64,000 bases of DNA, taken from Candidatus Latescibacterota bacterium. GTDB taxonomy: Bacteria; Krumholzibacteriota; Krumholzibacteriia; WVZY01. The stretch lies in the NCBI GenBank assembly GCA_963791045.1, contig CAWBQK010000009.1, forward strand, positions 128,001 through 192,000, read 5' to 3'. Shown here in pieces: positions 1 through 64,000 of this stretch (position 1 is its first letter; every line of letters begins with the position of its first letter). The notes below the pieces were generated by a model. It was not told the DNA's origin. It saw only the letters and a program-made list of their open reading frames with translations, and searched no databases. A program made the position numbers and the translations under genes.

Positions 1-2301
1 GTCCACTCGCCGATGGTCGGACGAGAATCCGAATTGGCGCTGATCGAGGAATCCGTTCACGAGCTACAAAGCGGACGGGGCGGGACCATTGCCGTCACCG
101 GCGATCCCGGGTTGGGAAAAACACGGCTCGTTCACGAGGCGCGCCGCTCGACCGCGGCGGAAATCGACTGGATACCCGGCAGGTGCCTGTCTCACACCCA
201 GAACATGAGTTTTGGCGCCGCACGAGAAATCCTTTACGGGCTTCTTGGCGCCGACATCTATACGCCGCCCAATGAGGTCGCGGCGGCGCTTCAAAAAAAC
301 ATCCAAGAATATCAATCCGACGACACGGAGCCCGGCGGCGATTCCCCACTCTTCCCGTACCTTGCGCGTCTTCTCGATCTTCCCCCCGGCGAGGCGGGCG
401 ATCGAGAGCTTGGGACGATCAATGCGGAGACACTCCGGATAAGGATCCGCGACTCTTTTTGCAGGTTCATATCCATGCGGGCACAAAGAAAACCGCTGGT
501 TCTCGTTTGGGAGGATCTTCGATGGATCGATCCGTCGTCACTCGAAATTATCGAAGCGCTCATTAGTCGCACAGAGTCCGAACGCCTTTTGATCGTCCTC
601 GTCTACCGGCTCGATGATACGCGTATCAAGGATTTTCACGAACGTTTGTCAAAAGAGCAGGGCGATCGGTTCAAGGTCGTGACGCTGTGCACATTGAGCA
701 AACGCGACAGCTCGCGGCTACTCGCCAACTTTCTCCAGGGCAGAAGCCTGCCGGCGAACATGGAACGGTTGATTCTTGAGAGGGCGGAAGGAAACGCATT
801 TTACCTCGAAGAAGTTCTCCGCTCGCTCCATGAAACGGGCGCTCTCGATCAAACCCCGGGGCGCGCGGACATAAACCGGAATGAAGCGACATTCGATATT
901 CCAACAACCCTTCACGGCGTCGTTATGGCCCGCGTGGACCGGCTTCACCCCAAGCACAAACAAACGCTCCAGACGGCCGCGGTGATCGGGCGGGCGTTCC
1001 AGCACGGCGTGCTCGATGGGATCGTCGACAAAGATCTAAGAGGCGATCCAACAAAACAATCGCTCGACGAGCTCGTTCAACGCGAGTTTTTTCAAATAAT
1101 AAACCAGGCGGAATCCACGGACACGGGCGTCGCATCGAAGACGGACCGGAATGGTTCACCCGATTCATCCCACGCATTCCAGCTGCACTCAAGCGGCACG
1201 AGCGGACAGGCGGCTTTTCTCGAAACGGAGTATTCGTTCAAACACGCGATGACCGCGGAAGTCGCATACGAGAGTCTTCTCAAATCCCAGCGCCGCAGTC
1301 TCCACAAACGCACGGGAGAACTGATCGAGAAATACGCGCCCGAACGCCTCGACGAACTCTCGGCGATCCTCGCCCATCATTTCCGTCATGCCGGCGAGTT
1401 CGAAAAAGCGTACCGGTACATGACCCGATCGGCGATACGCGCCGCGAGCGTATTCGCGAATGAAGAAGCCGTGTCTTGTTTTTCGCAAGCACTCGCTCTG
1501 GCCGAAGAGACAGGACCTCTCGCGGATGCAAGTGGCCCTCTCGACCCCTCGCCGGCATCGATCCACGAATCCCTCGCCGACGTATACTACGTCACCGGGC
1601 GGTACTCTGAAGCGGCAGCACAGTTCGACCTGGCGTTAGTCACCATCGGCGGCTCCCCACACCGCGTTACCCTGCTCCGCAAGAAGGGCCAGGTCTACGA
1701 GAAATGGGGCAAGTATGCGGAGGCGAAGGCTCACTTCGAAGCCGCGCTGGATCTCATGAGAAAGCCCCTGGACACGATCGAGGCGGCCCAGATCTATTCG
1801 GGGTTGGGGCTCGCCAGTTATCACGAGGGCAATCTCGATGAAGCCGTCGACCTGGCGGCGCTTGCGCTCGAGATGATGGAAACCGTCGAAAACGCCCGCG
1901 GGATCGCCCAGGCGACGAGCAACCTCGGCGTCGTCTATTTCAAAAAAGAGGATTGGAAAAACGCGCGTCATTATCACGAACGATCGGTAGAAATCTTTGA
2001 CGGGGCCGAGGATATTTTTGGACTTGCCGCCGGTTACAACAACCTCGGCCTGGTCGCGCTCCGCGAAGGTCAGTGGGACGCCGCGCGCGCACATCTCGAA
2101 AAGAGCCTGGAGTTGTTTCAAAAACTCGGAAACAAACACGGCACGGCGAGAATCTATGATAACCTTAGCCAGGTATTCTCGGAGATGGGGCGGAAGGACG
2201 AGGCCATCGACTACATGAAGAAAGCGGTAGCGATTCTCGCCGATATCAGCACGGAAGAGTCCGGACCGTCTCCGGAAATGTGGCAGTCCGGCGCGTGGTA
2301 G
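1..2301 (+). CDS. P-loop AAA/STAND-type ATPase with C-terminal TPR repeats, 5'-truncated; architecture typical of the C-terminal part of adenylate/guanylate cyclase-ATPase-TPR proteins
   Basis: Frame is open from base 1 (VHSPMVGRESE). Walker A GDPGLGKT, Walker B-like LVLVWEDLRW, EGNAFYLEE, YSFKHAM and several TPR repeats (YNNLGLVA, IYDNLSQVF). Confidence 0.85.
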   Translation, partial: VHSPMVGRESELALIEESVHELQSGRGGTIAVTGDPGLGKTRLVHEARRSTAAEIDWIPGRCLSHTQNMSFGAAREILYGLLGADIYTPPNEVAAALQKNIQEYQSDDTEPGGDSPLFPYLARLLDLPPGEAGDRELGTINAETLRIRIRDSFCRFISMRAQRKPLVLVWEDLRWIDPSSLEIIEALISRTESERLLIVLVYRLDDTRIKDFHERLSKEQGDRFKVVTLCTLSKRDSSRLLANFLQGRSLPANMERLILERAEGNAFYLEEVLRSLHETGALDQTPGRADINRNEATFDIPTTLHGVVMARVDRLHPKHKQTLQTAAVIGRAFQHGVLDGIVDKDLRGDPTKQSLDELVQREFFQIINQAESTDTGVASKTDRNGSPDSSHAFQLHSSGTSGQAAFLETEYSFKHAMTAEVAYESLLKSQRRSLHKRTGELIEKYAPERLDELSAILAHHFRHAGEFEKAYRYMTRSAIRAASVFANEEAVSCFSQALALAEETGPLADASGPLDPSPASIHESLADVYYVTGRYSEAAAQFDLALVTIGGSPHRVTLLRKKGQVYEKWGKYAEAKAHFEAALDLMRKPLDTIEAAQIYSGLGLASYHEGNLDEAVDLAALALEMMETVENARGIAQATSNLGVVYFKKEDWKNARHYHERSVEIFDGAEDIFGLAAGYNNLGLVALREGQWDAARAHLEKSLELFQKLGNKHGTARIYDNLSQVFSEMGRKDEAIDYMKKAVAILADISTEESGPSPEMWQSGAW

Positions 2302-2356
2302 CACGCGGTCGAGAGGACTCGTCGCGACACTCCGTGGCAAAATCAGGGAGAGACAA

Positions 2357-2725
2357 ATGACTGTGTTCGAGGTTCTTCTCTTGGGTCATGTCATTGGCGA
2401 CTGGCTTCTCCAAAACGAGTGGATGGCGCTCAACAAGGGCAGCAACTGGCCGGCGCTACTCTCTCATGTTGCCGTCTACCACATTGTGGTTGGTGCTCTC
2501 CTCGGTCTTAAAATGGGATTCTCTTACATGCCGATCTATCCCGTCGTCGCCGTCCTTGCCGTTTTTCATATCATTCTCGATCGGCAGCACTTTGTTTATT
2601 GGGTCATGAAACACTTACGAATCATCGTCGACCGGGAGCCCGAACGCTGGCTTTCCGTGGCGGTCGACCAATCCCTCCATATTGTGTTGCTCGCCGCCGC
2701 AACAATCTATCTCGTTGGGTTTTAA
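2357..2725 (+). CDS. DUF3307-like small membrane protein
   Basis: GHVIGDWLLQ, HIILD and VDQSLH motifs; hydrophobic; GGAG upstream. Confidence 0.75.
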   Translation: MTVFEVLLLGHVIGDWLLQNEWMALNKGSNWPALLSHVAVYHIVVGALLGLKMGFSYMPIYPVVAVLAVFHIILDRQHFVYWVMKHLRIIVDREPERWLSVAVDQSLHIVLLAAATIYLVGF

Positions 2726-2854
2726 GCGCCGGCGCCATACGCCTCCACGCATCACTGTCCGGCGGATCGGCGACGGCCCCATCTGGTTGACTTCATATCT
2801 CACTATTTAGCAACTAGTTATGTCGTGGCCGCAGCCCAGCCCAAGCAAATCTCC

Positions 2855-2883
2855 TTGACAGACGATTAAAGCAGTCGTTTAAT
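2855..2883 (+). promoter_or_regulatory. Sigma70-type promoter with overlapping inverted-repeat operator (probable TetR site)
   Basis: TTGACA (2855-2860), 17-bp spacer, TTTAAT (2878-2883). ATTAAA-N7-TTTAAT palindrome at 2865-2883. Confidence 0.7.
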
Positions 2884-2909
2884 TCAATCATTCGACAGAG
2901 GAGAATTTC

Positions 2910-3566
2910 ATGGAAGACATTGATACCAAAACACGGATTCTGGACGCAGCTGAGAACTTATTTTCTGACAATGGGTTCAGTGCCGTCTCGCTCAGGGCGG
3001 TCATCAAGGATGCCGGTGTGAACACCGCGTCTGTCCACTATCATTTCGGCTCGAAGGACGGGCTGGTCGCCGCCGTCATCGAACGAAGGGCCACGCCGGT
3101 CAATGCCGAGAGACTCACAATGCTGGACGACATCGAGGTAAAACATCCGACAGGCCTCCTTCCGCTCAAACCCGTTCTACAGGCATTTATCTTACCCATC
3201 GTGAGACTTAGACGGGGTTCTAGAACTGAGAAACCTATGTTCGCCCGTTTGATGGCGCGGCTTCTCCACGAACCCGATCCGATGGCCGCCGAAATCGTTC
3301 ACAAAACCTTCGCCGAGGTATTTTCCCGGTTTGCTCTCGCATTCGGCCGGGCGCTGCCCGAACTCCCTCCGGCAGAAATCTATATAAGGGTCCATTTCGC
3401 TGTGGGCGCGATGGCATTTTCCGTAGCGGGTCCGCAATTTTTTGACAATTTTGGTCCCGAGGGGGCTCTCGCCGACGGTTCACATGTCGTGGCGAGCCTG
3501 GTCGATTTTGTTGAGGCGGGGATGCGGACTCCCGTCGTTGAAAATGTCTTTGGGGGTAATCAATGA
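2910..3566 (+). CDS. TetR/AcrR family transcriptional regulator
   Basis: N-terminal HTH RILDAAENLFSDNGFSAVSLRAVIKDAGVNTASVHYHFGSKDGL; first gene of an efflux operon. Confidence 0.95.
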   Translation: MEDIDTKTRILDAAENLFSDNGFSAVSLRAVIKDAGVNTASVHYHFGSKDGLVAAVIERRATPVNAERLTMLDDIEVKHPTGLLPLKPVLQAFILPIVRLRRGSRTEKPMFARLMARLLHEPDPMAAEIVHKTFAEVFSRFALAFGRALPELPPAEIYIRVHFAVGAMAFSVAGPQFFDNFGPEGALADGSHVVASLVDFVEAGMRTPVVENVFGGNQ

Positions 3567-5029
3567 TCCGTTGCCTGATAATACTCACCGCCGCGATATT
3601 GGCCTTCGGGTGCGCGTCGCCCCCCCAGCGCCAGTACCCGAACGTACAGGTGGAAGCACCCGACACCTGGACGGCGGTCGAAACGGCGGACACCTTTTCG
3701 AGCGTCGTGGACACGACGCGCTGGTGGATCGCCTTCGACGACCCGGCCCTCGACGGCCTCGTCGAAGAAGCGCTCGCAAACAATTACAATCTCAAATCCG
3801 CCGTCGCGCGTGTCGATGCCGCCGCGGCAATCGCGCGTATCGCCGGCGCCGATCTATGGCCCCAGGCGAACCTCGGTTTCAACGCCTCGCGCGCACAACA
3901 AAACCTCATCGGCCTCCCAATCCCCGGTTCCGACGGGGTCATTACCACGCGGACGTCATCTTTTGGTGTGTCGCTCGATGTCGGGTGGGAAATCGACTTG
4001 TGGGGCCGTGTACGTTCGGGACAATCCGCCGCGCTCGCCGACTTCGAGGCGAGTTGGGCCGATCTCGCGGGTTTGCGGCTCTCGATTGCCGCTCAAACAG
4101 TGAAAGCATGGTTCGCCCTCATCGAGGCGAGGCTCCAGCTCGAATTGGCCGAGACCACCGTCGCGACTTTCAAGCTTTCCGCCGACCAGGTCCGCAACCG
4201 CTACGAGCAAGGCGTTCGCTCGTCGCTCGATTTGAGACTGGCGCTCGCAAACTACTACGGAGCGGAGGCGCTGCTCGAGACGCGCAAAGAGCAACTCGAT
4301 CGGACCACGCGCCAAATGGAAATCCTTCTCGGACGGTACCCGGCGGGGGCCCTGGCAACCGAGGATGACCTCCCGGTTATCACCGCCACCGTGCCGGACG
4401 GACTTCCCAGCGAGGTACTCATCCGCCGTCCCGATCTTCTGGCCGCTGAACGACGGTTTACAGCAGCTGAAAAACGCGTATCGCAGGCGAGGCGCGCGTT
4501 CTTCCCGCGAATCTCGCTTACCGGGAGCGGCGGCACACTCGCCGGCGAACTCGAGAGCATCGTCAAGGGGGACTTCAGCGTGTGGCGGATCGCGGCGAAT
4601 GTGACCCAACCCATATTTCAGGGGGGAAGGCTCCGTGCGAATCTCGCTCAATCGCACGCGGTGTCCGACCAGATACTCGCCGAATACGCCCTCGCTTTGC
4701 TTACGGCGTTTGGCGAAGTCGAGTCATCGCTCACCGCCGAGGAAATCCTCACACGAAGGGTCGCGGTGACAAAGGAAGCCGCCGAACAGTCAGAGGCCGC
4801 CCGCGTACTTGCCGAACGTGAGTACAACGCGGGGCTCGCCGACTACATCACCGTCCTGGAAACACAACGGCGCGAACTCAATTCTCGAAGCGAACTACTA
4901 ACCGTCCGGCGGCAGCGTCTCGACGCACGCGTCAATCTTCATCTCGCCCTGGGCGGAGGATTTGATTTAAACAAAGAATGGAAACAATTCCTGGAAACAC
5001 AGAATGAATCGGAGGAAACCGGTGAGTGA
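3563..5029 (+). CDS. Efflux outer-membrane lipoprotein, NodT/OprM/TolC family
   Basis: Lipobox AFGC; WWIAFDDPALDGLV, WEIDLWGRVR, RRPDLLAAE and ALGGG motifs. Confidence 0.95.
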   Translation: MIRCLIILTAAILAFGCASPPQRQYPNVQVEAPDTWTAVETADTFSSVVDTTRWWIAFDDPALDGLVEEALANNYNLKSAVARVDAAAAIARIAGADLWPQANLGFNASRAQQNLIGLPIPGSDGVITTRTSSFGVSLDVGWEIDLWGRVRSGQSAALADFEASWADLAGLRLSIAAQTVKAWFALIEARLQLELAETTVATFKLSADQVRNRYEQGVRSSLDLRLALANYYGAEALLETRKEQLDRTTRQMEILLGRYPAGALATEDDLPVITATVPDGLPSEVLIRRPDLLAAERRFTAAEKRVSQARRAFFPRISLTGSGGTLAGELESIVKGDFSVWRIAANVTQPIFQGGRLRANLAQSHAVSDQILAEYALALLTAFGEVESSLTAEEILTRRVAVTKEAAEQSEAARVLAEREYNAGLADYITVLETQRRELNSRSELLTVRRQRLDARVNLHLALGGGFDLNKEWKQFLETQNESEETGE

Positions 5030-6233
5030 GAAAAAACTTAAGATAATCCTGCCTGCGGTTATTCTGATCGTTGCGATTATCGTCACCGTCGCGATGATGA
5101 AATCGCGCGCGCCCGTCGGCACGCGACCACCCCAGGATTTCGCGCCGCTGGTAAGAGTCGTCAATGCGACACCCGTGACACATCAGTTTTCTGTATGGAC
5201 GAATGGCACGGTCAAGCCACGGACGGAAGCCGCCCTCGTCTCCGAAGTCGCAGGGCGAATCATGGCGGTAGCCCCGTCGTTCGCCGACGGCGGTTTCTTT
5301 GAAAAGGGTGATGTTCTCGTCACGGTCGATCCACGCGACTACGAATTGTCCGTCGTCACGGCGCGGGGTCAGGTGGCACAGGCGAAGGTCCGCGCCGAAC
5401 TCGAAGAAGCCCAGGCTAAAGTCGCCCGAGAAGAATGGAAATCGTTGGGCGGCGGAAAAGAATCGCCTCTCGCGACACGCGAGCTACAGGTGCAGGAAGC
5501 GCGGGCCGGGTATGCCACCGCCGAAGCGGCGCTCGAGAAGGCAGAGCGCGACCTCGATCGCACGCGGATACGGGCGCCCTTTCCCGGCCGTGTCCGTCAG
5601 AAACTCGTCGACGTCGGGCAGTTCGTGTCCCCGGGAATCGCCGTCGCGCACATATTCGCCGTCGATTATGTCGAGGTGCGGCTCCCGATCCCCGATTCCG
5701 ACTTCGCGTTTCTCGACCTCCCCATCAATTACAGGGGAGAAACAAAAAAGCAAACCGGCCCCGAGGTCACGCTCTTCGCCGACTTCGCCGGCAAACGCCA
5801 CAGCTGGACGGGCCGCATCGTCCGTGTCGAAGGCGAAATCGATCCGGTCAGCCGGATGGTTCACGCAATCGCGCAGGTTGACGATCCTTACGGCCGCGTC
5901 GACGGAGAGGAACCGATGCCGCTTGCGATCGGACTGTTTGTCGACGCCGAAATCAAGGGCCGTCAAATCGAAGACGCCGTCGTTATTCCCCGGTCCGCAA
6001 TACGAGGCAAGAACATGGTGTATGTGATTGATGATGACGACCATCTTCGTTTCCGCGAAATAATCATCGCGCGGATGGATCGCGAGAACGCCGTCATCGC
6101 CGGTGGACTCGCCGCATCCGACCGCGTATGCGTTTCGATCCTCGACGCGGTCACCGATGGGATGAGGGTGAGAACCGCGGGAAGGGCCGATGCCGCGGAG
6201 AAGGAAGAAACGGAAGCGAGGACCGACACATGA
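5022..6233 (+). CDS. RND efflux periplasmic adaptor (membrane fusion protein)
   Basis: N-terminal TM, SEVAGRI, coiled-coil, IRAPFPGRV. GTG at 5022 follows GGAGG. Confidence 0.93.
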   Translation: MSEKKLKIILPAVILIVAIIVTVAMMKSRAPVGTRPPQDFAPLVRVVNATPVTHQFSVWTNGTVKPRTEAALVSEVAGRIMAVAPSFADGGFFEKGDVLVTVDPRDYELSVVTARGQVAQAKVRAELEEAQAKVAREEWKSLGGGKESPLATRELQVQEARAGYATAEAALEKAERDLDRTRIRAPFPGRVRQKLVDVGQFVSPGIAVAHIFAVDYVEVRLPIPDSDFAFLDLPINYRGETKKQTGPEVTLFADFAGKRHSWTGRIVRVEGEIDPVSRMVHAIAQVDDPYGRVDGEEPMPLAIGLFVDAEIKGRQIEDAVVIPRSAIRGKNMVYVIDDDDHLRFREIIIARMDRENAVIAGGLAASDRVCVSILDAVTDGMRVRTAGRADAAEKEETEARTDT

Positions 6234-9200
6234 ACCGGATAATTGACTGGTATGTGAACAACTCGGTTGTCGCAAACCTCATGATGGCGTTGATCGTCAT
6301 TGCGGGAATCCTTACAATTCCAAACGTGACGAAGGAAATCTTTCCCGAGTTCTCAATGGATATGATCACGATCTCTGTCACCTATCTAGGCGCGGCGCCC
6401 GAAGAGGTGGAGGAGGGCGTATCCGTCCGTATCGAGGAAGCGATCCAGGACCTCGAGGGGATAGAGCGAATCACGTCGTCATCCTCGGAGGGTGTCGGCA
6501 GTGTTCTGGTTGAAGTCGAAGACGGAACGGACCCCAGAGAGCTGCTAAATGACATAAAAGCCCGTGTCGATGGCATCGACACCTTCCCCGAGCAAACCGA
6601 AAAGCCGATCATCACCGAGGTCGTCAACCGCCGGCAGGTAATCGATATCGCCGTATCCGGCGCCGTTGATGAAAAAACACTCAAAACCCTCGGGGAACGC
6701 GTGAGGGACGAACTGTCCGCAATGGATGGGATTACCCAGGTGGAACTCGTCGCCGCCCGTCCCTACGAAGTGTCGATCGAGGTCTCGGAAGAGGCGCTAA
6801 GACGCCACAGCCTTACATTCGACGCGGTGGCGATGGCCGTTCGGCGTTCATCGCTCGATCTTCCCGGAGGGTCTATCCGCACGGCAGGCGGCGAGATTCT
6901 TCTTCGAACAAAGGGACAAGCGTATCGCGGCCGCGAATTCGAAGAAATCGTCCTCATTACAAGACCGGACGGGACGAGACTTATGCTGGGCGATGTCGCG
7001 AACGTCGTCGACGGCTTTGCGGAAACGGACCAATCCGCGCGCTTTTCAGGCGACCCAGCCGTGGTCGTTCGTGTCTATCGGGTCGGCGAACAGGACCCGC
7101 TGCAAATCGCGAAAAACGTCAAATCCTACGTCGAGGAGAAACAACACCATCTTCCCGCCGGAGTGAAGCTCGACGCGTGGAATGATTTCTCCAGAATTCT
7201 CCAGAGCCGTATGGATCTCATGATACGCAACGCGAGAAACGGGTACATCCTGGTGTTCATTATCCTTGCCCTCTTCCTCAAATTCCGCCTCGCCTTCTGG
7301 GTGAGCCTGGGGATTCCGATTTCGTTTCTCGGCGCTTTTTGGGCGATGCCGATGACCGGCGTCACCATCAATCTTCTCTCGCTTTTCGCCTTCATTGTCG
7401 TGCTCGGTATCGTGGTCGATGATGCGATCATTGTCGGCGAGAACATCTTCAGCCGTCATGAGAAAGGGGAGCGTGGCACTCAAGGATCGTCGCGCGGCGC
7501 CTCCGAGGTTGCCGTCCCCGTGGTCTTCGGGGTGTTGACGACTATCGCCGCGTTTGTCCCACTTTTGTTTGTCGCCGGCATCATGGGCAAGTTCATGCGT
7601 GTCGTGCCGATCATCGTGATCATCACGCTTGTATTTTCGCTGATCGAATCGCTGTTCATCCTGCCCTCTCACCTGTCGCACATCGGTGAACCGGCAAAAC
7701 CGACTCGAACAGGTGGATGGTGGCGCAAGTTTCAGGGCGGCTTCCAGAAAAAAGTCGATCTGTTTATCCACCGGGTGTACAAGCCATCACTCGACCTCGG
7801 GCTTAAGTATCGTTATGCGACCGTCGCCTTTGCCACCGCGACGCTTCTCATTACCGTGGGGATCGTCGGCGCTGGATGGATAAAGTTCGTCTTCTTTCCC
7901 AAGGTTGAATCGGACGTCGTTTCCGCCGCGCTCACCATGCCCCCGGGCACCTCGGTCGACGCCACCGCCGAGGCCATGAAGAGGATAGAGGCAAGCGCGC
8001 TTCGCTTGCGTGATGAACTCGACGCGGAAAAGCCCGAAGGCATGAGATCACCCATCAATCATATATTCACCGCAGTGGGCGACCAGCCTTTGAGATCGCG
8101 CCAGGGCCCCGTCAACGTTCCGGGGGGGTTCGCACGGAGCAACCTTGGCGAGATCACCATCGAACTCGCCCCATCCGAAGAACGCGAGATCACCAGTGTG
8201 GAAATCGTCAGGCGCTGGCGCGAAATGACCGATCCCATTCCAGACGTGGTTGAATTGACCTACTCGTCGAGTTTGTTTCACCCCGGCGATGCCATAGATG
8301 TCCAGCTGAAAGGGCTCGACATGGACGTCCTCCAGGCCGCGGCGGAACGTCTCAAGAGCGAGCTCGGCGGTTACGCCGGTGTGTTCGATATCACCGATTC
8401 TTTCCGAATGGGAAAACAAGAGGTCAAGCTCCAGGTCAAACCCGCCGCCGAGGCGTACGGTATTAAACTCTCCGATCTTGCCCGCCAGGTTCGCCAGGCG
8501 TTCTACGGAGAGGAAGCACAACGAATCCAGCGCGGGCGTGATGACGTGCGCGTCATGGTCCGTTACCCAATAGACGAGAGGCGGTCGATAGGAGATCTGG
8601 AAAACATGCGAATTCGGACTGCGACGGGAGGAGAGGTCCCATTCTCTTCCGTCGCCGTCGCCACCCTGGGTCGCGGATACTCGTCAATCACGCGCGTCGA
8701 CAGACAGCGCTCTATAAACGTGACGGCGGATGTAGATCCACAAAAGGGCAACGCCCAGGAAGTGTTGTCAAAGCTGAAGGCCGACGTGCTTCCCACGCTT
8801 CTAGCGGATTACCCGGGGGTGCGTTTTTCATTCGAAGGAGAGCAACGCGAACAGCGCGAAAGTATGCAAAGTCTGGCCAGAGGCTTTTTATTCGCGTTGA
8901 TCGTCATCTACGCGCTAATGGCGATTCCGTTCAGATCGTACATCCAGCCATTGATCGTCATGTCGATCATCCCGTTTGGAATAGTCGGCGCCATCTGGGG
9001 GCATCTGATTATGGGATTGAATTTGACGATATTGTCGATGTTCGGGCTTGTCGCGCTGACCGGTGTTGTCGTCAACGACAGTATTGTCCTCGTCCATTTT
9101 ATCAATAAACGCCGAGAGAAAGACATGACGGTGGCGGACGCGGTGCGAGAAGCAGGACTGGCTCGTTTCCGGCCAATTATTCTCACATCGGCGACGACAT

Positions 9201-9445
9201 TCGCGGGTCTCACGCCGCTCCTTCTCGAAAAGAGCATGCAGGCGAAATTCCTCGTCCCGATGGCGGTTTCGCTCGGGTTTGGCGTGGTGTTCGCCACGTT
9301 TATTACGCTCGTGATCGTTCCATCGGTTTATCTGATTATGGACGACATGAAGCGCGTGGGGCTGCGACTGATCGGCCGGCGTCCTCAGGAAGTAAAAGAA
9401 CCGGGCGTATCCGCCAGCACATCACCGGTTGGCGGACAGCAGTAA
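6230..9445 (+). CDS. RND efflux permease, AcrB/AcrD/AcrF family
   Basis: GIVVDDAIIVGENI, GVVVNDSIVL and RFRPIILTS motifs. ATG at 6230 overlaps the adaptor stop (ATGA). Confidence 0.96.
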   Translation: MNRIIDWYVNNSVVANLMMALIVIAGILTIPNVTKEIFPEFSMDMITISVTYLGAAPEEVEEGVSVRIEEAIQDLEGIERITSSSSEGVGSVLVEVEDGTDPRELLNDIKARVDGIDTFPEQTEKPIITEVVNRRQVIDIAVSGAVDEKTLKTLGERVRDELSAMDGITQVELVAARPYEVSIEVSEEALRRHSLTFDAVAMAVRRSSLDLPGGSIRTAGGEILLRTKGQAYRGREFEEIVLITRPDGTRLMLGDVANVVDGFAETDQSARFSGDPAVVVRVYRVGEQDPLQIAKNVKSYVEEKQHHLPAGVKLDAWNDFSRILQSRMDLMIRNARNGYILVFIILALFLKFRLAFWVSLGIPISFLGAFWAMPMTGVTINLLSLFAFIVVLGIVVDDAIIVGENIFSRHEKGERGTQGSSRGASEVAVPVVFGVLTTIAAFVPLLFVAGIMGKFMRVVPIIVIITLVFSLIESLFILPSHLSHIGEPAKPTRTGGWWRKFQGGFQKKVDLFIHRVYKPSLDLGLKYRYATVAFATATLLITVGIVGAGWIKFVFFPKVESDVVSAALTMPPGTSVDATAEAMKRIEASALRLRDELDAEKPEGMRSPINHIFTAVGDQPLRSRQGPVNVPGGFARSNLGEITIELAPSEEREITSVEIVRRWREMTDPIPDVVELTYSSSLFHPGDAIDVQLKGLDMDVLQAAAERLKSELGGYAGVFDITDSFRMGKQEVKLQVKPAAEAYGIKLSDLARQVRQAFYGEEAQRIQRGRDDVRVMVRYPIDERRSIGDLENMRIRTATGGEVPFSSVAVATLGRGYSSITRVDRQRSINVTADVDPQKGNAQEVLSKLKADVLPTLLADYPGVRFSFEGEQREQRESMQSLARGFLFALIVIYALMAIPFRSYIQPLIVMSIIPFGIVGAIWGHLIMGLNLTILSMFGLVALTGVVVNDSIVLVHFINKRREKDMTVADAVREAGLARFRPIILTSATTFAGLTPLLLEKSMQAKFLVPMAVSLGFGVVFATFITLVIVPSVYLIMDDMKRVGLRLIGRRPQEVKEPGVSASTSPVGGQQ

Positions 9446-9483
9446 CACTTTCGGTCTTTGACGCGGCAGCCGTCGTAAATCAA

Positions 9484-9516
9484 AAGGGGCTCCCAAAAGG
9501 AGCCCCTTCTTGTTTT
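9484..9516. terminator. Bidirectional intrinsic terminator
   Basis: AAGGGGCTCC-caaaa-GGAGCCCCTT (10-bp stem), A-rich before and T-rich after, between convergent genes. Confidence 0.8.
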
Positions 9517-9548
9517 CAATTCGCGCCGCGCTACCGGCTGTCATCGCA

Positions 9549-11765
9549 TCAACGAATCACGGCGATCTTCTGCGACACCGCTCCCGCGGCGGTTTTCATT
9601 CTTGCGAAGTACACTCCCGAAGCGAGGTGCGACGCATCGAATCGCACACTCCCCGTCCCCGCGGGAAGCGCATTGCGTTCGAGCAGCGTAGCAATCCGCC
9701 GGCCCTTCACATCATGAATTGTGATCTCAACCGCGCCGGGCGCGGCAAGCGTGTAATGGAATCTCGCGCCGGTCGACACCGGGTTTGGCGTCGGCGCGGA
9801 CAGCGACATCAAAGAGAGTGTCGGCGCATCCGTGGCTACGGACGTCACACCGCTTTCTATCTCGTCCACAAACCATACGGCCGACTCGGCCGTGATCGAT
9901 ACATGACCCTGATTTTCCGCCGGATAGTAAACCGCGTCGAAAGGGGTCAGCGACAAGATATCCGGATGCCCCGCTATATCAAAGAAAAGGTCGGACGTCG
10001 AGAGATCGAGCGCGCTCACCGTGGGAATAAAGCAGTGGTCGTCATGAAGCGCCACTATATCGCCGTACGGGGCCTCGGTCGAATCCATCTGCGCCATCGA
10101 GTTCCGCCGTCCGCCGGGAGCGTTGTCATATGGCAGCGTCCCGCTCACCGTCACCGTCATATCATCGGTCGGGAGCAAAATAATATTGATTAGCCCGTCG
10201 AAGATCATCTGTGACGACCCGTCGGGAACCGCCCATACATTGCCCGTGATATCGACCAGAAAACTCGTGTACTCATAGTCGATGATCTGAGCACCCGCGA
10301 CAAACCCCTGGTTCGCCTGCGCGCCGCTGCCATTGGCAACCGCCACATTACGCACGCTCGCGGGATATCCGCCCACATCGGCAAAGTCGGCGAGCAAGCC
10401 CGCGCGCAGCGAATCGCTCTCTCCGGTCGCGCCCGGCGGCGTCGTGTGATGGTAAACGAGCATTTGCCGCGCGGCAGGCGTGTCCAGCCGGCTCAATAAA
10501 AACGCGGCGTCATCCGACATCCCGGAGAAAAAGTCGAGCCAGTACTGCATCCCCAGCGGGATGTTCGCTCCGCCCTGCGGACCGTCAAATGAAATAAACG
10601 TCCGCACCTCGTGGCCCAGGCCGTTGGTTTCCATGTAGGAGAGCGCATACCGGCCACACAGACCACCCATGCTCGCACCGATGAGCGCGATATCGCGGTA
10701 CGAATCCAGATACGCCTCCACCTGCTCGAGCAAATCAATGACGGCAAAACTGTTGCGCTGGATGTAATCGGTGGCATCGGTGAAGTTCAACACAATCGCG
10801 TCGAACCCTTTTGTGCGGAGCGTCTCGATCAGGTTTTCCTGGTTAAGAAGATTATAGAGTTCATCCCAATTCATCGTGTTGTCGAGATCAAACCCTTCGA
10901 TGACCACCACCGGGTTAATTATCGTCGTGTGTCCCTCGCCGAGATACACATAGGCTTCGCCGGTGCCATACCCGCCTTCGTAGGGAATCGTCGCCGTCAC
11001 GCTAAGCGTATCGTTTGGATTGGGTGTCACCAAATTCTCGACACGAAAAGCGAAATCGCTGTAGAGAACGGTCCCGTCAACCAGAACGGCGCGGGTTTGA
11101 ATCGTTTTCGTTCCCGAGCTTGTATAGCTTACGTGCTCCTGTCCATCCCACCGGACCGGCCGGAAACCGGAGCCGTCATCGAAATCAATCTCGATTACCG
11201 GCGCGTCCGCCCCGGTATTAGTGATGTATCTGTCGGCGTCGAAGACAAAAGCGACTTCCCCGCCACGGTGCGTGTAGTCTTTGAGCGCGGTGGCGGCAAA
11301 CACACGATTGCTCTCGAAGGGGTCGCCGGCGACAATCTCCACTCCGCCGTTAACCATTGCGAGCGATCCGTCGTCGAACGCGCCCCCACGAATACGGGTG
11401 TATTCGAAGTTCATGAAAGCGATCGGGATACGCGATGGACCCGCCGACCGGGCGGCATCGCGTTCGAGATCATCCAGAGCGATCCAGGACGGATCGTCAA
11501 GCGACGCGCGGGTCATCTCGAAATAGATTTGTTTCCATTGGCGGAGACTTATGGGCGGCGACTCGATTGTTCCGTCGAATTCGCCGACACGCGACAAGGG
11601 CACCACTCGGTCGTAGAAAATCCCCGTCTCGATGAGTTCGGGATCGATCCCCTCGAGTGCGGCGGCGAGCTCCTGATTTGGAGTGCGTGACTTGGCGGCA
11701 ACAGGCGCAAACAGAAGTGTAATGATAAGGCTTACGGCCAGCAATCCACCGATGACACGCAGCAT
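9549..11765 (-). CDS. Secreted alpha/beta-hydrolase (lipase/esterase-like) with T9SS type A-like C-terminal sorting domain
   Basis: Signal peptide MLRVIGG...VAA; IEGFD; nucleophile elbow GASMGG; C-terminus PNPVS...IHDVKGRRI...LASGVYFARM...KIAVIR. Confidence 0.8.
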   Translation of the reverse strand: MLRVIGGLLAVSLIITLLFAPVAAKSRTPNQELAAALEGIDPELIETGIFYDRVVPLSRVGEFDGTIESPPISLRQWKQIYFEMTRASLDDPSWIALDDLERDAARSAGPSRIPIAFMNFEYTRIRGGAFDDGSLAMVNGGVEIVAGDPFESNRVFAATALKDYTHRGGEVAFVFDADRYITNTGADAPVIEIDFDDGSGFRPVRWDGQEHVSYTSSGTKTIQTRAVLVDGTVLYSDFAFRVENLVTPNPNDTLSVTATIPYEGGYGTGEAYVYLGEGHTTIINPVVVIEGFDLDNTMNWDELYNLLNQENLIETLRTKGFDAIVLNFTDATDYIQRNSFAVIDLLEQVEAYLDSYRDIALIGASMGGLCGRYALSYMETNGLGHEVRTFISFDGPQGGANIPLGMQYWLDFFSGMSDDAAFLLSRLDTPAARQMLVYHHTTPPGATGESDSLRAGLLADFADVGGYPASVRNVAVANGSGAQANQGFVAGAQIIDYEYTSFLVDITGNVWAVPDGSSQMIFDGLINIILLPTDDMTVTVSGTLPYDNAPGGRRNSMAQMDSTEAPYGDIVALHDDHCFIPTVSALDLSTSDLFFDIAGHPDILSLTPFDAVYYPAENQGHVSITAESAVWFVDEIESGVTSVATDAPTLSLMSLSAPTPNPVSTGARFHYTLAAPGAVEITIHDVKGRRIATLLERNALPAGTGSVRFDASHLASGVYFARMKTAAGAVSQKIAVIR

Positions 11766-11783
11766 TTCGGTTTCCCCCAATAC

Positions 11784-12293
11784 TTAACGGAGACGTTTTA
11801 TGATGTGCCAGCCGAATTTGCTTTTTTTCGGATCGTAGTGAGCGAGGCCCACTGCCCCCACGTCGAGAGCAAACGACACGTCGCCAAAAGACGGGGCCAT
11901 CGACGAACGCGCAAATATCTGCATCTCGGGGTTGGCATCGTCTTCGTTGTTTACGACGGCATAAATCCCGGGGTACGAGTCATCCGTATACTCCTTGACC
12001 AACGCGCCAAAATCTCCGGTTGTTTTGGCCTCTTCGAATACTGACATGGCGAGTTCACGCGCTTCATCTTCCGAACGATCGAGGTCCTTGTTCGGAATGC
12101 TTCCTTTGAACGCGATCAGAATGTGCTGAACGGTGACTTTATCAACCGTGGGAATCGTCGAAGCCGCAGCGGAGGTCGCTTCCGATACTTCGGGCGACCC
12201 TGCCGTTTCACTTACGGTCTGATCTTTGGCGCCGCACCCGACGAGGATGAGCAGGATAGAAAGTACACACAATAGTCCCAGCCTATGCAACAT
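11784..12293 (-). CDS. Parvulin/PpiC-type peptidyl-prolyl isomerase, lipoprotein
   Basis: Lipobox LVGC; HILIAF and FGWHIIKR rotamase motifs; GGAGG before ATG at 12293. Confidence 0.9.
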   Translation of the reverse strand: MLHRLGLLCVLSILLILVGCGAKDQTVSETAGSPEVSEATSAAASTIPTVDKVTVQHILIAFKGSIPNKDLDRSEDEARELAMSVFEEAKTTGDFGALVKEYTDDSYPGIYAVVNNEDDANPEMQIFARSSMAPSFGDVSFALDVGAVGLAHYDPKKSKFGWHIIKRLR

Positions 12294-12483
12294 TATGGTG
12301 CCTCCCTGGAAAAAACGACGGCTCATGATTTGAGAATGCAAAGAGGAAAAGGGAACGCTGCGAATCACCAGAGTATTTTAACAGCAGTTCGCCGCGGAGT
12401 CAAAACCAAAGCAAACCGGTCAAAATGTGGTATTCTCCCAGGATTACAACCGACACCCACAGGCGCAAAGAGGACGGACCAAC

Positions 12484-13665
12484 GTGGCGGAAGACACAGG
12501 CTCACACGACGAAACAAACAGCCGTTTCGAACACAAACAGGTTGCGACGGTGGCGGGAGCCCACGCCGTTCACGATACTTACACGGCGTTTCTCCCTCCC
12601 CTGCTTCCCGAGTTGATCAACAAGCTTGCCCTTTCGAAAACAGAGGCGGGCCTGCTGTCGGTCTTCATCCAGGCTCCGTCATTGCTCCAACCTTTCATCG
12701 GGCACCTTGCCGACCGTTCGGGGCTCCGCCTCGTGGTAATCCTGACGCCCGCCATATCGGGCACCATGATGAGCCTTCTCGGTTGGGCCCCCGGATACGC
12801 CTGGCTCGCCGTTCTTCTTACCATTGCCGGTCTCAGCTCCGCGGCGCTGCACGCCGTGGCGCCGGTCATTGCCGGTCGATACTCGGGACAAAGTCTCGGA
12901 CGCGGGATGGGGTTCTGGATGGTGGGCGGCGAACTCGGTCGGACACTCGGACCGATCGTGATTGTTACCGCCGTGGGATTTCTCACGCTGAAGGGCTCCG
13001 CGCTTCTCATGCTGGGCGGGTTTGTCACGTCGGCCCTCTTATACATCACATTGAAAGACCTTCCGTCCCGCATCCAGCCGGGAATCGCGTCGACCGACTG
13101 GCGCGCTGCCCTCGCCGGCATGCGATCGCTCCTGGTGCCACTATCAGTTCTGATTGCGGCGCGGTCGCTTTTGATTGTGTCGCTGACGATCTACCTGCCA
13201 CTATATCTGACCGAAAAAGGCGCGTCGTTGTGGATGGCCGGGGTTTCGCTTTCCGTTCTCGAATTCGCAGGCGTAATCGGCGCACTCGCCGGCGGGGCGC
13301 TGAGCGACAAAGTCGGGCGGCGGTGGGTTCTTCTAGTCGCAATGCTCACTGCCCCGGCGCTCTTGTTTCTCGTGCTGAACCTCGAAGGGTGGATCCTCTT
13401 CCCGATCTTATTGCTCACCGGTTTTTCGTTACTATCGATCGGCCCGGTCATTATGGCCATCGTCCAGGAGAGCTTTCCCGAAAATCGCGCATTCGCCAAC
13501 GGCGTCTACATGGCGATCAGCTTCTTGATCCGCTCCGTTGCCGCCGTCGCCATCGGAATGCTTGGAGACGCGTTCGATCTTCGCTGGGCATTTTCGATCA
13601 GCGCCGTCGTAATGTGGGCGGGAGTGCCACTGGTGTTCATGCTCCCCCGCCGTTTGAAATCGTGA
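12484..13665 (+). CDS. MFS transporter (Fsr-like)
   Basis: AHAVHDTY, LLQPFIGHLADR, GGELGRTLGP, GALSDKVGRR; ~12 TM. Start could be 12427. Confidence 0.9.
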   Translation: MAEDTGSHDETNSRFEHKQVATVAGAHAVHDTYTAFLPPLLPELINKLALSKTEAGLLSVFIQAPSLLQPFIGHLADRSGLRLVVILTPAISGTMMSLLGWAPGYAWLAVLLTIAGLSSAALHAVAPVIAGRYSGQSLGRGMGFWMVGGELGRTLGPIVIVTAVGFLTLKGSALLMLGGFVTSALLYITLKDLPSRIQPGIASTDWRAALAGMRSLLVPLSVLIAARSLLIVSLTIYLPLYLTEKGASLWMAGVSLSVLEFAGVIGALAGGALSDKVGRRWVLLVAMLTAPALLFLVLNLEGWILFPILLLTGFSLLSIGPVIMAIVQESFPENRAFANGVYMAISFLIRSVAAVAIGMLGDAFDLRWAFSISAVVMWAGVPLVFMLPRRLKS

Positions 13666-13681
13666 CAAAAAAGATGAACGA

Positions 13682-15001
13682 TCAAAGGAAGACGTAGCGG
13701 GCGACGAAGAGAAGGCCGAGAAAGTAGACGAGCGGGGAGATCTCACGCCAGCGGCCGGTGGCGATCTTGAGCACGGGGTAACTGATGAAGCCGAGCGCTA
13801 TGCCGTCGGCGATCGACCATGAGAACGGGATTCCGATCATCACAAGAAAAGCGGGAAACGCCTCGGTGAAATCATCCCACTCGATCTTGCGGATGCTTCC
13901 CACCATAAAGCAGCCGACAACGATAAGCGCCGGCGCCGTTATCGGCTGAAGCGCGCCCCCGCCGTCGAGCGCCACTCCCCCGCCAACCATTTTGACGACC
14001 GGAGAGAAGAAGAGGACGAGAAAAAAGAGCGCTCCCGTGACCACATTGGCAAGCCCGGTGCGCGCGCCCGCCTCGACACCCGTCGCGCTTTCAATATAGG
14101 CGGTCACGGTCGATGTTCCGAAGATCGAGCCAAACACCGTTCCCGAAGAATCGGCAAGAAGCGCCCGTGTCGCGCGCGGGAGCTTACCGTCCTTGAGAAG
14201 ACCCGCCCTGTCGCTCACGCCGATTAGCGTGCCGATCGCATCGAACACCGCCATAAAAAGAAAAATCACGATAACGGGAATCATCGCCGCGTCTAGCAAA
14301 CCCCGGAGATCGAGCTTCATAAATGTGGGCGACATCGACGGAGGCATCGACAAGAGCCCATGCCACTCGACAAGACCAAGCGCCCACGCCAGGGCGGTGC
14401 TTGCGAGAATCCCAATGAGAATCGCGCCTTTTATGCCCCGACCAAGGAGCGCGATCGTCAGCAGAAGCCCGAAACACGCCACCATGACCGGTTTTCTCGA
14501 CAGATCGCCGAGGTGCATCAGCATTCCCGTGTCGGCTTTCTCAACGATGCCCGCCCCGACGAAACCTATGAACGCAATGAAGAGTCCGATGCCAACCGCT
14601 ATCGCGTGTTTGAGGCTCGCGGGGATCGCGTCGATAATCATTTCGCGGATACGGAGAAATGTGAGAAGAACGAAAACAACACCGGAGATGAAAACAGCGG
14701 CGAGCGCCACCTGCCAGGACACGGCCATACCCACGCACACGGTAAGAAAAAAGAAGTTCTCACCCATCCCCGGAGCAAGCGCGATCGGGTAATTGGCAAG
14801 AAAGCCCATCGCCAGCGTGGCGATGCCTGCGGACAGGCATGTGGCCGTCATCACGGCGCCAAAATCCATCCCCGTCCCTGAGAGGACGGCGGGGTTGACG
14901 AAAACGATATACGCCATCGTCATGAATGTCGTCACACCGCCAAGCACCTCGGTGCGGACATTCGTGCCGTGCTCCTGAAGATGAAACAACCGCTCGACCA
15001 T
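13682..15001 (-). CDS. NCS2/AzgA-PbuG family purine permease
   Basis: TTFMTMAYIVFVNP, APGMGENFFF and TAYIESATGVEAGARTGL motifs. Confidence 0.95.
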   Translation of the reverse strand: MVERLFHLQEHGTNVRTEVLGGVTTFMTMAYIVFVNPAVLSGTGMDFGAVMTATCLSAGIATLAMGFLANYPIALAPGMGENFFFLTVCVGMAVSWQVALAAVFISGVVFVLLTFLRIREMIIDAIPASLKHAIAVGIGLFIAFIGFVGAGIVEKADTGMLMHLGDLSRKPVMVACFGLLLTIALLGRGIKGAILIGILASTALAWALGLVEWHGLLSMPPSMSPTFMKLDLRGLLDAAMIPVIVIFLFMAVFDAIGTLIGVSDRAGLLKDGKLPRATRALLADSSGTVFGSIFGTSTVTAYIESATGVEAGARTGLANVVTGALFFLVLFFSPVVKMVGGGVALDGGGALQPITAPALIVVGCFMVGSIRKIEWDDFTEAFPAFLVMIGIPFSWSIADGIALGFISYPVLKIATGRWREISPLVYFLGLLFVARYVFL

Positions 15002-15044
15002 ACAGGGATTTTAGCCGCAACAAAGGAGTGAGAGCAAGCGAAGC

Positions 15045-16355
15045 TTATCTCAGGCGGAATCTCTGGGCGGTCCACTTGAACCAGTTGCCAAAGTGGAAGT
15101 AAATGTCCCCCTGCCGGTTGAAACCGACATCAAAACGGGTCATTTCGGTGCCCGGCACGAGAATCCGAAACCCCAACCCGAAACCGGTCTTCCAGCGATC
15201 GGTGTTGAACTCGTCGGAATCGCTCCACGCGATACCGGTATCGGAAAAAAGAGCCAGCTGGAGACCCAGGGCCGCAGACCATTTGAGAAAATTGTAGGCT
15301 TTCAGAGGAAGCAGTGTGAAATTGTATTCGAAGGTGCCAATGAGCTGGTTCTTGCCGTACAACACCTTCCCTAAATCTACATTGTACCCACGTATCGAGT
15401 TCGCTCCCCCGAGCCGGTACATGAGATATTGCGGCACATCCTCGCCGACAGTCCCCGTCTGGAGCGAGGTCAGGGCTCCGAGAAAGAATCCATTTCGTTC
15501 GTTGATCGGCTGAAAGCGGCGAATATCGATGTTCGTGGTAAGAAACGTTCCGTCGCCGGTGGTGAAAATCGCCTGGATTTCGTGCTCCCATCCTTCGCGC
15601 GGAACACGCCACGAATCGCGCGAGTCGTATCCAATCGACGCTCCGACGCGGAAGAAGTTGTCCGAGTTGTCCTCCGACAGGGTGATGCCGTCGACATCAG
15701 ATTCCATCCGGAAATACCCCAACATCCCCCTTACCCTGCCTTTTTCACCGATGTACCGGCCGAGCCAGGGCGTGACTTCATCGCTCATTTCCTCGAACTC
15801 GTTGAGCTCGTCGTCACGAATCAGGTGCGAGGCATCGAGATCGAAAGAGAGGTGATAGTCTCCCGTGATCCACGGCCACCGCAGGGTGATCAAGGCCGTA
15901 GTCGTGCCGCCAAAGAGCATGCGACCCGACAAACGCAATGCGCGGCCGAAAAGGTTTACAGACGAAATAGCGGGACCGACGGAAAATCCGTTTTCTTCTG
16001 TATAACGGAAGGCGAGGTATGGGATAAATGGCGGCATTTCCCTGAATTGCCACTCGAGCGCCACGCCATCACCGTCCTCTTCGGCATTAAGGATGATCGA
16101 CCCGAATATGCTGAGGTTTTCGAGGTTCGTGTAGCTCTCGGCAAGCAAGTTGAGATCGAGCGGGTCACCCACCTCGAGTTCGATTTCACGCGTAACAATG
16201 AAATCCTTCGTGGAGTTGTTGCCCGAATATGTCATCGACATGATCGTCTTATTCTCATAGGGGAGGAAACTCTCCTCGTCAAACTCAGCCCGGACGGAGG
16301 AGGGGATGAACGAAATCACGATTATGATGAGAATCAATCCGGAAACAAACCGCAT
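15045..16355 (-). CDS. BamA/TamA (Omp85) family outer-membrane protein with one POTRA-like domain
   Basis: Signal peptide; GNNSTKDFIVTREI (POTRA); LGGANSIRGY; GFGLGFR. Confidence 0.85.
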   Translation of the reverse strand: MRFVSGLILIIIVISFIPSSVRAEFDEESFLPYENKTIMSMTYSGNNSTKDFIVTREIELEVGDPLDLNLLAESYTNLENLSIFGSIILNAEEDGDGVALEWQFREMPPFIPYLAFRYTEENGFSVGPAISSVNLFGRALRLSGRMLFGGTTTALITLRWPWITGDYHLSFDLDASHLIRDDELNEFEEMSDEVTPWLGRYIGEKGRVRGMLGYFRMESDVDGITLSEDNSDNFFRVGASIGYDSRDSWRVPREGWEHEIQAIFTTGDGTFLTTNIDIRRFQPINERNGFFLGALTSLQTGTVGEDVPQYLMYRLGGANSIRGYNVDLGKVLYGKNQLIGTFEYNFTLLPLKAYNFLKWSAALGLQLALFSDTGIAWSDSDEFNTDRWKTGFGLGFRILVPGTEMTRFDVGFNRQGDIYFHFGNWFKWTAQRFRLR

Positions 16356-16578
16356 ATTCCCTGGCCTTTTTAAGAGGTGATACGAAGTCTACCTGTGAAA
16401 ACCATCAAGTTCAAGGTGTTTGATTATCTGATTTGCGGTACGGTGATGCTCCCCCCTATAATAGAGGATACTCATATTAGGGTGGAAAAAGCGGGACACG
16501 CATATTGAGCGAGAATTCCAAACGACGGAGCAGATTGGTATCCGGCGATTTCTGTTAAGAATATTACGCCCCGCAACG

Positions 16579-17671
16579 ATGATTTTCCTCATTGCAATGA
16601 TGGGCGTCACGCTGCCGTCGTGTCTCTTCTGGATCCGCGAGTATACGGACGCGCCGCATCTGGACGGTTACCCGATCTCTTCGCTGTCTTGCCGCCAGGT
16701 GATTCCGCCGGAGTCTACGGTGACATGGGTTGAAGCAGGCCGCGAGCGTGACAGGCGGATTCTCGCCGCCTGGTGCGCCGCCGTCGGACCCGCCGTCGTC
16801 GCTCCAGCCGCCCCAGGGGCGCCCGCCGTTCTCGATTCGCTCGCCGTTCTGAGCTGGAACGTCCATGTCGGCGGCGGCGATGTTTTGGGGTTTGTCGGGG
16901 ACCTCCGCCGGGGCGAGTTCACCGCCGGCCGGCCGGTCGATGATTTCATTATTCTCCTTCAGGAAGCCCACCACGCGGGACCGATGATCCCCGACGAAGT
17001 GTCCGACAAAATCGTCCCACGCCGTATTGTTGATGCCCCCCCAACGGGAGAGCGAATCGACATCGTGGAAGCTTCCCGTATACTCGGACTCCACTTGTTT
17101 TATGTGCCGTCGATGCGAAACGGCCCGACCGGATCGACTCCCGTACCGGAGGATCGCGGCAACGCCATTCTCTCGACCATCCCGCTTAGAAATCTCAAAG
17201 CGATGGAACTCCCCTTCGAGTTCTACAGACGGGTCAACGTGGCGGCCACCGTCAGCGGCGTGACCACCAACGGTGAACCGTGGGAGCTTCACGCGTGCAG
17301 CGTGCACCTGGCCACACGAACGGGATTCCCCCGCTATTTCGTGAGCCTGGGAACGGGCCGGCTGCGTCAGGCCAAGGCGACCGTCGCGGCGCTCCCCGAC
17401 AGCAACGTCGTCCTGGGCGGCGACTTCAACACCTGGGCGTTGGGATCGGTCGAACCCGCCCTCCATCATATCCGAAGATATTATCGCCAGCCGCTTGACC
17501 TCGACGGCAAGGGGACGACCAAGTCTCAAGTTTTTCCCCGACCGGCGGATCGATTATCTCTTCTTCCGATTGCCCGGACGCCGCACGGCGCGGTACCACC
17601 GCATCGACGACACCTATGGATCGGATCATTATCCGTTGATCGGCTGGGTGCAGCTGGCCGAACCCAAATAG
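16579..17671 (+). CDS. Endonuclease/exonuclease/phosphatase family protein (one frameshift near 17531-17540)
   Basis: SWNV, LQEA, GNAILS and GGDFN in the first frame. RIDYLFF...GSDHYPL...TAG(17669-17671) continues in the +1 frame after TTTTTCCCC. Confidence 0.85.
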
Positions 17672-17737
17672 AAAACAAAAAGGATTCCACAAGCTCGGCC
17701 GCGTTTCTTCCCTCTGTCGGCTTTTCGGCACATTGAA

Positions 17738-17775
17738 AAACGCCCGCTTTTTTACCGGAATCGGCGCGGGCGTTT
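17738..17775. terminator. Inverted repeat / probable bidirectional terminator
   Basis: AAACGCCCGC-N18-GCGGGCGTTT between convergent genes. Confidence 0.5.
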
Positions 17776-17840
17776 GGCGACGCGGGCGTGTGTGTATTCC
17801 CCAACGGGACGAGCGGGCGGAGGCCAGGCGCTCGAGCAAT

Positions 17841-19463
17841 CTACTTTGCGACCCTTCTGACACTCCCCACACCTACGGGGAAATTCTGCCGCTGCGGCTC
17901 GGTCAATTCGGGAACATCATCGCGGGCGTACACCCAGTACGAGCGATCGTCGAACCAGTCGTATCGCGACGACCCAAGAAGCCGGTACGCATCGAACCGA
18001 ATGTCCGAGGCCATCGCGAAATGTTCGGGGTAGAATTTCGCCACGTAAATGCTGCGCGACGGAACGATGATGAGGTATGGCCGGATGTTCGCCACATAGT
18101 CGATCGAGAATCCGTTCTTGGCAATGTAGAGATCGGTGAGCGATTCGGGGTTGATGTCGATCGTCTTGAGCCCCGAATAATACGGGATCGCGCCAACATC
18201 GCTTATCGCTATCACTTTGTCCGGCGGAACATTGGCCTTCAGCCATTTGCCGAGCGCGACCGAGCACAACTGATTGCTCGTCTCGGTTATTTTTATGATG
18301 ACGCGGAGTTCGGCGAGCACACCAAAATTGAGAACAACCACGGCGAAACCGATCAGCCAGAACGCGCGTGCGTTTTTGACGCGTTCACCGTTCTTCTCGA
18401 ACAGGGGTGAGAGGATTTGGACCGCCGGGAACAAGAGAAGCGGGACATACGGCGAGTAGTAACGCATCGCCGGCATCCAGTCCTTGAAGTTGAAATAAAA
18501 AACAAAAAACACGAGCACGAAGGCGAGGGCAATCGTTTCGACAATCTTCTGCGGCGCCGCCGATCGTGAGAATTTCAACCCGGTGAAACCGAGAATCGCG
18601 AGGGCGAGGTAGTAGTACCCCATCGGCGGGATGTAATACATGTGTTTGATAAAATAGAAATTAAAATTGGCCGACCAGATGTCGAGGAACGACCTGCCGC
18701 CCCCACCTTTTGACAAGAACGGTGTCGGGAGCCACTCGCCGAAGTAACCAAACCGCCAGAAGTGATAAACAGCGAGGACAACGACAAAACCCGCGAGCGA
18801 TACCAGCAGCTTCGATCTCCAACTGATACCCATTCCCTCTTCCCCTCGCTTGCCCCTGAGAAACCAAAACATCAGAATGGCAACGAGCGGGAACACCATC
18901 ATCCCCTCGGGCCGGCACAGCGCGAGGAGAAACGACGTTACCGCAACCCCGATCCACTCGAGCCAGCGTCCGTTTTGAAACACCGAGTCGAGCAGATACA
19001 CGAACAGAAGGAGAAGAAATGTGTAGAGCGGCATCTCCATACCGGATATGGCGTACATGACGACGGGACCCGAGCATGCGAACACGAGAAGCGGAAAGAG
19101 CATCTGCAGCGCGGGAATACCACGTCGTCTGAAAAGGGCCCAGAGCAGTGTAAGGCTGAAGACACTGATTAGCACCCCGACGACGGGCATGGATGACGGC
19201 AGATCGAAGTTAAGGATGTACACGAGCGCGCAGACAAGAATCCACAGGAAGTTGCTGTATCCCTCGACCGGCTGCTCCCCCTGGTTGAACGTCATGCCGT
19301 GGCCGTCGGCCAGGTTCTCGGCATAGCGAAAGGAGATGTAGGAGTCGTCGGGGACGTAGTCCATCATGAAGAACGAGCACGCGACACACAGGATGAGCGC
19401 GGCGAAGAGGACGATCTCCGCCGACTGTATGGATTTGAACGGTTTGTTGTTCGTTAGTGTCAT
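17841..19463 (-). CDS. Polytopic membrane protein, probable GT-C fold glycosyltransferase
   Basis: DDSYISFRYAENL, PVEGYSNFLW, SGMEMPLY and LCRPEG motifs; many TM helices; C-terminal DVGAIPYYS soluble domain. Confidence 0.75.
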   Translation of the reverse strand: MTLTNNKPFKSIQSAEIVLFAALILCVACSFFMMDYVPDDSYISFRYAENLADGHGMTFNQGEQPVEGYSNFLWILVCALVYILNFDLPSSMPVVGVLISVFSLTLLWALFRRRGIPALQMLFPLLVFACSGPVVMYAISGMEMPLYTFLLLLFVYLLDSVFQNGRWLEWIGVAVTSFLLALCRPEGMMVFPLVAILMFWFLRGKRGEEGMGISWRSKLLVSLAGFVVVLAVYHFWRFGYFGEWLPTPFLSKGGGGRSFLDIWSANFNFYFIKHMYYIPPMGYYYLALAILGFTGLKFSRSAAPQKIVETIALAFVLVFFVFYFNFKDWMPAMRYYSPYVPLLLFPAVQILSPLFEKNGERVKNARAFWLIGFAVVVLNFGVLAELRVIIKITETSNQLCSVALGKWLKANVPPDKVIAISDVGAIPYYSGLKTIDINPESLTDLYIAKNGFSIDYVANIRPYLIIVPSRSIYVAKFYPEHFAMASDIRFDAYRLLGSSRYDWFDDRSYWVYARDDVPELTEPQRQNFPVGVGSVRRVAK

Positions 19464-19543
19464 AATTGTAGTGAGTATTTACGATAACTCGTTTTGTGTC
19501 AATCGCCTTAAGGACCGTCGCCTGTATCGATAGCCCAAGAGAG

Positions 19544-19898
19544 GACGGCACGGTCTTCCTCCAGCCCTCGCCATGATTGTACGGCACGGGTCCTGTCATC
19601 GGTCACCCTGAGCGAAGCGAAGTGCGGGATGTAGAGCTAAAATGCTTCAGCCACCTTCATGGTAAGCCCGCGCTTGGCTCACGCCTGCGGTGAGGGAAGT
19701 GCCTTGCACGACAACCCGCACCTCTCGCTTAAGCTTCGTGCGCGGGGGCCCCACCGATGCCACCCGTGCCTGCTCTTGAAGAGGACGGTCCGGTCTTTCG
19801 AAAGGCCCTTTCGCGGGAGCGAGCGAGAATCCACCGTCGGCGTAGCCGGCGGTTAGTCGAGCGAAGCGGAGCGAGGGCCAGAGAAAGACCGTACCGTC
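19544..19898. repeat. REP-like repeat cluster with a nested palindrome
   Basis: Three related ~28-bp units (19544-19571 +, from 19784 +, 19871-19898 -). 19784-19799 pairs with 19883-19898 at 15/16. Confidence 0.6.
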
Positions 19899-19992
19899 AT
19901 CAGTATGGCGTTCCGACCGACCCGCACCGGCATCAAGACAGTGATTGCATCGGAGGCGGGCGTATATATAATAGACGGCACATGGGACTGAT

Positions 19993-21108
19993 ATGAAAAA
20001 CCAACCGCCATATCGCATTCTGATTTCCGACACCATCCGTGTATGGGGTGGGGCACAACGATTTATTCTCGAGCTTGCCGAGGGGCTCGCCGCGCGCGGG
20101 CACTATGTCGCGATACAGACGTTTCCCGGTTCGCCGCTCGCCGTTCGTGCGCGTGAGCATGGTCTGCCCGTCTTCGAAGTGGCTTCGCGTGTCGATGCGG
20201 CGCCGTGGACGGTGCTTCCGCTTGCGTGGAAGTTTCGCCGCGACCCTTACGATTTCGTCATCACAACGTTCGACAAGGATCTGCGCACGACGGGGCTAGC
20301 CGCGCGTCTCGCGGGCGGTGGCGCCACCGTGATACATACACGCGAGTGTGACGATCCCGTCAAAAACAAGGCGCGGTACCGGTGGTTTTATACGAAAGTC
20401 GCACACCACATCATAGTCAACAGCAAGGCGACGCAGAAAACCACGCTCGACTCGGCTCCGTGGCTTCCCAAGGAGCGAACGAGCATTCTCTACAAAGGAA
20501 TCGATCTGTCCGAGTACGATCCGCTCGATCCCGCCGACTGGCCGGAGAAACTCAACCCCAACGGCGATCGTGTTGTTATTGGTTACGCCGGTCAGCTTAT
20601 CGGCCGGAAGCGTCTCGATGTCGTGATGCGGCTTCTCGCCAGACCCGAGTTCGATGATCTTCCGTGGACACTCGCCGTCGCCGGCACGGGTCCCGACGAG
20701 GCAAAACTACACGAACTTGCCAAACAACTAAAAATCGACGATCGAGTGATCTTCAACGGTTTTGTGACGGGCGTTCATCGGTGGATGTGCGCGATCGATA
20801 TTTTCATCCTCCCTTCTTTTATAGAAGGATTCGGGTACGTCCTTGCCGAAGCGGGCGCCGCCGGAAAACCGTCCGTGGCTTACCGTGCGAGCAGCATCCC
20901 CGAAGTTGTCGCCGAAAACAAAACGGCGTTTCTCGCCGCCGAGGGGGACGACGACGAATTCGCCGCGCACTTGAAAACACTCGTCACCGACTCTGACCTG
21001 CGCCGTCAGATGGGCGCCGCGGCGCGCAGAGACGCATTCGAACGCCACGGCCTCGACAAGATGATCGACCGCACCGAGGAAATACTCGGCAACCTCGCGA
21101 AACTATAA
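19993..21108 (+). CDS. Glycosyltransferase family 4 (GT-B)
   Basis: WGGAQR, YKGIDL and PSFIEGFGYVLAEAGAAGKP (E-x7-E). Confidence 0.93.
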   Translation: MKNQPPYRILISDTIRVWGGAQRFILELAEGLAARGHYVAIQTFPGSPLAVRAREHGLPVFEVASRVDAAPWTVLPLAWKFRRDPYDFVITTFDKDLRTTGLAARLAGGGATVIHTRECDDPVKNKARYRWFYTKVAHHIIVNSKATQKTTLDSAPWLPKERTSILYKGIDLSEYDPLDPADWPEKLNPNGDRVVIGYAGQLIGRKRLDVVMRLLARPEFDDLPWTLAVAGTGPDEAKLHELAKQLKIDDRVIFNGFVTGVHRWMCAIDIFILPSFIEGFGYVLAEAGAAGKPSVAYRASSIPEVVAENKTAFLAAEGDDDEFAAHLKTLVTDSDLRRQMGAAARRDAFERHGLDKMIDRTEEILGNLAKL

Positions 21109-21124
21109 ATCCGTAAAAAATCTC

Positions 21125-22225
21125 TTAAGGGACGGGGCGCCAGTGCGGATAACGGTTGGGGCCATTGGCGGTGATGATCTTCACTCCGGAGCCGTCTGTT
21201 GCGGCCACGTATATCTCCTTGACATAACCGGCCCTGCCGTTGAATGCGATATAGCGGCCATCGGGGGAGAGATCGGGGAAGACATCGCGGACATCGAACT
21301 GATTTTGCGAGAAAATCTCGTGTGGATGTTTGCCCTGCGGAGAGATCGAGACAAGTTTGTATTTGCCATCGGAGTTGCTCATCAGTGTGTTGTACATTGA
21401 ACGCCTGTCTTCACGTCCCGAAAGATAAACAATGTGCTCCGCCCCGGGCACCCAACCCACCCAATAGATGCCATTCGACACCGAGGCAATCTTCTCGACT
21501 TTTTTTGTGGCAACGATCATAACAAACAACTCGTGTCCCACCGAAAAGACGAGTCTGTCCCCGTTCTCGGAAAACGCCATTGCGTAGATCTGCCGACCGC
21601 CAAATTGAGGAACCAACTCGGGGTCGAGTATCGTCTCACGCGCGCCCGTCGTTCTCGATACAAAGAAAATGTTATCGCCGTTCGAATACGCCACGCTTTC
21701 GCCGTCCGGCGTTAGTGCCATCACGAACACCCGATCGCCCTCGACGAGATACTCGCGCTCTCCCTTGAGCGAGATTCGTTCGATCCCCGAATTGAGTGGC
21801 ACCAGGATCGACTCGCTCCCCGGTTCCCAGAGCGGCGGCGCCACATAATCGGTCATGAGCTTGTGATCGAGATCGAACTGGGGCATCGGGAAATCACGGA
21901 TCGCCACCTCATCGCCCTCATACCAGGCGGCGACAAGCGTGACATTTATCGAGCTTACGGGCAGGCTTGAACCACCCACGTCGAAAACGACCACCTTTTC
22001 CCCATCCGGTGAGAAGCGCGGTGTTATTGTCGCCGTCTCCGACCAGAAAAGCGACCTTGGGTCGCTCCCGTCGGCCGATGCAATAACGATCTCTTTGTAT
22101 TTGTGACTGAAAACCAGGTCATTCTCGGTATCAACCTCGAGACCGAGATACACGCCGCTCTGCCAGCTGCACCCCAAAAACCACGAGACCACCAGAAGGA
22201 GCACGGCCAGAAAGATTGGTTTCAT
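21125..22225 (-). CDS. TolB-like beta-propeller (PD40 repeat) lipoprotein
   Basis: Lipobox FLGC; PRFSPDGEKV, LTPDGESVAY, LSPDGRYIAF and YPHWRP repeats. Confidence 0.8.
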   Translation of the reverse strand: MKPIFLAVLLLVVSWFLGCSWQSGVYLGLEVDTENDLVFSHKYKEIVIASADGSDPRSLFWSETATITPRFSPDGEKVVVFDVGGSSLPVSSINVTLVAAWYEGDEVAIRDFPMPQFDLDHKLMTDYVAPPLWEPGSESILVPLNSGIERISLKGEREYLVEGDRVFVMALTPDGESVAYSNGDNIFFVSRTTGARETILDPELVPQFGGRQIYAMAFSENGDRLVFSVGHELFVMIVATKKVEKIASVSNGIYWVGWVPGAEHIVYLSGREDRRSMYNTLMSNSDGKYKLVSISPQGKHPHEIFSQNQFDVRDVFPDLSPDGRYIAFNGRAGYVKEIYVAATDGSGVKIITANGPNRYPHWRPVP

Positions 22226-22359
22226 GTCGGTCAAACGTCGCATGGCATTAGTCTACAGAATACGGCGGCCTGTTCCCAAGGAAAACAAATTGATATCATG
22301 GTTGAGGTTAAGTACCATTCGAACCATCCCTCAACACGTTCATGGAGGAATATTCACTC

Positions 22360-23777
22360 ATGCGGCGTTCAACACCAGATACTTTTTTGCTCGTCATAAT
22401 ATTCTTGCCGTCGGATTGATGTTCTCGGCGGCCTGCTCCACCACCGATGAATCCGCCGCGCCGGCATCGAAAAAGCCAAATATCATATTCATACTCGCCG
22501 ACGATCTCGGGTGGGGTGACGTCGGGTATTACGGAAGCGAAATCAAAACACCGGTCATCGACAAGCTTGCCGAAACCGGAGTGCGCTTTGACCAGTTCTA
22601 TGCATCGTCTGTATGCTCCCCCACGCGGGCATGTTTTATGACGGGGCGTTATACATTGCGTTACGGTCTTCAAACAGGCGTCATCCGGCCATGGGCGGAG
22701 TTTGGCCTGCCGGCGGATGAACACACACTTGCCGACGTCATGAAACGCTCGGGGTACGCAACGTCTATTTGTGGCAAGTGGCATCTCGGTCACGCGGGGC
22801 GTGAGTACATCCCCACAGAACGAGGCTTTGACCATGCGTACGGTCACTACAATGGTGCGATTGATTATTTCACCCATATCCGTGACGGTGGCCTCGACTG
22901 GCATCGGAACGACGGTCCGCTCGATGAGGACGGGTACTCGACCACGCTAATCGCGCGCGAGGCATGCCGCGTGATCGACGAGCACGTCACGTCGTCGCCG
23001 CTCTTCATGTACGTGTCGTTCAATGCGCCGCACTTCCCTCTCCAGGCTCCTCAGGAATATATCGACCGTTACAAAAACATAAGTCATCCCGGCCGTCGGA
23101 CGTACGCGGCCATGGTCAGCGCGATGGACGACGCGATCGGCGACATTCTCAAAGCGCTCGACAAAAAGAAAATAAGAAAAAACACGCTCGTCGTCTTTTG
23201 CAGCGACAATGGCGGTGACCTTCAGATATCGAGCAACGGCCGTTTCCGTGGCGGAAAGAGGGATCTGTACGAGGGTGGTATCCGCGTGCCGGCAATCGCC
23301 CACTGGCCCGGAGTGCTCACACCACGCGTGGTCAATACGCCGATCCATATGGTCGATATGTTTCCGACGTTTGTCGGACTCGCCGGCGGCGCGATCGATC
23401 CATTGAAATCGTCCGACGGCGTCGATGTATGGCCGACGATTAAAACAGGTGTTCCAACGGGACGTAAAGAACTCGCCCTTGACGTATCACAACTGAGAGG
23501 CGCAATCCGAATTGGCGATTGGAAACTCGTATACAACGGACACCTTAAAGCCACCGACCTCGACAAGAACGGTCCCGACCGCTGGGAGCTTTTTAACATT
23601 GCCGCCGACCCGTATGAAGAGAACGACCTTGCGTCAGTGAATTCGGAACAAGTAGCCGAGATGCAAGACCGGCTCGATTACTATATTGGGAAGGCCGCCC
23701 CCCCGCAATTCGCTCCCAACGAACCACCGCAGGATTACAAACCGCCGCGTTTCTGGGCGCGTTTTATTGACGACTGA
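22360..23777 (+). CDS. Arylsulfatase (formylglycine-dependent), probably a lipoprotein; frameshift in the signal-peptide region
   Basis: PNIIFILADDLG, CSPTRA, GKWHLG and SDNGG motifs. GGAGG at 22344-22348 and ATG at 22360 are in a different frame that joins the main ORF at ~22385-22402. Confidence 0.9.
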
Positions 23778-24136
23778 CTATATTTCACGTCTTTCTTCCC
23801 TCCATGTTTGTACTCCTTGTCGTTGTGCGTTCTGCACGCGGTCAATATCTATTTGGCCGCAATCGACCACGTGCTTAATGCGCATGGCAAATATCCCACA
23901 ATGTAATTGGCCGGAAACAGCCCATTGGTATGGGAACATCTCTGTGTGACCCGAACGCACGCGCAATCTTGAGAAGCATACGTGCATACCCGTGGCCCTC
24001 ACGTACGTCACCGGGCACGTGCGTTGCTGCATCCCCGCAACGCAAGACTAAATCAACCAAACATCTTTGATTTTACGCAGATAATTTTACTGTGGTTTTT
24101 GTGCGTCTGGACATTCAACCAAAGCAGGTGACGGCC

Positions 24137-27100
24137 GTGCGAAGAGTTTCCCAACAACACAGAGCATTCCGCATCATGTTACTCGCGGGTCTCGTTGGAC
24201 TTATCGCCGTAATGGGGAGCGCCGATAGTTTTGCATACACAAAACTCCAGGTGCTTCTTCCGGGCGAGACCGCCGACCCAGGAACGACAACGGGAAAAAC
24301 TGGATCGGCGCGCACACAAACGGTGGGACTCCCGTTCAACGTCCGCGTTCGCGCGTGCGATGATGCGTGGTATACGGATCCGACCGTCACCAACGTTGTC
24401 CGGCTCGGATCGACCGATGAGAGCGCGACGCTCCCCGGTCCGACATCACTCGTCGCGGGTGAAGTGCAACTCACCGTGGTGTTGAACTCGGCCGGAACAT
24501 TCACTTTCTCGGCGACCGATGATTCCGACGGGACGATTCCCGAAGCGGTTTCAACCACGGTCCGGGCGTATGCAATTCAGGGTTTCGAGTTTTCATCGAT
24601 CAACCAAAAGAACCAGTACGCCGGTCAGTCCATGCCGATCACGCTTTGGGCCTTAGACGCGAACGGAAACGTGGTGACCGGTTTTTCCGGACAGGTTCGT
24701 CTTGTCGAGATCACCAGCTACGGCGAAGGACGGATTTCACCCGATGTCGTGACGCTCTCGGGCGGCCAGTGGTCGGGCAGCTTGACAATGTATCGCGCCG
24801 ACGAGACGAGCATCAACCGGGGCAACGTTAACATCTATGCGTTTCTCGACGCCGATCAAACAAAGAACGGGACAAGTGATCCTTTTACCGTTCACCCCGG
24901 CACTCTCGCGCGGGTCCAGGTGGTCGCTCCCGGGCAGAGCCCCCTGCCGGGAAGCGTGAGTGGAGTCACCGGAGTCCCGGCGAGCCAGAGCGCCGGACAG
25001 GCGTTCACCGTCGACGTGTTTTCAACCGACGCGTATTGGAATCCGTTGCCGAGTACCGACATTGTCCGAATTACATCGTCGGACGGCGCGGCGAGCACAC
25101 CGGTATCCGGCGCGCTCGTCGACGGACACCGGCAGTTCTCGCTCTCGCTCGGAACAGTAGGAACACAGACGCTATCGGTTTCGGATCAGACGAACGGATC
25201 GATACAGGGGATGACGACCGCCCCAATTCCCGTGATCCCGAGCGCGCCGCACCACTTCGCAATCTCGACGATTTCCTCGCCGATTACGGCGGGTGATCCA
25301 GTCGCGGTAACAATCCGCGCGGTCGATGTAACGGGGAACACGATCCCCGATTACGACGGGAACGGCGTCCTGTCAGCCAATACCGGTCCGGCGAGTATCT
25401 CGCCCGAAGCGATTCAATTCTCGAATGGCGCGTGGTCGGGGGACATGGTGTTCAAGGGGGCCGGCGGCGCCGTTTCGTTCAACTGTTCGGACTTCTCTTC
25501 CCCGCCTCATATCGGAACGAGCAACAATTTTGAGGTGCTTCCCGGACCGTACATGGGGCTCCAGGTGCTTCTTGAAGGTCAGTCTCCACGTGGCGGGACG
25601 CAGGCGGGATACGAGGGCTCGCCGGACGATCAAAATGCCGGATCAGCATTCACAGTGACCGTCCGCGCCGTCGATGAGTTCTGGAACCGCGTACCCGGGA
25701 TCGACAACTCGATCTCGCTCCTCTCATCCGACGCCTTTGCCGATATGCCGGACGACACCGTCCTCCAGAACGGCGAGCTCGCGTTCCCCGTCACGCTCTA
25801 CCGCGTGGGGCATCAGACGATTACGGCGACCGACATCGATTCATCGACGATTGCATCGCACACATCGTCCCAGGTCAACATTCTTCCCGGTCCGTACGAA
25901 CGGATCGTCATCGTTGCCCCCGGGCAGACGATCGCGCCGGGGTCCGAGGAAGGACGGACGGGCGAGGCGACCGACCAGTCGATCAATTATGCGTTCACCG
26001 TGTCGGTATACGCGACCGACGCCTGGTTCAACCCAGTCGGCGCCGTGACCGACGTCATCAATATCACATCCAACGATCTTCTAGCCGAACTTCCGCCCGA
26101 CGCGACGATGGTCGACGGGCGCGTCGACCTGAGCATTCGTCTTTCGACCGGCGGATACCAGCAGATCACCGCGACCAACGTAACACAGCCCCTCATGCCG
26201 GCAAGCACCACAGAGGTGCGTGCGATATCAAGCGGATTCCATCTGGAAGCGGAAGTAACACCTACGACCCTTCAGGCCGGCGATCCGTTCGAGCTTACTG
26301 TCAAAGTGACAAACGACGCGGGAAGCGTAATACAGGAAATCAATTCGACTGTGACCGTCGAGATCCAGAACGCCGCAACGCAGGAGCCGGGTCGCGGGAT
26401 ACTCGAGAGCACAGAATTCCAGCTTCTCCAGGGGCAGCGGACGGTGACCGAATCCTACACGTTCGCCGAACAGATCGTTCTCGTGATCCATGACGACGCG
26501 GGGAATTCACCCGCGGTGACCGAAGTCATCACTGTGCTCCCCGGTCCACCGGCCTCGATTGCGCTTTCGAGCGATCCGCCGTGGGTTCGCGGCAACAAAC
26601 ACGCGACGATCTCCGCCGCCGTGCTCGACCAGTTCGAAAACGGTGTCCCTGATCAGGTCGTCGTCTTCGATCTCTTGAGCGGAATGGGGACGCTTTCACC
26701 AATCGATTCCGCAACCGCGAGCGACGGGGTCGCCCGCGCGGATTTCCTCAGCCCCCGCGAACCCGAGATCGGACGGATTCGCGCTACGTCGAACGGCATC
26801 GCCTCCGAAATGGATATCGAGACCGCCCTCGTCGATCCCAACAAGCCCGGCGGGACGGTGACGAACTACTCCGAACCCATTCCATCCCGGAGAAGCGCCG
26901 ACAACCATCGCGTACAAACTCTCCGACGACGCACGCGTGACGATGAAGATCTACACGCTGATGGGCGGCCTGGTGTTCGAGAAAGTTTTCGACCTCGGCG
27001 GAGAAGGCGGACGTACCGGGCTCAACGAATTCCAGTGGGACGGACGTAACGGAGAGAACGAACTCGTCGCCAGCGGCGGATACGTTCTGGTGATCGAAGC

Positions 27101-27158
27101 AAAGGGCGAGGGTGAAACCATACACAACATGCGCCGCAAGATCGCGGTCGTGCGCTAG
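24137..27158 (+). CDS. Large secreted Ig-like repeat surface protein with Big_1-like domain and C-terminal FlgD/T9SS-like sorting domain (frameshift at ~26870)
   Basis: Signal peptide ending DSFA; four LQVLLPG...F.V.V.A.D..W repeats. Removing T26870 gives NYPNPFHPGE...WDGRNGENELVASGGY...RRKIAVVR, joining ORFs 24092-27049 and 26937-27158. Confidence 0.8.
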
Positions 27159-27179
27159 AGAAGCGACCAAGGAGGCCTC

Positions 27180-28461
27180 ATGATACGCAGTCTCGAATAT
27201 GTCAAAAATGCCTTCGCGCCGGTCCTTTTGTTGGCGCTCATGCTTGCTGCTATCGGCGCCACAACGGCCCATGCCGAGGATCCCAACAACGGCGTTCCCG
27301 GCGACTGGTTCTCGCGGTACATGGGACCACATCCAGCGGGTCTCGGCGGGGCTTTCGTCGCACTTGCCAACGACCCGACAGGGGTCGTTTGGAACCCGGC
27401 GGGACTCTCGTTCATCTCGCAAAACACCATCCATCTCGAGTCGTCGCGTTACTTCGAATCGACGTCGATCAACGGGTTGAGCTTCGCCGTTCCAAGCCGG
27501 AAATTCCCGAGCATGGGGCTCACGATTCTCAATCTGCGCTCGGGGGATTTCGAGAAAACCAACGAGCTGAACGAATCGCTCGGTGAGTTCAACGAGAGTG
27601 ATATGGCCTTCATCTTTTCCGCATCAAAAACCTCACACACAAGTTTGCGCTCGGCGCCAACCTCAAGATCGTCCGTCAGGCGGTCGACGAGTTCGACGCG
27701 GCGGGCGTGGGAGTCGATCTGGGCCTGATGTTCAACGTACTTCCCACGGTTAGCCTGGGCGCGTCGTTTCTCAACATCGGCGGGCCGTCCGATCAACATG
27801 CGTGAGATCGAAGAAACATATCCGGCGGAATTCAGAGGCGGTGTCGCGTTGAGATTCCTCGACGGCCGGGGCCTTGTGGCCGCCCAGGTGAATCATCGCT
27901 CCGGTCCGGGAACGAGCTTTTTTGGCGGGACGGAGTTCTGGGTGTACCGCTCGCTTGCGCTCCGCGTCGGTTACGCGGCAGCGGATCCAAGCGGCGGTTT
28001 TAGTTACCGTGTGTCGCCGGATATTCGGTTTGACTACGCGGCGACCGATCAGGAACTGGGAATGATACATCGTTTCGGGTTTCCTATGAGTTCGGCGGCT
28101 TCTTCGCCAACTCGGAAGCGGTTCCCGAAGTGTTTTCGCCGCTCGGACAGCAGTCAGTGACGAAGTTCAATCTCAGTGCAAGTACAAAAGCCGCCGCGAG
28201 CTCATGGGGCTTCAAATCGTCGATAAGTCCGGTCAGGTCGTCCGGCGGTTCGCGGAAAAGGGGTTCCTCCCGCGCACATCATGTGGGATGGCAAGGATGA
28301 GACCGGGTTTCCGCTCCCCGACGGCATGTACAAGTACCAGCTCGTGGTCGATTGACGAATTCGGCGACGAACTCGTGGCCCATCTGAGAACCGTCGAGAT
28401 CACGACGGAGGGTCCGAAGGGAACCGTTCCCGTGATCACCGAAACCGCGACGAAGCAGTAA
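27180..28461 (+). CDS. PorV/PorQ-like (FadL-fold) outer-membrane barrel with C-terminal FlgD-like Ig domain (about 6 frameshifts)
   Basis: Signal peptide; LGGAFVALANDPTGVVWNPAGL. Across frames: LGANLKIVRQ...GVDLGL...LALRVGY...FDYA...HRFG, then LQIVDKSGQVVRRF...WDGKDETGFPLPDGMY. Confidence 0.72.
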
Positions 28462-28472
28462 GGAGTTCGCTC

Positions 28473-31400
28473 ATGGATCGCCAAACACGAATCATCGGAT
28501 TTGCCTTCGTTTTGGCTTTGCACCGGGCCGTGGTATGGAGCGCCGACCATGGGCGTCGCGGATGACGGCGCTGTGACGGCACGGCCGGCTGCGCTCAGCG
28601 ATATCGGGATAGAGTTCGACCGTGCTATGCGCGGTCCCGGTCGCGGACGCGCTGGACAATCTGACCGGTCTTGCCGTAGCCTCGATGCGTTCATCAACGA
28701 CAAAGTCTTAAAAAGAGATCGAAAACCGCCGCGTATTTCTTTCCGGGCGAAATTCAGTTCTGGCCTGGCGAATTTCGAAGCCGGCCGCCGATGCATTCGA
28801 GGAAGCGGACAAATCGGACAAGAAAGGATGAATGCCGACGATGCGGCGTTCGCGCGAAATCCTCGCATTCCAGGCCGATGCGGCAACGACGCCGACGCGG
28901 AAAAAAAGTGGCAGGAAGTGGGAGAGAACGTTATCCCCGGAAGCCCGCTCGTCCCGAAGCGCGCCTCGCCGCGAACGTGGAATGCGCTGCGCCGCGGCTC
29001 GCTCAAAGAGGTCGATGTACATCTCACAAAAATTGGAGACTGAGCAACCCTATATGTTGCAGATTCCCGTGTCGTTCTCGCACGAGCGACGGCATCATAT
29101 ATGAGGGGAAAACCCGATGACGCACTCGCACGCTCGCTGCACCCGGTGATAAGCAACAGGCGCCAGCACTATATCTCGCGGACTTCCTACCAGGCCGCGG
29201 GACAGATGCTAAAGGCCGCCGCGCAGTTCCAGACGGTCATCGAGCGATACCCGCTTTCGGGTCTCCGCGATCACGCGATGCTCGCCAAGGCAAATATTTT
29301 TCTCGACAGCGGAGCGTACAAGACCGCCGCGGAAGAATTCGAAATGGTGATCGCGCGCGCCAACGATGCGAATGTCGTCGCGCAGGCGGAACTTCGCCGC
29401 GCGGCTTGCGTCTTCCTCGATAATGATTTCGAAACGGGAACGCAGCTTCTTCGTGACGTCACGGTCAACGCCAGGGCACCGAGGTGGCCGCATGCGCCCA
29501 GCTTCTTCTCGGCGAAGTCATGATGAGCAGGTCACAGTACGATGAGGCGATCCTCGAATTCAACCGCGTGCTCTCGGAATACTTCGAGCACGAGCTTGCC
29601 GCAAGCGCGCAGTACCGCGTGGGACAGTGCCTCGACGCACTCGGCCGACATAAGGAAGCGACGAGCGCCTACCAGCTCGTCGTCTCGGGGTACCCCATGG
29701 CGCCACAGTCTCCGGCGGCGGCATATCTCGCCGGAGTCGGTCTCCTCGAAGAAAACCGGCCCCAGGTCGCGGCGCCCGTATTTCCAGCTCGTCCTCGATC
29801 GTTACACTGGTGACGCGGGCGAAGAGACAATCGTCTTCACATCGCCTGAACGCCAGGAACTCGTCGAGGCATCACTCTGTCTTCTCGAGTATGCGTACCA
29901 CTTGACTGGCGACCTCGGCCGACTCTCCGGCGTACCACACCTCATGCTCCAGCGGATGCCGAAGAGCCCATCGACCGTGGCGCGCATACGCACTACTCAT
30001 CGACGCGGACGCGCTCGCCGCACAGGGGCGTTTCGACGAAGCACAGACCATGCTCGGTTCGCTCATCGTTGAGTTTCCCGAACACGATGCCGCCGTGCCG
30101 GCAAACCGGCTCCTGGCGTGGACGTACGCGAGGCAGGGCAAAGACGAGCTTGCCATCCAGACCGAGGAACGGATGCTCGCCCGTTACGCAGCCGAAGCCG
30201 ATGCGACGAACTTGAGTTCCGCGTATCTCAACAAGGCGCACATTCTTTTCAACCGGAAGCAGTACGCCGACGCCGCCGACACCTATGATGATTTTCTCCG
30301 ACGGTTTCCCGGTCATTCCGACCGGCCGCTCGCGCTCTACCAGGCGGGGCTCTGCCACTACCGGCTCCAACGCACCGGTGACGCCGTCGACCGTTGGGAA
30401 GAACTCGTCGAAACCGACCCATCGGCCGAAATCGCAGAGCGCGCCTGGGCGCGCGCCGGTGACGTTTACTTCCAAACGGCGCATTACGAAGACGCCGGGC
30501 GGTGTTACCAGGGGCTCCTCGATAATTTCGCGGCGAGCCAGGGCGCCGCGCTCGGGATGCTCCGGATGGCGCAGTGCGACTACAACGCGGGCCGTGACGC
30601 CGAGGCGCTCGGCGGGTTTTCGGCGGTCGTTGAACGTTTCCCCGGAACGGGAGTGGGCCGCGAGGCGGAGCGCGGAATCGAACGCGCGCTCTACCGGCTC
30701 GGTCAAAGCGAAGACGGCACCGCGGTACTCGCTCAGCTGGTCGAAGAGTATCCGACAAGTTCATTCGCCGCGGACGCACAGTTTGAAATTGCGATGCGAC
30801 ACTACGAGGCCAAGGAATACACCGACGCAGCCGACGCCTTCCGGCGCGTGATCCGCCAGTTCCCCAGCTACTCGCGATGCCGACCGCGCACACTATCTAA
30901 TGGCGGACGCGTACAGCCAGTCCAGCGCGGACGGTGACGCGGAGCTCGCGTACGAACAGTTCCTGATGTTCTTCCCCGAGAGCGAATTCCGCTCTACGGT
31001 GCGGTTCCGTCTCGCGTCGATGCGTTTCGACGCGGAGGATTACATGCGGGCCGCGGTGGATTTCTCGAGCGTTATCGAAGAGGACACCGATCCCGAAATC
31101 GCCGCGGCCTCGCTCTTTAATCTCGCCATGTGCCAGCGACTGCTCCAGCAAACCGCCGAGGCGAGCGCGACTCTCGAACGGTACCGGGAACTCTACCCCA
31201 ACGACGAGCGCGCGCTCGACGTGGCGTATCAGCTGGGCGATATCTACGAGAACTCGGATCGTCCACAATCCGCAATCGGCGAATACGAAACAGCGTTGAC
31301 CCTTAACCCGGGCGATCTGACGGCGGAGCTTCATTTCCGAATCGGAAACTGCCGTGAAACATTGGGAGACGAAGACAGCGCCGTCGCCGCGTACAAAAAA

Positions 31401-31594
31401 GCTGTCGACACGCGGAACCACCGGATCCGTCCGGTTATCGGCGGTGGCACGATGCGCGGCGATCTATGAAACGAAAAAGTGAATTCAAGAAAGCGATCGC
31501 CGCGTATCGCGATCTCGTCGAAAACGCCGATGACCCAGAGCTCGTTGTCGCTGCCAGGGCGCGAGTCGAAGAGCTCGAAGCCGTCGTGAAGTAG
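28473..31594 (+). CDS. Large (~1000 aa) exported TPR-repeat protein, heavily frameshifted
   Basis: AGGAG + ATG at 28473. TPR segments lie in successive frames (FQTVIERYPLS; AQYRVGQCL; ALYQAGLCHY; YEQFLMFFPES; AYQLGDIY) and end ELEAVVK-TAG at 31594. Confidence 0.75.
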
Positions 31595-31643
31595 ATCGGT
31601 CGACACGAGACTGTCAGCAACAACTCAACAAGGAGACAAGCCG

Positions 31644-32384
31644 ATGTTTTCGAGCTTTAGCTGGATGGACGCAATGACAACGAGCCCGATCGTTCTCGTC
31701 CTCGTAATTTGCAGCGTGGTCACGCTCGGGGCCGCGATTGAACGGATCTATTACTACTCAAACGGCGGGAAAATCCCGACAAGACGTTCCGTAAAGCAGT
31801 GGTTCGGGTCCGTGAGGGCAGGCTCCACGACGCGACGGTCGCCTGCGAGGCGAGCCTGCACCCCTTCGGTCCTGTCGGGCTCGAAGTGCTCCGCGGCGTC
31901 GGACAAATCCGCCGACGCATTTGAGGAACGACTCCATGTCGCCTTGAGCGGCACAGAAGCTCCTCCTCGAAAGAAACTTGAACGTACTTGGGACGATGGC
32001 CGCGGTCGCGCCACTCATCGGACTTTTGGCACTGTGTGGGGCATCATGCGCGCATTCTCCGATATGGCGCAAACAGGTTCGGCGGCTCCATCGGTGGTCG
32101 CCGCGGGTGTCGCGGAGGCGCTCGTCACTACCGCGGCTGGGCTCGTCGTTGCCGTTCCCGCACTTATTCTCTACAACCACCTGTCGCGGAGGATGAACGT
32201 GATGCTCACCGTGGCGGAAAATCACAGCCGTACGCTCCGCACCGTGATCCTCGAAGAGATCGAGCGGCGCGAGAAAGCGGCAAAAGAAACGGTCGCCCTC
32301 GAGAAAGCACGGATCTCCCGCGACGAAGCACGCTCCCAGGCTGCTGCCGAAACACCCCAACCCGAGCCGTCGCTCACGAGGTAA
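31644..32384 (+). CDS. exbB: MotA/TolQ/ExbB proton-channel protein (four mutually compensating frameshifts)
   Basis: AGGAG RBS; LGTMAAVAPLIGL (alternate frame) then FGTVWGIM; GVAEALVTTAAGLVVAVPA. Confidence 0.88.
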   Translation: MFSSFSWMDAMTTSPIVLVLVICSVVTLGAAIERIYYYSNGGKIPTRRSVKQWFGSVRAGSTTRRSPARRACTPSVLSGSKCSAASDKSADAFEERLHVALSGTEAPPRKKLERTWDDGRGRATHRTFGTVWGIMRAFSDMAQTGSAAPSVVAAGVAEALVTTAAGLVVAVPALILYNHLSRRMNVMLTVAENHSRTLRTVILEEIERREKAAKETVALEKARISRDEARSQAAAETPQPEPSLTR

Positions 32385-32389
32385 CGCGG

Positions 32390-32802
32390 ATGGGCGCCCG
32401 AAAGAGAAAAGAAGAAGACAACGGCGGAATGTTCGAGGTCAATCTGACCCCGCTTATCGATGTGTCGCTCGTGCTCGTCGTAATGCTGCTCCTCGCGACG
32501 CCGCTCGCGTTCGAGTCGAGCATCATGGTGAGGAAGTCCGAGAAAACCGCGGCGAAGGCGGAAAAGAAAAACGACGTCAACCGGATTGAGCTGCGCGTCA
32601 TCTCGGCCGACGAGGTGCGGGTCAACCGGGAAGTCGTCGCGCGGGAAAACCTCGTCGACACCCTCAAGCCGCTTATAAGGTCGATATCGAACCCGTGGTC
32701 GTGATCGCCTGCGACACCGGAGTATCGCACGGCACGTTCGTCGATGTTCTCGACCGCGCAAAGATGGCAGGAGCGAAGGAAATTGCCGTCACCGGGAAAT
32801 AA
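32390..32802 (+). CDS. exbD: ExbD/TolR biopolymer transport protein, copy 1 (frameshift at ~32680)
   Basis: EVNLTPLIDVSLVLVV. C-terminus VVIACDTGVSHGTFVDVLDRAKMAGAKEIAV is in the next frame. Confidence 0.88.
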
Positions 32803-32817
32803 CCCGATGGAGAAAAC

Positions 32818-33243
32818 ATGAAGCCACTGATTACCGAAAAGTTGCCGACGATCGCGCGGATCAACGTGACGCCGATCATCGATGTGGCGCTCGTCCTCGT
32901 CATTATCCTGCTCGTCACCGCGCCGATGATCGCTGCGAGCAAGATGGAGATCGATCTTCCCGAGGCGAGGACGCGGAGCATTGAGGATGAGGTACGTGTG
33001 AGTGTGACTATCGACTCCGATGGCCGCGTCGCCGTCGACGAAGACGAGATCGAGCGTCGCTCGCTCGCTCGTGTGCTCCGGCAGCGGATCGACGACGTCA
33101 AAAGTGACAACCTGCTCGTGGTCGTCCGCGCCGACGCGGGAACATCTTATGAAGCCGTCCACGAGATCCTCGGAGAGGTCCGATTGGTGGGCGCCAAAAG
33201 AATCGCCATCGCGACACGTCAACGCGGGAAGGTCGACTTATGA
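32818..33243 (+). CDS. exbD: ExbD/TolR biopolymer transport protein, copy 2
   Basis: INVTPIIDVALVLVIILLVTAP, IDLPEA and VVRADAGTSYE motifs. Confidence 0.92.
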   Translation: MKPLITEKLPTIARINVTPIIDVALVLVIILLVTAPMIAASKMEIDLPEARTRSIEDEVRVSVTIDSDGRVAVDEDEIERRSLARVLRQRIDDVKSDNLLVVVRADAGTSYEAVHEILGEVRLVGAKRIAIATRQRGKVDL

Positions 33244-34187
33244 TGGGACCGAGCTTCGAACTCACGCGCGAACTTTCCGACGCCAGCCGCCGGACGCGCC
33301 GGAGCACGGCGCTGAGCGTTGGTGTGCATCTGCTCGCGTTCCTGTTCTTTCTTTTCGTCCACCAGGTCGCGCCGGAAGAGGAGGGGCTCACCGAAATCAC
33401 CTTTCTCGAACCCGTCGTGGAGCCGCTTCCCGCTGCGATCCCCGTAGCCGTCGCGAAGAGTAACCCGGCGCCTACGACAAAGATCGAAAGACAATCGCGG
33501 GACAAACGCGAACGAAAGTTCGAGCGCGATGTGCCGGTGGCCGATATTGCTCCTGAGCCGCAGGAGCTCAAACGCGCCGACGACAAACTGAGCGAGCGAC
33601 TCGCTTCGATCCAGGTGAAAGCAACCGAGAAAACCGTCGACATCGCGGCGCTCTCGACACCGTCCCCTGTTGGGCGGCCAAAGCTCGCCGGCACGTCGGA
33701 TACTTTCCAGCCGCCCGAGCGCGCGGAGCTCTCTCGCACCGATCCGGTGAAGACCAAACCCGTGGCGCTCTCGAGGAACCCGCGACGGATCCAGAAGGCC
33801 AATATCGCCACGACGCCGTTCAACAACACACCGATCGAACGCGCGCGCCCCAGGAAAACGGACAGTGACGCGCGTCGCGTTCTGGCAGGCGCACAACTTG
33901 TCGGTCCGGTTGCCGACCGTTCCGTCCTGTCGTACGACGTCCCCGACTATCCCGAGTGGGCCAAGACGGAGGCCGTCGAGGGATCTGTCACCATCTACTT
34001 CGTCGTTCTCCCCGACGGACGGGTCAAAGAAAATGTCATGGTCGAGAAAACAGCGGGGTTCGCCGATTTTGATGACAACGCATTGGAAGCAATCCTCGCC
34101 TGGCGCTTCGAGTCCTTAAAAGGAGGCGCGACGGGCGAACAGTGGGGCACGATTACATTTCACTATCGTTTGAGCGACACTAACTGA
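33240..34187 (+). CDS. tonB: TonB family energy transducer
   Basis: TM anchor with SxxxH (SVGVH); extended Pro/charged linker; C-terminal PDYPEWAK...VEGSV...VLPDGRV...FDDNALEAILAWRF. Confidence 0.88.
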   Translation: MMGPSFELTRELSDASRRTRRSTALSVGVHLLAFLFFLFVHQVAPEEEGLTEITFLEPVVEPLPAAIPVAVAKSNPAPTTKIERQSRDKRERKFERDVPVADIAPEPQELKRADDKLSERLASIQVKATEKTVDIAALSTPSPVGRPKLAGTSDTFQPPERAELSRTDPVKTKPVALSRNPRRIQKANIATTPFNNTPIERARPRKTDSDARRVLAGAQLVGPVADRSVLSYDVPDYPEWAKTEAVEGSVTIYFVVLPDGRVKENVMVEKTAGFADFDDNALEAILAWRFESLKGGATGEQWGTITFHYRLSDTN

Positions 34188-34216
34188 CGGATCCGATTTG
34201 GATTGGAGAAATCATT

Positions 34217-35185
34217 ATGAAGACCTTTTGCCGACGTAGATCGATTGAACTCGCCGCCTTCTTGTTCGTTATCCCGGGGCTCCTGTTTGCGACTGACGCG
34301 AATGCCGCGGATGAGAACACTTCGAAGGCGCCCGCCGACACAACGATGAAGCTCGAAGGCGGAGAGGAAGGGACCATCTTCAAAAGCCTACGGATCGAAG
34401 GCGAGGACCGCGTGCGGATAGAGTTCGACCGGCCCGCGCTCGATTTGTCGCTCGACCCGCGAACGGCGCCGGGCCTCGATTTTGAAATGGTGCTCGCCGC
34501 ACTCGACCGCGCCGGCCACGATCTCGTCACACCGTACATGGACGGTTCGGCGCTCAACCGTGGGCCCCGCTTTACGCGGCCGTGGCTCGATCTATTCGCC
34601 ACGGGCAGCGTAGTCCGATTCCAACCGGCGATCGAGGGGGTCGAAAAATGGCGTCTCGATGTCGCCGACTCGCGGGGACAAACGGTGATGAGTTACGAGG
34701 GAAAAGGAAAACCACCAAAAGAAATCAACTGGGACGGCAGGACGAGCGACGGCACACCGGCGCCCCCGGGGCTGAGGTACTCGTACGTCCTCGAGGCATA
34801 CGACCGAGCGGGAAACAAACGAAACTTTGTCGGTGACGGGTTCGAGATTCCGCCGTATATCGTCGAGGACAAACAGGGCTTCACGATGCTTTTCTCGGGC
34901 AAGGAACTGCAGAGGACATCGTCATCTCCAGGCGCTGCGATCCCCGCACCCATTATACTCGAAGCGGCGACGCGTATTAACCAGTCCGAAGCGTTCGCCG
35001 CACCCATTCGGATCCAGGTGACCGCACGATCGTTCGATGACGCCAAAAGAACCGCAGACGCGATCGTGAATGATCTCACTCCGCTTCTCCTCGGCGATCC
35101 AATCCGGCTCCAGCCAATCACCACGGTCGAGCCCGATGCGCCCGACACGGGGACAATCATGATCGCGGTGGGGATGGAGAAATAG
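34217..35185 (+). CDS. Exported protein with FlgD-like Ig domain and possible degenerate OmpA-like C-terminus
   Basis: Signal peptide ending ANA; WRLDVADSRGQTV...INWDGRTSDGTPAPPGLRYSYVLEAYDRAGN. Confidence 0.65.
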   Translation: MKTFCRRRSIELAAFLFVIPGLLFATDANAADENTSKAPADTTMKLEGGEEGTIFKSLRIEGEDRVRIEFDRPALDLSLDPRTAPGLDFEMVLAALDRAGHDLVTPYMDGSALNRGPRFTRPWLDLFATGSVVRFQPAIEGVEKWRLDVADSRGQTVMSYEGKGKPPKEINWDGRTSDGTPAPPGLRYSYVLEAYDRAGNKRNFVGDGFEIPPYIVEDKQGFTMLFSGKELQRTSSSPGAAIPAPIILEAATRINQSEAFAAPIRIQVTARSFDDAKRTADAIVNDLTPLLLGDPIRLQPITTVEPDAPDTGTIMIAVGMEK

Positions 35186-35224
35186 AATGAGCGGATGGTC
35201 CGCGTGAATAGCGAGAAAAAGAAA

Positions 35225-36811
35225 CTAGGATTCCTGAGTTGATTCGGTTTTGCCCCACCACCGGTGGGTCTTGTACGCGGCAAATAGAATAAGGAGCGCC
35301 CACACAATAAAGAGGAGATCGAAGAACAGAGAAGGATCGGATTGAAGCGTGGGCGGCACGGCGGACGGGCGCCGGAATACTTCGAGGTCTGTGGGTGATA
35401 CACGGATCATTACCCAGAACGCCTGCGGCACGCGAGAGAGCGATCCCCACAACCCACTTCCCCACAGCGCGCCCCAACCAGGATCGGTCTCACCGGTGAT
35501 TCCACCCGTCGAGATTCGAAGCCACTGGATGAGATTGAGCGCGGTGACGATATAGACTGACCCCTGTGCGATCCATCCCAACCGGCAGAACGCAAGCAGC
35601 CCGAGAACGACAAACGGCACCAGATCGACAAACCGGCGCATCCCGAATGACCAACCCGCCCACCAGTCGTTGGGGAGCGAATTCATAATCCACTGGAGAA
35701 CAAAAACACCGAGGATCGCGATGACAAGCCTACGTGTTTCCGGCTTGCGAAGCCACATCACCCATCCGGCCAGAGCGAGTACGAATAGCGGCGACCAGGT
35801 GAACAACCCATGGCGCGTTGAGAAGAGGACGTCCTTCAAGCGATCCATTCCGAGATGCAAGAACCCTTCGCCCTGCGGGAGATGCCACGGGGCGCCGTAG
35901 ATGATCGTCCACACAACAATCTGCGGGAGAAAGACAACAAACGCGCTCGCCGTGTATACGCCGACGAGCGACAACTGTTCTTTGGTCACATCACGAACCC
36001 CACCGCGCCAACCGAGGATCAACGGGAATACCCAGAAGACGACACCCTGCGTGCGGACAAGCGCCATCAATCCTACAACCGCGCCGAGGATCATCGCCCG
36101 CCGCGTCGTCCAATCGCCGCGCCAGCGGACACCAAGATAGAGCAGAACCGATGTGACAAAAACCGAGCACGCGTGCGAGAAGCTCGGCATTTGCAAAACA
36201 TAATAAATGAGCGGCGTGCCGAGATAGGCGCCGAGCATGGCGGCACTCCGCGCGCCGGGGGATGATTTCGAAAAGAATTCTTTGATGGTTCGGATGACGA
36301 GCGCGATGGACACGAGGAGATAGGTCCACGTCCCGAAGTGAGCCGCCCACAATGTCGATGACCCAAAGCCATCGGTGGCGATACCGGCGCCAAAGAGCGC
36401 GCCGAGCTTGGCGACAAGGGCGATCACGATGGCAAACGGGAGCCAGAGAAACGCCGACCCGAGGCCAAAGGGGTTCCCCCGTTTCCCGGTATCGGTGCGC
36501 GCGGCGAGTTCGGACCCGCCAACACCATTTTCGACCATTCCGAAGCGCTGATAATCATTGTCGAAGTCCACATCCCCATCCCACAAAATCGAATGCAGAT
36601 AAACAAGATACGATGAACTGTCGGGGACGAGGTAGTGAGGCTGCACGACTAGATAAAGAGCGACGAGGATGATCGCGACGATGGCCAGGTGGCGGAGGAC
36701 GGGGGGAGTGGCGGCACGTTCGCGCGACGCGGGGCGACCGGTTTTCTGAGAATCTGATGGGCGGCCGCGGCGTTTTGCCACTTTTTTCTCCCCGGGACGG
36801 CGGCTCGTCAA
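35225..36811 (-). CDS. Polytopic membrane protein, probable GT-C (PMT-like) glycosyltransferase
   Basis: PDSSSYLVYLHSILWDGDVDFDND, SFSHA, LFSTRHGLFTWSP and WWAGWSFGMRRF motifs; many TM helices. Start codon uncertain. Confidence 0.7.
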   Translation of the reverse strand: MTSRRPGEKKVAKRRGRPSDSQKTGRPASRERAATPPVLRHLAIVAIILVALYLVVQPHYLVPDSSSYLVYLHSILWDGDVDFDNDYQRFGMVENGVGGSELAARTDTGKRGNPFGLGSAFLWLPFAIVIALVAKLGALFGAGIATDGFGSSTLWAAHFGTWTYLLVSIALVIRTIKEFFSKSSPGARSAAMLGAYLGTPLIYYVLQMPSFSHACSVFVTSVLLYLGVRWRGDWTTRRAMILGAVVGLMALVRTQGVVFWVFPLILGWRGGVRDVTKEQLSLVGVYTASAFVVFLPQIVVWTIIYGAPWHLPQGEGFLHLGMDRLKDVLFSTRHGLFTWSPLFVLALAGWVMWLRKPETRRLVIAILGVFVLQWIMNSLPNDWWAGWSFGMRRFVDLVPFVVLGLLAFCRLGWIAQGSVYIVTALNLIQWLRISTGGITGETDPGWGALWGSGLWGSLSRVPQAFWVMIRVSPTDLEVFRRPSAVPPTLQSDPSLFFDLLFIVWALLILFAAYKTHRWWGKTESTQES

Positions 36812-37053
36812 GAGCGCGTAAGGCGCCGGCGAGCCCGGATCAGAATTGTATCGTGTGATTTAAAAAGCAGTTATATAGATCATTCTACGCCCCGGCGGCC
36901 TCTGCCGCAAGTAAAGATTTTATATAACTAATACTTGAGAAATATATTATCTATACAACCTTTCGCCACCTTCGCCCGTCTAATTTTTAAGACCACGCCA
37001 ATGCTGCTCGCGCAATTAAAAATCTAAATCCCCCCACCGGAAAGGAGACCGCC

Positions 37054-39723
37054 ATGTCTGGGCGTCGGCGGACAGCCATTCCATCCATCCCATTCATCGT
37101 TCTCGCGATCATGGGAATTCTTACCCTCCTGGTTTCATCAGCGACAGCGGACGAATCAAAACCATCAGACGAAATTAAAGAAGTCAGACAAATTCGCGCG
37201 CTCAAAATCAACCCGCACGCGCCGAAGATCGACGGCAATCTCGATGACATCATTTGGCACAAGGCAGAGTTCTTTTCGGGGTTCACCCAGAAGGATCCCA
37301 AAGAGGGCGAGCCGGCGGCCAACCAGACCGAAGTCGCCGTTATCTATGACGAAAACGCCGTCTATTTCGCCGCGCGGATGCTTTCTCAAAAACCCGACGA
37401 CATCATGGCGACGGTGAGCCGCCGTGACAAGACGGGCAACTCGGAACGCGTCATCATATCGCTCGATACATATCATGACAAACGAACCGCATATTCCTTT
37501 GCCGTCACCGCGGCGGGCACGCGCATCGACTACTATCACCGCTCCGACAGCGAAGGCGACCGCGATTACGATTTTAATCCTGTGTGGGAAGCGGCATCGA
37601 TACGGACGGCGGACGGGTGGAACGCCGAAATGCGGATTCCTTTTACACAAATCCGTTTCAAAAACCAGGATGTCCAGACCTGGGGAATCAATATCAACCG
37701 CTTCGTCCCCACCGAGAGTGAGGACTCGTACTGGATCATGATTCCCAAGGAAGAGACGGGCTGGTCGTCGAAAATGGGTGAGCTGGTCGGGATCCAGGGG
37801 ATCGCGCCGTCCCGTCGCGTAGAGCTTCTTCCCTATTTCGCGAGCGACGCGAAGTCGTCAAATCAGGCCGACGCCGAAAACCCGTTTGCGCAAAAAAACG
37901 AGTTCGACACGCGCGTGGGCGGAAACGTCAAGATGGGTGTCGGCCCCAACCTCACTCTCGAGGGGACAATAAACCCCGACTTTGGCCAGGTCGAAGCAGA
38001 TCCGGCGGTCGTCAACCTCTCCGCCTTCGAGACGTTCTTCCCCGAACGGCGACCCTTCTTTACCGAGGGAAGCCAACTCCTTAAGGGCATTGGCCCGAGT
38101 TATTTCTATTCGAGACGGATCGGCGCGGCGCCGCACCACAGTCCCGACGCCGACTATGTGGATTCTCCGGATAACACGTCTATCATCGGCGCGGCGAAAC
38201 TTACCGGGCGGCTCAACTCGGGGCTGTCAATTGGCGTGCTCGGCGCGGTCACAGACCGGGAAAAAGCGCAGACCTTCAACACGTCGACTGGTGTCGAGGG
38301 CGTTGAAGAGGTCGAGCCGAGAAGCGGTTACGGCGTCGTCAGGCTCCAACAGGAAGTCGGCAAAAACGCGTCGACCATCGGCGTGATCTTGACAGGCGTC
38401 GAACGCAATATGTCCCCGGCGAGCGAACTCACCGAGCTTCTCTCGCGTCGAGCCGTGAGCGGCGGCGCCGACTGGAACCTCCGGTTTGCCGAAGGTAAAT
38501 ACGAACTGATGGGGTACGTCGGCGGGAGTCATGTCGAGGGCACCACCGAGGCAATCTCCGAAGTCCAGCAGTCGAGCGCGCATTATCTCCAGCGTCCCGA
38601 CGCCGATCATGTCCGTTTCGATCCGACACGGACATCGCTCAACGGTTGGGTTGGGAAACTCCGGTTCGACAAACGAGCCGGCAAACACTGGCGCGGAGGG
38701 ATGGGCGTAGATGCCGAGTCCCCAATGTTCGAAATAAACGATATCGGACAGATCAGCACGGCGGACGACATAAACAACTTCGCTTGGTTCTTGTACCGGC
38801 ACGACGACCCCGGCCGGCTCTATCAGAACTGGCGGATATTTGGCTCGGTGGGAAGCGGCTTCAACTTTGGCGGCGACCGTCAGTATGCGTACCTAGACCT
38901 CGAGGGCGTGTACACATTCAAGAACTTCATGGGGACATTCCTGGGCGTGGAGCTCTACCCCGCTTCGCAAAGCGACAACCTCACCCGCGGCGGCCCGTCG
39001 ATGGGAACCGGCAATGCCGGTAATATATGGCTCAGTCTCTGGAGCAACGGCAAAAACAAAACGACGTGGGACACATGGACGGGCTTGTGGGCGAATGAAC
39101 TCGGGCAGCGGGGATACCAGGTCGGGGCGCAAATGACCTTTCGGCCTGGCACACGCTGGGAACTGAGTGTCAACCCGCGTTGGGTTAACAAAACCGAACC
39201 CCGGCAGTATGTGACCGAAGAGGAGGGTGGAAGCGCCGCGACCTACGACATGCGTTACGTGTTCGCCTCGGTCGAAAGAAGCGAACTCTCCGCCCAGCTT
39301 CGGTTGAACTATGCGTTCACCCCAAATTTCACGCTTGAGTTTTATGCGGAACCATTTGCGTCGAGCGGAAAATACTCGAAGTTTGGCGAACTCGAAGCGG
39401 CGCGGAGTAAGTATCTGCGCGAATACGGAAGCGACGGCACATCGATCGAGAAGACCGGCGACGGAATCTACACGGTGACCGACGGCGATCAGACTTTCGA
39501 GCTCGAACAGAGCGATTTCAATTATGTATCTTTCCGTTCGAACATGGTCCTCCGTTGGGAGTGGAACCCGGGAAGCACACTCTTTGTCGTGTGGCAGCAG
39601 AATCGTTCGGATGATACGAGCGACGGCTCCCAGGTGGGGTTCAACAATCTCAGGGATTCGCTGTCCGCTCCGGGGGACAACTTCTTCGCGATCAAAGTGA
39701 CCTACTGGATCCCATTCTTGTAA
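37054..39723 (+). CDS. Exported CBM9-like + DUF5916 domain protein
   Basis: Signal peptide; PKIDGNLDD..W, GWNAEMRIPF and INPDFGQVEADPAVVNLSAFETFFPERRPFF motifs; LRWEWNPGSTLFVVW; AGGAG RBS. Confidence 0.85.
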   Translation: MSGRRRTAIPSIPFIVLAIMGILTLLVSSATADESKPSDEIKEVRQIRALKINPHAPKIDGNLDDIIWHKAEFFSGFTQKDPKEGEPAANQTEVAVIYDENAVYFAARMLSQKPDDIMATVSRRDKTGNSERVIISLDTYHDKRTAYSFAVTAAGTRIDYYHRSDSEGDRDYDFNPVWEAASIRTADGWNAEMRIPFTQIRFKNQDVQTWGININRFVPTESEDSYWIMIPKEETGWSSKMGELVGIQGIAPSRRVELLPYFASDAKSSNQADAENPFAQKNEFDTRVGGNVKMGVGPNLTLEGTINPDFGQVEADPAVVNLSAFETFFPERRPFFTEGSQLLKGIGPSYFYSRRIGAAPHHSPDADYVDSPDNTSIIGAAKLTGRLNSGLSIGVLGAVTDREKAQTFNTSTGVEGVEEVEPRSGYGVVRLQQEVGKNASTIGVILTGVERNMSPASELTELLSRRAVSGGADWNLRFAEGKYELMGYVGGSHVEGTTEAISEVQQSSAHYLQRPDADHVRFDPTRTSLNGWVGKLRFDKRAGKHWRGGMGVDAESPMFEINDIGQISTADDINNFAWFLYRHDDPGRLYQNWRIFGSVGSGFNFGGDRQYAYLDLEGVYTFKNFMGTFLGVELYPASQSDNLTRGGPSMGTGNAGNIWLSLWSNGKNKTTWDTWTGLWANELGQRGYQVGAQMTFRPGTRWELSVNPRWVNKTEPRQYVTEEEGGSAATYDMRYVFASVERSELSAQLRLNYAFTPNFTLEFYAEPFASSGKYSKFGELEAARSKYLREYGSDGTSIEKTGDGIYTVTDGDQTFELEQSDFNYVSFRSNMVLRWEWNPGSTLFVVWQQNRSDDTSDGSQVGFNNLRDSLSAPGDNFFAIKVTYWIPFL

Positions 39724-39742
39724 GCAAACCCCACCTCGGGAC

Positions 39743-39781
39743 GAGGGTTCGCCGGCAGTTCCGACCGGCGGACCCTCTTTT
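39743..39781 (+). terminator. Intrinsic terminator
   Basis: GAGGGTTCGCCGG-N9-CCGGCGGACCCTC followed by TTTT. Confidence 0.75.
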
Positions 39782-39822
39782 ATTATAAAGATTAATGAAA
39801 TCTCATCCTGGCGGATATCGAG

Positions 39823-41934
39823 TTAGCGAGGGGTGGCGTCGGGGAGGCCGCCGTCTACGGGGATCGTCGCCCCGGTGGTCGGCGTCTGGTGGGTCACAAA
39901 AAAGAGGATCGCGTTGGATACATGTTCGGCGGTGACCCTCATCTTCAAGAGATTCCGGTTCTTGTAGTAATCTTCGAGGCCCTTCTCATCGAGGCCTCGG
40001 GCCTTCATCCGCCCGGGGCCTACCTCGTCCCACAAGCCGGAGCGCTGCTCGCCGTGCGAGAACACCGCATCGGGAGAAACCATGTTGACGCGGACGCCCA
40101 ACGGGGCAAGTTCCTGACTGGCGATCCGCGCGAGCTGGTGCGCCGCCGCCTTGGTCGCGCTGTACGCGCCGAATGTCGCGCCCGGCGCGAACACATTCTT
40201 CGTCGACACCAGGATAATGTCGCCGCCGGTTCCCTGCTTTTCGAAGTGCCGGCCCGCCTCGGCGAACACATGCAGCGTCCCTTCAATATTGATCGCTTCG
40301 AGCTTGCGAAACGTCTCCGGGTCGAGATCGTTCAACGCCGCCACGTGCGCGGCGCCCGCATTCGCAATCACAATATCGATGCCGCCCCACCCCTGGATTA
40401 TACGATTGAATCCTTCTCTGACCGACTCGGGCTTTGTCACATCGATGGGAACGGCGAACACACGCTCGCCGTAGCGCTTCTTGAACACTGCGGTGAGAGC
40501 GACCAGACGTTCCGCGTCGATGTCGGAAACGGCGACATGACATCCCGCATCCAGCAAACCCTCGCAGACTCCTGCGCCGATCGCGCCCGCGGCGCCCGTA
40601 ACAACAGCGACGGAGCGGCCGAGCGCCGGGGCGGCGCCGCGTGCGAGCTTCGCATGCTGGAGTGAAAGATACTCCATGTCGAAAAGATGTTCTTCGGTCA
40701 GCCCTTCGTACTCGCACCCCGCGGCGGCAAGACGCAGTTTGACGTCGATCGTTTGCACGACGATGTCGCGGACAATCCCCGCCTCGTTGACATTCTTGCC
40801 CGCACACACCACGCCCACACCGGGGATCATAATGACGCGCGGCATCGCGTCGAACCGATCGACGCCGGGCGAGAGCCGCGAAGCGTGGCGTTCGAAGTAC
40901 GCGTCGTACTCGTTCGCGTATTCGTCAATTGCCGAAGCGATTTGCTTTCTTATCGCGTCGCCGTCGTCGAACGCGACGTTGTCGACCCAGAGAACAAACG
41001 GTTTCGTTCTGATAAGATGATCGGCGGTCAGTGGCGGCGTCAGCGCAAGGGCCTTGCCGCGGTCGGAATCGACAAGGGCAAGCGCTTCATCGGTAATCAA
41101 CGGTCGAAGTATCATACGATCGTACGGTTCGTCGGGATCATCGGTCTTGACGGCAAGGAGTCCGCGAAGAACCGGCGCGAGTGCGACAAACCGCTCACGG
41201 GCAACAAACGGATCGGTTTTTGAAGCGGGCAGGCGCGCGTCGCTCTTCTTCCCCGCCATATATTCCTCGGCTCGGGTGACGAGATCGATGGTCTTTTCGT
41301 ACGACTCGCGCGCGTCGTCACCCCAGGTGAGAAGACCGTGTTTGGCGAGAACCATCCCGACGGCGTCCGGCGCCTTGTCGTACGCGTCAGCCGCCGCTTT
41401 GGCCAGTTCGAAACCCGGTTTGACATAGTCGATGACGATGACATCGTCGCCGAGCGCCTCGCGCACAACCGCCATGCCATCCGGCTGGTTGGTCAGTGCG
41501 AGAATCGCGTCGGCGTGTGTGTGGTCGATAAACTTGGCCGGTATGAAAGCATGAAGAAGCGCCTCGATGGACGGGGTCGCGGCGGCGGAGTCGAACAAAC
41601 TCGTCCGCAGCGCATTCACCATCGCAAGGTCTGTGAGCGTGTCGAGAGAACGGAGCTCGCGCAGCCCCTCGAGCACCATACCTGAGTGCCCGCCCGGAAC
41701 GATATCGGCAAGGTCATGCCCCGACGCTTTGACAAAAACGGCTGGCACATCACGGCCAAGGAGATCCGTGAACGTGCTTTTCACCGAAGTGTTGCCGCCG
41801 CCGTGGAGGACCAGCGCGCTCTCGGCACCGACGAGACGGCTCGTGTAGGTCCTCAAGGCAAGGTCGCCGCCAAATGATTTCACATAACGCGCGATAAACT
41901 CGGATGACTCCGAATCCGACCACTTGCTCTTCAT
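39823..41934 (-). CDS. Bifunctional class II aldolase / short-chain dehydrogenase (RhaEW/YuxG-like)
   Basis: VLHGGGNTSVK, PSIEALLH and DHTHAD (aldolase II); TGAAGAIG, NAG and YSATK (SDR). Confidence 0.92.
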   Translation of the reverse strand: MKSKWSDSESSEFIARYVKSFGGDLALRTYTSRLVGAESALVLHGGGNTSVKSTFTDLLGRDVPAVFVKASGHDLADIVPGGHSGMVLEGLRELRSLDTLTDLAMVNALRTSLFDSAAATPSIEALLHAFIPAKFIDHTHADAILALTNQPDGMAVVREALGDDVIVIDYVKPGFELAKAAADAYDKAPDAVGMVLAKHGLLTWGDDARESYEKTIDLVTRAEEYMAGKKSDARLPASKTDPFVARERFVALAPVLRGLLAVKTDDPDEPYDRMILRPLITDEALALVDSDRGKALALTPPLTADHLIRTKPFVLWVDNVAFDDGDAIRKQIASAIDEYANEYDAYFERHASRLSPGVDRFDAMPRVIMIPGVGVVCAGKNVNEAGIVRDIVVQTIDVKLRLAAAGCEYEGLTEEHLFDMEYLSLQHAKLARGAAPALGRSVAVVTGAAGAIGAGVCEGLLDAGCHVAVSDIDAERLVALTAVFKKRYGERVFAVPIDVTKPESVREGFNRIIQGWGGIDIVIANAGAAHVAALNDLDPETFRKLEAINIEGTLHVFAEAGRHFEKQGTGGDIILVSTKNVFAPGATFGAYSATKAAAHQLARIASQELAPLGVRVNMVSPDAVFSHGEQRSGLWDEVGPGRMKARGLDEKGLEDYYKNRNLLKMRVTAEHVSNAILFFVTHQTPTTGATIPVDGGLPDATPR

Positions 41935-41941
41935 CGTTGTT

Positions 41942-42826
41942 CTAGCCTTCCTCGTTCTTCAGCGTTTGATACATCTCAAAGGCCTCTTCGGGTGTCGCGT
42001 TTTCGTGGACGACCTTGCCGACCGCCTGGATCATCGCCTTCGGCGCATCGGACTGGAAGATGTTCCGTCCCATGTCGACACCGCACGCGCCCTGCTGAAC
42101 GGCGTTGTACGCCATTTTGAGCGCATCCAATTCTTCGAGCTTCTTGCCGCCCGCAATCACGATGGGGACGGGGCACGACGCGGTGACCGAATCGAACCCT
42201 TCGGCAACATAGTAGGTTTTGACATACGACGCCCCAAGCTCGGCGCAGATACGCGTGGCGAGCCGCATATACTTGGCGTCGCGGGCCATATCCTTGCCGA
42301 CCGCCGTCACACCGAGCACCGGAACACCATAGCGGTTACCCGCATCGACGAGACGCGTCATATTATTGACCGACTGCGTCTCGAACTCGCCGCCGATGAA
42401 CACCTGGACGGCGACCGCCGCGACATTCAAGCGCAGCGCGTCTTCCATGTCGACGGCGATGTGCTCGTTCGACATTTCCTTCAGGATGCTCGGACCGCCG
42501 CTCGCGCGGAGCACGACACCCTTGTTGAAGGTCGGCGGGATTGTCGAGCGCAGTATCCCCCGCGTGCACATGAGCGTATTCGCCCACGGCAGCAGCGGAA
42601 CGATATTGACATCGACGCGTTCGAGACCCGATGTCGGACCCATGAAATATCCGTGGTCGACGGCAAGCATTACGGTACGGTTGGACACGGGGTCGAAGAT
42701 GTTCGACAACCGGTTCTTCATCCCCCAATCGAGGGAATTCGACCCGCGCAGTTCGTACGCGGGGCTCTTCATTGGTATGTCGATATGATAATCCTTGGTC
42801 TCCTTGAGACCTTCCTTGTCCGCCAT
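41942..42826 (-). CDS. lsrF: 3-hydroxy-5-phosphonooxypentane-2,4-dione thiolase LsrF (DhnA-type class I aldolase fold)
   Basis: [31 protein letters not shown] and [20 protein letters not shown] before ATG at 42826. Confidence 0.9.
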
Positions 42827-43032
42827 TTGCTTTCTCCTTGGTATCTGGTGTATCCGGCCGGCGATTCGAGGACCGTCATGTTTCGGGACAGTATAACTCA
42901 AAATCCGCCCCCCGGTTAAGTGTGAAAAAGGCCGCCCGAAGCGGCTTTCATCAAATCTTTTGACCGAATTCGGCCGGGAGGCTACTATTAGCCGTCTGGT
43001 GAAGTGACAATCCGCTTACAGGAGGATGACTC

Positions 43033-44546
43033 ATGAGTTACCCGTTCTGGGACGTTGGGATTGGATACGGATTTCTGATGGCGCTCATCGCCATCCCCCA
43101 CGTGTTCGTGTCTCACTTTGCCATTGGCGGGGGACTCTACCTCGTTGTGGCGGAGATCTCGGCGAGACGAGCCGGCGATTCGTTCAGGCTCGAATTTTTG
43201 CAAAAACTCTCAAAATTTTTTGTTCTCGTCACGCTCGTCTTCGGCGCCATAACCGGCGTGGGGATCTGGTTCATTATCGGACTCTTGAACCCGGCCGCCA
43301 CGGAGGCGCTGATCCACAACTTTGTTTGGGGGTGGGCGACCGAGTGGACCTTCTTCGTCATCGAAATATGCGCGGCGATGGTCTACTACTACGGCTGGCG
43401 CAAAATGTCGGCCGCGAACCACCAGATCGTCGGGTGGATATACTTTTGGGCGGCGTGGATGTCGCTTTTTATAATCAACGGCATCATCTGCATGATGCTC
43501 ACTCCGGGCAACTGGCTCGCGACGGGCAACTTCTGGGATGGTTTCTTCAACCCGACATTCTGGCCGTCACTCTTTCTCCGGACGGGGATCTGCGTTCTCC
43601 TCGCCGGTATCTTTACGATAGCCGTGGCATCGAGAGAGAACTCGGACGACGCCCGCGGCGGGCTCATCCGCTACAACACGATCTGGGCGCTCATCGGACT
43701 CGCCATCATCGTCCCGTCGTTCTTCTGGTACTGGAAGGCAATTCCCGCTGAAATCACAACCCGCGCTTTTGAGATGATGCCGACGCCGATCTCGTCGATC
43801 AACCTGTCGTTCTGGTTCCTCGGCATCCTCGCGCTGCTCCTTGTTTTCTTCGGGTTGTTCATACCCAAGCGGCTTCACATTGGCGTCGCCGTCATTCTCC
43901 TCGCGCTTGGGTTTGGGTTCTTCGGCGGATTCGAGTGGATGCGTGAATCGATCCGCAAGCCCTACGCGATCCACGGGTATATGTACGGCAATGCCGTCGA
44001 GCTCGCCAAAGAGGATGTTTACAGGGAGAGCGGTTATCTCTCGCAGATATCGCTACGGACCGGTGATGACGGGGCCGATCTCTTTCGGCACCTGTGCCGG
44101 AGTTGTCACACATTCAACGGTTACAAGCCTCTAAAACCGGCCTTTGATGGCACCGACGCGGACGTATATCGCGGCGGTGGTCAAGGGAACCCACGTGCTC
44201 ATCGGGAAACATGCCGAAGTGGTTCGGCACCGATGAAGAGGCGCGTCTCGTCGCCGACCATATCTGGTCGAAAGTGGATCAGCGACACGTGAGCGACATC
44301 CACGGCGTCGACGGCCTCGAACTCGGCGCCATCGTCTACGATAAACGCTGCGGCGGCTGCCATGTGGTCGGCGGATACAACGACAAGTCCGAGTCGCTCG
44401 AAGGTCTGACCGCCGAAGATCTCAACGATCTCCTCGACGCGGCGAGCGACTTCGGCGAGGAGATGCCCGACTTCACCGGTGACGACAGAGAGCGAGAGGC
44501 GCTTGTTCTCTATCTGCAAACGCTCGGAAAAGGGGGTGAGGAGTAA
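43033..44546 (+). CDS. Cytochrome bd-type oxidase subunit I (CydA-like) fused to two c-type cytochrome domains (frameshifts at ~44161 and ~44207)
   Basis: HVFVSHFAIGGG, GAITGVGIW, WATEWTFF, EWMRESIRKPY; CRSCH...NMPKW and CGGCH...EMPDF. Confidence 0.8.
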
Positions 44547-45573
44547 TGACTCTCCCTGAATACAATTTTATCCCCGCTCCTCTGTGGCTGGTCACGGTTC
44601 TGCACCTTCTTACGCTGGTGCTGCACTTTGTGGCGATGAACTTCGTGCTCGGCGGTCTCCTCGTTCTCTTGTTCGGCAAGATAGAGAACAAATGGGAGAA
44701 CCCCGCGCTGAGGAAATACATAAAGCTCCTTCCCGTCGGCGATGGCGGCGACGGTCACCTTTGGTGTCGCGCCTCTATTGTTCTTACAGCTTACGTACGC
44801 CAAACCGGTCTACTCGGCGGCGATCGTGAGCGCGTGGTTCTGGCTCGACATCATTGGCGCGGTCATTGTCGGGTACTACTGCCTGTATGCCTCGGCATTC
44901 GCGAACACGTTGAAAACCAACCGGCTTCCAATATACCTCTCGGTCGCCGCGATCATGGCCCTGTATGTCGCGCTTGTTTACAGCACTGTGTTTTCAATGG
45001 TCGAGAAACCCGACGTGTACGAGGCGCTTTATGCGGCCAACCAGTCCGGACTCGTGGTCAACACCGATATCGGCCACTGGCTCGTCCGTTGGATCCACAT
45101 GATCCTCGGCGCCTTCACCGTCGGAGCGTTCTTTGTCGGAGTTATCGGCAAGGACGACGATGCGGTATTCACGATGGGCAAGAAATTCTTTCTCTTCGGA
45201 ATGATCGCGACCATGGTGATAGGTTTTGTGTACCTCTTCACTCTCGGCGAACACCTGGTGGCCGTCATGCGCTCACCCGTCATCTGGGCGGTGACCGCGG
45301 GGACTTCTTCTGTCGCTCTTCTCGCTCCACAGTTTTTACAAGAAGAACTTCGTTCTGTCGGGGCTTCTCGTCTTTGTGTCGATGGCGGCGATGGTGATCG
45401 CGCGGCACTGGCTGCGCATCATCTATCTTGACGGCCGGTTCGACCCGACCGCGATGCCGGTGTCGCCGCAGTGGTCGGTTTTCGCGATGTTCCTGATCTT
45501 CTTCGTCATCGCCCTCGTGCTGGTGGCGTGGATGTTGAAAATGCTCTTCTCAGGACAGGAGCAGGAGGCGTAG
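44546..45573 (+). CDS. Membrane partner subunit of the bd-like oxidase (CydA'-like; two frameshifts)
   Basis: TAATG coupling to the upstream gene; LHFVAMNFVLGG, TFGVAPLLFLQL and RWIHMILGA; three hydrophobic ORF pieces joined at ~44740 and ~45310-45375. Confidence 0.65.
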
Positions 45574-45746
45574 GGGTCGACGAAAACCCCGAGAGTGCAC
45601 GGGAATTTAGCAGTGCAACCTGCGGGGCGGGATTTCGTATGAATTGTATATAGACAAGTCGGGCGCGGCGCCTTGCCGTGACCGGGACGATCCACGATTC
45701 AGGGGCCGGCGAGGAGGATGTTGCCTTCCCGCCGGCCTTCTGAACG

Positions 45747-47357
45747 ATGCGGTCACATTCCACAAGAGGCACTATCATAAACAGGACATCCCATAACTCG
45801 CTGTTATTTATACTAATAACCGCAGCGCTGGCAATCGCGGCCGCGGCGCCCGCGCCACTTTGGGCGAATGACGACCCGATCAAGATTTCCCCCGAAAAAC
45901 TCACCGAAGAGATCGCCGCGCAGAACGCGGACATCCACTACGGCGGACTCATGATCCACGCAGACCAGACCGTCACCGGACCCGTGGTCATTGTCGACGG
46001 GGCGCTCGACATCCAGGACGGCGCGGTGCTCGAGGGCGACGCCTGGGTGGTCAACGGAAACGTCGTCATCACGGGCGGCGGCAAGGTTAACGGCCGCCTC
46101 AACCTCGTCAACAGCCAGACCTACGCATCGCATGACGCGGCGGTCACGGGCGGCACCACTCATTACAAATCCCAGTGCCGGATCGACGCCGCCAAGTACC
46201 AGCGTGAGGGGCGGCTTGTTTTTGTAAAATTCGAAGACCCGACGGTGCCCCACATTTCGCCCGCCGCCCTGCCGGGACTTCCAACACGCGTGCGCTACGA
46301 CCTCATCCGCATCGGGGTGCAACGCGAATGCAAAGAGACTCCCGAGAAATTCTCACAATGGAGAGCGCTCGTACACATTCCGGCGTACATTAGCACGCAG
46401 CACGGTTTTCTCGGCTTCGACGTCACGGGGCGGATTCCGCTCACGGAAGGCGGACTCGCGCTCACACTCGACGGATACAAGATCCTCCACACCGAGGACA
46501 GCTGGCAGGTGTCGCGTATCGAGAATGCGGCGATGCTCGTCGCTGCGGGCAGCGAGTACGCCAACTATTTCGAAAAGCGCGGGGGCAAGGCGGGACTCGT
46601 TTGGAAATCAGATGGTTTCGTCAAGGTCGGTCTTTTCGGGTTTTACCAAGAAGACGTGTCGATGGAGACCCGCAAGACGTTTACGCTCTTTGGCGACGAC
46701 GACGATTTGCCCGAGAACCCGGCTATCGAGGACGGCTACCGGGCGGCGGGCATGATCGGCGCCGCATACGACTCGCGCGAGGATATTTACGCGAACGAAA
46801 ACGCGTGGTTTCTCGGATGCACGTTCGAAGCGGGCCGGCACTCGCCGCACGCCGACGGGGCGGATTCTTACGATTACTCAGCCTTCACTGTCGAGACCAA
46901 TCGCTACAACCGGCTGCCGATGGGGTTTCAGTGGGACATCGGGGCGCGTCTCTCGTCCGCCTTCGACAGGATTCCCCATCAACTCTATCAAACACTGAAC
47001 GGCTACGGCGGCATCCGCGGGACGAACCGCATTCCGTTCGATGTCGACCGCGGCGACCGCATGATCCGCGTGTCGACCGAACTCCGGTACGAACTTCCCT
47101 CCCTCCCGATCGTCAACTGGGTGTACTCGACGTGGCATCTGCTCGGGTTCGCCGACGCCGGTCTTCTCGCGCAGGCGGAGAGCCCGACATCGACATTCGG
47201 TTTTCTCGACACGTCGTTCTCAAACTGGAAGAAATCAGTGGGCGCCGGGATATCCGGCGAGTCGTTCTTTCCCTATTTTGGCATCTATGTCGCCAAGGAA
47301 ATCGACGGCGACCGCAAATCGCCGCGGGTCATCGTCCGTATAGAAAAGACGTTCTGA
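45747..47357 (+). CDS. Outer-membrane Omp85/BamA-TamA-like protein with N-terminal bactofilin-like beta-helix
   Basis: Signal peptide; G-x-V repeats (VTGPVVIVDGALDI..VLEGDAWVVNGNVVI..VNGRL); YDSR, GYGGIRG, FADAG and KSVGAGI motifs; terminal F. Start uncertain. Confidence 0.65.
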   Translation: MRSHSTRGTIINRTSHNSLLFILITAALAIAAAAPAPLWANDDPIKISPEKLTEEIAAQNADIHYGGLMIHADQTVTGPVVIVDGALDIQDGAVLEGDAWVVNGNVVITGGGKVNGRLNLVNSQTYASHDAAVTGGTTHYKSQCRIDAAKYQREGRLVFVKFEDPTVPHISPAALPGLPTRVRYDLIRIGVQRECKETPEKFSQWRALVHIPAYISTQHGFLGFDVTGRIPLTEGGLALTLDGYKILHTEDSWQVSRIENAAMLVAAGSEYANYFEKRGGKAGLVWKSDGFVKVGLFGFYQEDVSMETRKTFTLFGDDDDLPENPAIEDGYRAAGMIGAAYDSREDIYANENAWFLGCTFEAGRHSPHADGADSYDYSAFTVETNRYNRLPMGFQWDIGARLSSAFDRIPHQLYQTLNGYGGIRGTNRIPFDVDRGDRMIRVSTELRYELPSLPIVNWVYSTWHLLGFADAGLLAQAESPTSTFGFLDTSFSNWKKSVGAGISGESFFPYFGIYVAKEIDGDRKSPRVIVRIEKTF

Positions 47358-47358
47358 T

Positions 47359-48360
47359 ATGACCGAACACGCCAACATACTCGTCGTCGACAAACTCCGG
47401 AAGGAGTTCAAACGGGTCGCTGCTCTGCGAGATATCGACATCGTTCTCGACAAACCGGGGGTGTACGGCTTTCTCGGACCCAACGGCGCCGGCAAGACGA
47501 CAACATTCAAACTGATTTGCGGGCTTCTCCATCCGACATCGGGACGCGTCCTCGTCGACGGCATCGATGTCTCGCGCTCGCCGCGTGAGGCGATGACACG
47601 GCTTGGCGTCCAGTTCGACGCGACTTCTTTCTATCCTTATCTGAGCGGTCGCGACAATCTCGGTGTCGTCGCGCGATGGCTAGACAATCCTGTCGACGAC
47701 AATCGCGTCGACGCACTTCTAGACCAGGTGGGCCTGGGCGCCGCGGCCGAGCGCAAAGTCGCCGGGTACTCGTGGGGGATGCGTCAGCGTCTCGGGCTTG
47801 CCTCCGCGCTTCTCTCCGATCCGCGGTTGGTGCTCCTCGATGAGCCGACAAACGGACTCGACCCCGCGGGGATCGCCGACATCCGCGGACTTCTTCCCCG
47901 TCTCGCGCGCGAAGAAGGGCGGACGGTTTTCTTGTCATCGCACCGGATGGAAGAAGTCGAACAGGTTTGCGATCACGTCACGATCATTCACGAGGGAGCC
48001 ATCGTCGCGTCGGGAACGCCCGCCGGACTTGCGTCGGCAGAAACAGCCGTCGAGATCCACTGCGGCGACCCGCACGGCGCCGCGGGAATCCTCGAGAAGA
48101 TGGCCGGCGAAATTAGCGCGACTGTGATCTCGGCGACGGCGCTCCGGGTCCAGTGCGGCGCCGCAACGCCAGGCGCGATCAACAAGCATCTTGTCGAGCA
48201 CGGCGTCGCCGTCGAGCAAATCTTTGACCGTGGCGAATCTCTCGAACAGGTGTTTTTCCGCCTGACCGGCGAGAGAGGCACGTCCGATGCGCCAGGCTCC
48301 ATCGGCGCGCCCGGCGACATCCGCGAACGCACCGAAGGCGACGGGGGGGCGAGCGGATGA
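47359..48360 (+). CDS. ABC-2 type transporter ATP-binding protein
   Basis: GPNGAGKTT, YSWGMRQR, LLDEPTNGLDP and SSH motifs. Confidence 0.95.
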   Translation: MTEHANILVVDKLRKEFKRVAALRDIDIVLDKPGVYGFLGPNGAGKTTTFKLICGLLHPTSGRVLVDGIDVSRSPREAMTRLGVQFDATSFYPYLSGRDNLGVVARWLDNPVDDNRVDALLDQVGLGAAAERKVAGYSWGMRQRLGLASALLSDPRLVLLDEPTNGLDPAGIADIRGLLPRLAREEGRTVFLSSHRMEEVEQVCDHVTIIHEGAIVASGTPAGLASAETAVEIHCGDPHGAAGILEKMAGEISATVISATALRVQCGAATPGAINKHLVEHGVAVEQIFDRGESLEQVFFRLTGERGTSDAPGSIGAPGDIRERTEGDGGASG

Positions 48361-49166
48361 AAGGTGATTTCAAAAAAGTACTGGCCGCGGAGGCGTACAA
48401 ACTCAGAAGACAGCGCGCGCCTTATGTCCTGACGGCGATGGTCGTTCTTCTCGCCGTACTTATGTATTTCGTGTTCGAGTTCACCGCGCGGCGCAACTGG
48501 ATGGGCGTGCCGAGCGGGCACTTTGTCTCCGCCTCCGCGCTCGGATGGATGACGACGGTCATGACCCTTCTCGCCATCGTTCTCACCAGCTTTCTCGTCG
48601 CGCAGGAATTCGCGCAGGGTACGGTCAAGAGCACGTGGGTTCGGCCCGTCACGCGCAGGAAATGGTACGCCGCCAAGATCGTCACCGCGGCATCGTCGGC
48701 GACCGGGTTTTTCCTTCTCGCCGCCGCCGTCATAACGTTGCTCGCCCTCGTCCGGCTGGGGTTTTCCGATCTTCTCGAAAAGAACTATGTCGTCCACACG
48801 GCGGGGAGCCTCACCGCGCGGCTGATCTTGACCACCGGCCTCACCATCTGGGGGTTGTGGGCGGTGTGCACGGTGGTTGGTGTCGTCGCGGGCTGGATCT
48901 GCCATCCAGGTGGAACCATCGCGACGAGCATCGGTATCGGCATCGTCCTCACCGTCGTGGGCGCGTTCGAAGTGGCGCAGCCGTTCGTCGTCACCACATG
49001 CGTGTCGGCGCCGTTCGAACAAATGGTGGCAATGACAAAGGGCCTGCCGCTTCCACACGAATGGAATGACCTGGTAAAGATGACACTCGCGTGCGGCGGC
49101 GCGTGGATGATCGCCGCTTTCGTACTCGGGCAGCAATTGATGAAGAATAAAGACGTCACACAGTAG
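48357..49166 (+). CDS. ABC-2 type transporter permease
   Basis: Six TM segments; QEFAQGTVKS...PVTRRKWYAAK; ATGA overlap with the ATPase gene. Confidence 0.88.
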   Translation: MKGDFKKVLAAEAYKLRRQRAPYVLTAMVVLLAVLMYFVFEFTARRNWMGVPSGHFVSASALGWMTTVMTLLAIVLTSFLVAQEFAQGTVKSTWVRPVTRRKWYAAKIVTAASSATGFFLLAAAVITLLALVRLGFSDLLEKNYVVHTAGSLTARLILTTGLTIWGLWAVCTVVGVVAGWICHPGGTIATSIGIGIVLTVVGAFEVAQPFVVTTCVSAPFEQMVAMTKGLPLPHEWNDLVKMTLACGGAWMIAAFVLGQQLMKNKDVTQ

Positions 49167-49175
49167 GAGTGAAGA

Positions 49176-50777
49176 ATGGCCTCCCTCTTTGGCAAACTCT
49201 CGCGCGCGTCGTTTTTGTCTCCGAATAACGGCGCCGCCGTCCGGCTGCTCGCCGTCGTTACGGCCGCCGTCATTATGGCCGCCGTCATGGTCATCGGCTT
49301 CGCCGGGGTGTTGAACGCCGAAGAAGAAGATGCATTCACAGTCTTCAAACTCAACGTTCCCGGAAAACTCCTGCAGCACTGGGTCGAGGATCTTGACGGA
49401 AACGGCCTCGAGGATATTCTCGTCATCCACCGAAAAGGGCTGGAACCCCAGGAGACCCGATGGGTGTCCGTTTTCTGGCAGGACGAGACGAAGGGGTTCG
49501 CGACGGCCCCCGACCAGTCGTGGGAGATCGACCATGACGCCGGCGTGCTCGACATTGGTGACGTCGCCGGCGACACGCGCAAGGAAATCTGTTATCTCAC
49601 CGCCAAAGGAGTCCGGTATTACCCGATAAACGGCGGACTCTACCTGTACGAGTCGCAGCGGTTGTTCGACACAACGGGGATTGTGGTCTTCCCTTCGAAG
49701 CGCACGATTCCGATGATCGACTTTGTCCGCGACTGGAACGAAAACGGCAGCGATGACGTCGCGATTGCCACATTCAAAGGTCTTCACATACACAAAAGAC
49801 TCGAAGGCGACGCGTTCGAACTCAGCAACACCATCGATATCGAACCCGAGACGGGGATCTACCGTGTAAGAACACATGGACGCGACAAGCGCACAGCCGG
49901 GCTGCGCGCGTCGTACACTTTTCCCAACGTAAATGTTCTTGATTTCAATGCTGACGGCATCAAGGACATCATCGCGTCCACCGAAGACCGCGTTGTGGTC
50001 TATCTGTGTGGTACGGACGGGCTTTTTGAATCACAGCCGTCGACAAACCATCTCTTCGACATCCGCACCCAGGAGGAGAAGATCGAAGACCAGGCCGAAA
50101 TCGAAACCTATATCGAAGATCTCAACCAGGATGGATACGCCGACGCGTTTATCACCAAGCAGACCTCTAAGGGAATCACTAATTTCCGCGGTGTCGTAAA
50201 TATATTCTGGGGCCGCCCCGGCGGCTTTAACGTCGAGCCGGATCAGCTTCTTATCTCGGAGGGCACCGCGTCGGCGGGCACCGTTTTTCTCGATGTCAAC
50301 GGGGATGGCAGGAAAGACCTCGTGCTCCCCTCGATCCAGTTCAGCATCGCGGCGATCATCCGCTTTCTCATGAGCCGGAGCATCAAGGTCAACTTCAACA
50401 TCTTTCTTCTTCAGGAAGACGATCGCTTCTCCGAACGGCCCGACTTCACCAAGGAGGTCAAGTTCAAGATCGATTTCTCCGGTGAGTCCGACGAGCAGGC
50501 AATGGATCTCGAGGGGGATTACAACGCGGACAAACGAACCGACTTTGTTTTCGCGACCGACAAGAACGAGTTGTCGATCTATCTCGGCGAGCCAGCGGGT
50601 GAGGACAGGTTGTTTTCAAAAAAACCGGTGGCAAAAGTGGCGGCGGACGCCTACGGGGAGCTGACCACACACGATCTCAACAATGACGGCTACTCGGACA
50701 TGATCATTCATTACCCGGAAAACAAAGAACTCAAGGGGACGCTGGCCGTTCTCATCAATAGGGCGGTACTCCGTTAA
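49176..50777 (+). CDS. Exported FG-GAP/VCBS repeat beta-propeller protein
   Basis: Repeated DxNxDG motifs (DLDGNGLEDI, DFNADGIKDI, DLNQDGYAD, DVNGDGRKDL, DLNNDGYSD); signal peptide. Confidence 0.88.
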   Translation: MASLFGKLSRASFLSPNNGAAVRLLAVVTAAVIMAAVMVIGFAGVLNAEEEDAFTVFKLNVPGKLLQHWVEDLDGNGLEDILVIHRKGLEPQETRWVSVFWQDETKGFATAPDQSWEIDHDAGVLDIGDVAGDTRKEICYLTAKGVRYYPINGGLYLYESQRLFDTTGIVVFPSKRTIPMIDFVRDWNENGSDDVAIATFKGLHIHKRLEGDAFELSNTIDIEPETGIYRVRTHGRDKRTAGLRASYTFPNVNVLDFNADGIKDIIASTEDRVVVYLCGTDGLFESQPSTNHLFDIRTQEEKIEDQAEIETYIEDLNQDGYADAFITKQTSKGITNFRGVVNIFWGRPGGFNVEPDQLLISEGTASAGTVFLDVNGDGRKDLVLPSIQFSIAAIIRFLMSRSIKVNFNIFLLQEDDRFSERPDFTKEVKFKIDFSGESDEQAMDLEGDYNADKRTDFVFATDKNELSIYLGEPAGEDRLFSKKPVAKVAADAYGELTTHDLNNDGYSDMIIHYPENKELKGTLAVLINRAVLR

Positions 50778-50840
50778 TCACCACCGACGTCTTTTTGACA
50801 TGCGCGCGCGGATCGGCGATCCCCACCCACCGCGCACCCG

Positions 50841-51512
50841 CTATCGATTCCCCATACGAATCCCCGCGAACGCATCACCCTTCATCGGCGCCCATGCATG
50901 TCCGGTGTACACGAGTTCGGGCTTGAGTGCTTGCAAACGCTCGATACTCCGCGCCAACTGGTCCCAGTCATTCGCATAGAAGAGCTGAGCGTGCGGCCAC
51001 CACCGCGACGATACGAGGTCGCCGGCAAACGCGATTCGATCTTCGACAAAAAGCGTGGTTGATCCCGGTGTGTGCCCGGGTGTGTGGAGAGATACCGCGT
51101 CGATCCCGAACTCGTCCATCCGCATCTCGTCTTCGAGAAGGATGTCCGGTTCGACCGACTCGGGCCCGATAAATCTGTTGACCGCCGGCATGATGGCTTT
51201 GACCACCGTTCCCCAACTGCGGGTGTGACCCAGCGGCGTCTCCCCCAGGGCCATCGCGCCGGCGTCGGCTGGGTGGATGGCGATCGGGGCTCCGGTCAGT
51301 TTTTTGACCGCGGCGGCGCTGCCGTAGTGATCGAGATGAGCATGAGTGATATAAATGAGGGTAAGCGGTTTGGGCGTGACCTTCCGGACGTGCTCGAGAA
51401 TCAGCTTTTCCTTCCCCACCGATCCGGCATCGACGAGGACGGCGCTTTCCACTCCCTCGACAAGATAGACCCACCCGATCCCCGCCTTGAATCTGTGGAC
51501 CACAACAGCCAT
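50841..51512 (-). CDS. MBL-fold metallo-hydrolase
   Basis: THAHLDHYG, TPGHTPG, AGD and TGH motifs. Confidence 0.92.
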   Translation of the reverse strand: MAVVVHRFKAGIGWVYLVEGVESAVLVDAGSVGKEKLILEHVRKVTPKPLTLIYITHAHLDHYGSAAAVKKLTGAPIAIHPADAGAMALGETPLGHTRSWGTVVKAIMPAVNRFIGPESVEPDILLEDEMRMDEFGIDAVSLHTPGHTPGSTTLFVEDRIAFAGDLVSSRWWPHAQLFYANDWDQLARSIERLQALKPELVYTGHAWAPMKGDAFAGIRMGNR

Positions 51513-51793
51513 TCCATTGTCTTGTCTAGAGTTATACGATCGTGCCTGTGGACTATAAAAAAGAGAGCCGGGCAACACCATAGGTGTTCATCGCCGCCCG
51601 GCTCAATACAAATCGCATAGAACTAGCTGCAGAACCTTCCCAATTGTTTTCTTGCCGGAAAGTACTAATCAGCTCGATATGAGATTTGCAACCATATGAA
51701 TTGTAGCACACAAATATAGATTTTGCGCTACAACTTTGTTGAGAATTTATTGTCGGTTCACTTGTCCATCTTCGGCAGAAACGACGCATCCAC

Positions 51794-51821
51794 TTGACAT
51801 CGGGGGATTTGACGCTACTGT
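51794..51821 (+). promoter_or_regulatory. Possible sigma70 promoter of the aldo/keto reductase
   Basis: TTGACA-N16-TACTGT in the divergent intergenic region. Confidence 0.35.
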
Positions 51822-51953
51822 CAGAGACACACCGGCCGCCCGGGCCTTACCGGGGAGGTCTATCTTCCCCCCTCTGGCGCCCCGGAGCCACCTACAGATC
51901 GCGCCGCCTCGCGCGACCGCGCGCCGGAGACCCGTGACAAAGAGAGGAAAACG

Positions 51954-53003
51954 ATGAAATACAAACTCCTGGGCCGAAGCGGTCTTCGCGTATCGGAACT
52001 CGCCCTGGGCACGATGACATTTGGCGAGGAGTGGGGGTGGGGCGCGTCGCGCGAAGAGAGCCAAAAGATGTTCGACGCCTTCGCCGACGCCGGAGGTAAT
52101 TTCATCGACACGGCGAATCGCTACACCGAAGGCACCAGCGAAAAGTATGTCGGCGAATTTATCGCGGCCGACCGCGAGCACTTTGTCGTCGCGACCAAGT
52201 ACACACTCTTTACGCGCCGTGAAGATCCCAACGCATGCGGCAACCACCGCAAGAACATGGTCCAGGCGGTCGAAGCAAGCCTCAAACGGCTCGGTACCGA
52301 ATACATCGATCTCTTCTGGCTGCACGCATGGGATTTCACCACACCGGTCGACGAAGTGATGCGGGCGTTCGACGATCTCGTCCGCGCGGGAAAGGTTCTC
52401 TACATCGGAGTCTCCGACACACCGGCGTGGATCGTTTCACAGGCGAACATGCTTGCCGACCTGCGTGGGTGGACGCCTTTCGTCGGCCTTCAGATCCGTT
52501 ACAGCCTCCTGGACCGTACTGCCGAGTCCGATCTTCTACCGATGGCAAGGGCGCTCGATATCGGCGTGACGCCGTGGAGTGTTCTTGGAGCCGGTGTCCT
52601 CACGGGAAAGTACAATCGCGCGAATCCTCCGAAAGAGGGACGGGCGAAGGACGGTGCCGCCAAGATCGATCGCAACCTCAAAATCGCAAACGAGGTCATG
52701 ACGGTCGCCAAGGAACTCGACTGCACTCCTTCGCAGGTGGCAATCAGCTGGGTCGATCAACAGCCCGGGCAGATCGTTCCGATTCTCGGCGGACGTAATC
52801 TCAAGCAGCTAAAAAACAACCTGGGCTCGCTCGACGTCACACTCTCTCCTGATCACATGAAGAAACTCGACGAAGCCAGCCGGGTCGACCTCGGGTTCCC
52901 TCACAATTTTCTCAATGAGGATAATATACGCGACATCGTCTATGGCGGAACCTACGACAAGATTCACAACCACAGGCGGCGGTGGTCAGGAGAGTCGTTT
53001 TAG
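51954..53003 (+). CDS. Aldo/keto reductase
   Basis: LGRSGLRVSELALGTMTFG, NFIDTANRY, VATKY and YIDLFWLH motifs. Confidence 0.95.
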   Translation: MKYKLLGRSGLRVSELALGTMTFGEEWGWGASREESQKMFDAFADAGGNFIDTANRYTEGTSEKYVGEFIAADREHFVVATKYTLFTRREDPNACGNHRKNMVQAVEASLKRLGTEYIDLFWLHAWDFTTPVDEVMRAFDDLVRAGKVLYIGVSDTPAWIVSQANMLADLRGWTPFVGLQIRYSLLDRTAESDLLPMARALDIGVTPWSVLGAGVLTGKYNRANPPKEGRAKDGAAKIDRNLKIANEVMTVAKELDCTPSQVAISWVDQQPGQIVPILGGRNLKQLKNNLGSLDVTLSPDHMKKLDEASRVDLGFPHNFLNEDNIRDIVYGGTYDKIHNHRRRWSGESF

Positions 53004-54975
53004 AGGAAGCACGGCGGCAAGCACGAGAACAAGCCAGCCAATAATTGAAATCATACCCGGCCAAAGAGGCGGGCTGAACTCCAGCGTAAGATTGTGATTT
53101 CCCGGCGGGATCCATTTGACCTGCATGAGCCCCGACCGACCGACGCCAAGCTCGGCGCCTTCAATTCCCTCTGCTTTCCAAAACGGGTGGTACGCGACCT
53201 TCGCAAGAAGCGACGTCCCGTTGTCGTCCGTTTTGACGTTCGCCTCGATCCGTCCCGTTGCGTACTCGGTGACATCGATGGCGGCGTTTCCGTCCAGGGG
53301 TTCGATCCACCCGGGGGCGGCGTCGGGCGCGGCTCCGCGGCCGACCGCGAATACGGTGAACCGCCCGATCTCCGCGAGCCGCTCGAACACACCAGCGCTG
53401 TTTATCCGCGCGGCGAGGACCGGGTTCGCCACGACCAGGTGCGTGGCGTTTGTCATCCGCATGCGCGCCTGTAGTTCGGCGATGTGCTCTTCGCGCGTCA
53501 CCCTCATACCGTAGAGCAAATCGATCTGCCCCATCACCCAGGTCTTTGACTTAAAAGGAACGACGCCGTAGTACGGGACCGAGCTGGCGGACACCGGCTT
53601 CGTGAGCGGTCAGTGAAAGCACATGCGACCGCGCGAGTTCCGCGTTCTCCGGTGGCGTCATGAAGGTATCCTGGAGATACACCCGACCCCAGTCGCCGCT
53701 TTTGTTTTTATCGAGCCACGTCCAGAGCGCGCGGACGTCGGTCATTTCTCTGCTGTTCTTCTTTGGCGACGCCGCGCGAAGCGGCGCACCCCACCAGACG
53801 CAGAGACCGACACACACAGCCGCCGACACCCATCGCGCCCAGACACGCCTGGGAACAAGACCGTTATCCGCAAGCGCCGCAAGCAGAGGAATTGCGCCGA
53901 GCGCGAGCCCCAGGCGGACGAAATAGATGAGCCGCCAGCTGACCGGGCCAAAGATCCGCGCGTTCGACGTGGGCGCCACAAAGGCGACGAGAACGAGGAC
54001 GACTAGCGCGGTGAGCAGACCGTAAAGGGTGAATTCGATTTTTCTTCTTCTGCGGAGCGCCGCACCGGCAAACCCCGCCGCGGCTAGAAGCCACATCGGA
54101 ATCGCGTCGATCATCGTGCGCGCGGTCAGACTCGGGGCCTCTCCTTTTACAAGATCGATGATCTCTGTCGGAAAGAGCCAGCGCGCAAACACCATCGCCG
54201 GCGCAAGGTTTTGCGGCGTGAATGTCACGCTTTCCGACGAAAGCGCCATCGGCAACCAGTAAGACGCGGCGGCGAGGAGGCCGGCGACAGCGGCAACGGC
54301 CTGGAAACCGAGTTGTTTGAGGCCGGTTCGTTTGAAAAGCGAGTATGCCAGGTGGATGACGCCGGTGATGGCGAGAGGGACAACAACAAAGAGATGGGTC
54401 GACGCGATCAACCCAACCAGGAGCCCGATCCAAACAAAATCACGGCGCGAGCGAACGGGTTCGATGAGCCGCCGGATGAGAACCAGCCACAACGCGGCGG
54501 CGAGATAGTAGGTCCACATACCGCCGAGCGGAGAACCGAGCCCGACGAGCGACGGGTGCTGAATGAGCAGTACGTACGCGAGGAGACCGGCGAGGACGGG
54601 ACTTAAGCTACGCCTCGCAACATAATAAAGCGCGAGCGGCGGGGCGATAAAGCCGACAAAAAGCATCAGCGCGTACAAAAAACCCGCGGGCAGGCCGAAG
54701 CGCGCGAGCATCCCGAGTGTGCCGTACCAGAAGGGCGAGTGGAGGGTTCCGACCGGAAAACCGCAGAACGCGATGTCCGACCATCCCTGGAACTGTTCTT
54801 CGGCCAGGCTGTGAATCTCGGCGAGATGCGATGAGTTGTCCGCGTATGTGAAGTACCCGCCCGAGAGAATCGGCCACGCGAGAACGAGCGCGGCAAGGAG
54901 CAGAGCGGCAACCGCGATCCGGTCCTCGTTTGCGGATCCTCTTGAGTTCGTGGATGTCGGGTTTTCCCGGGACAC
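52986..54975 (-). CDS. Polytopic membrane protein, YfhO / PTPS-related (GT-C-like), one frameshift at ~53576
   Basis: ADNSSHL...GWSDIAFCGFP; many TM helices. QLG[c]PYYGVVPF joins the two ORFs. YfhO-like C-terminus KVAYHPFWKA...PPGNHNLTLEF plus a final TM. Confidence 0.7.
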
Positions 54976-55437
54976 TTACTTTTCGTCCTTCGTCATGGTC
55001 TCTATAAGATCGGGGAGTTTTTCAACAAAAGCCTTTATCTCATCGCGAACCCGGCGGTAATGGCCGAGCGCTTCCTCTTCGGTCTTCGCATCCTTCGCGA
55101 GCGCCGGCGGATCGTCGAACCCCACGTGAATCGTTTTCACATCCGCCCCGAACACCGGACAGCTCTTCCGCGCGTTGTCGCACACCGTGATCACCAAGTC
55201 AAAATGCTCGTCCTTGAATTCGTCCACGTGCGTCGACTGGTGCCCCGAAATATCCACCCCGGCCTCGGCCATCACTTTTACCGCGTTGGGATTGAGGCCG
55301 TGTGTCTCCACGCCGGCGGACGCGGCGTCTACGGAATCGCTTGCAAGTGCCTGCGCCCACCCTTCGGCCATCTGGCTCCGGCACGAGTTGCCCGTGCAGA
55401 GAAAGAGTACCTTGGTTTTGTCGTCGTTCCCCACCAT
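54976..55437 (-). CDS. arsC: Arsenate reductase ArsC, thioredoxin-dependent (LMW-PTP fold)
   Basis: FLCTGNSCRSQMAEG, TVCDNARKSCP and FDDPP motifs. Start at 55437 or 55452. Confidence 0.9.
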   Translation of the reverse strand: MVGNDDKTKVLFLCTGNSCRSQMAEGWAQALASDSVDAASAGVETHGLNPNAVKVMAEAGVDISGHQSTHVDEFKDEHFDLVITVCDNARKSCPVFGADVKTIHVGFDDPPALAKDAKTEEEALGHYRRVRDEIKAFVEKLPDLIETMTKDEK

Positions 55438-55566
55438 CGCGGGATTCTCCAATGGACTGGGTTGAACCGGATTGTTGGGTGATTATAGACGGATGCGCAT
55501 GCGGGCTCAAGGACTCCCGTCGGGCTTCCCCGTCGATACCGATGGACTGATTTCCACCCTCCCACT

Positions 55567-57918
55567 ATGATCGAATACCCAAGGAGGTTCATACCAGTGG
55601 CCAGACTCTCATTTCTCATAATAATTGTAATTTGCGCTTCGACGGCCATCGCCGATCCCGGCATCACCACCGTCGATTTTCTCGAAGGCGCAGGAGTTGA
55701 AATCAACGCCGCGGGCCCCGTCCTCGTCCAGATGGATGAAGGCCGCAACCGCCTCGTCGCGGCAAACACGCTGACGTCGTCGATCTCACTTATCGACTGT
55801 GCCTCGCGGGCCGTGAAGAACATCGCGCTCGCCGACCGGGCTCTCCAGCATCTTAAAGCCGAGGCGATGTCGATCAACCGTGCGACCGGCGGGATTTACC
55901 TTATCGGCACACGGTGCGTCCACATCGTCGATCCGGAGAAGGGGTCCGCGCGAACGGTCGAGACCGATGTTCAGTACGAATCAATCGCCATCGATGAAGC
56001 CACGGGCAATGTGTATGTCGCCGGGCGTGAGAGCGCCACGCTTGGTGTTATCAAGCCCGGATCGAAAAAGATCAAACACATCGATTGGCTCGAACACAAA
56101 GAACAGCTGATAAATCTCAACGCGACACCACCGCCCCCAATCAGAAAGGTATTCTGCGATCCCGCGCTCGAACGAGTGATTGCCGTGGACGGGTTCACGT
56201 CGACGCTCCATCTTTTCGATTCCAAAAAAATAAAACACGTGTCGAGCCGCCCGCTGGCGCTGACGAGCGGCGGCCGCTGGCACCTGGGCGGGTACGACAC
56301 GGCCCGGCATCGGCTCTTTGTGGTTGTCGAGACCGACAAGCGCAAAGTCATCGAAGCGATTTCTATCGACATCGTGGAAGACGACGACGTGGTGGTCGCG
56401 CTACCGGAATACACCGAGGGTGTCGGTGTTATCTACAACCCCAAACGAGGGGACGTTTACATCCCGTATGACAACCAGGCGTCGGTTCACGTGGCCGGGT
56501 TCGAGAACGGCGGAACTCTGGACGAGATATTGATACCCACGTTTGGCAATGACGCGAGCGCTATCAACCTCGAACGCGATCTCTTGTACGTGGCCAGCTG
56601 GGCACAGGGCGAAGTCGATGTGATCGATCTCAAATCGAGGACTCTCGTTAAACGGATCGAGAATCTCGGAATTATCCCGCACATGTTTACGATGGCCTTC
56701 AACCCGGCAAACAACCGGATCTACTATTCAAAAGGAGCGTCGGCGGTCAACGGCACCTTTGGCGCGGCGGTCACCGAACTCGATCCCGAGACCGAGGAGA
56801 CGACAAAAATACGAACGGGTTGGGCGCCCATCGACCTCGTCGAGGTTCCCGACAGGGGCGAGTTTTTTGTGTTCAACTCGGAGAACCAGTTCGCCGTCGT
56901 GAGACCCGACGGATCGTATGATGTCCACGACCTGCCGTTTGATTATCCCGTGTGCGCCGCGCTCAACAACGTTGGAGATATCTATCTGTCGTACGGCCCG
57001 CATCAGTCGTACTGGCCGACGGTGTATATCTGGGGCGCCCGGAACGGCATACTATCCATCGATCCCGCAACCCTCGAATTCTACGACCGGCGAATCCCGC
57101 GGCAGGCGCAGCGGATGGTGATAGGCGGCGACGGCGTGGCGTATTTCCCGCAGAACAACTGGGGCAAGGAAGAGCAATTTATCGGAACGCTCGAAGACGG
57201 CGTCCGTCTCTTTGATATCAACAAGAGAGTTCATCTCGTGGATGAGGTTCAGCGTGAAATCACACAACGAATTCTCGAGTATGATGCCGATTTGAACCGG
57301 CTCTACCTGGTTCGCATCGGCGAAACGGATGATGAGCGCGGGATGTTGTTTATCGTAGACCCTGTTGAGAAAAAAGTCGTCGAGCGTGTACCGCTCGGGC
57401 TCACGACAACCGACCTCATTTTTGATAACGAGAATATCTACGCGGCCAATTTCGACTCGGGGAATGTGTCGGTGATCGACAAGCGAACCTTCGCGTCCAC
57501 TGAACTGCCAACCGGCGAAAAACCGCTCAAGCTCCGCGGGGTTGCCGGGACCGTCTATGCAATCGATCACAACGGACACACGCTTCACGAAGTCCGCGAG
57601 GGCGGCAAACACTACAGAATCCCCGGCAAGGGATATCCGGACAATCTTTTTGCGTGGCGCGGCAAGGTTGTCGTTACCTCTCACAGCGCGGACAAACTCG
57701 ATGTCTCTTTGTTCGATCCGGAGAGCCGTTCGTTCGACAGCCTCCACAAAATCGAGTACCCGTACGGAAACACCCGTTTCGACACGGCCAACGTGTCCTT
57801 CTTTGTCCGTGGACAATATGGCGATGTCGTTTTTGAAATCACGCGCGCCCTTATCGACAAAGACGACCGCCTGTGGATCACCGATTTTCTCTCGGGCAAA
57901 CTCTTCATCATCGAGTAA
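55567..57918 (+). CDS. Large exported YncE/YVTN-like beta-propeller protein
   Basis: Signal-like N-terminus; repeats RLVAANTLTSSISLID, LLYVASWAQGEVDVID and IYAANFDSGNVSVID. Confidence 0.75.
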   Translation: MIEYPRRFIPVARLSFLIIIVICASTAIADPGITTVDFLEGAGVEINAAGPVLVQMDEGRNRLVAANTLTSSISLIDCASRAVKNIALADRALQHLKAEAMSINRATGGIYLIGTRCVHIVDPEKGSARTVETDVQYESIAIDEATGNVYVAGRESATLGVIKPGSKKIKHIDWLEHKEQLINLNATPPPPIRKVFCDPALERVIAVDGFTSTLHLFDSKKIKHVSSRPLALTSGGRWHLGGYDTARHRLFVVVETDKRKVIEAISIDIVEDDDVVVALPEYTEGVGVIYNPKRGDVYIPYDNQASVHVAGFENGGTLDEILIPTFGNDASAINLERDLLYVASWAQGEVDVIDLKSRTLVKRIENLGIIPHMFTMAFNPANNRIYYSKGASAVNGTFGAAVTELDPETEETTKIRTGWAPIDLVEVPDRGEFFVFNSENQFAVVRPDGSYDVHDLPFDYPVCAALNNVGDIYLSYGPHQSYWPTVYIWGARNGILSIDPATLEFYDRRIPRQAQRMVIGGDGVAYFPQNNWGKEEQFIGTLEDGVRLFDINKRVHLVDEVQREITQRILEYDADLNRLYLVRIGETDDERGMLFIVDPVEKKVVERVPLGLTTTDLIFDNENIYAANFDSGNVSVIDKRTFASTELPTGEKPLKLRGVAGTVYAIDHNGHTLHEVREGGKHYRIPGKGYPDNLFAWRGKVVVTSHSADKLDVSLFDPESRSFDSLHKIEYPYGNTRFDTANVSFFVRGQYGDVVFEITRALIDKDDRLWITDFLSGKLFIIE

Positions 57919-57933
57919 AAACCTGACGAGATC

Positions 57934-57954
57934 GGGCCGCCCGCGGGGCGGCCC
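57934..57954. other. Perfect GC hairpin downstream of the propeller gene
   Basis: GGGCCGCCC-GCG-GGGCGGCCC; no U-tract follows. Confidence 0.5.
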
Positions 57955-58087
57955 ATTCCCCCTCCACTTCCCCGAAAAAAAGGACTGGACTCTTATAGGA
58001 GTGTTGTGATACTCTTATTAGAGCCTAACAAGAGCGAAATCCGGGCTCCGCACTGGCGGAGACAGGCACTCAACCGGTTTAATTGCA

Positions 58088-59044
58088 ATGGCTTACACCT
58101 CTTCGCCGAGGAGATCCGCCGTGGTTGAGAGATTTGCACCAGAGAGTATCCACCCCCCTCACCGGAATCTGGAGTTTGCCCGTCGATTTCAGCTTTGGAT
58201 TTTCGCCGTCATCGTGGTTCTCGCGCTCCTCATCGGTAACACGATCCGGCCCGATCTGTTTCCGTTATCCGGTCACCACGCGGTTCTCGCACCCATCACC
58301 ATTCTTCTCCTTTTCTTCTCGGCTCTGGTCTGCGAGTACGTCGACTCGAGCCTCGGAATGGGGTACGGAACAACCCTTACGCCGCTTCTTCTCCTGGCCG
58401 GGTTCGAGCCGCTGCAGATCGTACCGGCGGTGCTCCTGAGCGAATTTGTTTCCGGAATGGGCGCGGCGGTGATGCACCAACGCGACGGCAATGTTGATTT
58501 TCTGCACGACGCGCGTGCACGCAAGATCGCACTCCTGCTCTCGGCGCTCAGTATTGTCGGCGCGGCGGCCGCCGTCGCCGTTGCGGTAAGCATATCCAAG
58601 TTCTGGCTGACCCTCTTTATCGCGTCGATCATCCTCTCCGTCGGTGTCGTCATTGTCGCGACAAGCCGGCGAAGACTCGCATACAAGCAGGGGCACATTA
58701 TCGTGCTCGGCGCGATTGCTGCTTTCAACAAAGCGCTCAGCGGCGGCGGATACGGACCGCTGGTTACGGGCGGACAGGTCGTGTCGGGGATTTCGGCGAA
58801 GCAGGCGGTCGCGATCACATCGCTCGCCGAGAGCCTCACATGTTTTGTCGGGCTCGTGATCTATTCCATCGTCAAGGGCATGCCCGACTGGTGGCTCGCC
58901 ATTCCATTGACGCTAGGCGCCGCTCTTTCGGTGCCGATGGCCACACTCACCGTGCGTAAACTTCCCGAAAAGTTTGTTCGCACCAGCATTGGGTTCGCTA
59001 CGCTTTTGCTCGGCACATTGACACTGATCAAGCTTTTCACATAG
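58088..59044 (+). CDS. TauE/SafE (TSUP) sulfite exporter family protein
   Basis: EYVDSSLGMGYGTTLTP and NKALSGGGYGP motifs; multiple TM helices. Confidence 0.88.
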   Translation: MAYTSSPRRSAVVERFAPESIHPPHRNLEFARRFQLWIFAVIVVLALLIGNTIRPDLFPLSGHHAVLAPITILLLFFSALVCEYVDSSLGMGYGTTLTPLLLLAGFEPLQIVPAVLLSEFVSGMGAAVMHQRDGNVDFLHDARARKIALLLSALSIVGAAAAVAVAVSISKFWLTLFIASIILSVGVVIVATSRRRLAYKQGHIIVLGAIAAFNKALSGGGYGPLVTGGQVVSGISAKQAVAITSLAESLTCFVGLVIYSIVKGMPDWWLAIPLTLGAALSVPMATLTVRKLPEKFVRTSIGFATLLLGTLTLIKLFT

Positions 59045-59072
59045 AGAACTCCCGGAACACGCCCGAAAAAAG

Positions 59073-59116
59073 AAAACGCCCGCGGGTCTGGATCGTCGAT
59101 CTTCCGCGGGCGTTTT
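59073..59116. terminator. Bidirectional terminator-like inverted repeat
   Basis: AAAACGCCCGCGG-N18-CCGCGGGCGTTTT (13-bp perfect arms) between convergent genes. Confidence 0.65.
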
Positions 59117-59163
59117 GAGATCCGTGCGGCGGACCTCATCTCTATTATTGTGCGTGAGCGCGG

Positions 59164-60051
59164 CTACCGAACGAGCATCGCTTTGGCAAACGCTCCGTGG
59201 AGGCGGCCGATGAGCTTGGCCACGTGCATCGTGAGAAGCAGCCACAACACACCCACAACCACCATGAACGGCACCAACCAGTCCGGCGCGTAGTATGACG
59301 AATGCCCCGCGTGTACTATCGGCACATCGAAGCCCCACTGGACGACAGGCATAAGCACTCCCGCCAAACCGAACGCGATCATCGTAACCAGAACGGTGAA
59401 GTAGATAATCCCGAGAGGCATCTGGAGAATCATGTATATCATCGCAAACCACGGACGCGAATCCAGCACCAACGCTTTGAAGCGACTCCAGAATCCGTCG
59501 TGTTTCTTTGTGAACAAGGGACGCCGTGGCATCCGCACGCCGAGAAGCGCCTCGACGATCCGTCCTTCCACGAGGGTTATGCCTCGGATCGACAAAAAGA
59601 AAAGAGCGACAAAAGGCAGTCCAATGATGAGGATGATCAGACCCGCCGCGAGGGACAAACCCGACACAACCCATGTAAAATAGAAAATCCCCGTCGCCAT
59701 CGCGATGAGCATGTACACGAGCGCGCCGTATGCGTGCGGATCGATGAACACACCAAAAAACTTTGCGGCCAACGACCGTTCGCCCGTGCTTTTGCGCGGA
59801 GCCAGGGGCGGTCCGACGCGGGCTTCGATCTGTGTGTAGGCGGCCGCGATATCGGCCGGCGCCCCGAACTCTTCCACAACCTGTGCGAGGGCATCCGCGT
59901 GATTCAATTCCGGGTGAGCGGAGGCCAGCTGATCGACGCCGTCTCTCAGATATTCCTCGGCATCGGCGAGCGCATCCTGGATCGTCGCCGGATCGCTTCC
60001 GGTTAGAGCCTGTCTGAGCTGACCGAGATATTTCTCGATACCGTTAGTCAT
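59164..60051 (-). CDS. Membrane protein with N-terminal HAAS-like helical domain and putative-sensor membrane domain
   Basis: IEKYLGQLRQAL...DAEEYL...VVEEFGAPADIA (HAAS-like); TGIFYFTWVV and LPLGIIYF-type segments; overlaps the padR stop. Confidence 0.8.
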   Translation of the reverse strand: MTNGIEKYLGQLRQALTGSDPATIQDALADAEEYLRDGVDQLASAHPELNHADALAQVVEEFGAPADIAAAYTQIEARVGPPLAPRKSTGERSLAAKFFGVFIDPHAYGALVYMLIAMATGIFYFTWVVSGLSLAAGLIILIIGLPFVALFFLSIRGITLVEGRIVEALLGVRMPRRPLFTKKHDGFWSRFKALVLDSRPWFAMIYMILQMPLGIIYFTVLVTMIAFGLAGVLMPVVQWGFDVPIVHAGHSSYYAPDWLVPFMVVVGVLWLLLTMHVAKLIGRLHGAFAKAMLVR

Positions 60052-60418
60052 TCTCATTTCCTTTCAGCGTCGAATCCACGAATGTTTTTGTTTGATCCCA
60101 GATCTCCACCCAGCGGTTGAGGGCTTCGCGCCCCTCGTCAATGATCGTGTAATAACGCCGCGGCGGACCGGACACCGACGGTTCGATCCTGCTCTCGAGA
60201 AAACCGTTGTTCTCGAGCGATCTGAGCACGGGATAAAGCGAGCCGTGCTTCATTATCGGAATATTCACCGCGGTTTTCTCGATCCGCTTGGCGATCTGAT
60301 ACCCGTACATCGGCTCCGTTGCACGGTCCAGGACACTGAGAAGCACGAGGGACACGGTCCCCGCGTTCAGCTCCTTCTGGAATTTCTTGCTCGCCGGATT
60401 GGTATCGTTCACTGTCAT
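60044..60418 (-). CDS. PadR family transcriptional regulator
   Basis: EPMYGYQIAK, GSLYPVLRSLE and GPPRRYYTI motifs. Confidence 0.95.
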   Translation of the reverse strand: MTVNDTNPASKKFQKELNAGTVSLVLLSVLDRATEPMYGYQIAKRIEKTAVNIPIMKHGSLYPVLRSLENNGFLESRIEPSVSGPPRRYYTIIDEGREALNRWVEIWDQTKTFVDSTLKGNEND

Positions 60419-60540
60419 GTCACCTTTCCTCATGTCGAACGCTTCCCCATCTCATTCGTGGGGCTTATGTGTCCGCCGCGCCGGCGGTGGGGTCTCGAAT
60501 AGTATGAATTTGCCTATATGTCTCATTTGCCAATACTCAC

Positions 60541-60562
60541 TAGTTAGTATTACTACTAACTA
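60541..60562. promoter_or_regulatory. Perfect inverted repeat, probable PadR operator
   Basis: TAGTTAGTA-ttac-TACTAACTA, next to a minus-strand TTGACT hexamer (60575-60570) upstream of padR. Confidence 0.65.
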
Positions 60563-60806
60563 TCACATTAGTCAAGAGCAAAATTTGTTGATTTGACACA
60601 GCCGCGCCCGACAAGTCCCCTTGTCATCCTGTAACCGTCTCAAAATAAATGGGATAACCATGAATTTTTTTGAACCCCAGCACGTATTTTTCCCGTAGAA
60701 TAGTCTATGGGTCGCCCCGGCGGGCTCGCGGAGATTCGAAATCCCGCCCGGGTATCCCCCCCACAACCTGTTATGTCACGCAGAATCGTATAAAGGGAGG
60801 AACACC

Positions 60807-61771
60807 ATGATCAATCACCGTCCGGGTATCGCCCGGCATGTGCTCGTCTGTCTTCTCGCCATCGCCGTCCTGGGGATCGGCGCCGCCGGCGTTCTCGCCA
60901 AGGACAAGGCGCCCGATCTCGATAAGCTCTCCGAGGAATATGACAAAGCCCACGAAAAGGGCGACTACGTAAAAGCGCTCGAAATCGCCGAGCAGATGGT
61001 CGACGTAACCTGGCCCATACACATCGACGCGCTTTACAAGGTTGCGGCGATGCAGTGCAAGAACGGCAAAAAAGATGAAGCCTACGAGTGGCTCGAATTC
61101 CTCTTCGATTCCGGGTACGGGATGTTCCACGAGATGAAAAAGGACGAGGACTTCGCGCTCGTACAAGACGACGCCCGTTTCAAGAAGATGGTCCGTTCGA
61201 CATGGTCGCGCCGTTATCTCGAGATGCTCGAGCGCGCAGAGCGTGATGATTTCCAAAAACCCAAAGAAGTTATGGAGGCGCTTGCCATTAAACCCGGCGA
61301 GAAGGTCGCCGACATCGGCGCCGGCTCGGGTTACTTTACCATTCCGATCGCCAAAGCCGTCGGTGACGAAGGGGTCGTGTGGGCGATCGATATCCGAAAA
61401 GAAATGCTCAATTACATCGAGGGCCGCCTGATCGACGAAGATCTCGAGAACGTCCGCCTTCAGCTCGTCGACAAGGACGACCCGCAGCTCCCGCAGGGCA
61501 AGGTGGACACGATCCTCATGGTCAACACCTGGCACTACATCCGCGATCCTGAGTACGCCAAAAAACTCGCCGCGGGTCTCGCGCCCGGCGGCCGTGTGAT
61601 CATTATCGACTACATTCCCAAACCGTGGTCGGAGCGTCCATGGGGTCCGCCCGAGTCGCAGCACACGTCGCGCGAAGAACTCGACGGACACTTCGCCGAA
61701 GCGGGACTCAAGGTATCAAATCGCACGACTTCCTCACCGAACAGTACTTTGTCGAATACGGGGCGGAATAA
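60807..61771 (+). CDS. Class I SAM-dependent methyltransferase with signal peptide and N-terminal TPR-like domain (frameshift at ~61714)
   Basis: VADIGAGSGYF, WAIDI and GGRVIIIDY motifs. True C-terminus IKSHDFLTEQYFVEYGAE-TAA (61769-61771) is in another frame. GGAGG RBS. Confidence 0.85.
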
Positions 61772-61774
61772 CCG

Positions 61775-63100
61775 GTGACGGACGCCGGTCAAGAATCGCG
61801 GGGCACCCCCAAACGGGCATTGTCGCTCTTTGATTCCACGTGTCTCATTGTTGGAATCATTATCGGCGCCGGTATCTATCAAACGGCGCCCGATGTCGCC
61901 AAGGGTGCGGGTGCGTGGTGGGGTGTGCTCGCCATCTGGATGGTCGGCGGTCTTCTGTCGCTCTTTGGCGCCCTCGGGTACGCCGAGCTTGCCTCGGCGT
62001 ACCCCCGGGAGGGCGGCGACTACGTCTACCTCGGCCGCGCGTACGGCCCCTGGGCGGGATTCTTGTTCGGATGGATACAACTCGTCGTGGTGCGTCCCGG
62101 AGACATCGCCGTCATGGCGTTTGCGTTCGCCATGTATGCGCGAACCATCTATGACCCGTTTGCCGGGACGTCGTTCGCGTACGGCCAGCAATTCTACGCC
62201 GTCGCCGCCGTGGTTGTTCTCACTTTGATCAATGCCGCCGGTGTGCGCGAAGGAAAGTGGACACAAAATCTTTTGACTTCGGTCAAGGTTCTCGGTCTGC
62301 TCGCCATTGCCGTTGTCGCCGTCGTCGCGCCGCGCGGACAGTCGACACCGATTTCAGTGGATCCCTTTCCCTTGAGTGTCGCGATGATCCTCGTTCTCTT
62401 CACTTTCGGTGGCTGGAACGAGATGGCATATGTCGCCGCGGAGGTCAAGAACCCCAAACGCAACATCGTTCGGGCCCTCGTTCTCGGCACCGTCGCGGTG
62501 ACCGTTATCTATCTTCTCGTGAACGGGGCGTTTCTTTACACGCTTGGGTACGAAGGGACGGCGACATCGTCGGCCGTCGCCGTCGATGCCGTGTCGGCGG
62601 TCTTCCCCGAAATTGGCGGACGTTTGATTGCCGCGTTGATTTGCATATCGGCGCTCGGCGCCGTAAACGGACTTGTGTTTGCCGGGGCACGGATATCGTA
62701 CGCGGTGGGCGCCGATCACAAAGCGTTTCGGATGGTGGGGCGTTGGAGCCAAAGGCGCGGGACGCCGGTGCGAGCTTTGCTCCTCCAGGGGGCGATCGCC
62801 ATCGCGCTCATTATCATACTGGGGACGTTTATCAATTCGATCCTCTATACAGCGGCCGCGGTGTACACGTTCTACCTCTCCACAAATCTTGCCGTGATCG
62901 TGCTGCGGTTCAAAGAGCCCGGGGTGGAGCGGCCTTATAAAGTCACCGGCTATCCCGTGACGACACTCGTTTTCTGCGCAGTGTGCGCTTTTCTCATATA
63001 CGGCGCGATCACATACAAGCCGTGGATCGCGGTGAGTTCGTGCGTGCTTCTATTGCTCGGGCTTCCCGTCTACTGGCTGACGACGAGAAGACGTGCGTAA
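61775..63100 (+). CDS. APC family amino acid permease (LAT-like)
   Basis: IIGAGIY, YAELASAYPREGGDY and FTFGGWNEMAYVAAEVKNPKRN motifs. Confidence 0.95.
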   Translation: MTDAGQESRGTPKRALSLFDSTCLIVGIIIGAGIYQTAPDVAKGAGAWWGVLAIWMVGGLLSLFGALGYAELASAYPREGGDYVYLGRAYGPWAGFLFGWIQLVVVRPGDIAVMAFAFAMYARTIYDPFAGTSFAYGQQFYAVAAVVVLTLINAAGVREGKWTQNLLTSVKVLGLLAIAVVAVVAPRGQSTPISVDPFPLSVAMILVLFTFGGWNEMAYVAAEVKNPKRNIVRALVLGTVAVTVIYLLVNGAFLYTLGYEGTATSSAVAVDAVSAVFPEIGGRLIAALICISALGAVNGLVFAGARISYAVGADHKAFRMVGRWSQRRGTPVRALLLQGAIAIALIIILGTFINSILYTAAAVYTFYLSTNLAVIVLRFKEPGVERPYKVTGYPVTTLVFCAVCAFLIYGAITYKPWIAVSSCVLLLLGLPVYWLTTRRRA

Positions 63101-63403
63101 GCCAACGTGAAACCAAACGCCGATCACGTCGTCGCTCGCATGACAAAACCCACCCTCACCCTCCCCGCCGATCGTGTGGTCATTCACATCATTATTGTTT
63201 TATTTTATTCCCAAAAACATTCTTGATTTTGTTCTTGACGTGTTTTCAGACGGGCTGTTTTCAATATCGTGTATACGCCTCCTATTCGACGCGCACACGC
63301 GATTTAGTGAAATAAGAACCGCTCTTTTCTAAACTTCGACATTTTTGATTCGTCGGCGTGTTTTGTCATTCCACCCGCCGCACACGGCCCTCCAAAAACC
63401 CCA

Positions 63404-63412
63404 TGTTATAAT
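63404..63412 (+). promoter_or_regulatory. Extended -10 promoter
   Basis: TGTTATAAT in an AT-rich intergenic region upstream of the last ORF. Confidence 0.55.
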
Positions 63413-63492
63413 ACAAGTGTTGACGATCCTCCCCGTTGACATGTGCAGCTGTCGTAAGTCAACACACGACGTCTTTCCCCGGGAGGGTTCCC

Positions 63493-63978
63493 ATGTCTTC
63501 CAATCAATCGCTCGCCGGTCTATCCGACAACGCTCTTCTCTCTCGTCTTCACAAACTCGTCACCCACGAAAAGCAAACCACACTCTCTATACTAGAGCAC
63601 CTCGCCGAGGTCGACCGGCGGGACCTCTATCTTTTGTACGGCTTCAGTTCCCTTTTTGATTATTGCGTCGGCGACCTTGGGTACTCGCGTTCGGCGGCCG
63701 GCAGACGAATCGCATCGGCCCGATGTATCCGTCGTCACCCCGAAGTGTTCGCTCTTCTCGAATCGGGTGACGCCAATTTGTGCACCGTTGGACTCGTGGC
63801 GCCCATACTCGATGACGAGAATAAGGATCTTCTTCTCAGCGAGATCTGCGGCAAAACCAAACAGCAGGTCGAGTCGATCGTGTCCAGGTACAAGCCGCCC
63901 ATCGCCTACCGTGATCGTGTTCGCCCCGTGCGCGTGGCCGTCCCTCAATCGAGGGCAAAACACCCAGAATCGCCGTAA
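63493..63978 (+). CDS. Hypothetical protein resembling the N-terminal (DUF222-like) helical domain of HNH-associated proteins
   Basis: LSDNALL...ILEHLAEVDRRDLY..GFSSLFDYCV..LGYSRSAAGRRI motif; GGGAGG RBS; no HNH motif before the stop. Confidence 0.6.
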   Translation: MSSNQSLAGLSDNALLSRLHKLVTHEKQTTLSILEHLAEVDRRDLYLLYGFSSLFDYCVGDLGYSRSAAGRRIASARCIRRHPEVFALLESGDANLCTVGLVAPILDDENKDLLLSEICGKTKQQVESIVSRYKPPIAYRDRVRPVRVAVPQSRAKHPESP

Positions 63979-64000
63979 CCCATTGATTTTTAACTCCCAC

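Follow-up and report, generated by a model that had tools for sequence, protein, structure and literature searches.

The window, i.e., the whole stretch of 64,000 nucleotides analyzed here, harbors between positions 24092 and 35185 eight genes that together look like an envelope machine akin to type IX secretion (T9SS), apparently one not described before; literature searches did not retrieve any published account of this eight-gene operon. As the initial annotation had proposed, the genes are tightly packed and co-oriented: all of them lie on the plus strand and fill the region with gaps of 49 bp or less and one overlap (21, 11, 49, 5, 15, −4, and 29 bp in gene order). The reading that we favor, albeit with somewhat less than even confidence, is that the operon represents a carrier module that is coupled to a motor and dedicated to a single cargo, a surface adhesin.

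The block is conserved as a unit. The full eight-gene order is kept in all 38 related loci with adequate flank (at least 9.4 kb upstream), and it is invariant even at protein identities of about 40–50%. In the shorter loci each gene within reach of the flank was present (TonB in 30 out of 30, ExbB in 20 out of 20). The eighth gene, g8, was used as a marker in the high-quality genomes of the phylum, Krumholzibacteriota according to the record titles; it is harbored by 86 out of 125 of them, corresponding to 48 out of 64 genera, and is absent from 39 across the phylum.

The initial annotation had mentioned frameshifts in this region, and these are real: a frameshift-aware alignment, with the intact genes of genome G010 as reference, mapped 31 of them, all between 26870 and 32696 (one in the Ig-repeat gene, six in the barrel gene, 17 in the TPR gene, six in exbB, and one in exbD1). 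The broken genes share 74–82% identity with the G010 orthologues, and no in-frame stop was found in this alignment. In four public runs, short contigs from related strains have indels that restore the frame at or close to at least six of the 31 sites, among the 12 indels listed out of 44; thus, the breaks are most likely assembly errors rather than gene decay.

Upstream of the first gene, a sigma-54 type −24/−12 element (GGGCAC-N5-TTGCT) is located at 24013..24028 on the plus strand, 163 nt before the ATG at 24176. Both strands of the entire window together contain just two matches to the pattern, one of which is this element. It lies at −153 to −169 in all six sequences with a confidently located gene-1 start and is found upstream of gene 1 in 10 out of the 14 sequences with upstream DNA; rpoN was found in the host genome. 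These data suggest that the operon is probably sigma-54-controlled.

Gene 1 (24092..27158, plus strand; probable start at ATG 24176, a single assembly frameshift near 26870) codes for an exported Ig-repeat protein of about 1000 residues with internal repeats, a Big_1 match of 33.8 bits (under the cut-off of 34.9), and no detectable catalytic domain. Its last 98 residues match FlgD_ig (32.1 bits, cut-off 27) and CHU_C (17 bits), and in the PorZ, PorU, and M6i models the CTD end is matched by the tail of the G010 orthologue (E 1e-9 to 6e-6), which scores 20 bits with the type A CTD model TIGR04183, under the curated cut-off of 23. The C-terminal sorting-like domain attributed to this surface protein can therefore be retained as a CTD-like tail; the 99 Por_Secre_tail (CTD) matches of the genome do not include the window copy, which counts against the carrier-module reading.

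Gene 2 (27180..28461, plus strand, six assembly frameshifts) codes for an outer-membrane barrel with a C-terminal FlgD_ig domain, which the topology would place in the periplasm. With the frames followed, it is 81.6% identical to the G010 orthologue, which scores 101.4 bits with NF033709 (cut-off 90), 38.9 with FlgD_ig, 83.6 with PorQ, and 22.9 with PorV, neither of the last two reaching the equivalog cut-off. The best PDB matches of the barrel model (pLDDT 81.5) are the Flavobacterium johnsoniae PorV chains in SprA complexes (8gl6_F and 6h3i_F). FadL-family channels follow close behind in the fold search (E 1e-8), but the family profile matches PorV (E 3.5e-11) and no FadL. Hence, judging from profiles and predicted fold, the barrel is a member of the PorV/PorQ family and not a TonB-dependent receptor. 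The PorV-like assignment of the initial annotation stands.

The remaining genes, also on the plus strand, encode a putative scaffold, a motor, and a second FlgD_ig protein. Gene 3 (28473..31594, 17 assembly frameshifts; start and frames taken from the frameshift-aware alignment to G010) codes for an all-TPR protein of about 1040 residues that begins with a signal or anchor helix, has no lipobox cysteine, and matches only TPR families in Pfam. It scores 234 bits over nine stretches with the YbgF/CpoB repeat model, 170 bits with BamD, and 127 bits with the PorW/SprE model, whose cut-off is 250; the latter model scores other TPR proteins higher, and none of 21 genomes reaches its cut-off, so that by these scores the protein is not specifically SprE/PorW-like. 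Gene 4 (31644..32384, six assembly frameshifts) codes for an ExbB/TolQ-type proton channel subunit (PF01618, 74.4 bits for the window copy and 115.8 for the orthologue) scoring 113.8 bits with TolQ and 93.1 with ExbB, each below its own cut-off, and only 32–33% identical to the two other ExbB/TolQ proteins of the genome. Gene 5 (ExbD1, 32390..32802, PF02472, assembly frameshift near 32696) and the intact gene 6 (ExbD2, 32818..33243, PF02472, 96.4 bits) code for proteins sharing 29–31% identity, both of which have the transmembrane Asp (LTPLIDVSLVLVV and VTPIIDVALVLVI, respectively). The intact gene 7 (33240..34187) codes for a TonB with an N-terminal helix, a long linker, and a TonB_C domain (47.3 bits); S26 and H30 of its S-x3-H motif are invariant in 25 out of 25 aligned orthologues.

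Gene 8 (g8, 34217..35185, intact) had been described as an FlgD-like exported protein. The FlgD_ig domain is indeed present (residues about 130–211, 28.8 bits), to which an OmpA/MotB-like domain (about 212–322), not mentioned in the initial annotation, has to be added; the N-terminal 100 residues or so are conserved, without a confident fold in the model. The g8 model matches the folds of FlgD and MotB-C, with VIA Z scores of 10–11 to MotB-C, the TagL anchor, and 3oon, and 9.2 to the PorU CTD, while neither a lipobox nor a Pfam OmpA match at E 0.01 or better was found. The barrel tail and g8 have an FlgD_ig domain in common, down to the GKG-PP-x-WDG motif, and its fold also matches the PorU CTD.

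The host, an uncultured, sediment-type bacterium, harbors SprA (543 bits), PorU (554 bits), and PorV. A CTD protein adjoining a PorV/PorQ barrel recurs in its genome, both as PorU-PorV and as an M6-like protein next to a PorQ-like barrel. In searches run without a positive-control genome, GldM and GldL were above the cut-off in none of 41 genomes, and neither GldK nor GldN was detected in the host's own genome. These results are in line with the initial annotation. Elsewhere, the genome encodes TonB-ExbB-ExbD in two additional clusters and Tol-Pal (TolQ, TolA, TolB, Pal, and YbgF) in another one. The genome-wide matches to TonB_dep_Rec (one) and Plug (three, two of them over the cut-off) are on contigs C1, C3, and C11, whereas the window belongs to C9, in agreement with the earlier statement that no TonB-dependent receptor lies in or next to the operon.

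From synteny alone, we infer that the TonB motor may be coupled to the barrel and the other proteins of the operon; the contacts and the direction of work given here are likewise proposals. The Ig-repeat protein would be exported by Sec and then cross the outer membrane via the SprA translocon of the genome, and its own PorV/PorQ-like carrier barrel would hold it at the surface through the CTD-like tail, as PorQ does with PorZ and SprF with SprB. The periplasmic Ig domain of the barrel, g8 (with its paralogous Ig domain and an OmpA/MotB-like domain that may bind the cell wall), and the very large TPR scaffold might link the barrel to TonB. The ExbB-ExbD1/ExbD2 stator would convert the proton-motive force into a pull of TonB on this link, either extracting the carrier–cargo pair from SprA or moving or tensioning the adhesin. 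In Flavobacterium, it is extraction that consumes energy during type IX transport. According to passages of PMC10994853, forcing the carrier off SprA needs energy, and carrier-anchored adhesins are propelled by the same energy chain. Points against this reading are the sub-cut-off scores of the gene 1 tail with TIGR04183 and of the barrel with PorQ and PorV, the close FadL-family matches in the fold search, and a TPR protein that is not specifically SprE/PorW-like.

The initial annotation had combined a CTD cargo, a PorV-like shuttle, and a Ton-type motor in one machine. The parts and their synteny support this combination, but not its extension to a general T9SS energy source replacing PorLM/GldLM for all CTD cargo, which is quite improbable. 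Such a role would agree with SprA, PorU, PorV, and the many CTD proteins of the genome, and with the lack of GldLM, GldKN, and SprE/PorW matches in the searches above. However, five out of 21 high-quality relatives (G001, G009, G013, G018, and G039) have SprA over the cut-off without g8 and the TPR orthologue; since SprA is kept without the operon, the latter is not the general motor. The patchy distribution of g8, the single private cargo and single private barrel, the other TonB and Tol-Pal clusters, and a more widespread TonB-ExbB-ExbD-barrel-TPR cluster, whose barrel occurs in 37 out of 41 genomes, argue in the same direction. Two independent neighbors, i.e., a CTD protein with its barrel beside a housekeeping TonB system that includes a TPR protein, have the slimmest probability: each module type does occur separately in this genome, but the fixed order at low identity, the short gaps with one overlap, and the FlgD_ig domain common to the barrel (module 1) and g8 (module 2) speak against it, as does the joint absence of g8 and the TPR orthologue, the two proteins searched for, from the same five relatives.

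An uptake device, in which the Ig-repeat protein captures a substrate that a TonB-opened FadL/PorV-like barrel admits, is unlikely. TonB has its textbook role in import, the capture role can be likened to that of SusD-like or surface lipoproteins, and the barrel model has the FadL/TodX fold and, at its N-terminus, a hatch-like segment; moreover, no more than three Plug matches go with three TonB systems, and region L105 of the genome joins a PorV-like barrel and a CTD protein to a TonB-dependent-receptor-like protein, which also counts against the carrier-module reading. Against uptake, operon and contig lack a 22-strand receptor or plug domain, no conserved importer gene (binding protein, ABC, or other inner-membrane component) was seen beside the block, and, to our knowledge, FadL-type channels do not require TonB and known import systems have no role for a giant TPR protein or an OmpA-like g8. 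A similarly low probability is given to a Tol-Pal-like paralogue, whose TolQ/R/A-like motor would mobilize g8 as a wall binder tying the barrel to peptidoglycan, with the CpoB-like TPR protein coordinating wall remodeling and the surface protein being incidental. The better scores of ExbB with TolQ and of ExbD with TolR (84.7 vs. 62 bits), the YbgF/CpoB repeats, and the OmpA/MotB-like fold of g8 favor it, and passages of PMC12204202 deal with tethering systems that are driven by motors and still unexplored, as well as with TPR-TolQ-TolR-TolR-transducer clusters. Nevertheless, the complete canonical Tol-Pal cluster elsewhere in the genome implies that the eight-gene block is not Tol-Pal; the operon has no TolB-like propeller, g8 lacks both lipobox and Pfam OmpA match, and the CTD protein and PorV-like barrel always heading the operon would be left unexplained.

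Compared with the T9SS of Bacteroidota, the operon shares a PorV/PorQ-family barrel adjoining a CTD-bearing surface protein (as in PorV-PorU, PorQ-PorZ, and SprF-SprB), a proton-driven motor and a large TPR protein in one functional set, and a genome with SprA, PorU, and many CTD cargo proteins. Relative to the energy chain of that system (GldLM motor, GldKN hub, and SprE/PorW), the motor is ExbB-ExbD-ExbD-TonB, which we take to belong, like GldLM, to the 5:2 stator superfamily by architecture, and GldK/N ring genes were not found in the host genome; the barrel additionally carries a periplasmic FlgD_ig domain, the gene set includes an Ig plus OmpA-like protein, a single operon encodes all components for one cargo, and some SprA-bearing relatives do without this operon. 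With the Ton system it has in common ExbB, the transmembrane Asp of ExbD, and a TonB with S-x3-H helix, linker, and TonB_C; it differs in lacking a plug-and-barrel receptor and in having two heterologous ExbD proteins, and its outer-membrane partner would be either a PorV-like barrel of the 14-strand type or a protein of the periplasm. Tol-Pal likewise combines a TolQ/R-like stator, a TolA/TonB-like transducer, an OmpA-like fold protein, and CpoB-like TPR repeats; here, however, TolB is missing, g8 is no lipoprotein, the TPR protein exceeds CpoB about tenfold in length, and a canonical Tol-Pal cluster coexists in the same genome. The Agl-Glt gliding machinery of Myxococcus also joins a TolQR-like motor, TonB_C-bearing periplasmic proteins, TPR proteins, outer-membrane barrels, and a surface adhesin, whereas the present operon has no known sequence-level orthology with it beyond generic domains, is far smaller (eight genes), and has a PorV-family barrel. 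Finally, with respect to the TPR-TolQ-TolR-TolR-vWA clusters as outlined in passages of Williams-Jones et al. 2025 (PMC12204202), the transducer head is TonB_C instead of vWA, and the operon is extended by the CTD protein, the PorV-like barrel, and g8.

The plus strand of the window harbors, between positions 24092 and 35185, eight co-oriented genes separated by gaps of 21, 11, 49, 5, 15, -4, and 29 bp, which code, in this order, for an Ig-repeat protein (gene 1), a barrel (gene 2), a TPR protein (gene 3), ExbB, ExbD1, ExbD2, TonB, and a last protein hereafter called g8. Probing the reading-frame pieces of the window with Pfam retrieved MotA_ExbB (74.4 bits), ExbD twice, and TonB_C (47.3 bits), as well as FlgD_ig in the gene 1 tail and in g8 (28.8 bits) and TPR families only in the pieces of gene 3. 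Genes 2 to 5 of the window are split over many frames; thus, the family and fold analyses relied, as a proxy, on the unbroken orthologs of the block in a relative assembled as one contig (genome G010, locus L019).

The frameshift-aware alignment of the G010 proteins with the window DNA revealed that 31 frame changes are needed (one in gene 1, six in the barrel, 17 in the TPR protein, six in ExbB, and one in ExbD1), all of them falling between 26870 and 32696, with none in ExbD2, TonB, and g8. The same alignment contains no in-frame stop in the operon genes, and the identity to G010 is 74-82% in the broken genes and 66-78% in the intact neighbors. Pseudogenization was ruled out as the cause of the frameshifts, given the lack of in-frame stops and an identity equal to that of the intact neighbors. 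Related reads are present in six public sequencing runs, with shares of at most 0.08; in contigs of related strains, short and of low depth, from four public runs, frame-restoring indels lie at or near at least six of the 31 sites (28828/9, 28855/6, 28877-9, 31419-29, 31471-9, and 32676-96), among the 12 of 44 indels that were listed. The genome embedding the window is a MAG of 21 contigs, 80.9% complete and with 5.8% contamination, and a further region of it (L105, discussed below) is broken by frameshifts in like manner. The absence of in-frame stops, the high identity, the frame-restoring indels in related strains, and the similar breakage of L105 indicate that the frameshifts are most likely assembly artifacts and that the operon of the organism itself is unbroken.

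The block recognized in the initial annotation turned out to be conserved, all eight genes being found in the same order in each of the 38 loci whose DNA extends 9.4 kb or more upstream of g8. Loci with a shorter flank lack none of the genes that could lie within it, TonB being found in 30/30, ExbD2 in 29/29, ExbD1 in 25/25, ExbB in 20/20, the TPR gene in 7/7, and the barrel gene in 6/6. The g8 gene is harbored by 29 of the 41 relatives (16 of the 21 high-quality ones) and, at the level of the phylum, by 86 out of 125 high-quality genomes and 48 out of 64 genera. The scan of species-representative genomes retrieved 88 relatives, from which 80 loci were kept; their records are labeled as Krumholzibacteriota, Latescibacterota, and Eisenbacteria, with a few evidently mislabeled bins. 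Look-alikes obtained with a protein language model, which are leads only, include the barrel plus FlgD_ig architecture in WOR-3 and Eiseniibacteriota and g8-like proteins in Elusimicrobiota.

Several genomes of the phylum-wide count (e.g., G057, G104, G109, G123, and G135) gave two or three g8 matches, which suggests that the operon may have paralogous copies in them. In G010 (L019:2568-7682 and 16096-17151) the 5' part of gene 1 has been replaced or rearranged, and the same locus shows an FG-GAP repeat protein upstream and an IS3/IS481-type transposase after g8.

The first two genes code for a putative cargo and its putative carrier. Gene 1 is built of Ig-like repeats, and a catalytic domain was not found in it. 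Its tail matches FlgD_ig with 32.1 bits (cut-off 27), CHU_C with 17 (cut-off 27), and TIGR04183 with 20, just below the type A CTD cut-off of 23; its final ~100 residues align with the CTD ends of the PorZ, PorU, and M6-like (M6i) T9SS models. Concerning the barrel, the G010 ortholog reaches 101.4 bits with the PorV/PorQ family model NF033709, over the curated cut-off of 90, and falls under all of the equivalog cut-offs (PorQ 83.6 vs. 220, PorV 22.9 vs. 250, and PorV2 56.9 vs. 325 bits). These sequence scores place the gene 2 product in the PorV/PorQ family at large, and not among the PorQ or PorV equivalogs. The AlphaFold model of the barrel (pLDDT 81.5) has as its top structure matches the PorV of F. 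johnsoniae in SprA complexes (8gl6_F, E 4e-10; 6h3i_F, E 2e-9; TMt 0.61-0.63), and the profile of 25 orthologs, compared with the solved structures, retrieved PorV at E 3.5e-11, plus FlgD. The PorV-like nature that had been attributed to the barrel is thus borne out by the family score as well as by the best fold and profile matches. The C-terminus of the barrel carries an FlgD_ig domain; this Ig domain comes after the last barrel strand and therefore, according to the topology of outer-membrane proteins, should be periplasmic.

Gene 3 codes for a protein made up entirely of TPRs, which matches the YbgF/CpoB repeat model nine times (234 bits) and BamD with 170 bits. With the PorW/SprE model it scores 127 bits (cut-off 250); a dedicated search showed that it is not the best PorW/SprE match in these genomes, the matches being generic TPRs below the cut-off. 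The Ton components of the operon or of its ortholog are over the cut-offs of PF01618, PF02472 (twice), and PF03544. ExbD1 and ExbD2 share 29-31% identity, and the transmembrane Asp is kept in both; TonB, which possesses a TonB_C domain, has an S-x3-H motif (S26, H30) that is invariant in 25/25 orthologs. As for g8, its N-terminal region of ~100 residues is conserved and gives no confident fold in isolation, and its FlgD_ig domain also matches the PorU CTD (Z 9.2).

A sigma-54 type element (GGGCAC-N5-TTGCT) is located on the plus strand at 24013-24028, 163 nt before the ATG at 24176, and is one of the only two matches to this pattern on both strands of the whole window. The element is found at -153 to -169 in all six sequences in which the start of gene 1 could be confidently located, and a looser pattern matches 10 of the 14 sequences having upstream DNA; no sigma-54 element was found in L019 of G010. 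The rpoN gene is present in the genome embedding the window; within the window, no gene for an NtrC-type activator lies near the operon. In another genome (G038, L021:17244-18680) an NtrC-type sigma-54 activator with receiver, Sigma54_activat, and HTH_8 domains adjoins g8 on the opposite strand. Downstream of the operon lie a 528-aa multi-pass membrane protein without family match (35225-36811, minus strand) and an 889-aa CBM9 plus DUF5916 protein (37054-39723, plus strand), neither of which has been conserved next to the operon in the four relatives compared. Elsewhere in the window, the minus strand codes for a 743-aa protein that combines a thioesterase-like region with a Por_Secre_tail CTD (9549-12368), adjoining a PPIC-type peptidyl-prolyl isomerase, and for a small Omp85-superfamily protein of 436 aa (15045-16355).

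We checked the presence of T9SS components in the same genome, whose outer-membrane inventory is rich, both over the genome as a whole and at C7:200398-204856, C10:96687-100957, and C15:124945-129516 in particular. SprA is encoded on C15, outside the operon (TIGR04189, 543 bits, cut-off 200), and was retrieved from 40 of the 41 relatives, including all 21 high-quality ones. A bona fide PorU (554 bits) is directly followed by a PorV-like barrel (family score 217 bits), and a second pair is formed by an M6-like CTD protein and a PorQ-like barrel; in total, 14 PorV-family matches and 99 Por_Secre_tail matches were found, 97 of the latter being marked as over the cut-off. GldM was found in 0/41 genomes with TIGR03517 and, with PF12080, in no protein of the genome under study (80.9% complete), and GldL (TIGR03513) was over the cut-off in 0/41 genomes, with a single 19.8-bit match, none of the 14 control genomes having a T9SS. 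In the genome under study, the best GldK match reaches 23.6 bits against a cut-off of 350 and GldN gave no match, again with no T9SS-positive control, and PorW/SprE was over the cut-off in 0/21 genomes, with controls devoid of these families. The sensitivity of the GldK/L/M/N and PorW/SprE models is unproven, since no control genome carries these families; however, an identical procedure, applied to the same genomes, did retrieve SprA, PorU, and PorV.

The initial annotation had proposed a machine for CTD-dependent export or attachment, with a PorV-like barrel and a Ton-type motor in place of PorLM. None of the three conditions set for its refutation did refute this idea: the gene order holds across loci, the barrel resembles PorV, and no PorLM was found. 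Its strong form, in which the operon would represent the general T9SS motor of the lineage, has to be abandoned, because five of the SprA-bearing high-quality relatives (G001, G009, G013, G018, and G039) possess neither g8 nor a TPR-protein ortholog (the top match reaching 52 bits). The presence of a private cargo and a private barrel in the operon fits a dedicated module, i.e., a motor-coupled carrier for one surface adhesin.

The genome harbors other motor clusters that bear on the possible alternatives. A second motor-barrel cluster (L103, C1:50000-67000) embeds TonB (287 aa), ExbB, ExbD, a 391-aa protein, a FadL/BamG-like barrel, and two TPR proteins; its barrel (411 aa; 127 bits with the BamG model, below the cut-off) is present in 37 of the 41 relatives, among them the five high-quality ones lacking the studied operon. 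A third, broken cluster (L105, C15:77000-93000) comprises a CarboxypepD_reg receptor-like outer-membrane protein, a PorV-family fragment, ExbB/ExbD pieces, TonB, and a TolC-like protein.

The operon might be a TonB-dependent uptake device, which is kept as a rival. FadL/TodX channels rank next in the fold search with the barrel (E 1e-8); the barrel profile retrieved no FadL, and no cognate TonB-dependent transporter (plug plus TonB box) was found in the operon or on the contig of the window (C9), the three Plug-domain matches of the genome being on C1, C3, and C11. A tethering function of the Tol-Pal type is also retained, and it would find a candidate in the OmpA/MotB-like domain of g8, recognized via Z 10-11 and an rmsd of 2.9-3.4 over 100-110 residues to MotB-C, TagL, and 3oon. 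The identification of the operon as Tol-Pal itself was rejected, because a canonical cluster (TolQ, TolA, TolB, Pal, and YbgF) lies on C15, the operon has no TolB, and g8 has neither a lipobox nor a sequence match to Pfam OmpA (PF00691) at E 0.01 or better; moreover, the operon proteins are under the cut-offs of TolQ (113.8 vs. 221 bits), TolR (84.7 vs. 127 bits), and TolA. The last rival is the mere adjacency of independent modules, against which stand the conserved gene order and a motif common to the barrel tail and g8 (GKG-PP-x-WDG-x-G-x-P-x-G-x-Y-x-Y).

How a dedicated carrier module might work can be depicted from the Bacteroidota system. According to Lauber et al. 2024 (PMC10994853), substrate loading onto SprA-PorV is energy-independent, forcing the carrier and its cargo off the translocon requires energy, and carrier-anchored adhesins are propelled by the same energy chain. 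A cargo and a carrier with a periplasmic handle, encoded together with a scaffold, a wall-binding-type protein, and a TonB motor, would fit the carrier-extraction step well. The wiring would be provided by the periplasmic Ig "handle" of the barrel, the Ig-OmpA protein, and the giant TPR scaffold, and a linear TonB pull would do the carrier-extraction or adhesin-moving work of the Bacteroidota rotary motor; all the protein contacts of this mechanism are ones that we infer. The studied operon would then be the cargo-dedicated form of a Ton-PorV wiring, of which the other TonB-barrel-TPR clusters of the genome would represent further forms. The broader proposal, that Krumholzibacteriota and the allied FCB candidate phyla run a T9SS without the GldLM/GldKN rotary chain, with ExbB-ExbD-TonB motors wired directly to PorV-family carriers, is a speculative one that we consider rather unlikely.

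The T9SS is described as dependent on the GldLM/PorLM motor; the genome analyzed here has SprA, PorU, PorV, about a hundred CTD proteins, and no detectable GldKLMN, and Ton-type motors stand repeatedly beside PorV-like barrels. Should this coupling prove real, the energy chain, with its eight genes, single cargo, and single carrier, would be far easier to dissect; the clients of TonB would extend beyond plug-and-barrel importers, and there would be a hint of how T9SS-type surface display operated prior to, or in the absence of, the rotary motor. Should it not, there is still an envelope system, conserved and undescribed, of bacteria that are abundant and uncultured. No description of this gene set was found in the T9SS literature at the level of listings and abstracts, and no literature was found treating Krumholzibacteriota together with T9SS. 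Sections 8 and 10 of Williams-Jones et al. 2025 (PMC12204202) contain no description of the present gene set; the TPR-TolQ-TolR-TolR-transducer clusters that they report, whose function is unknown, share the gene order of the operon and differ from it in having a vWA at their head.
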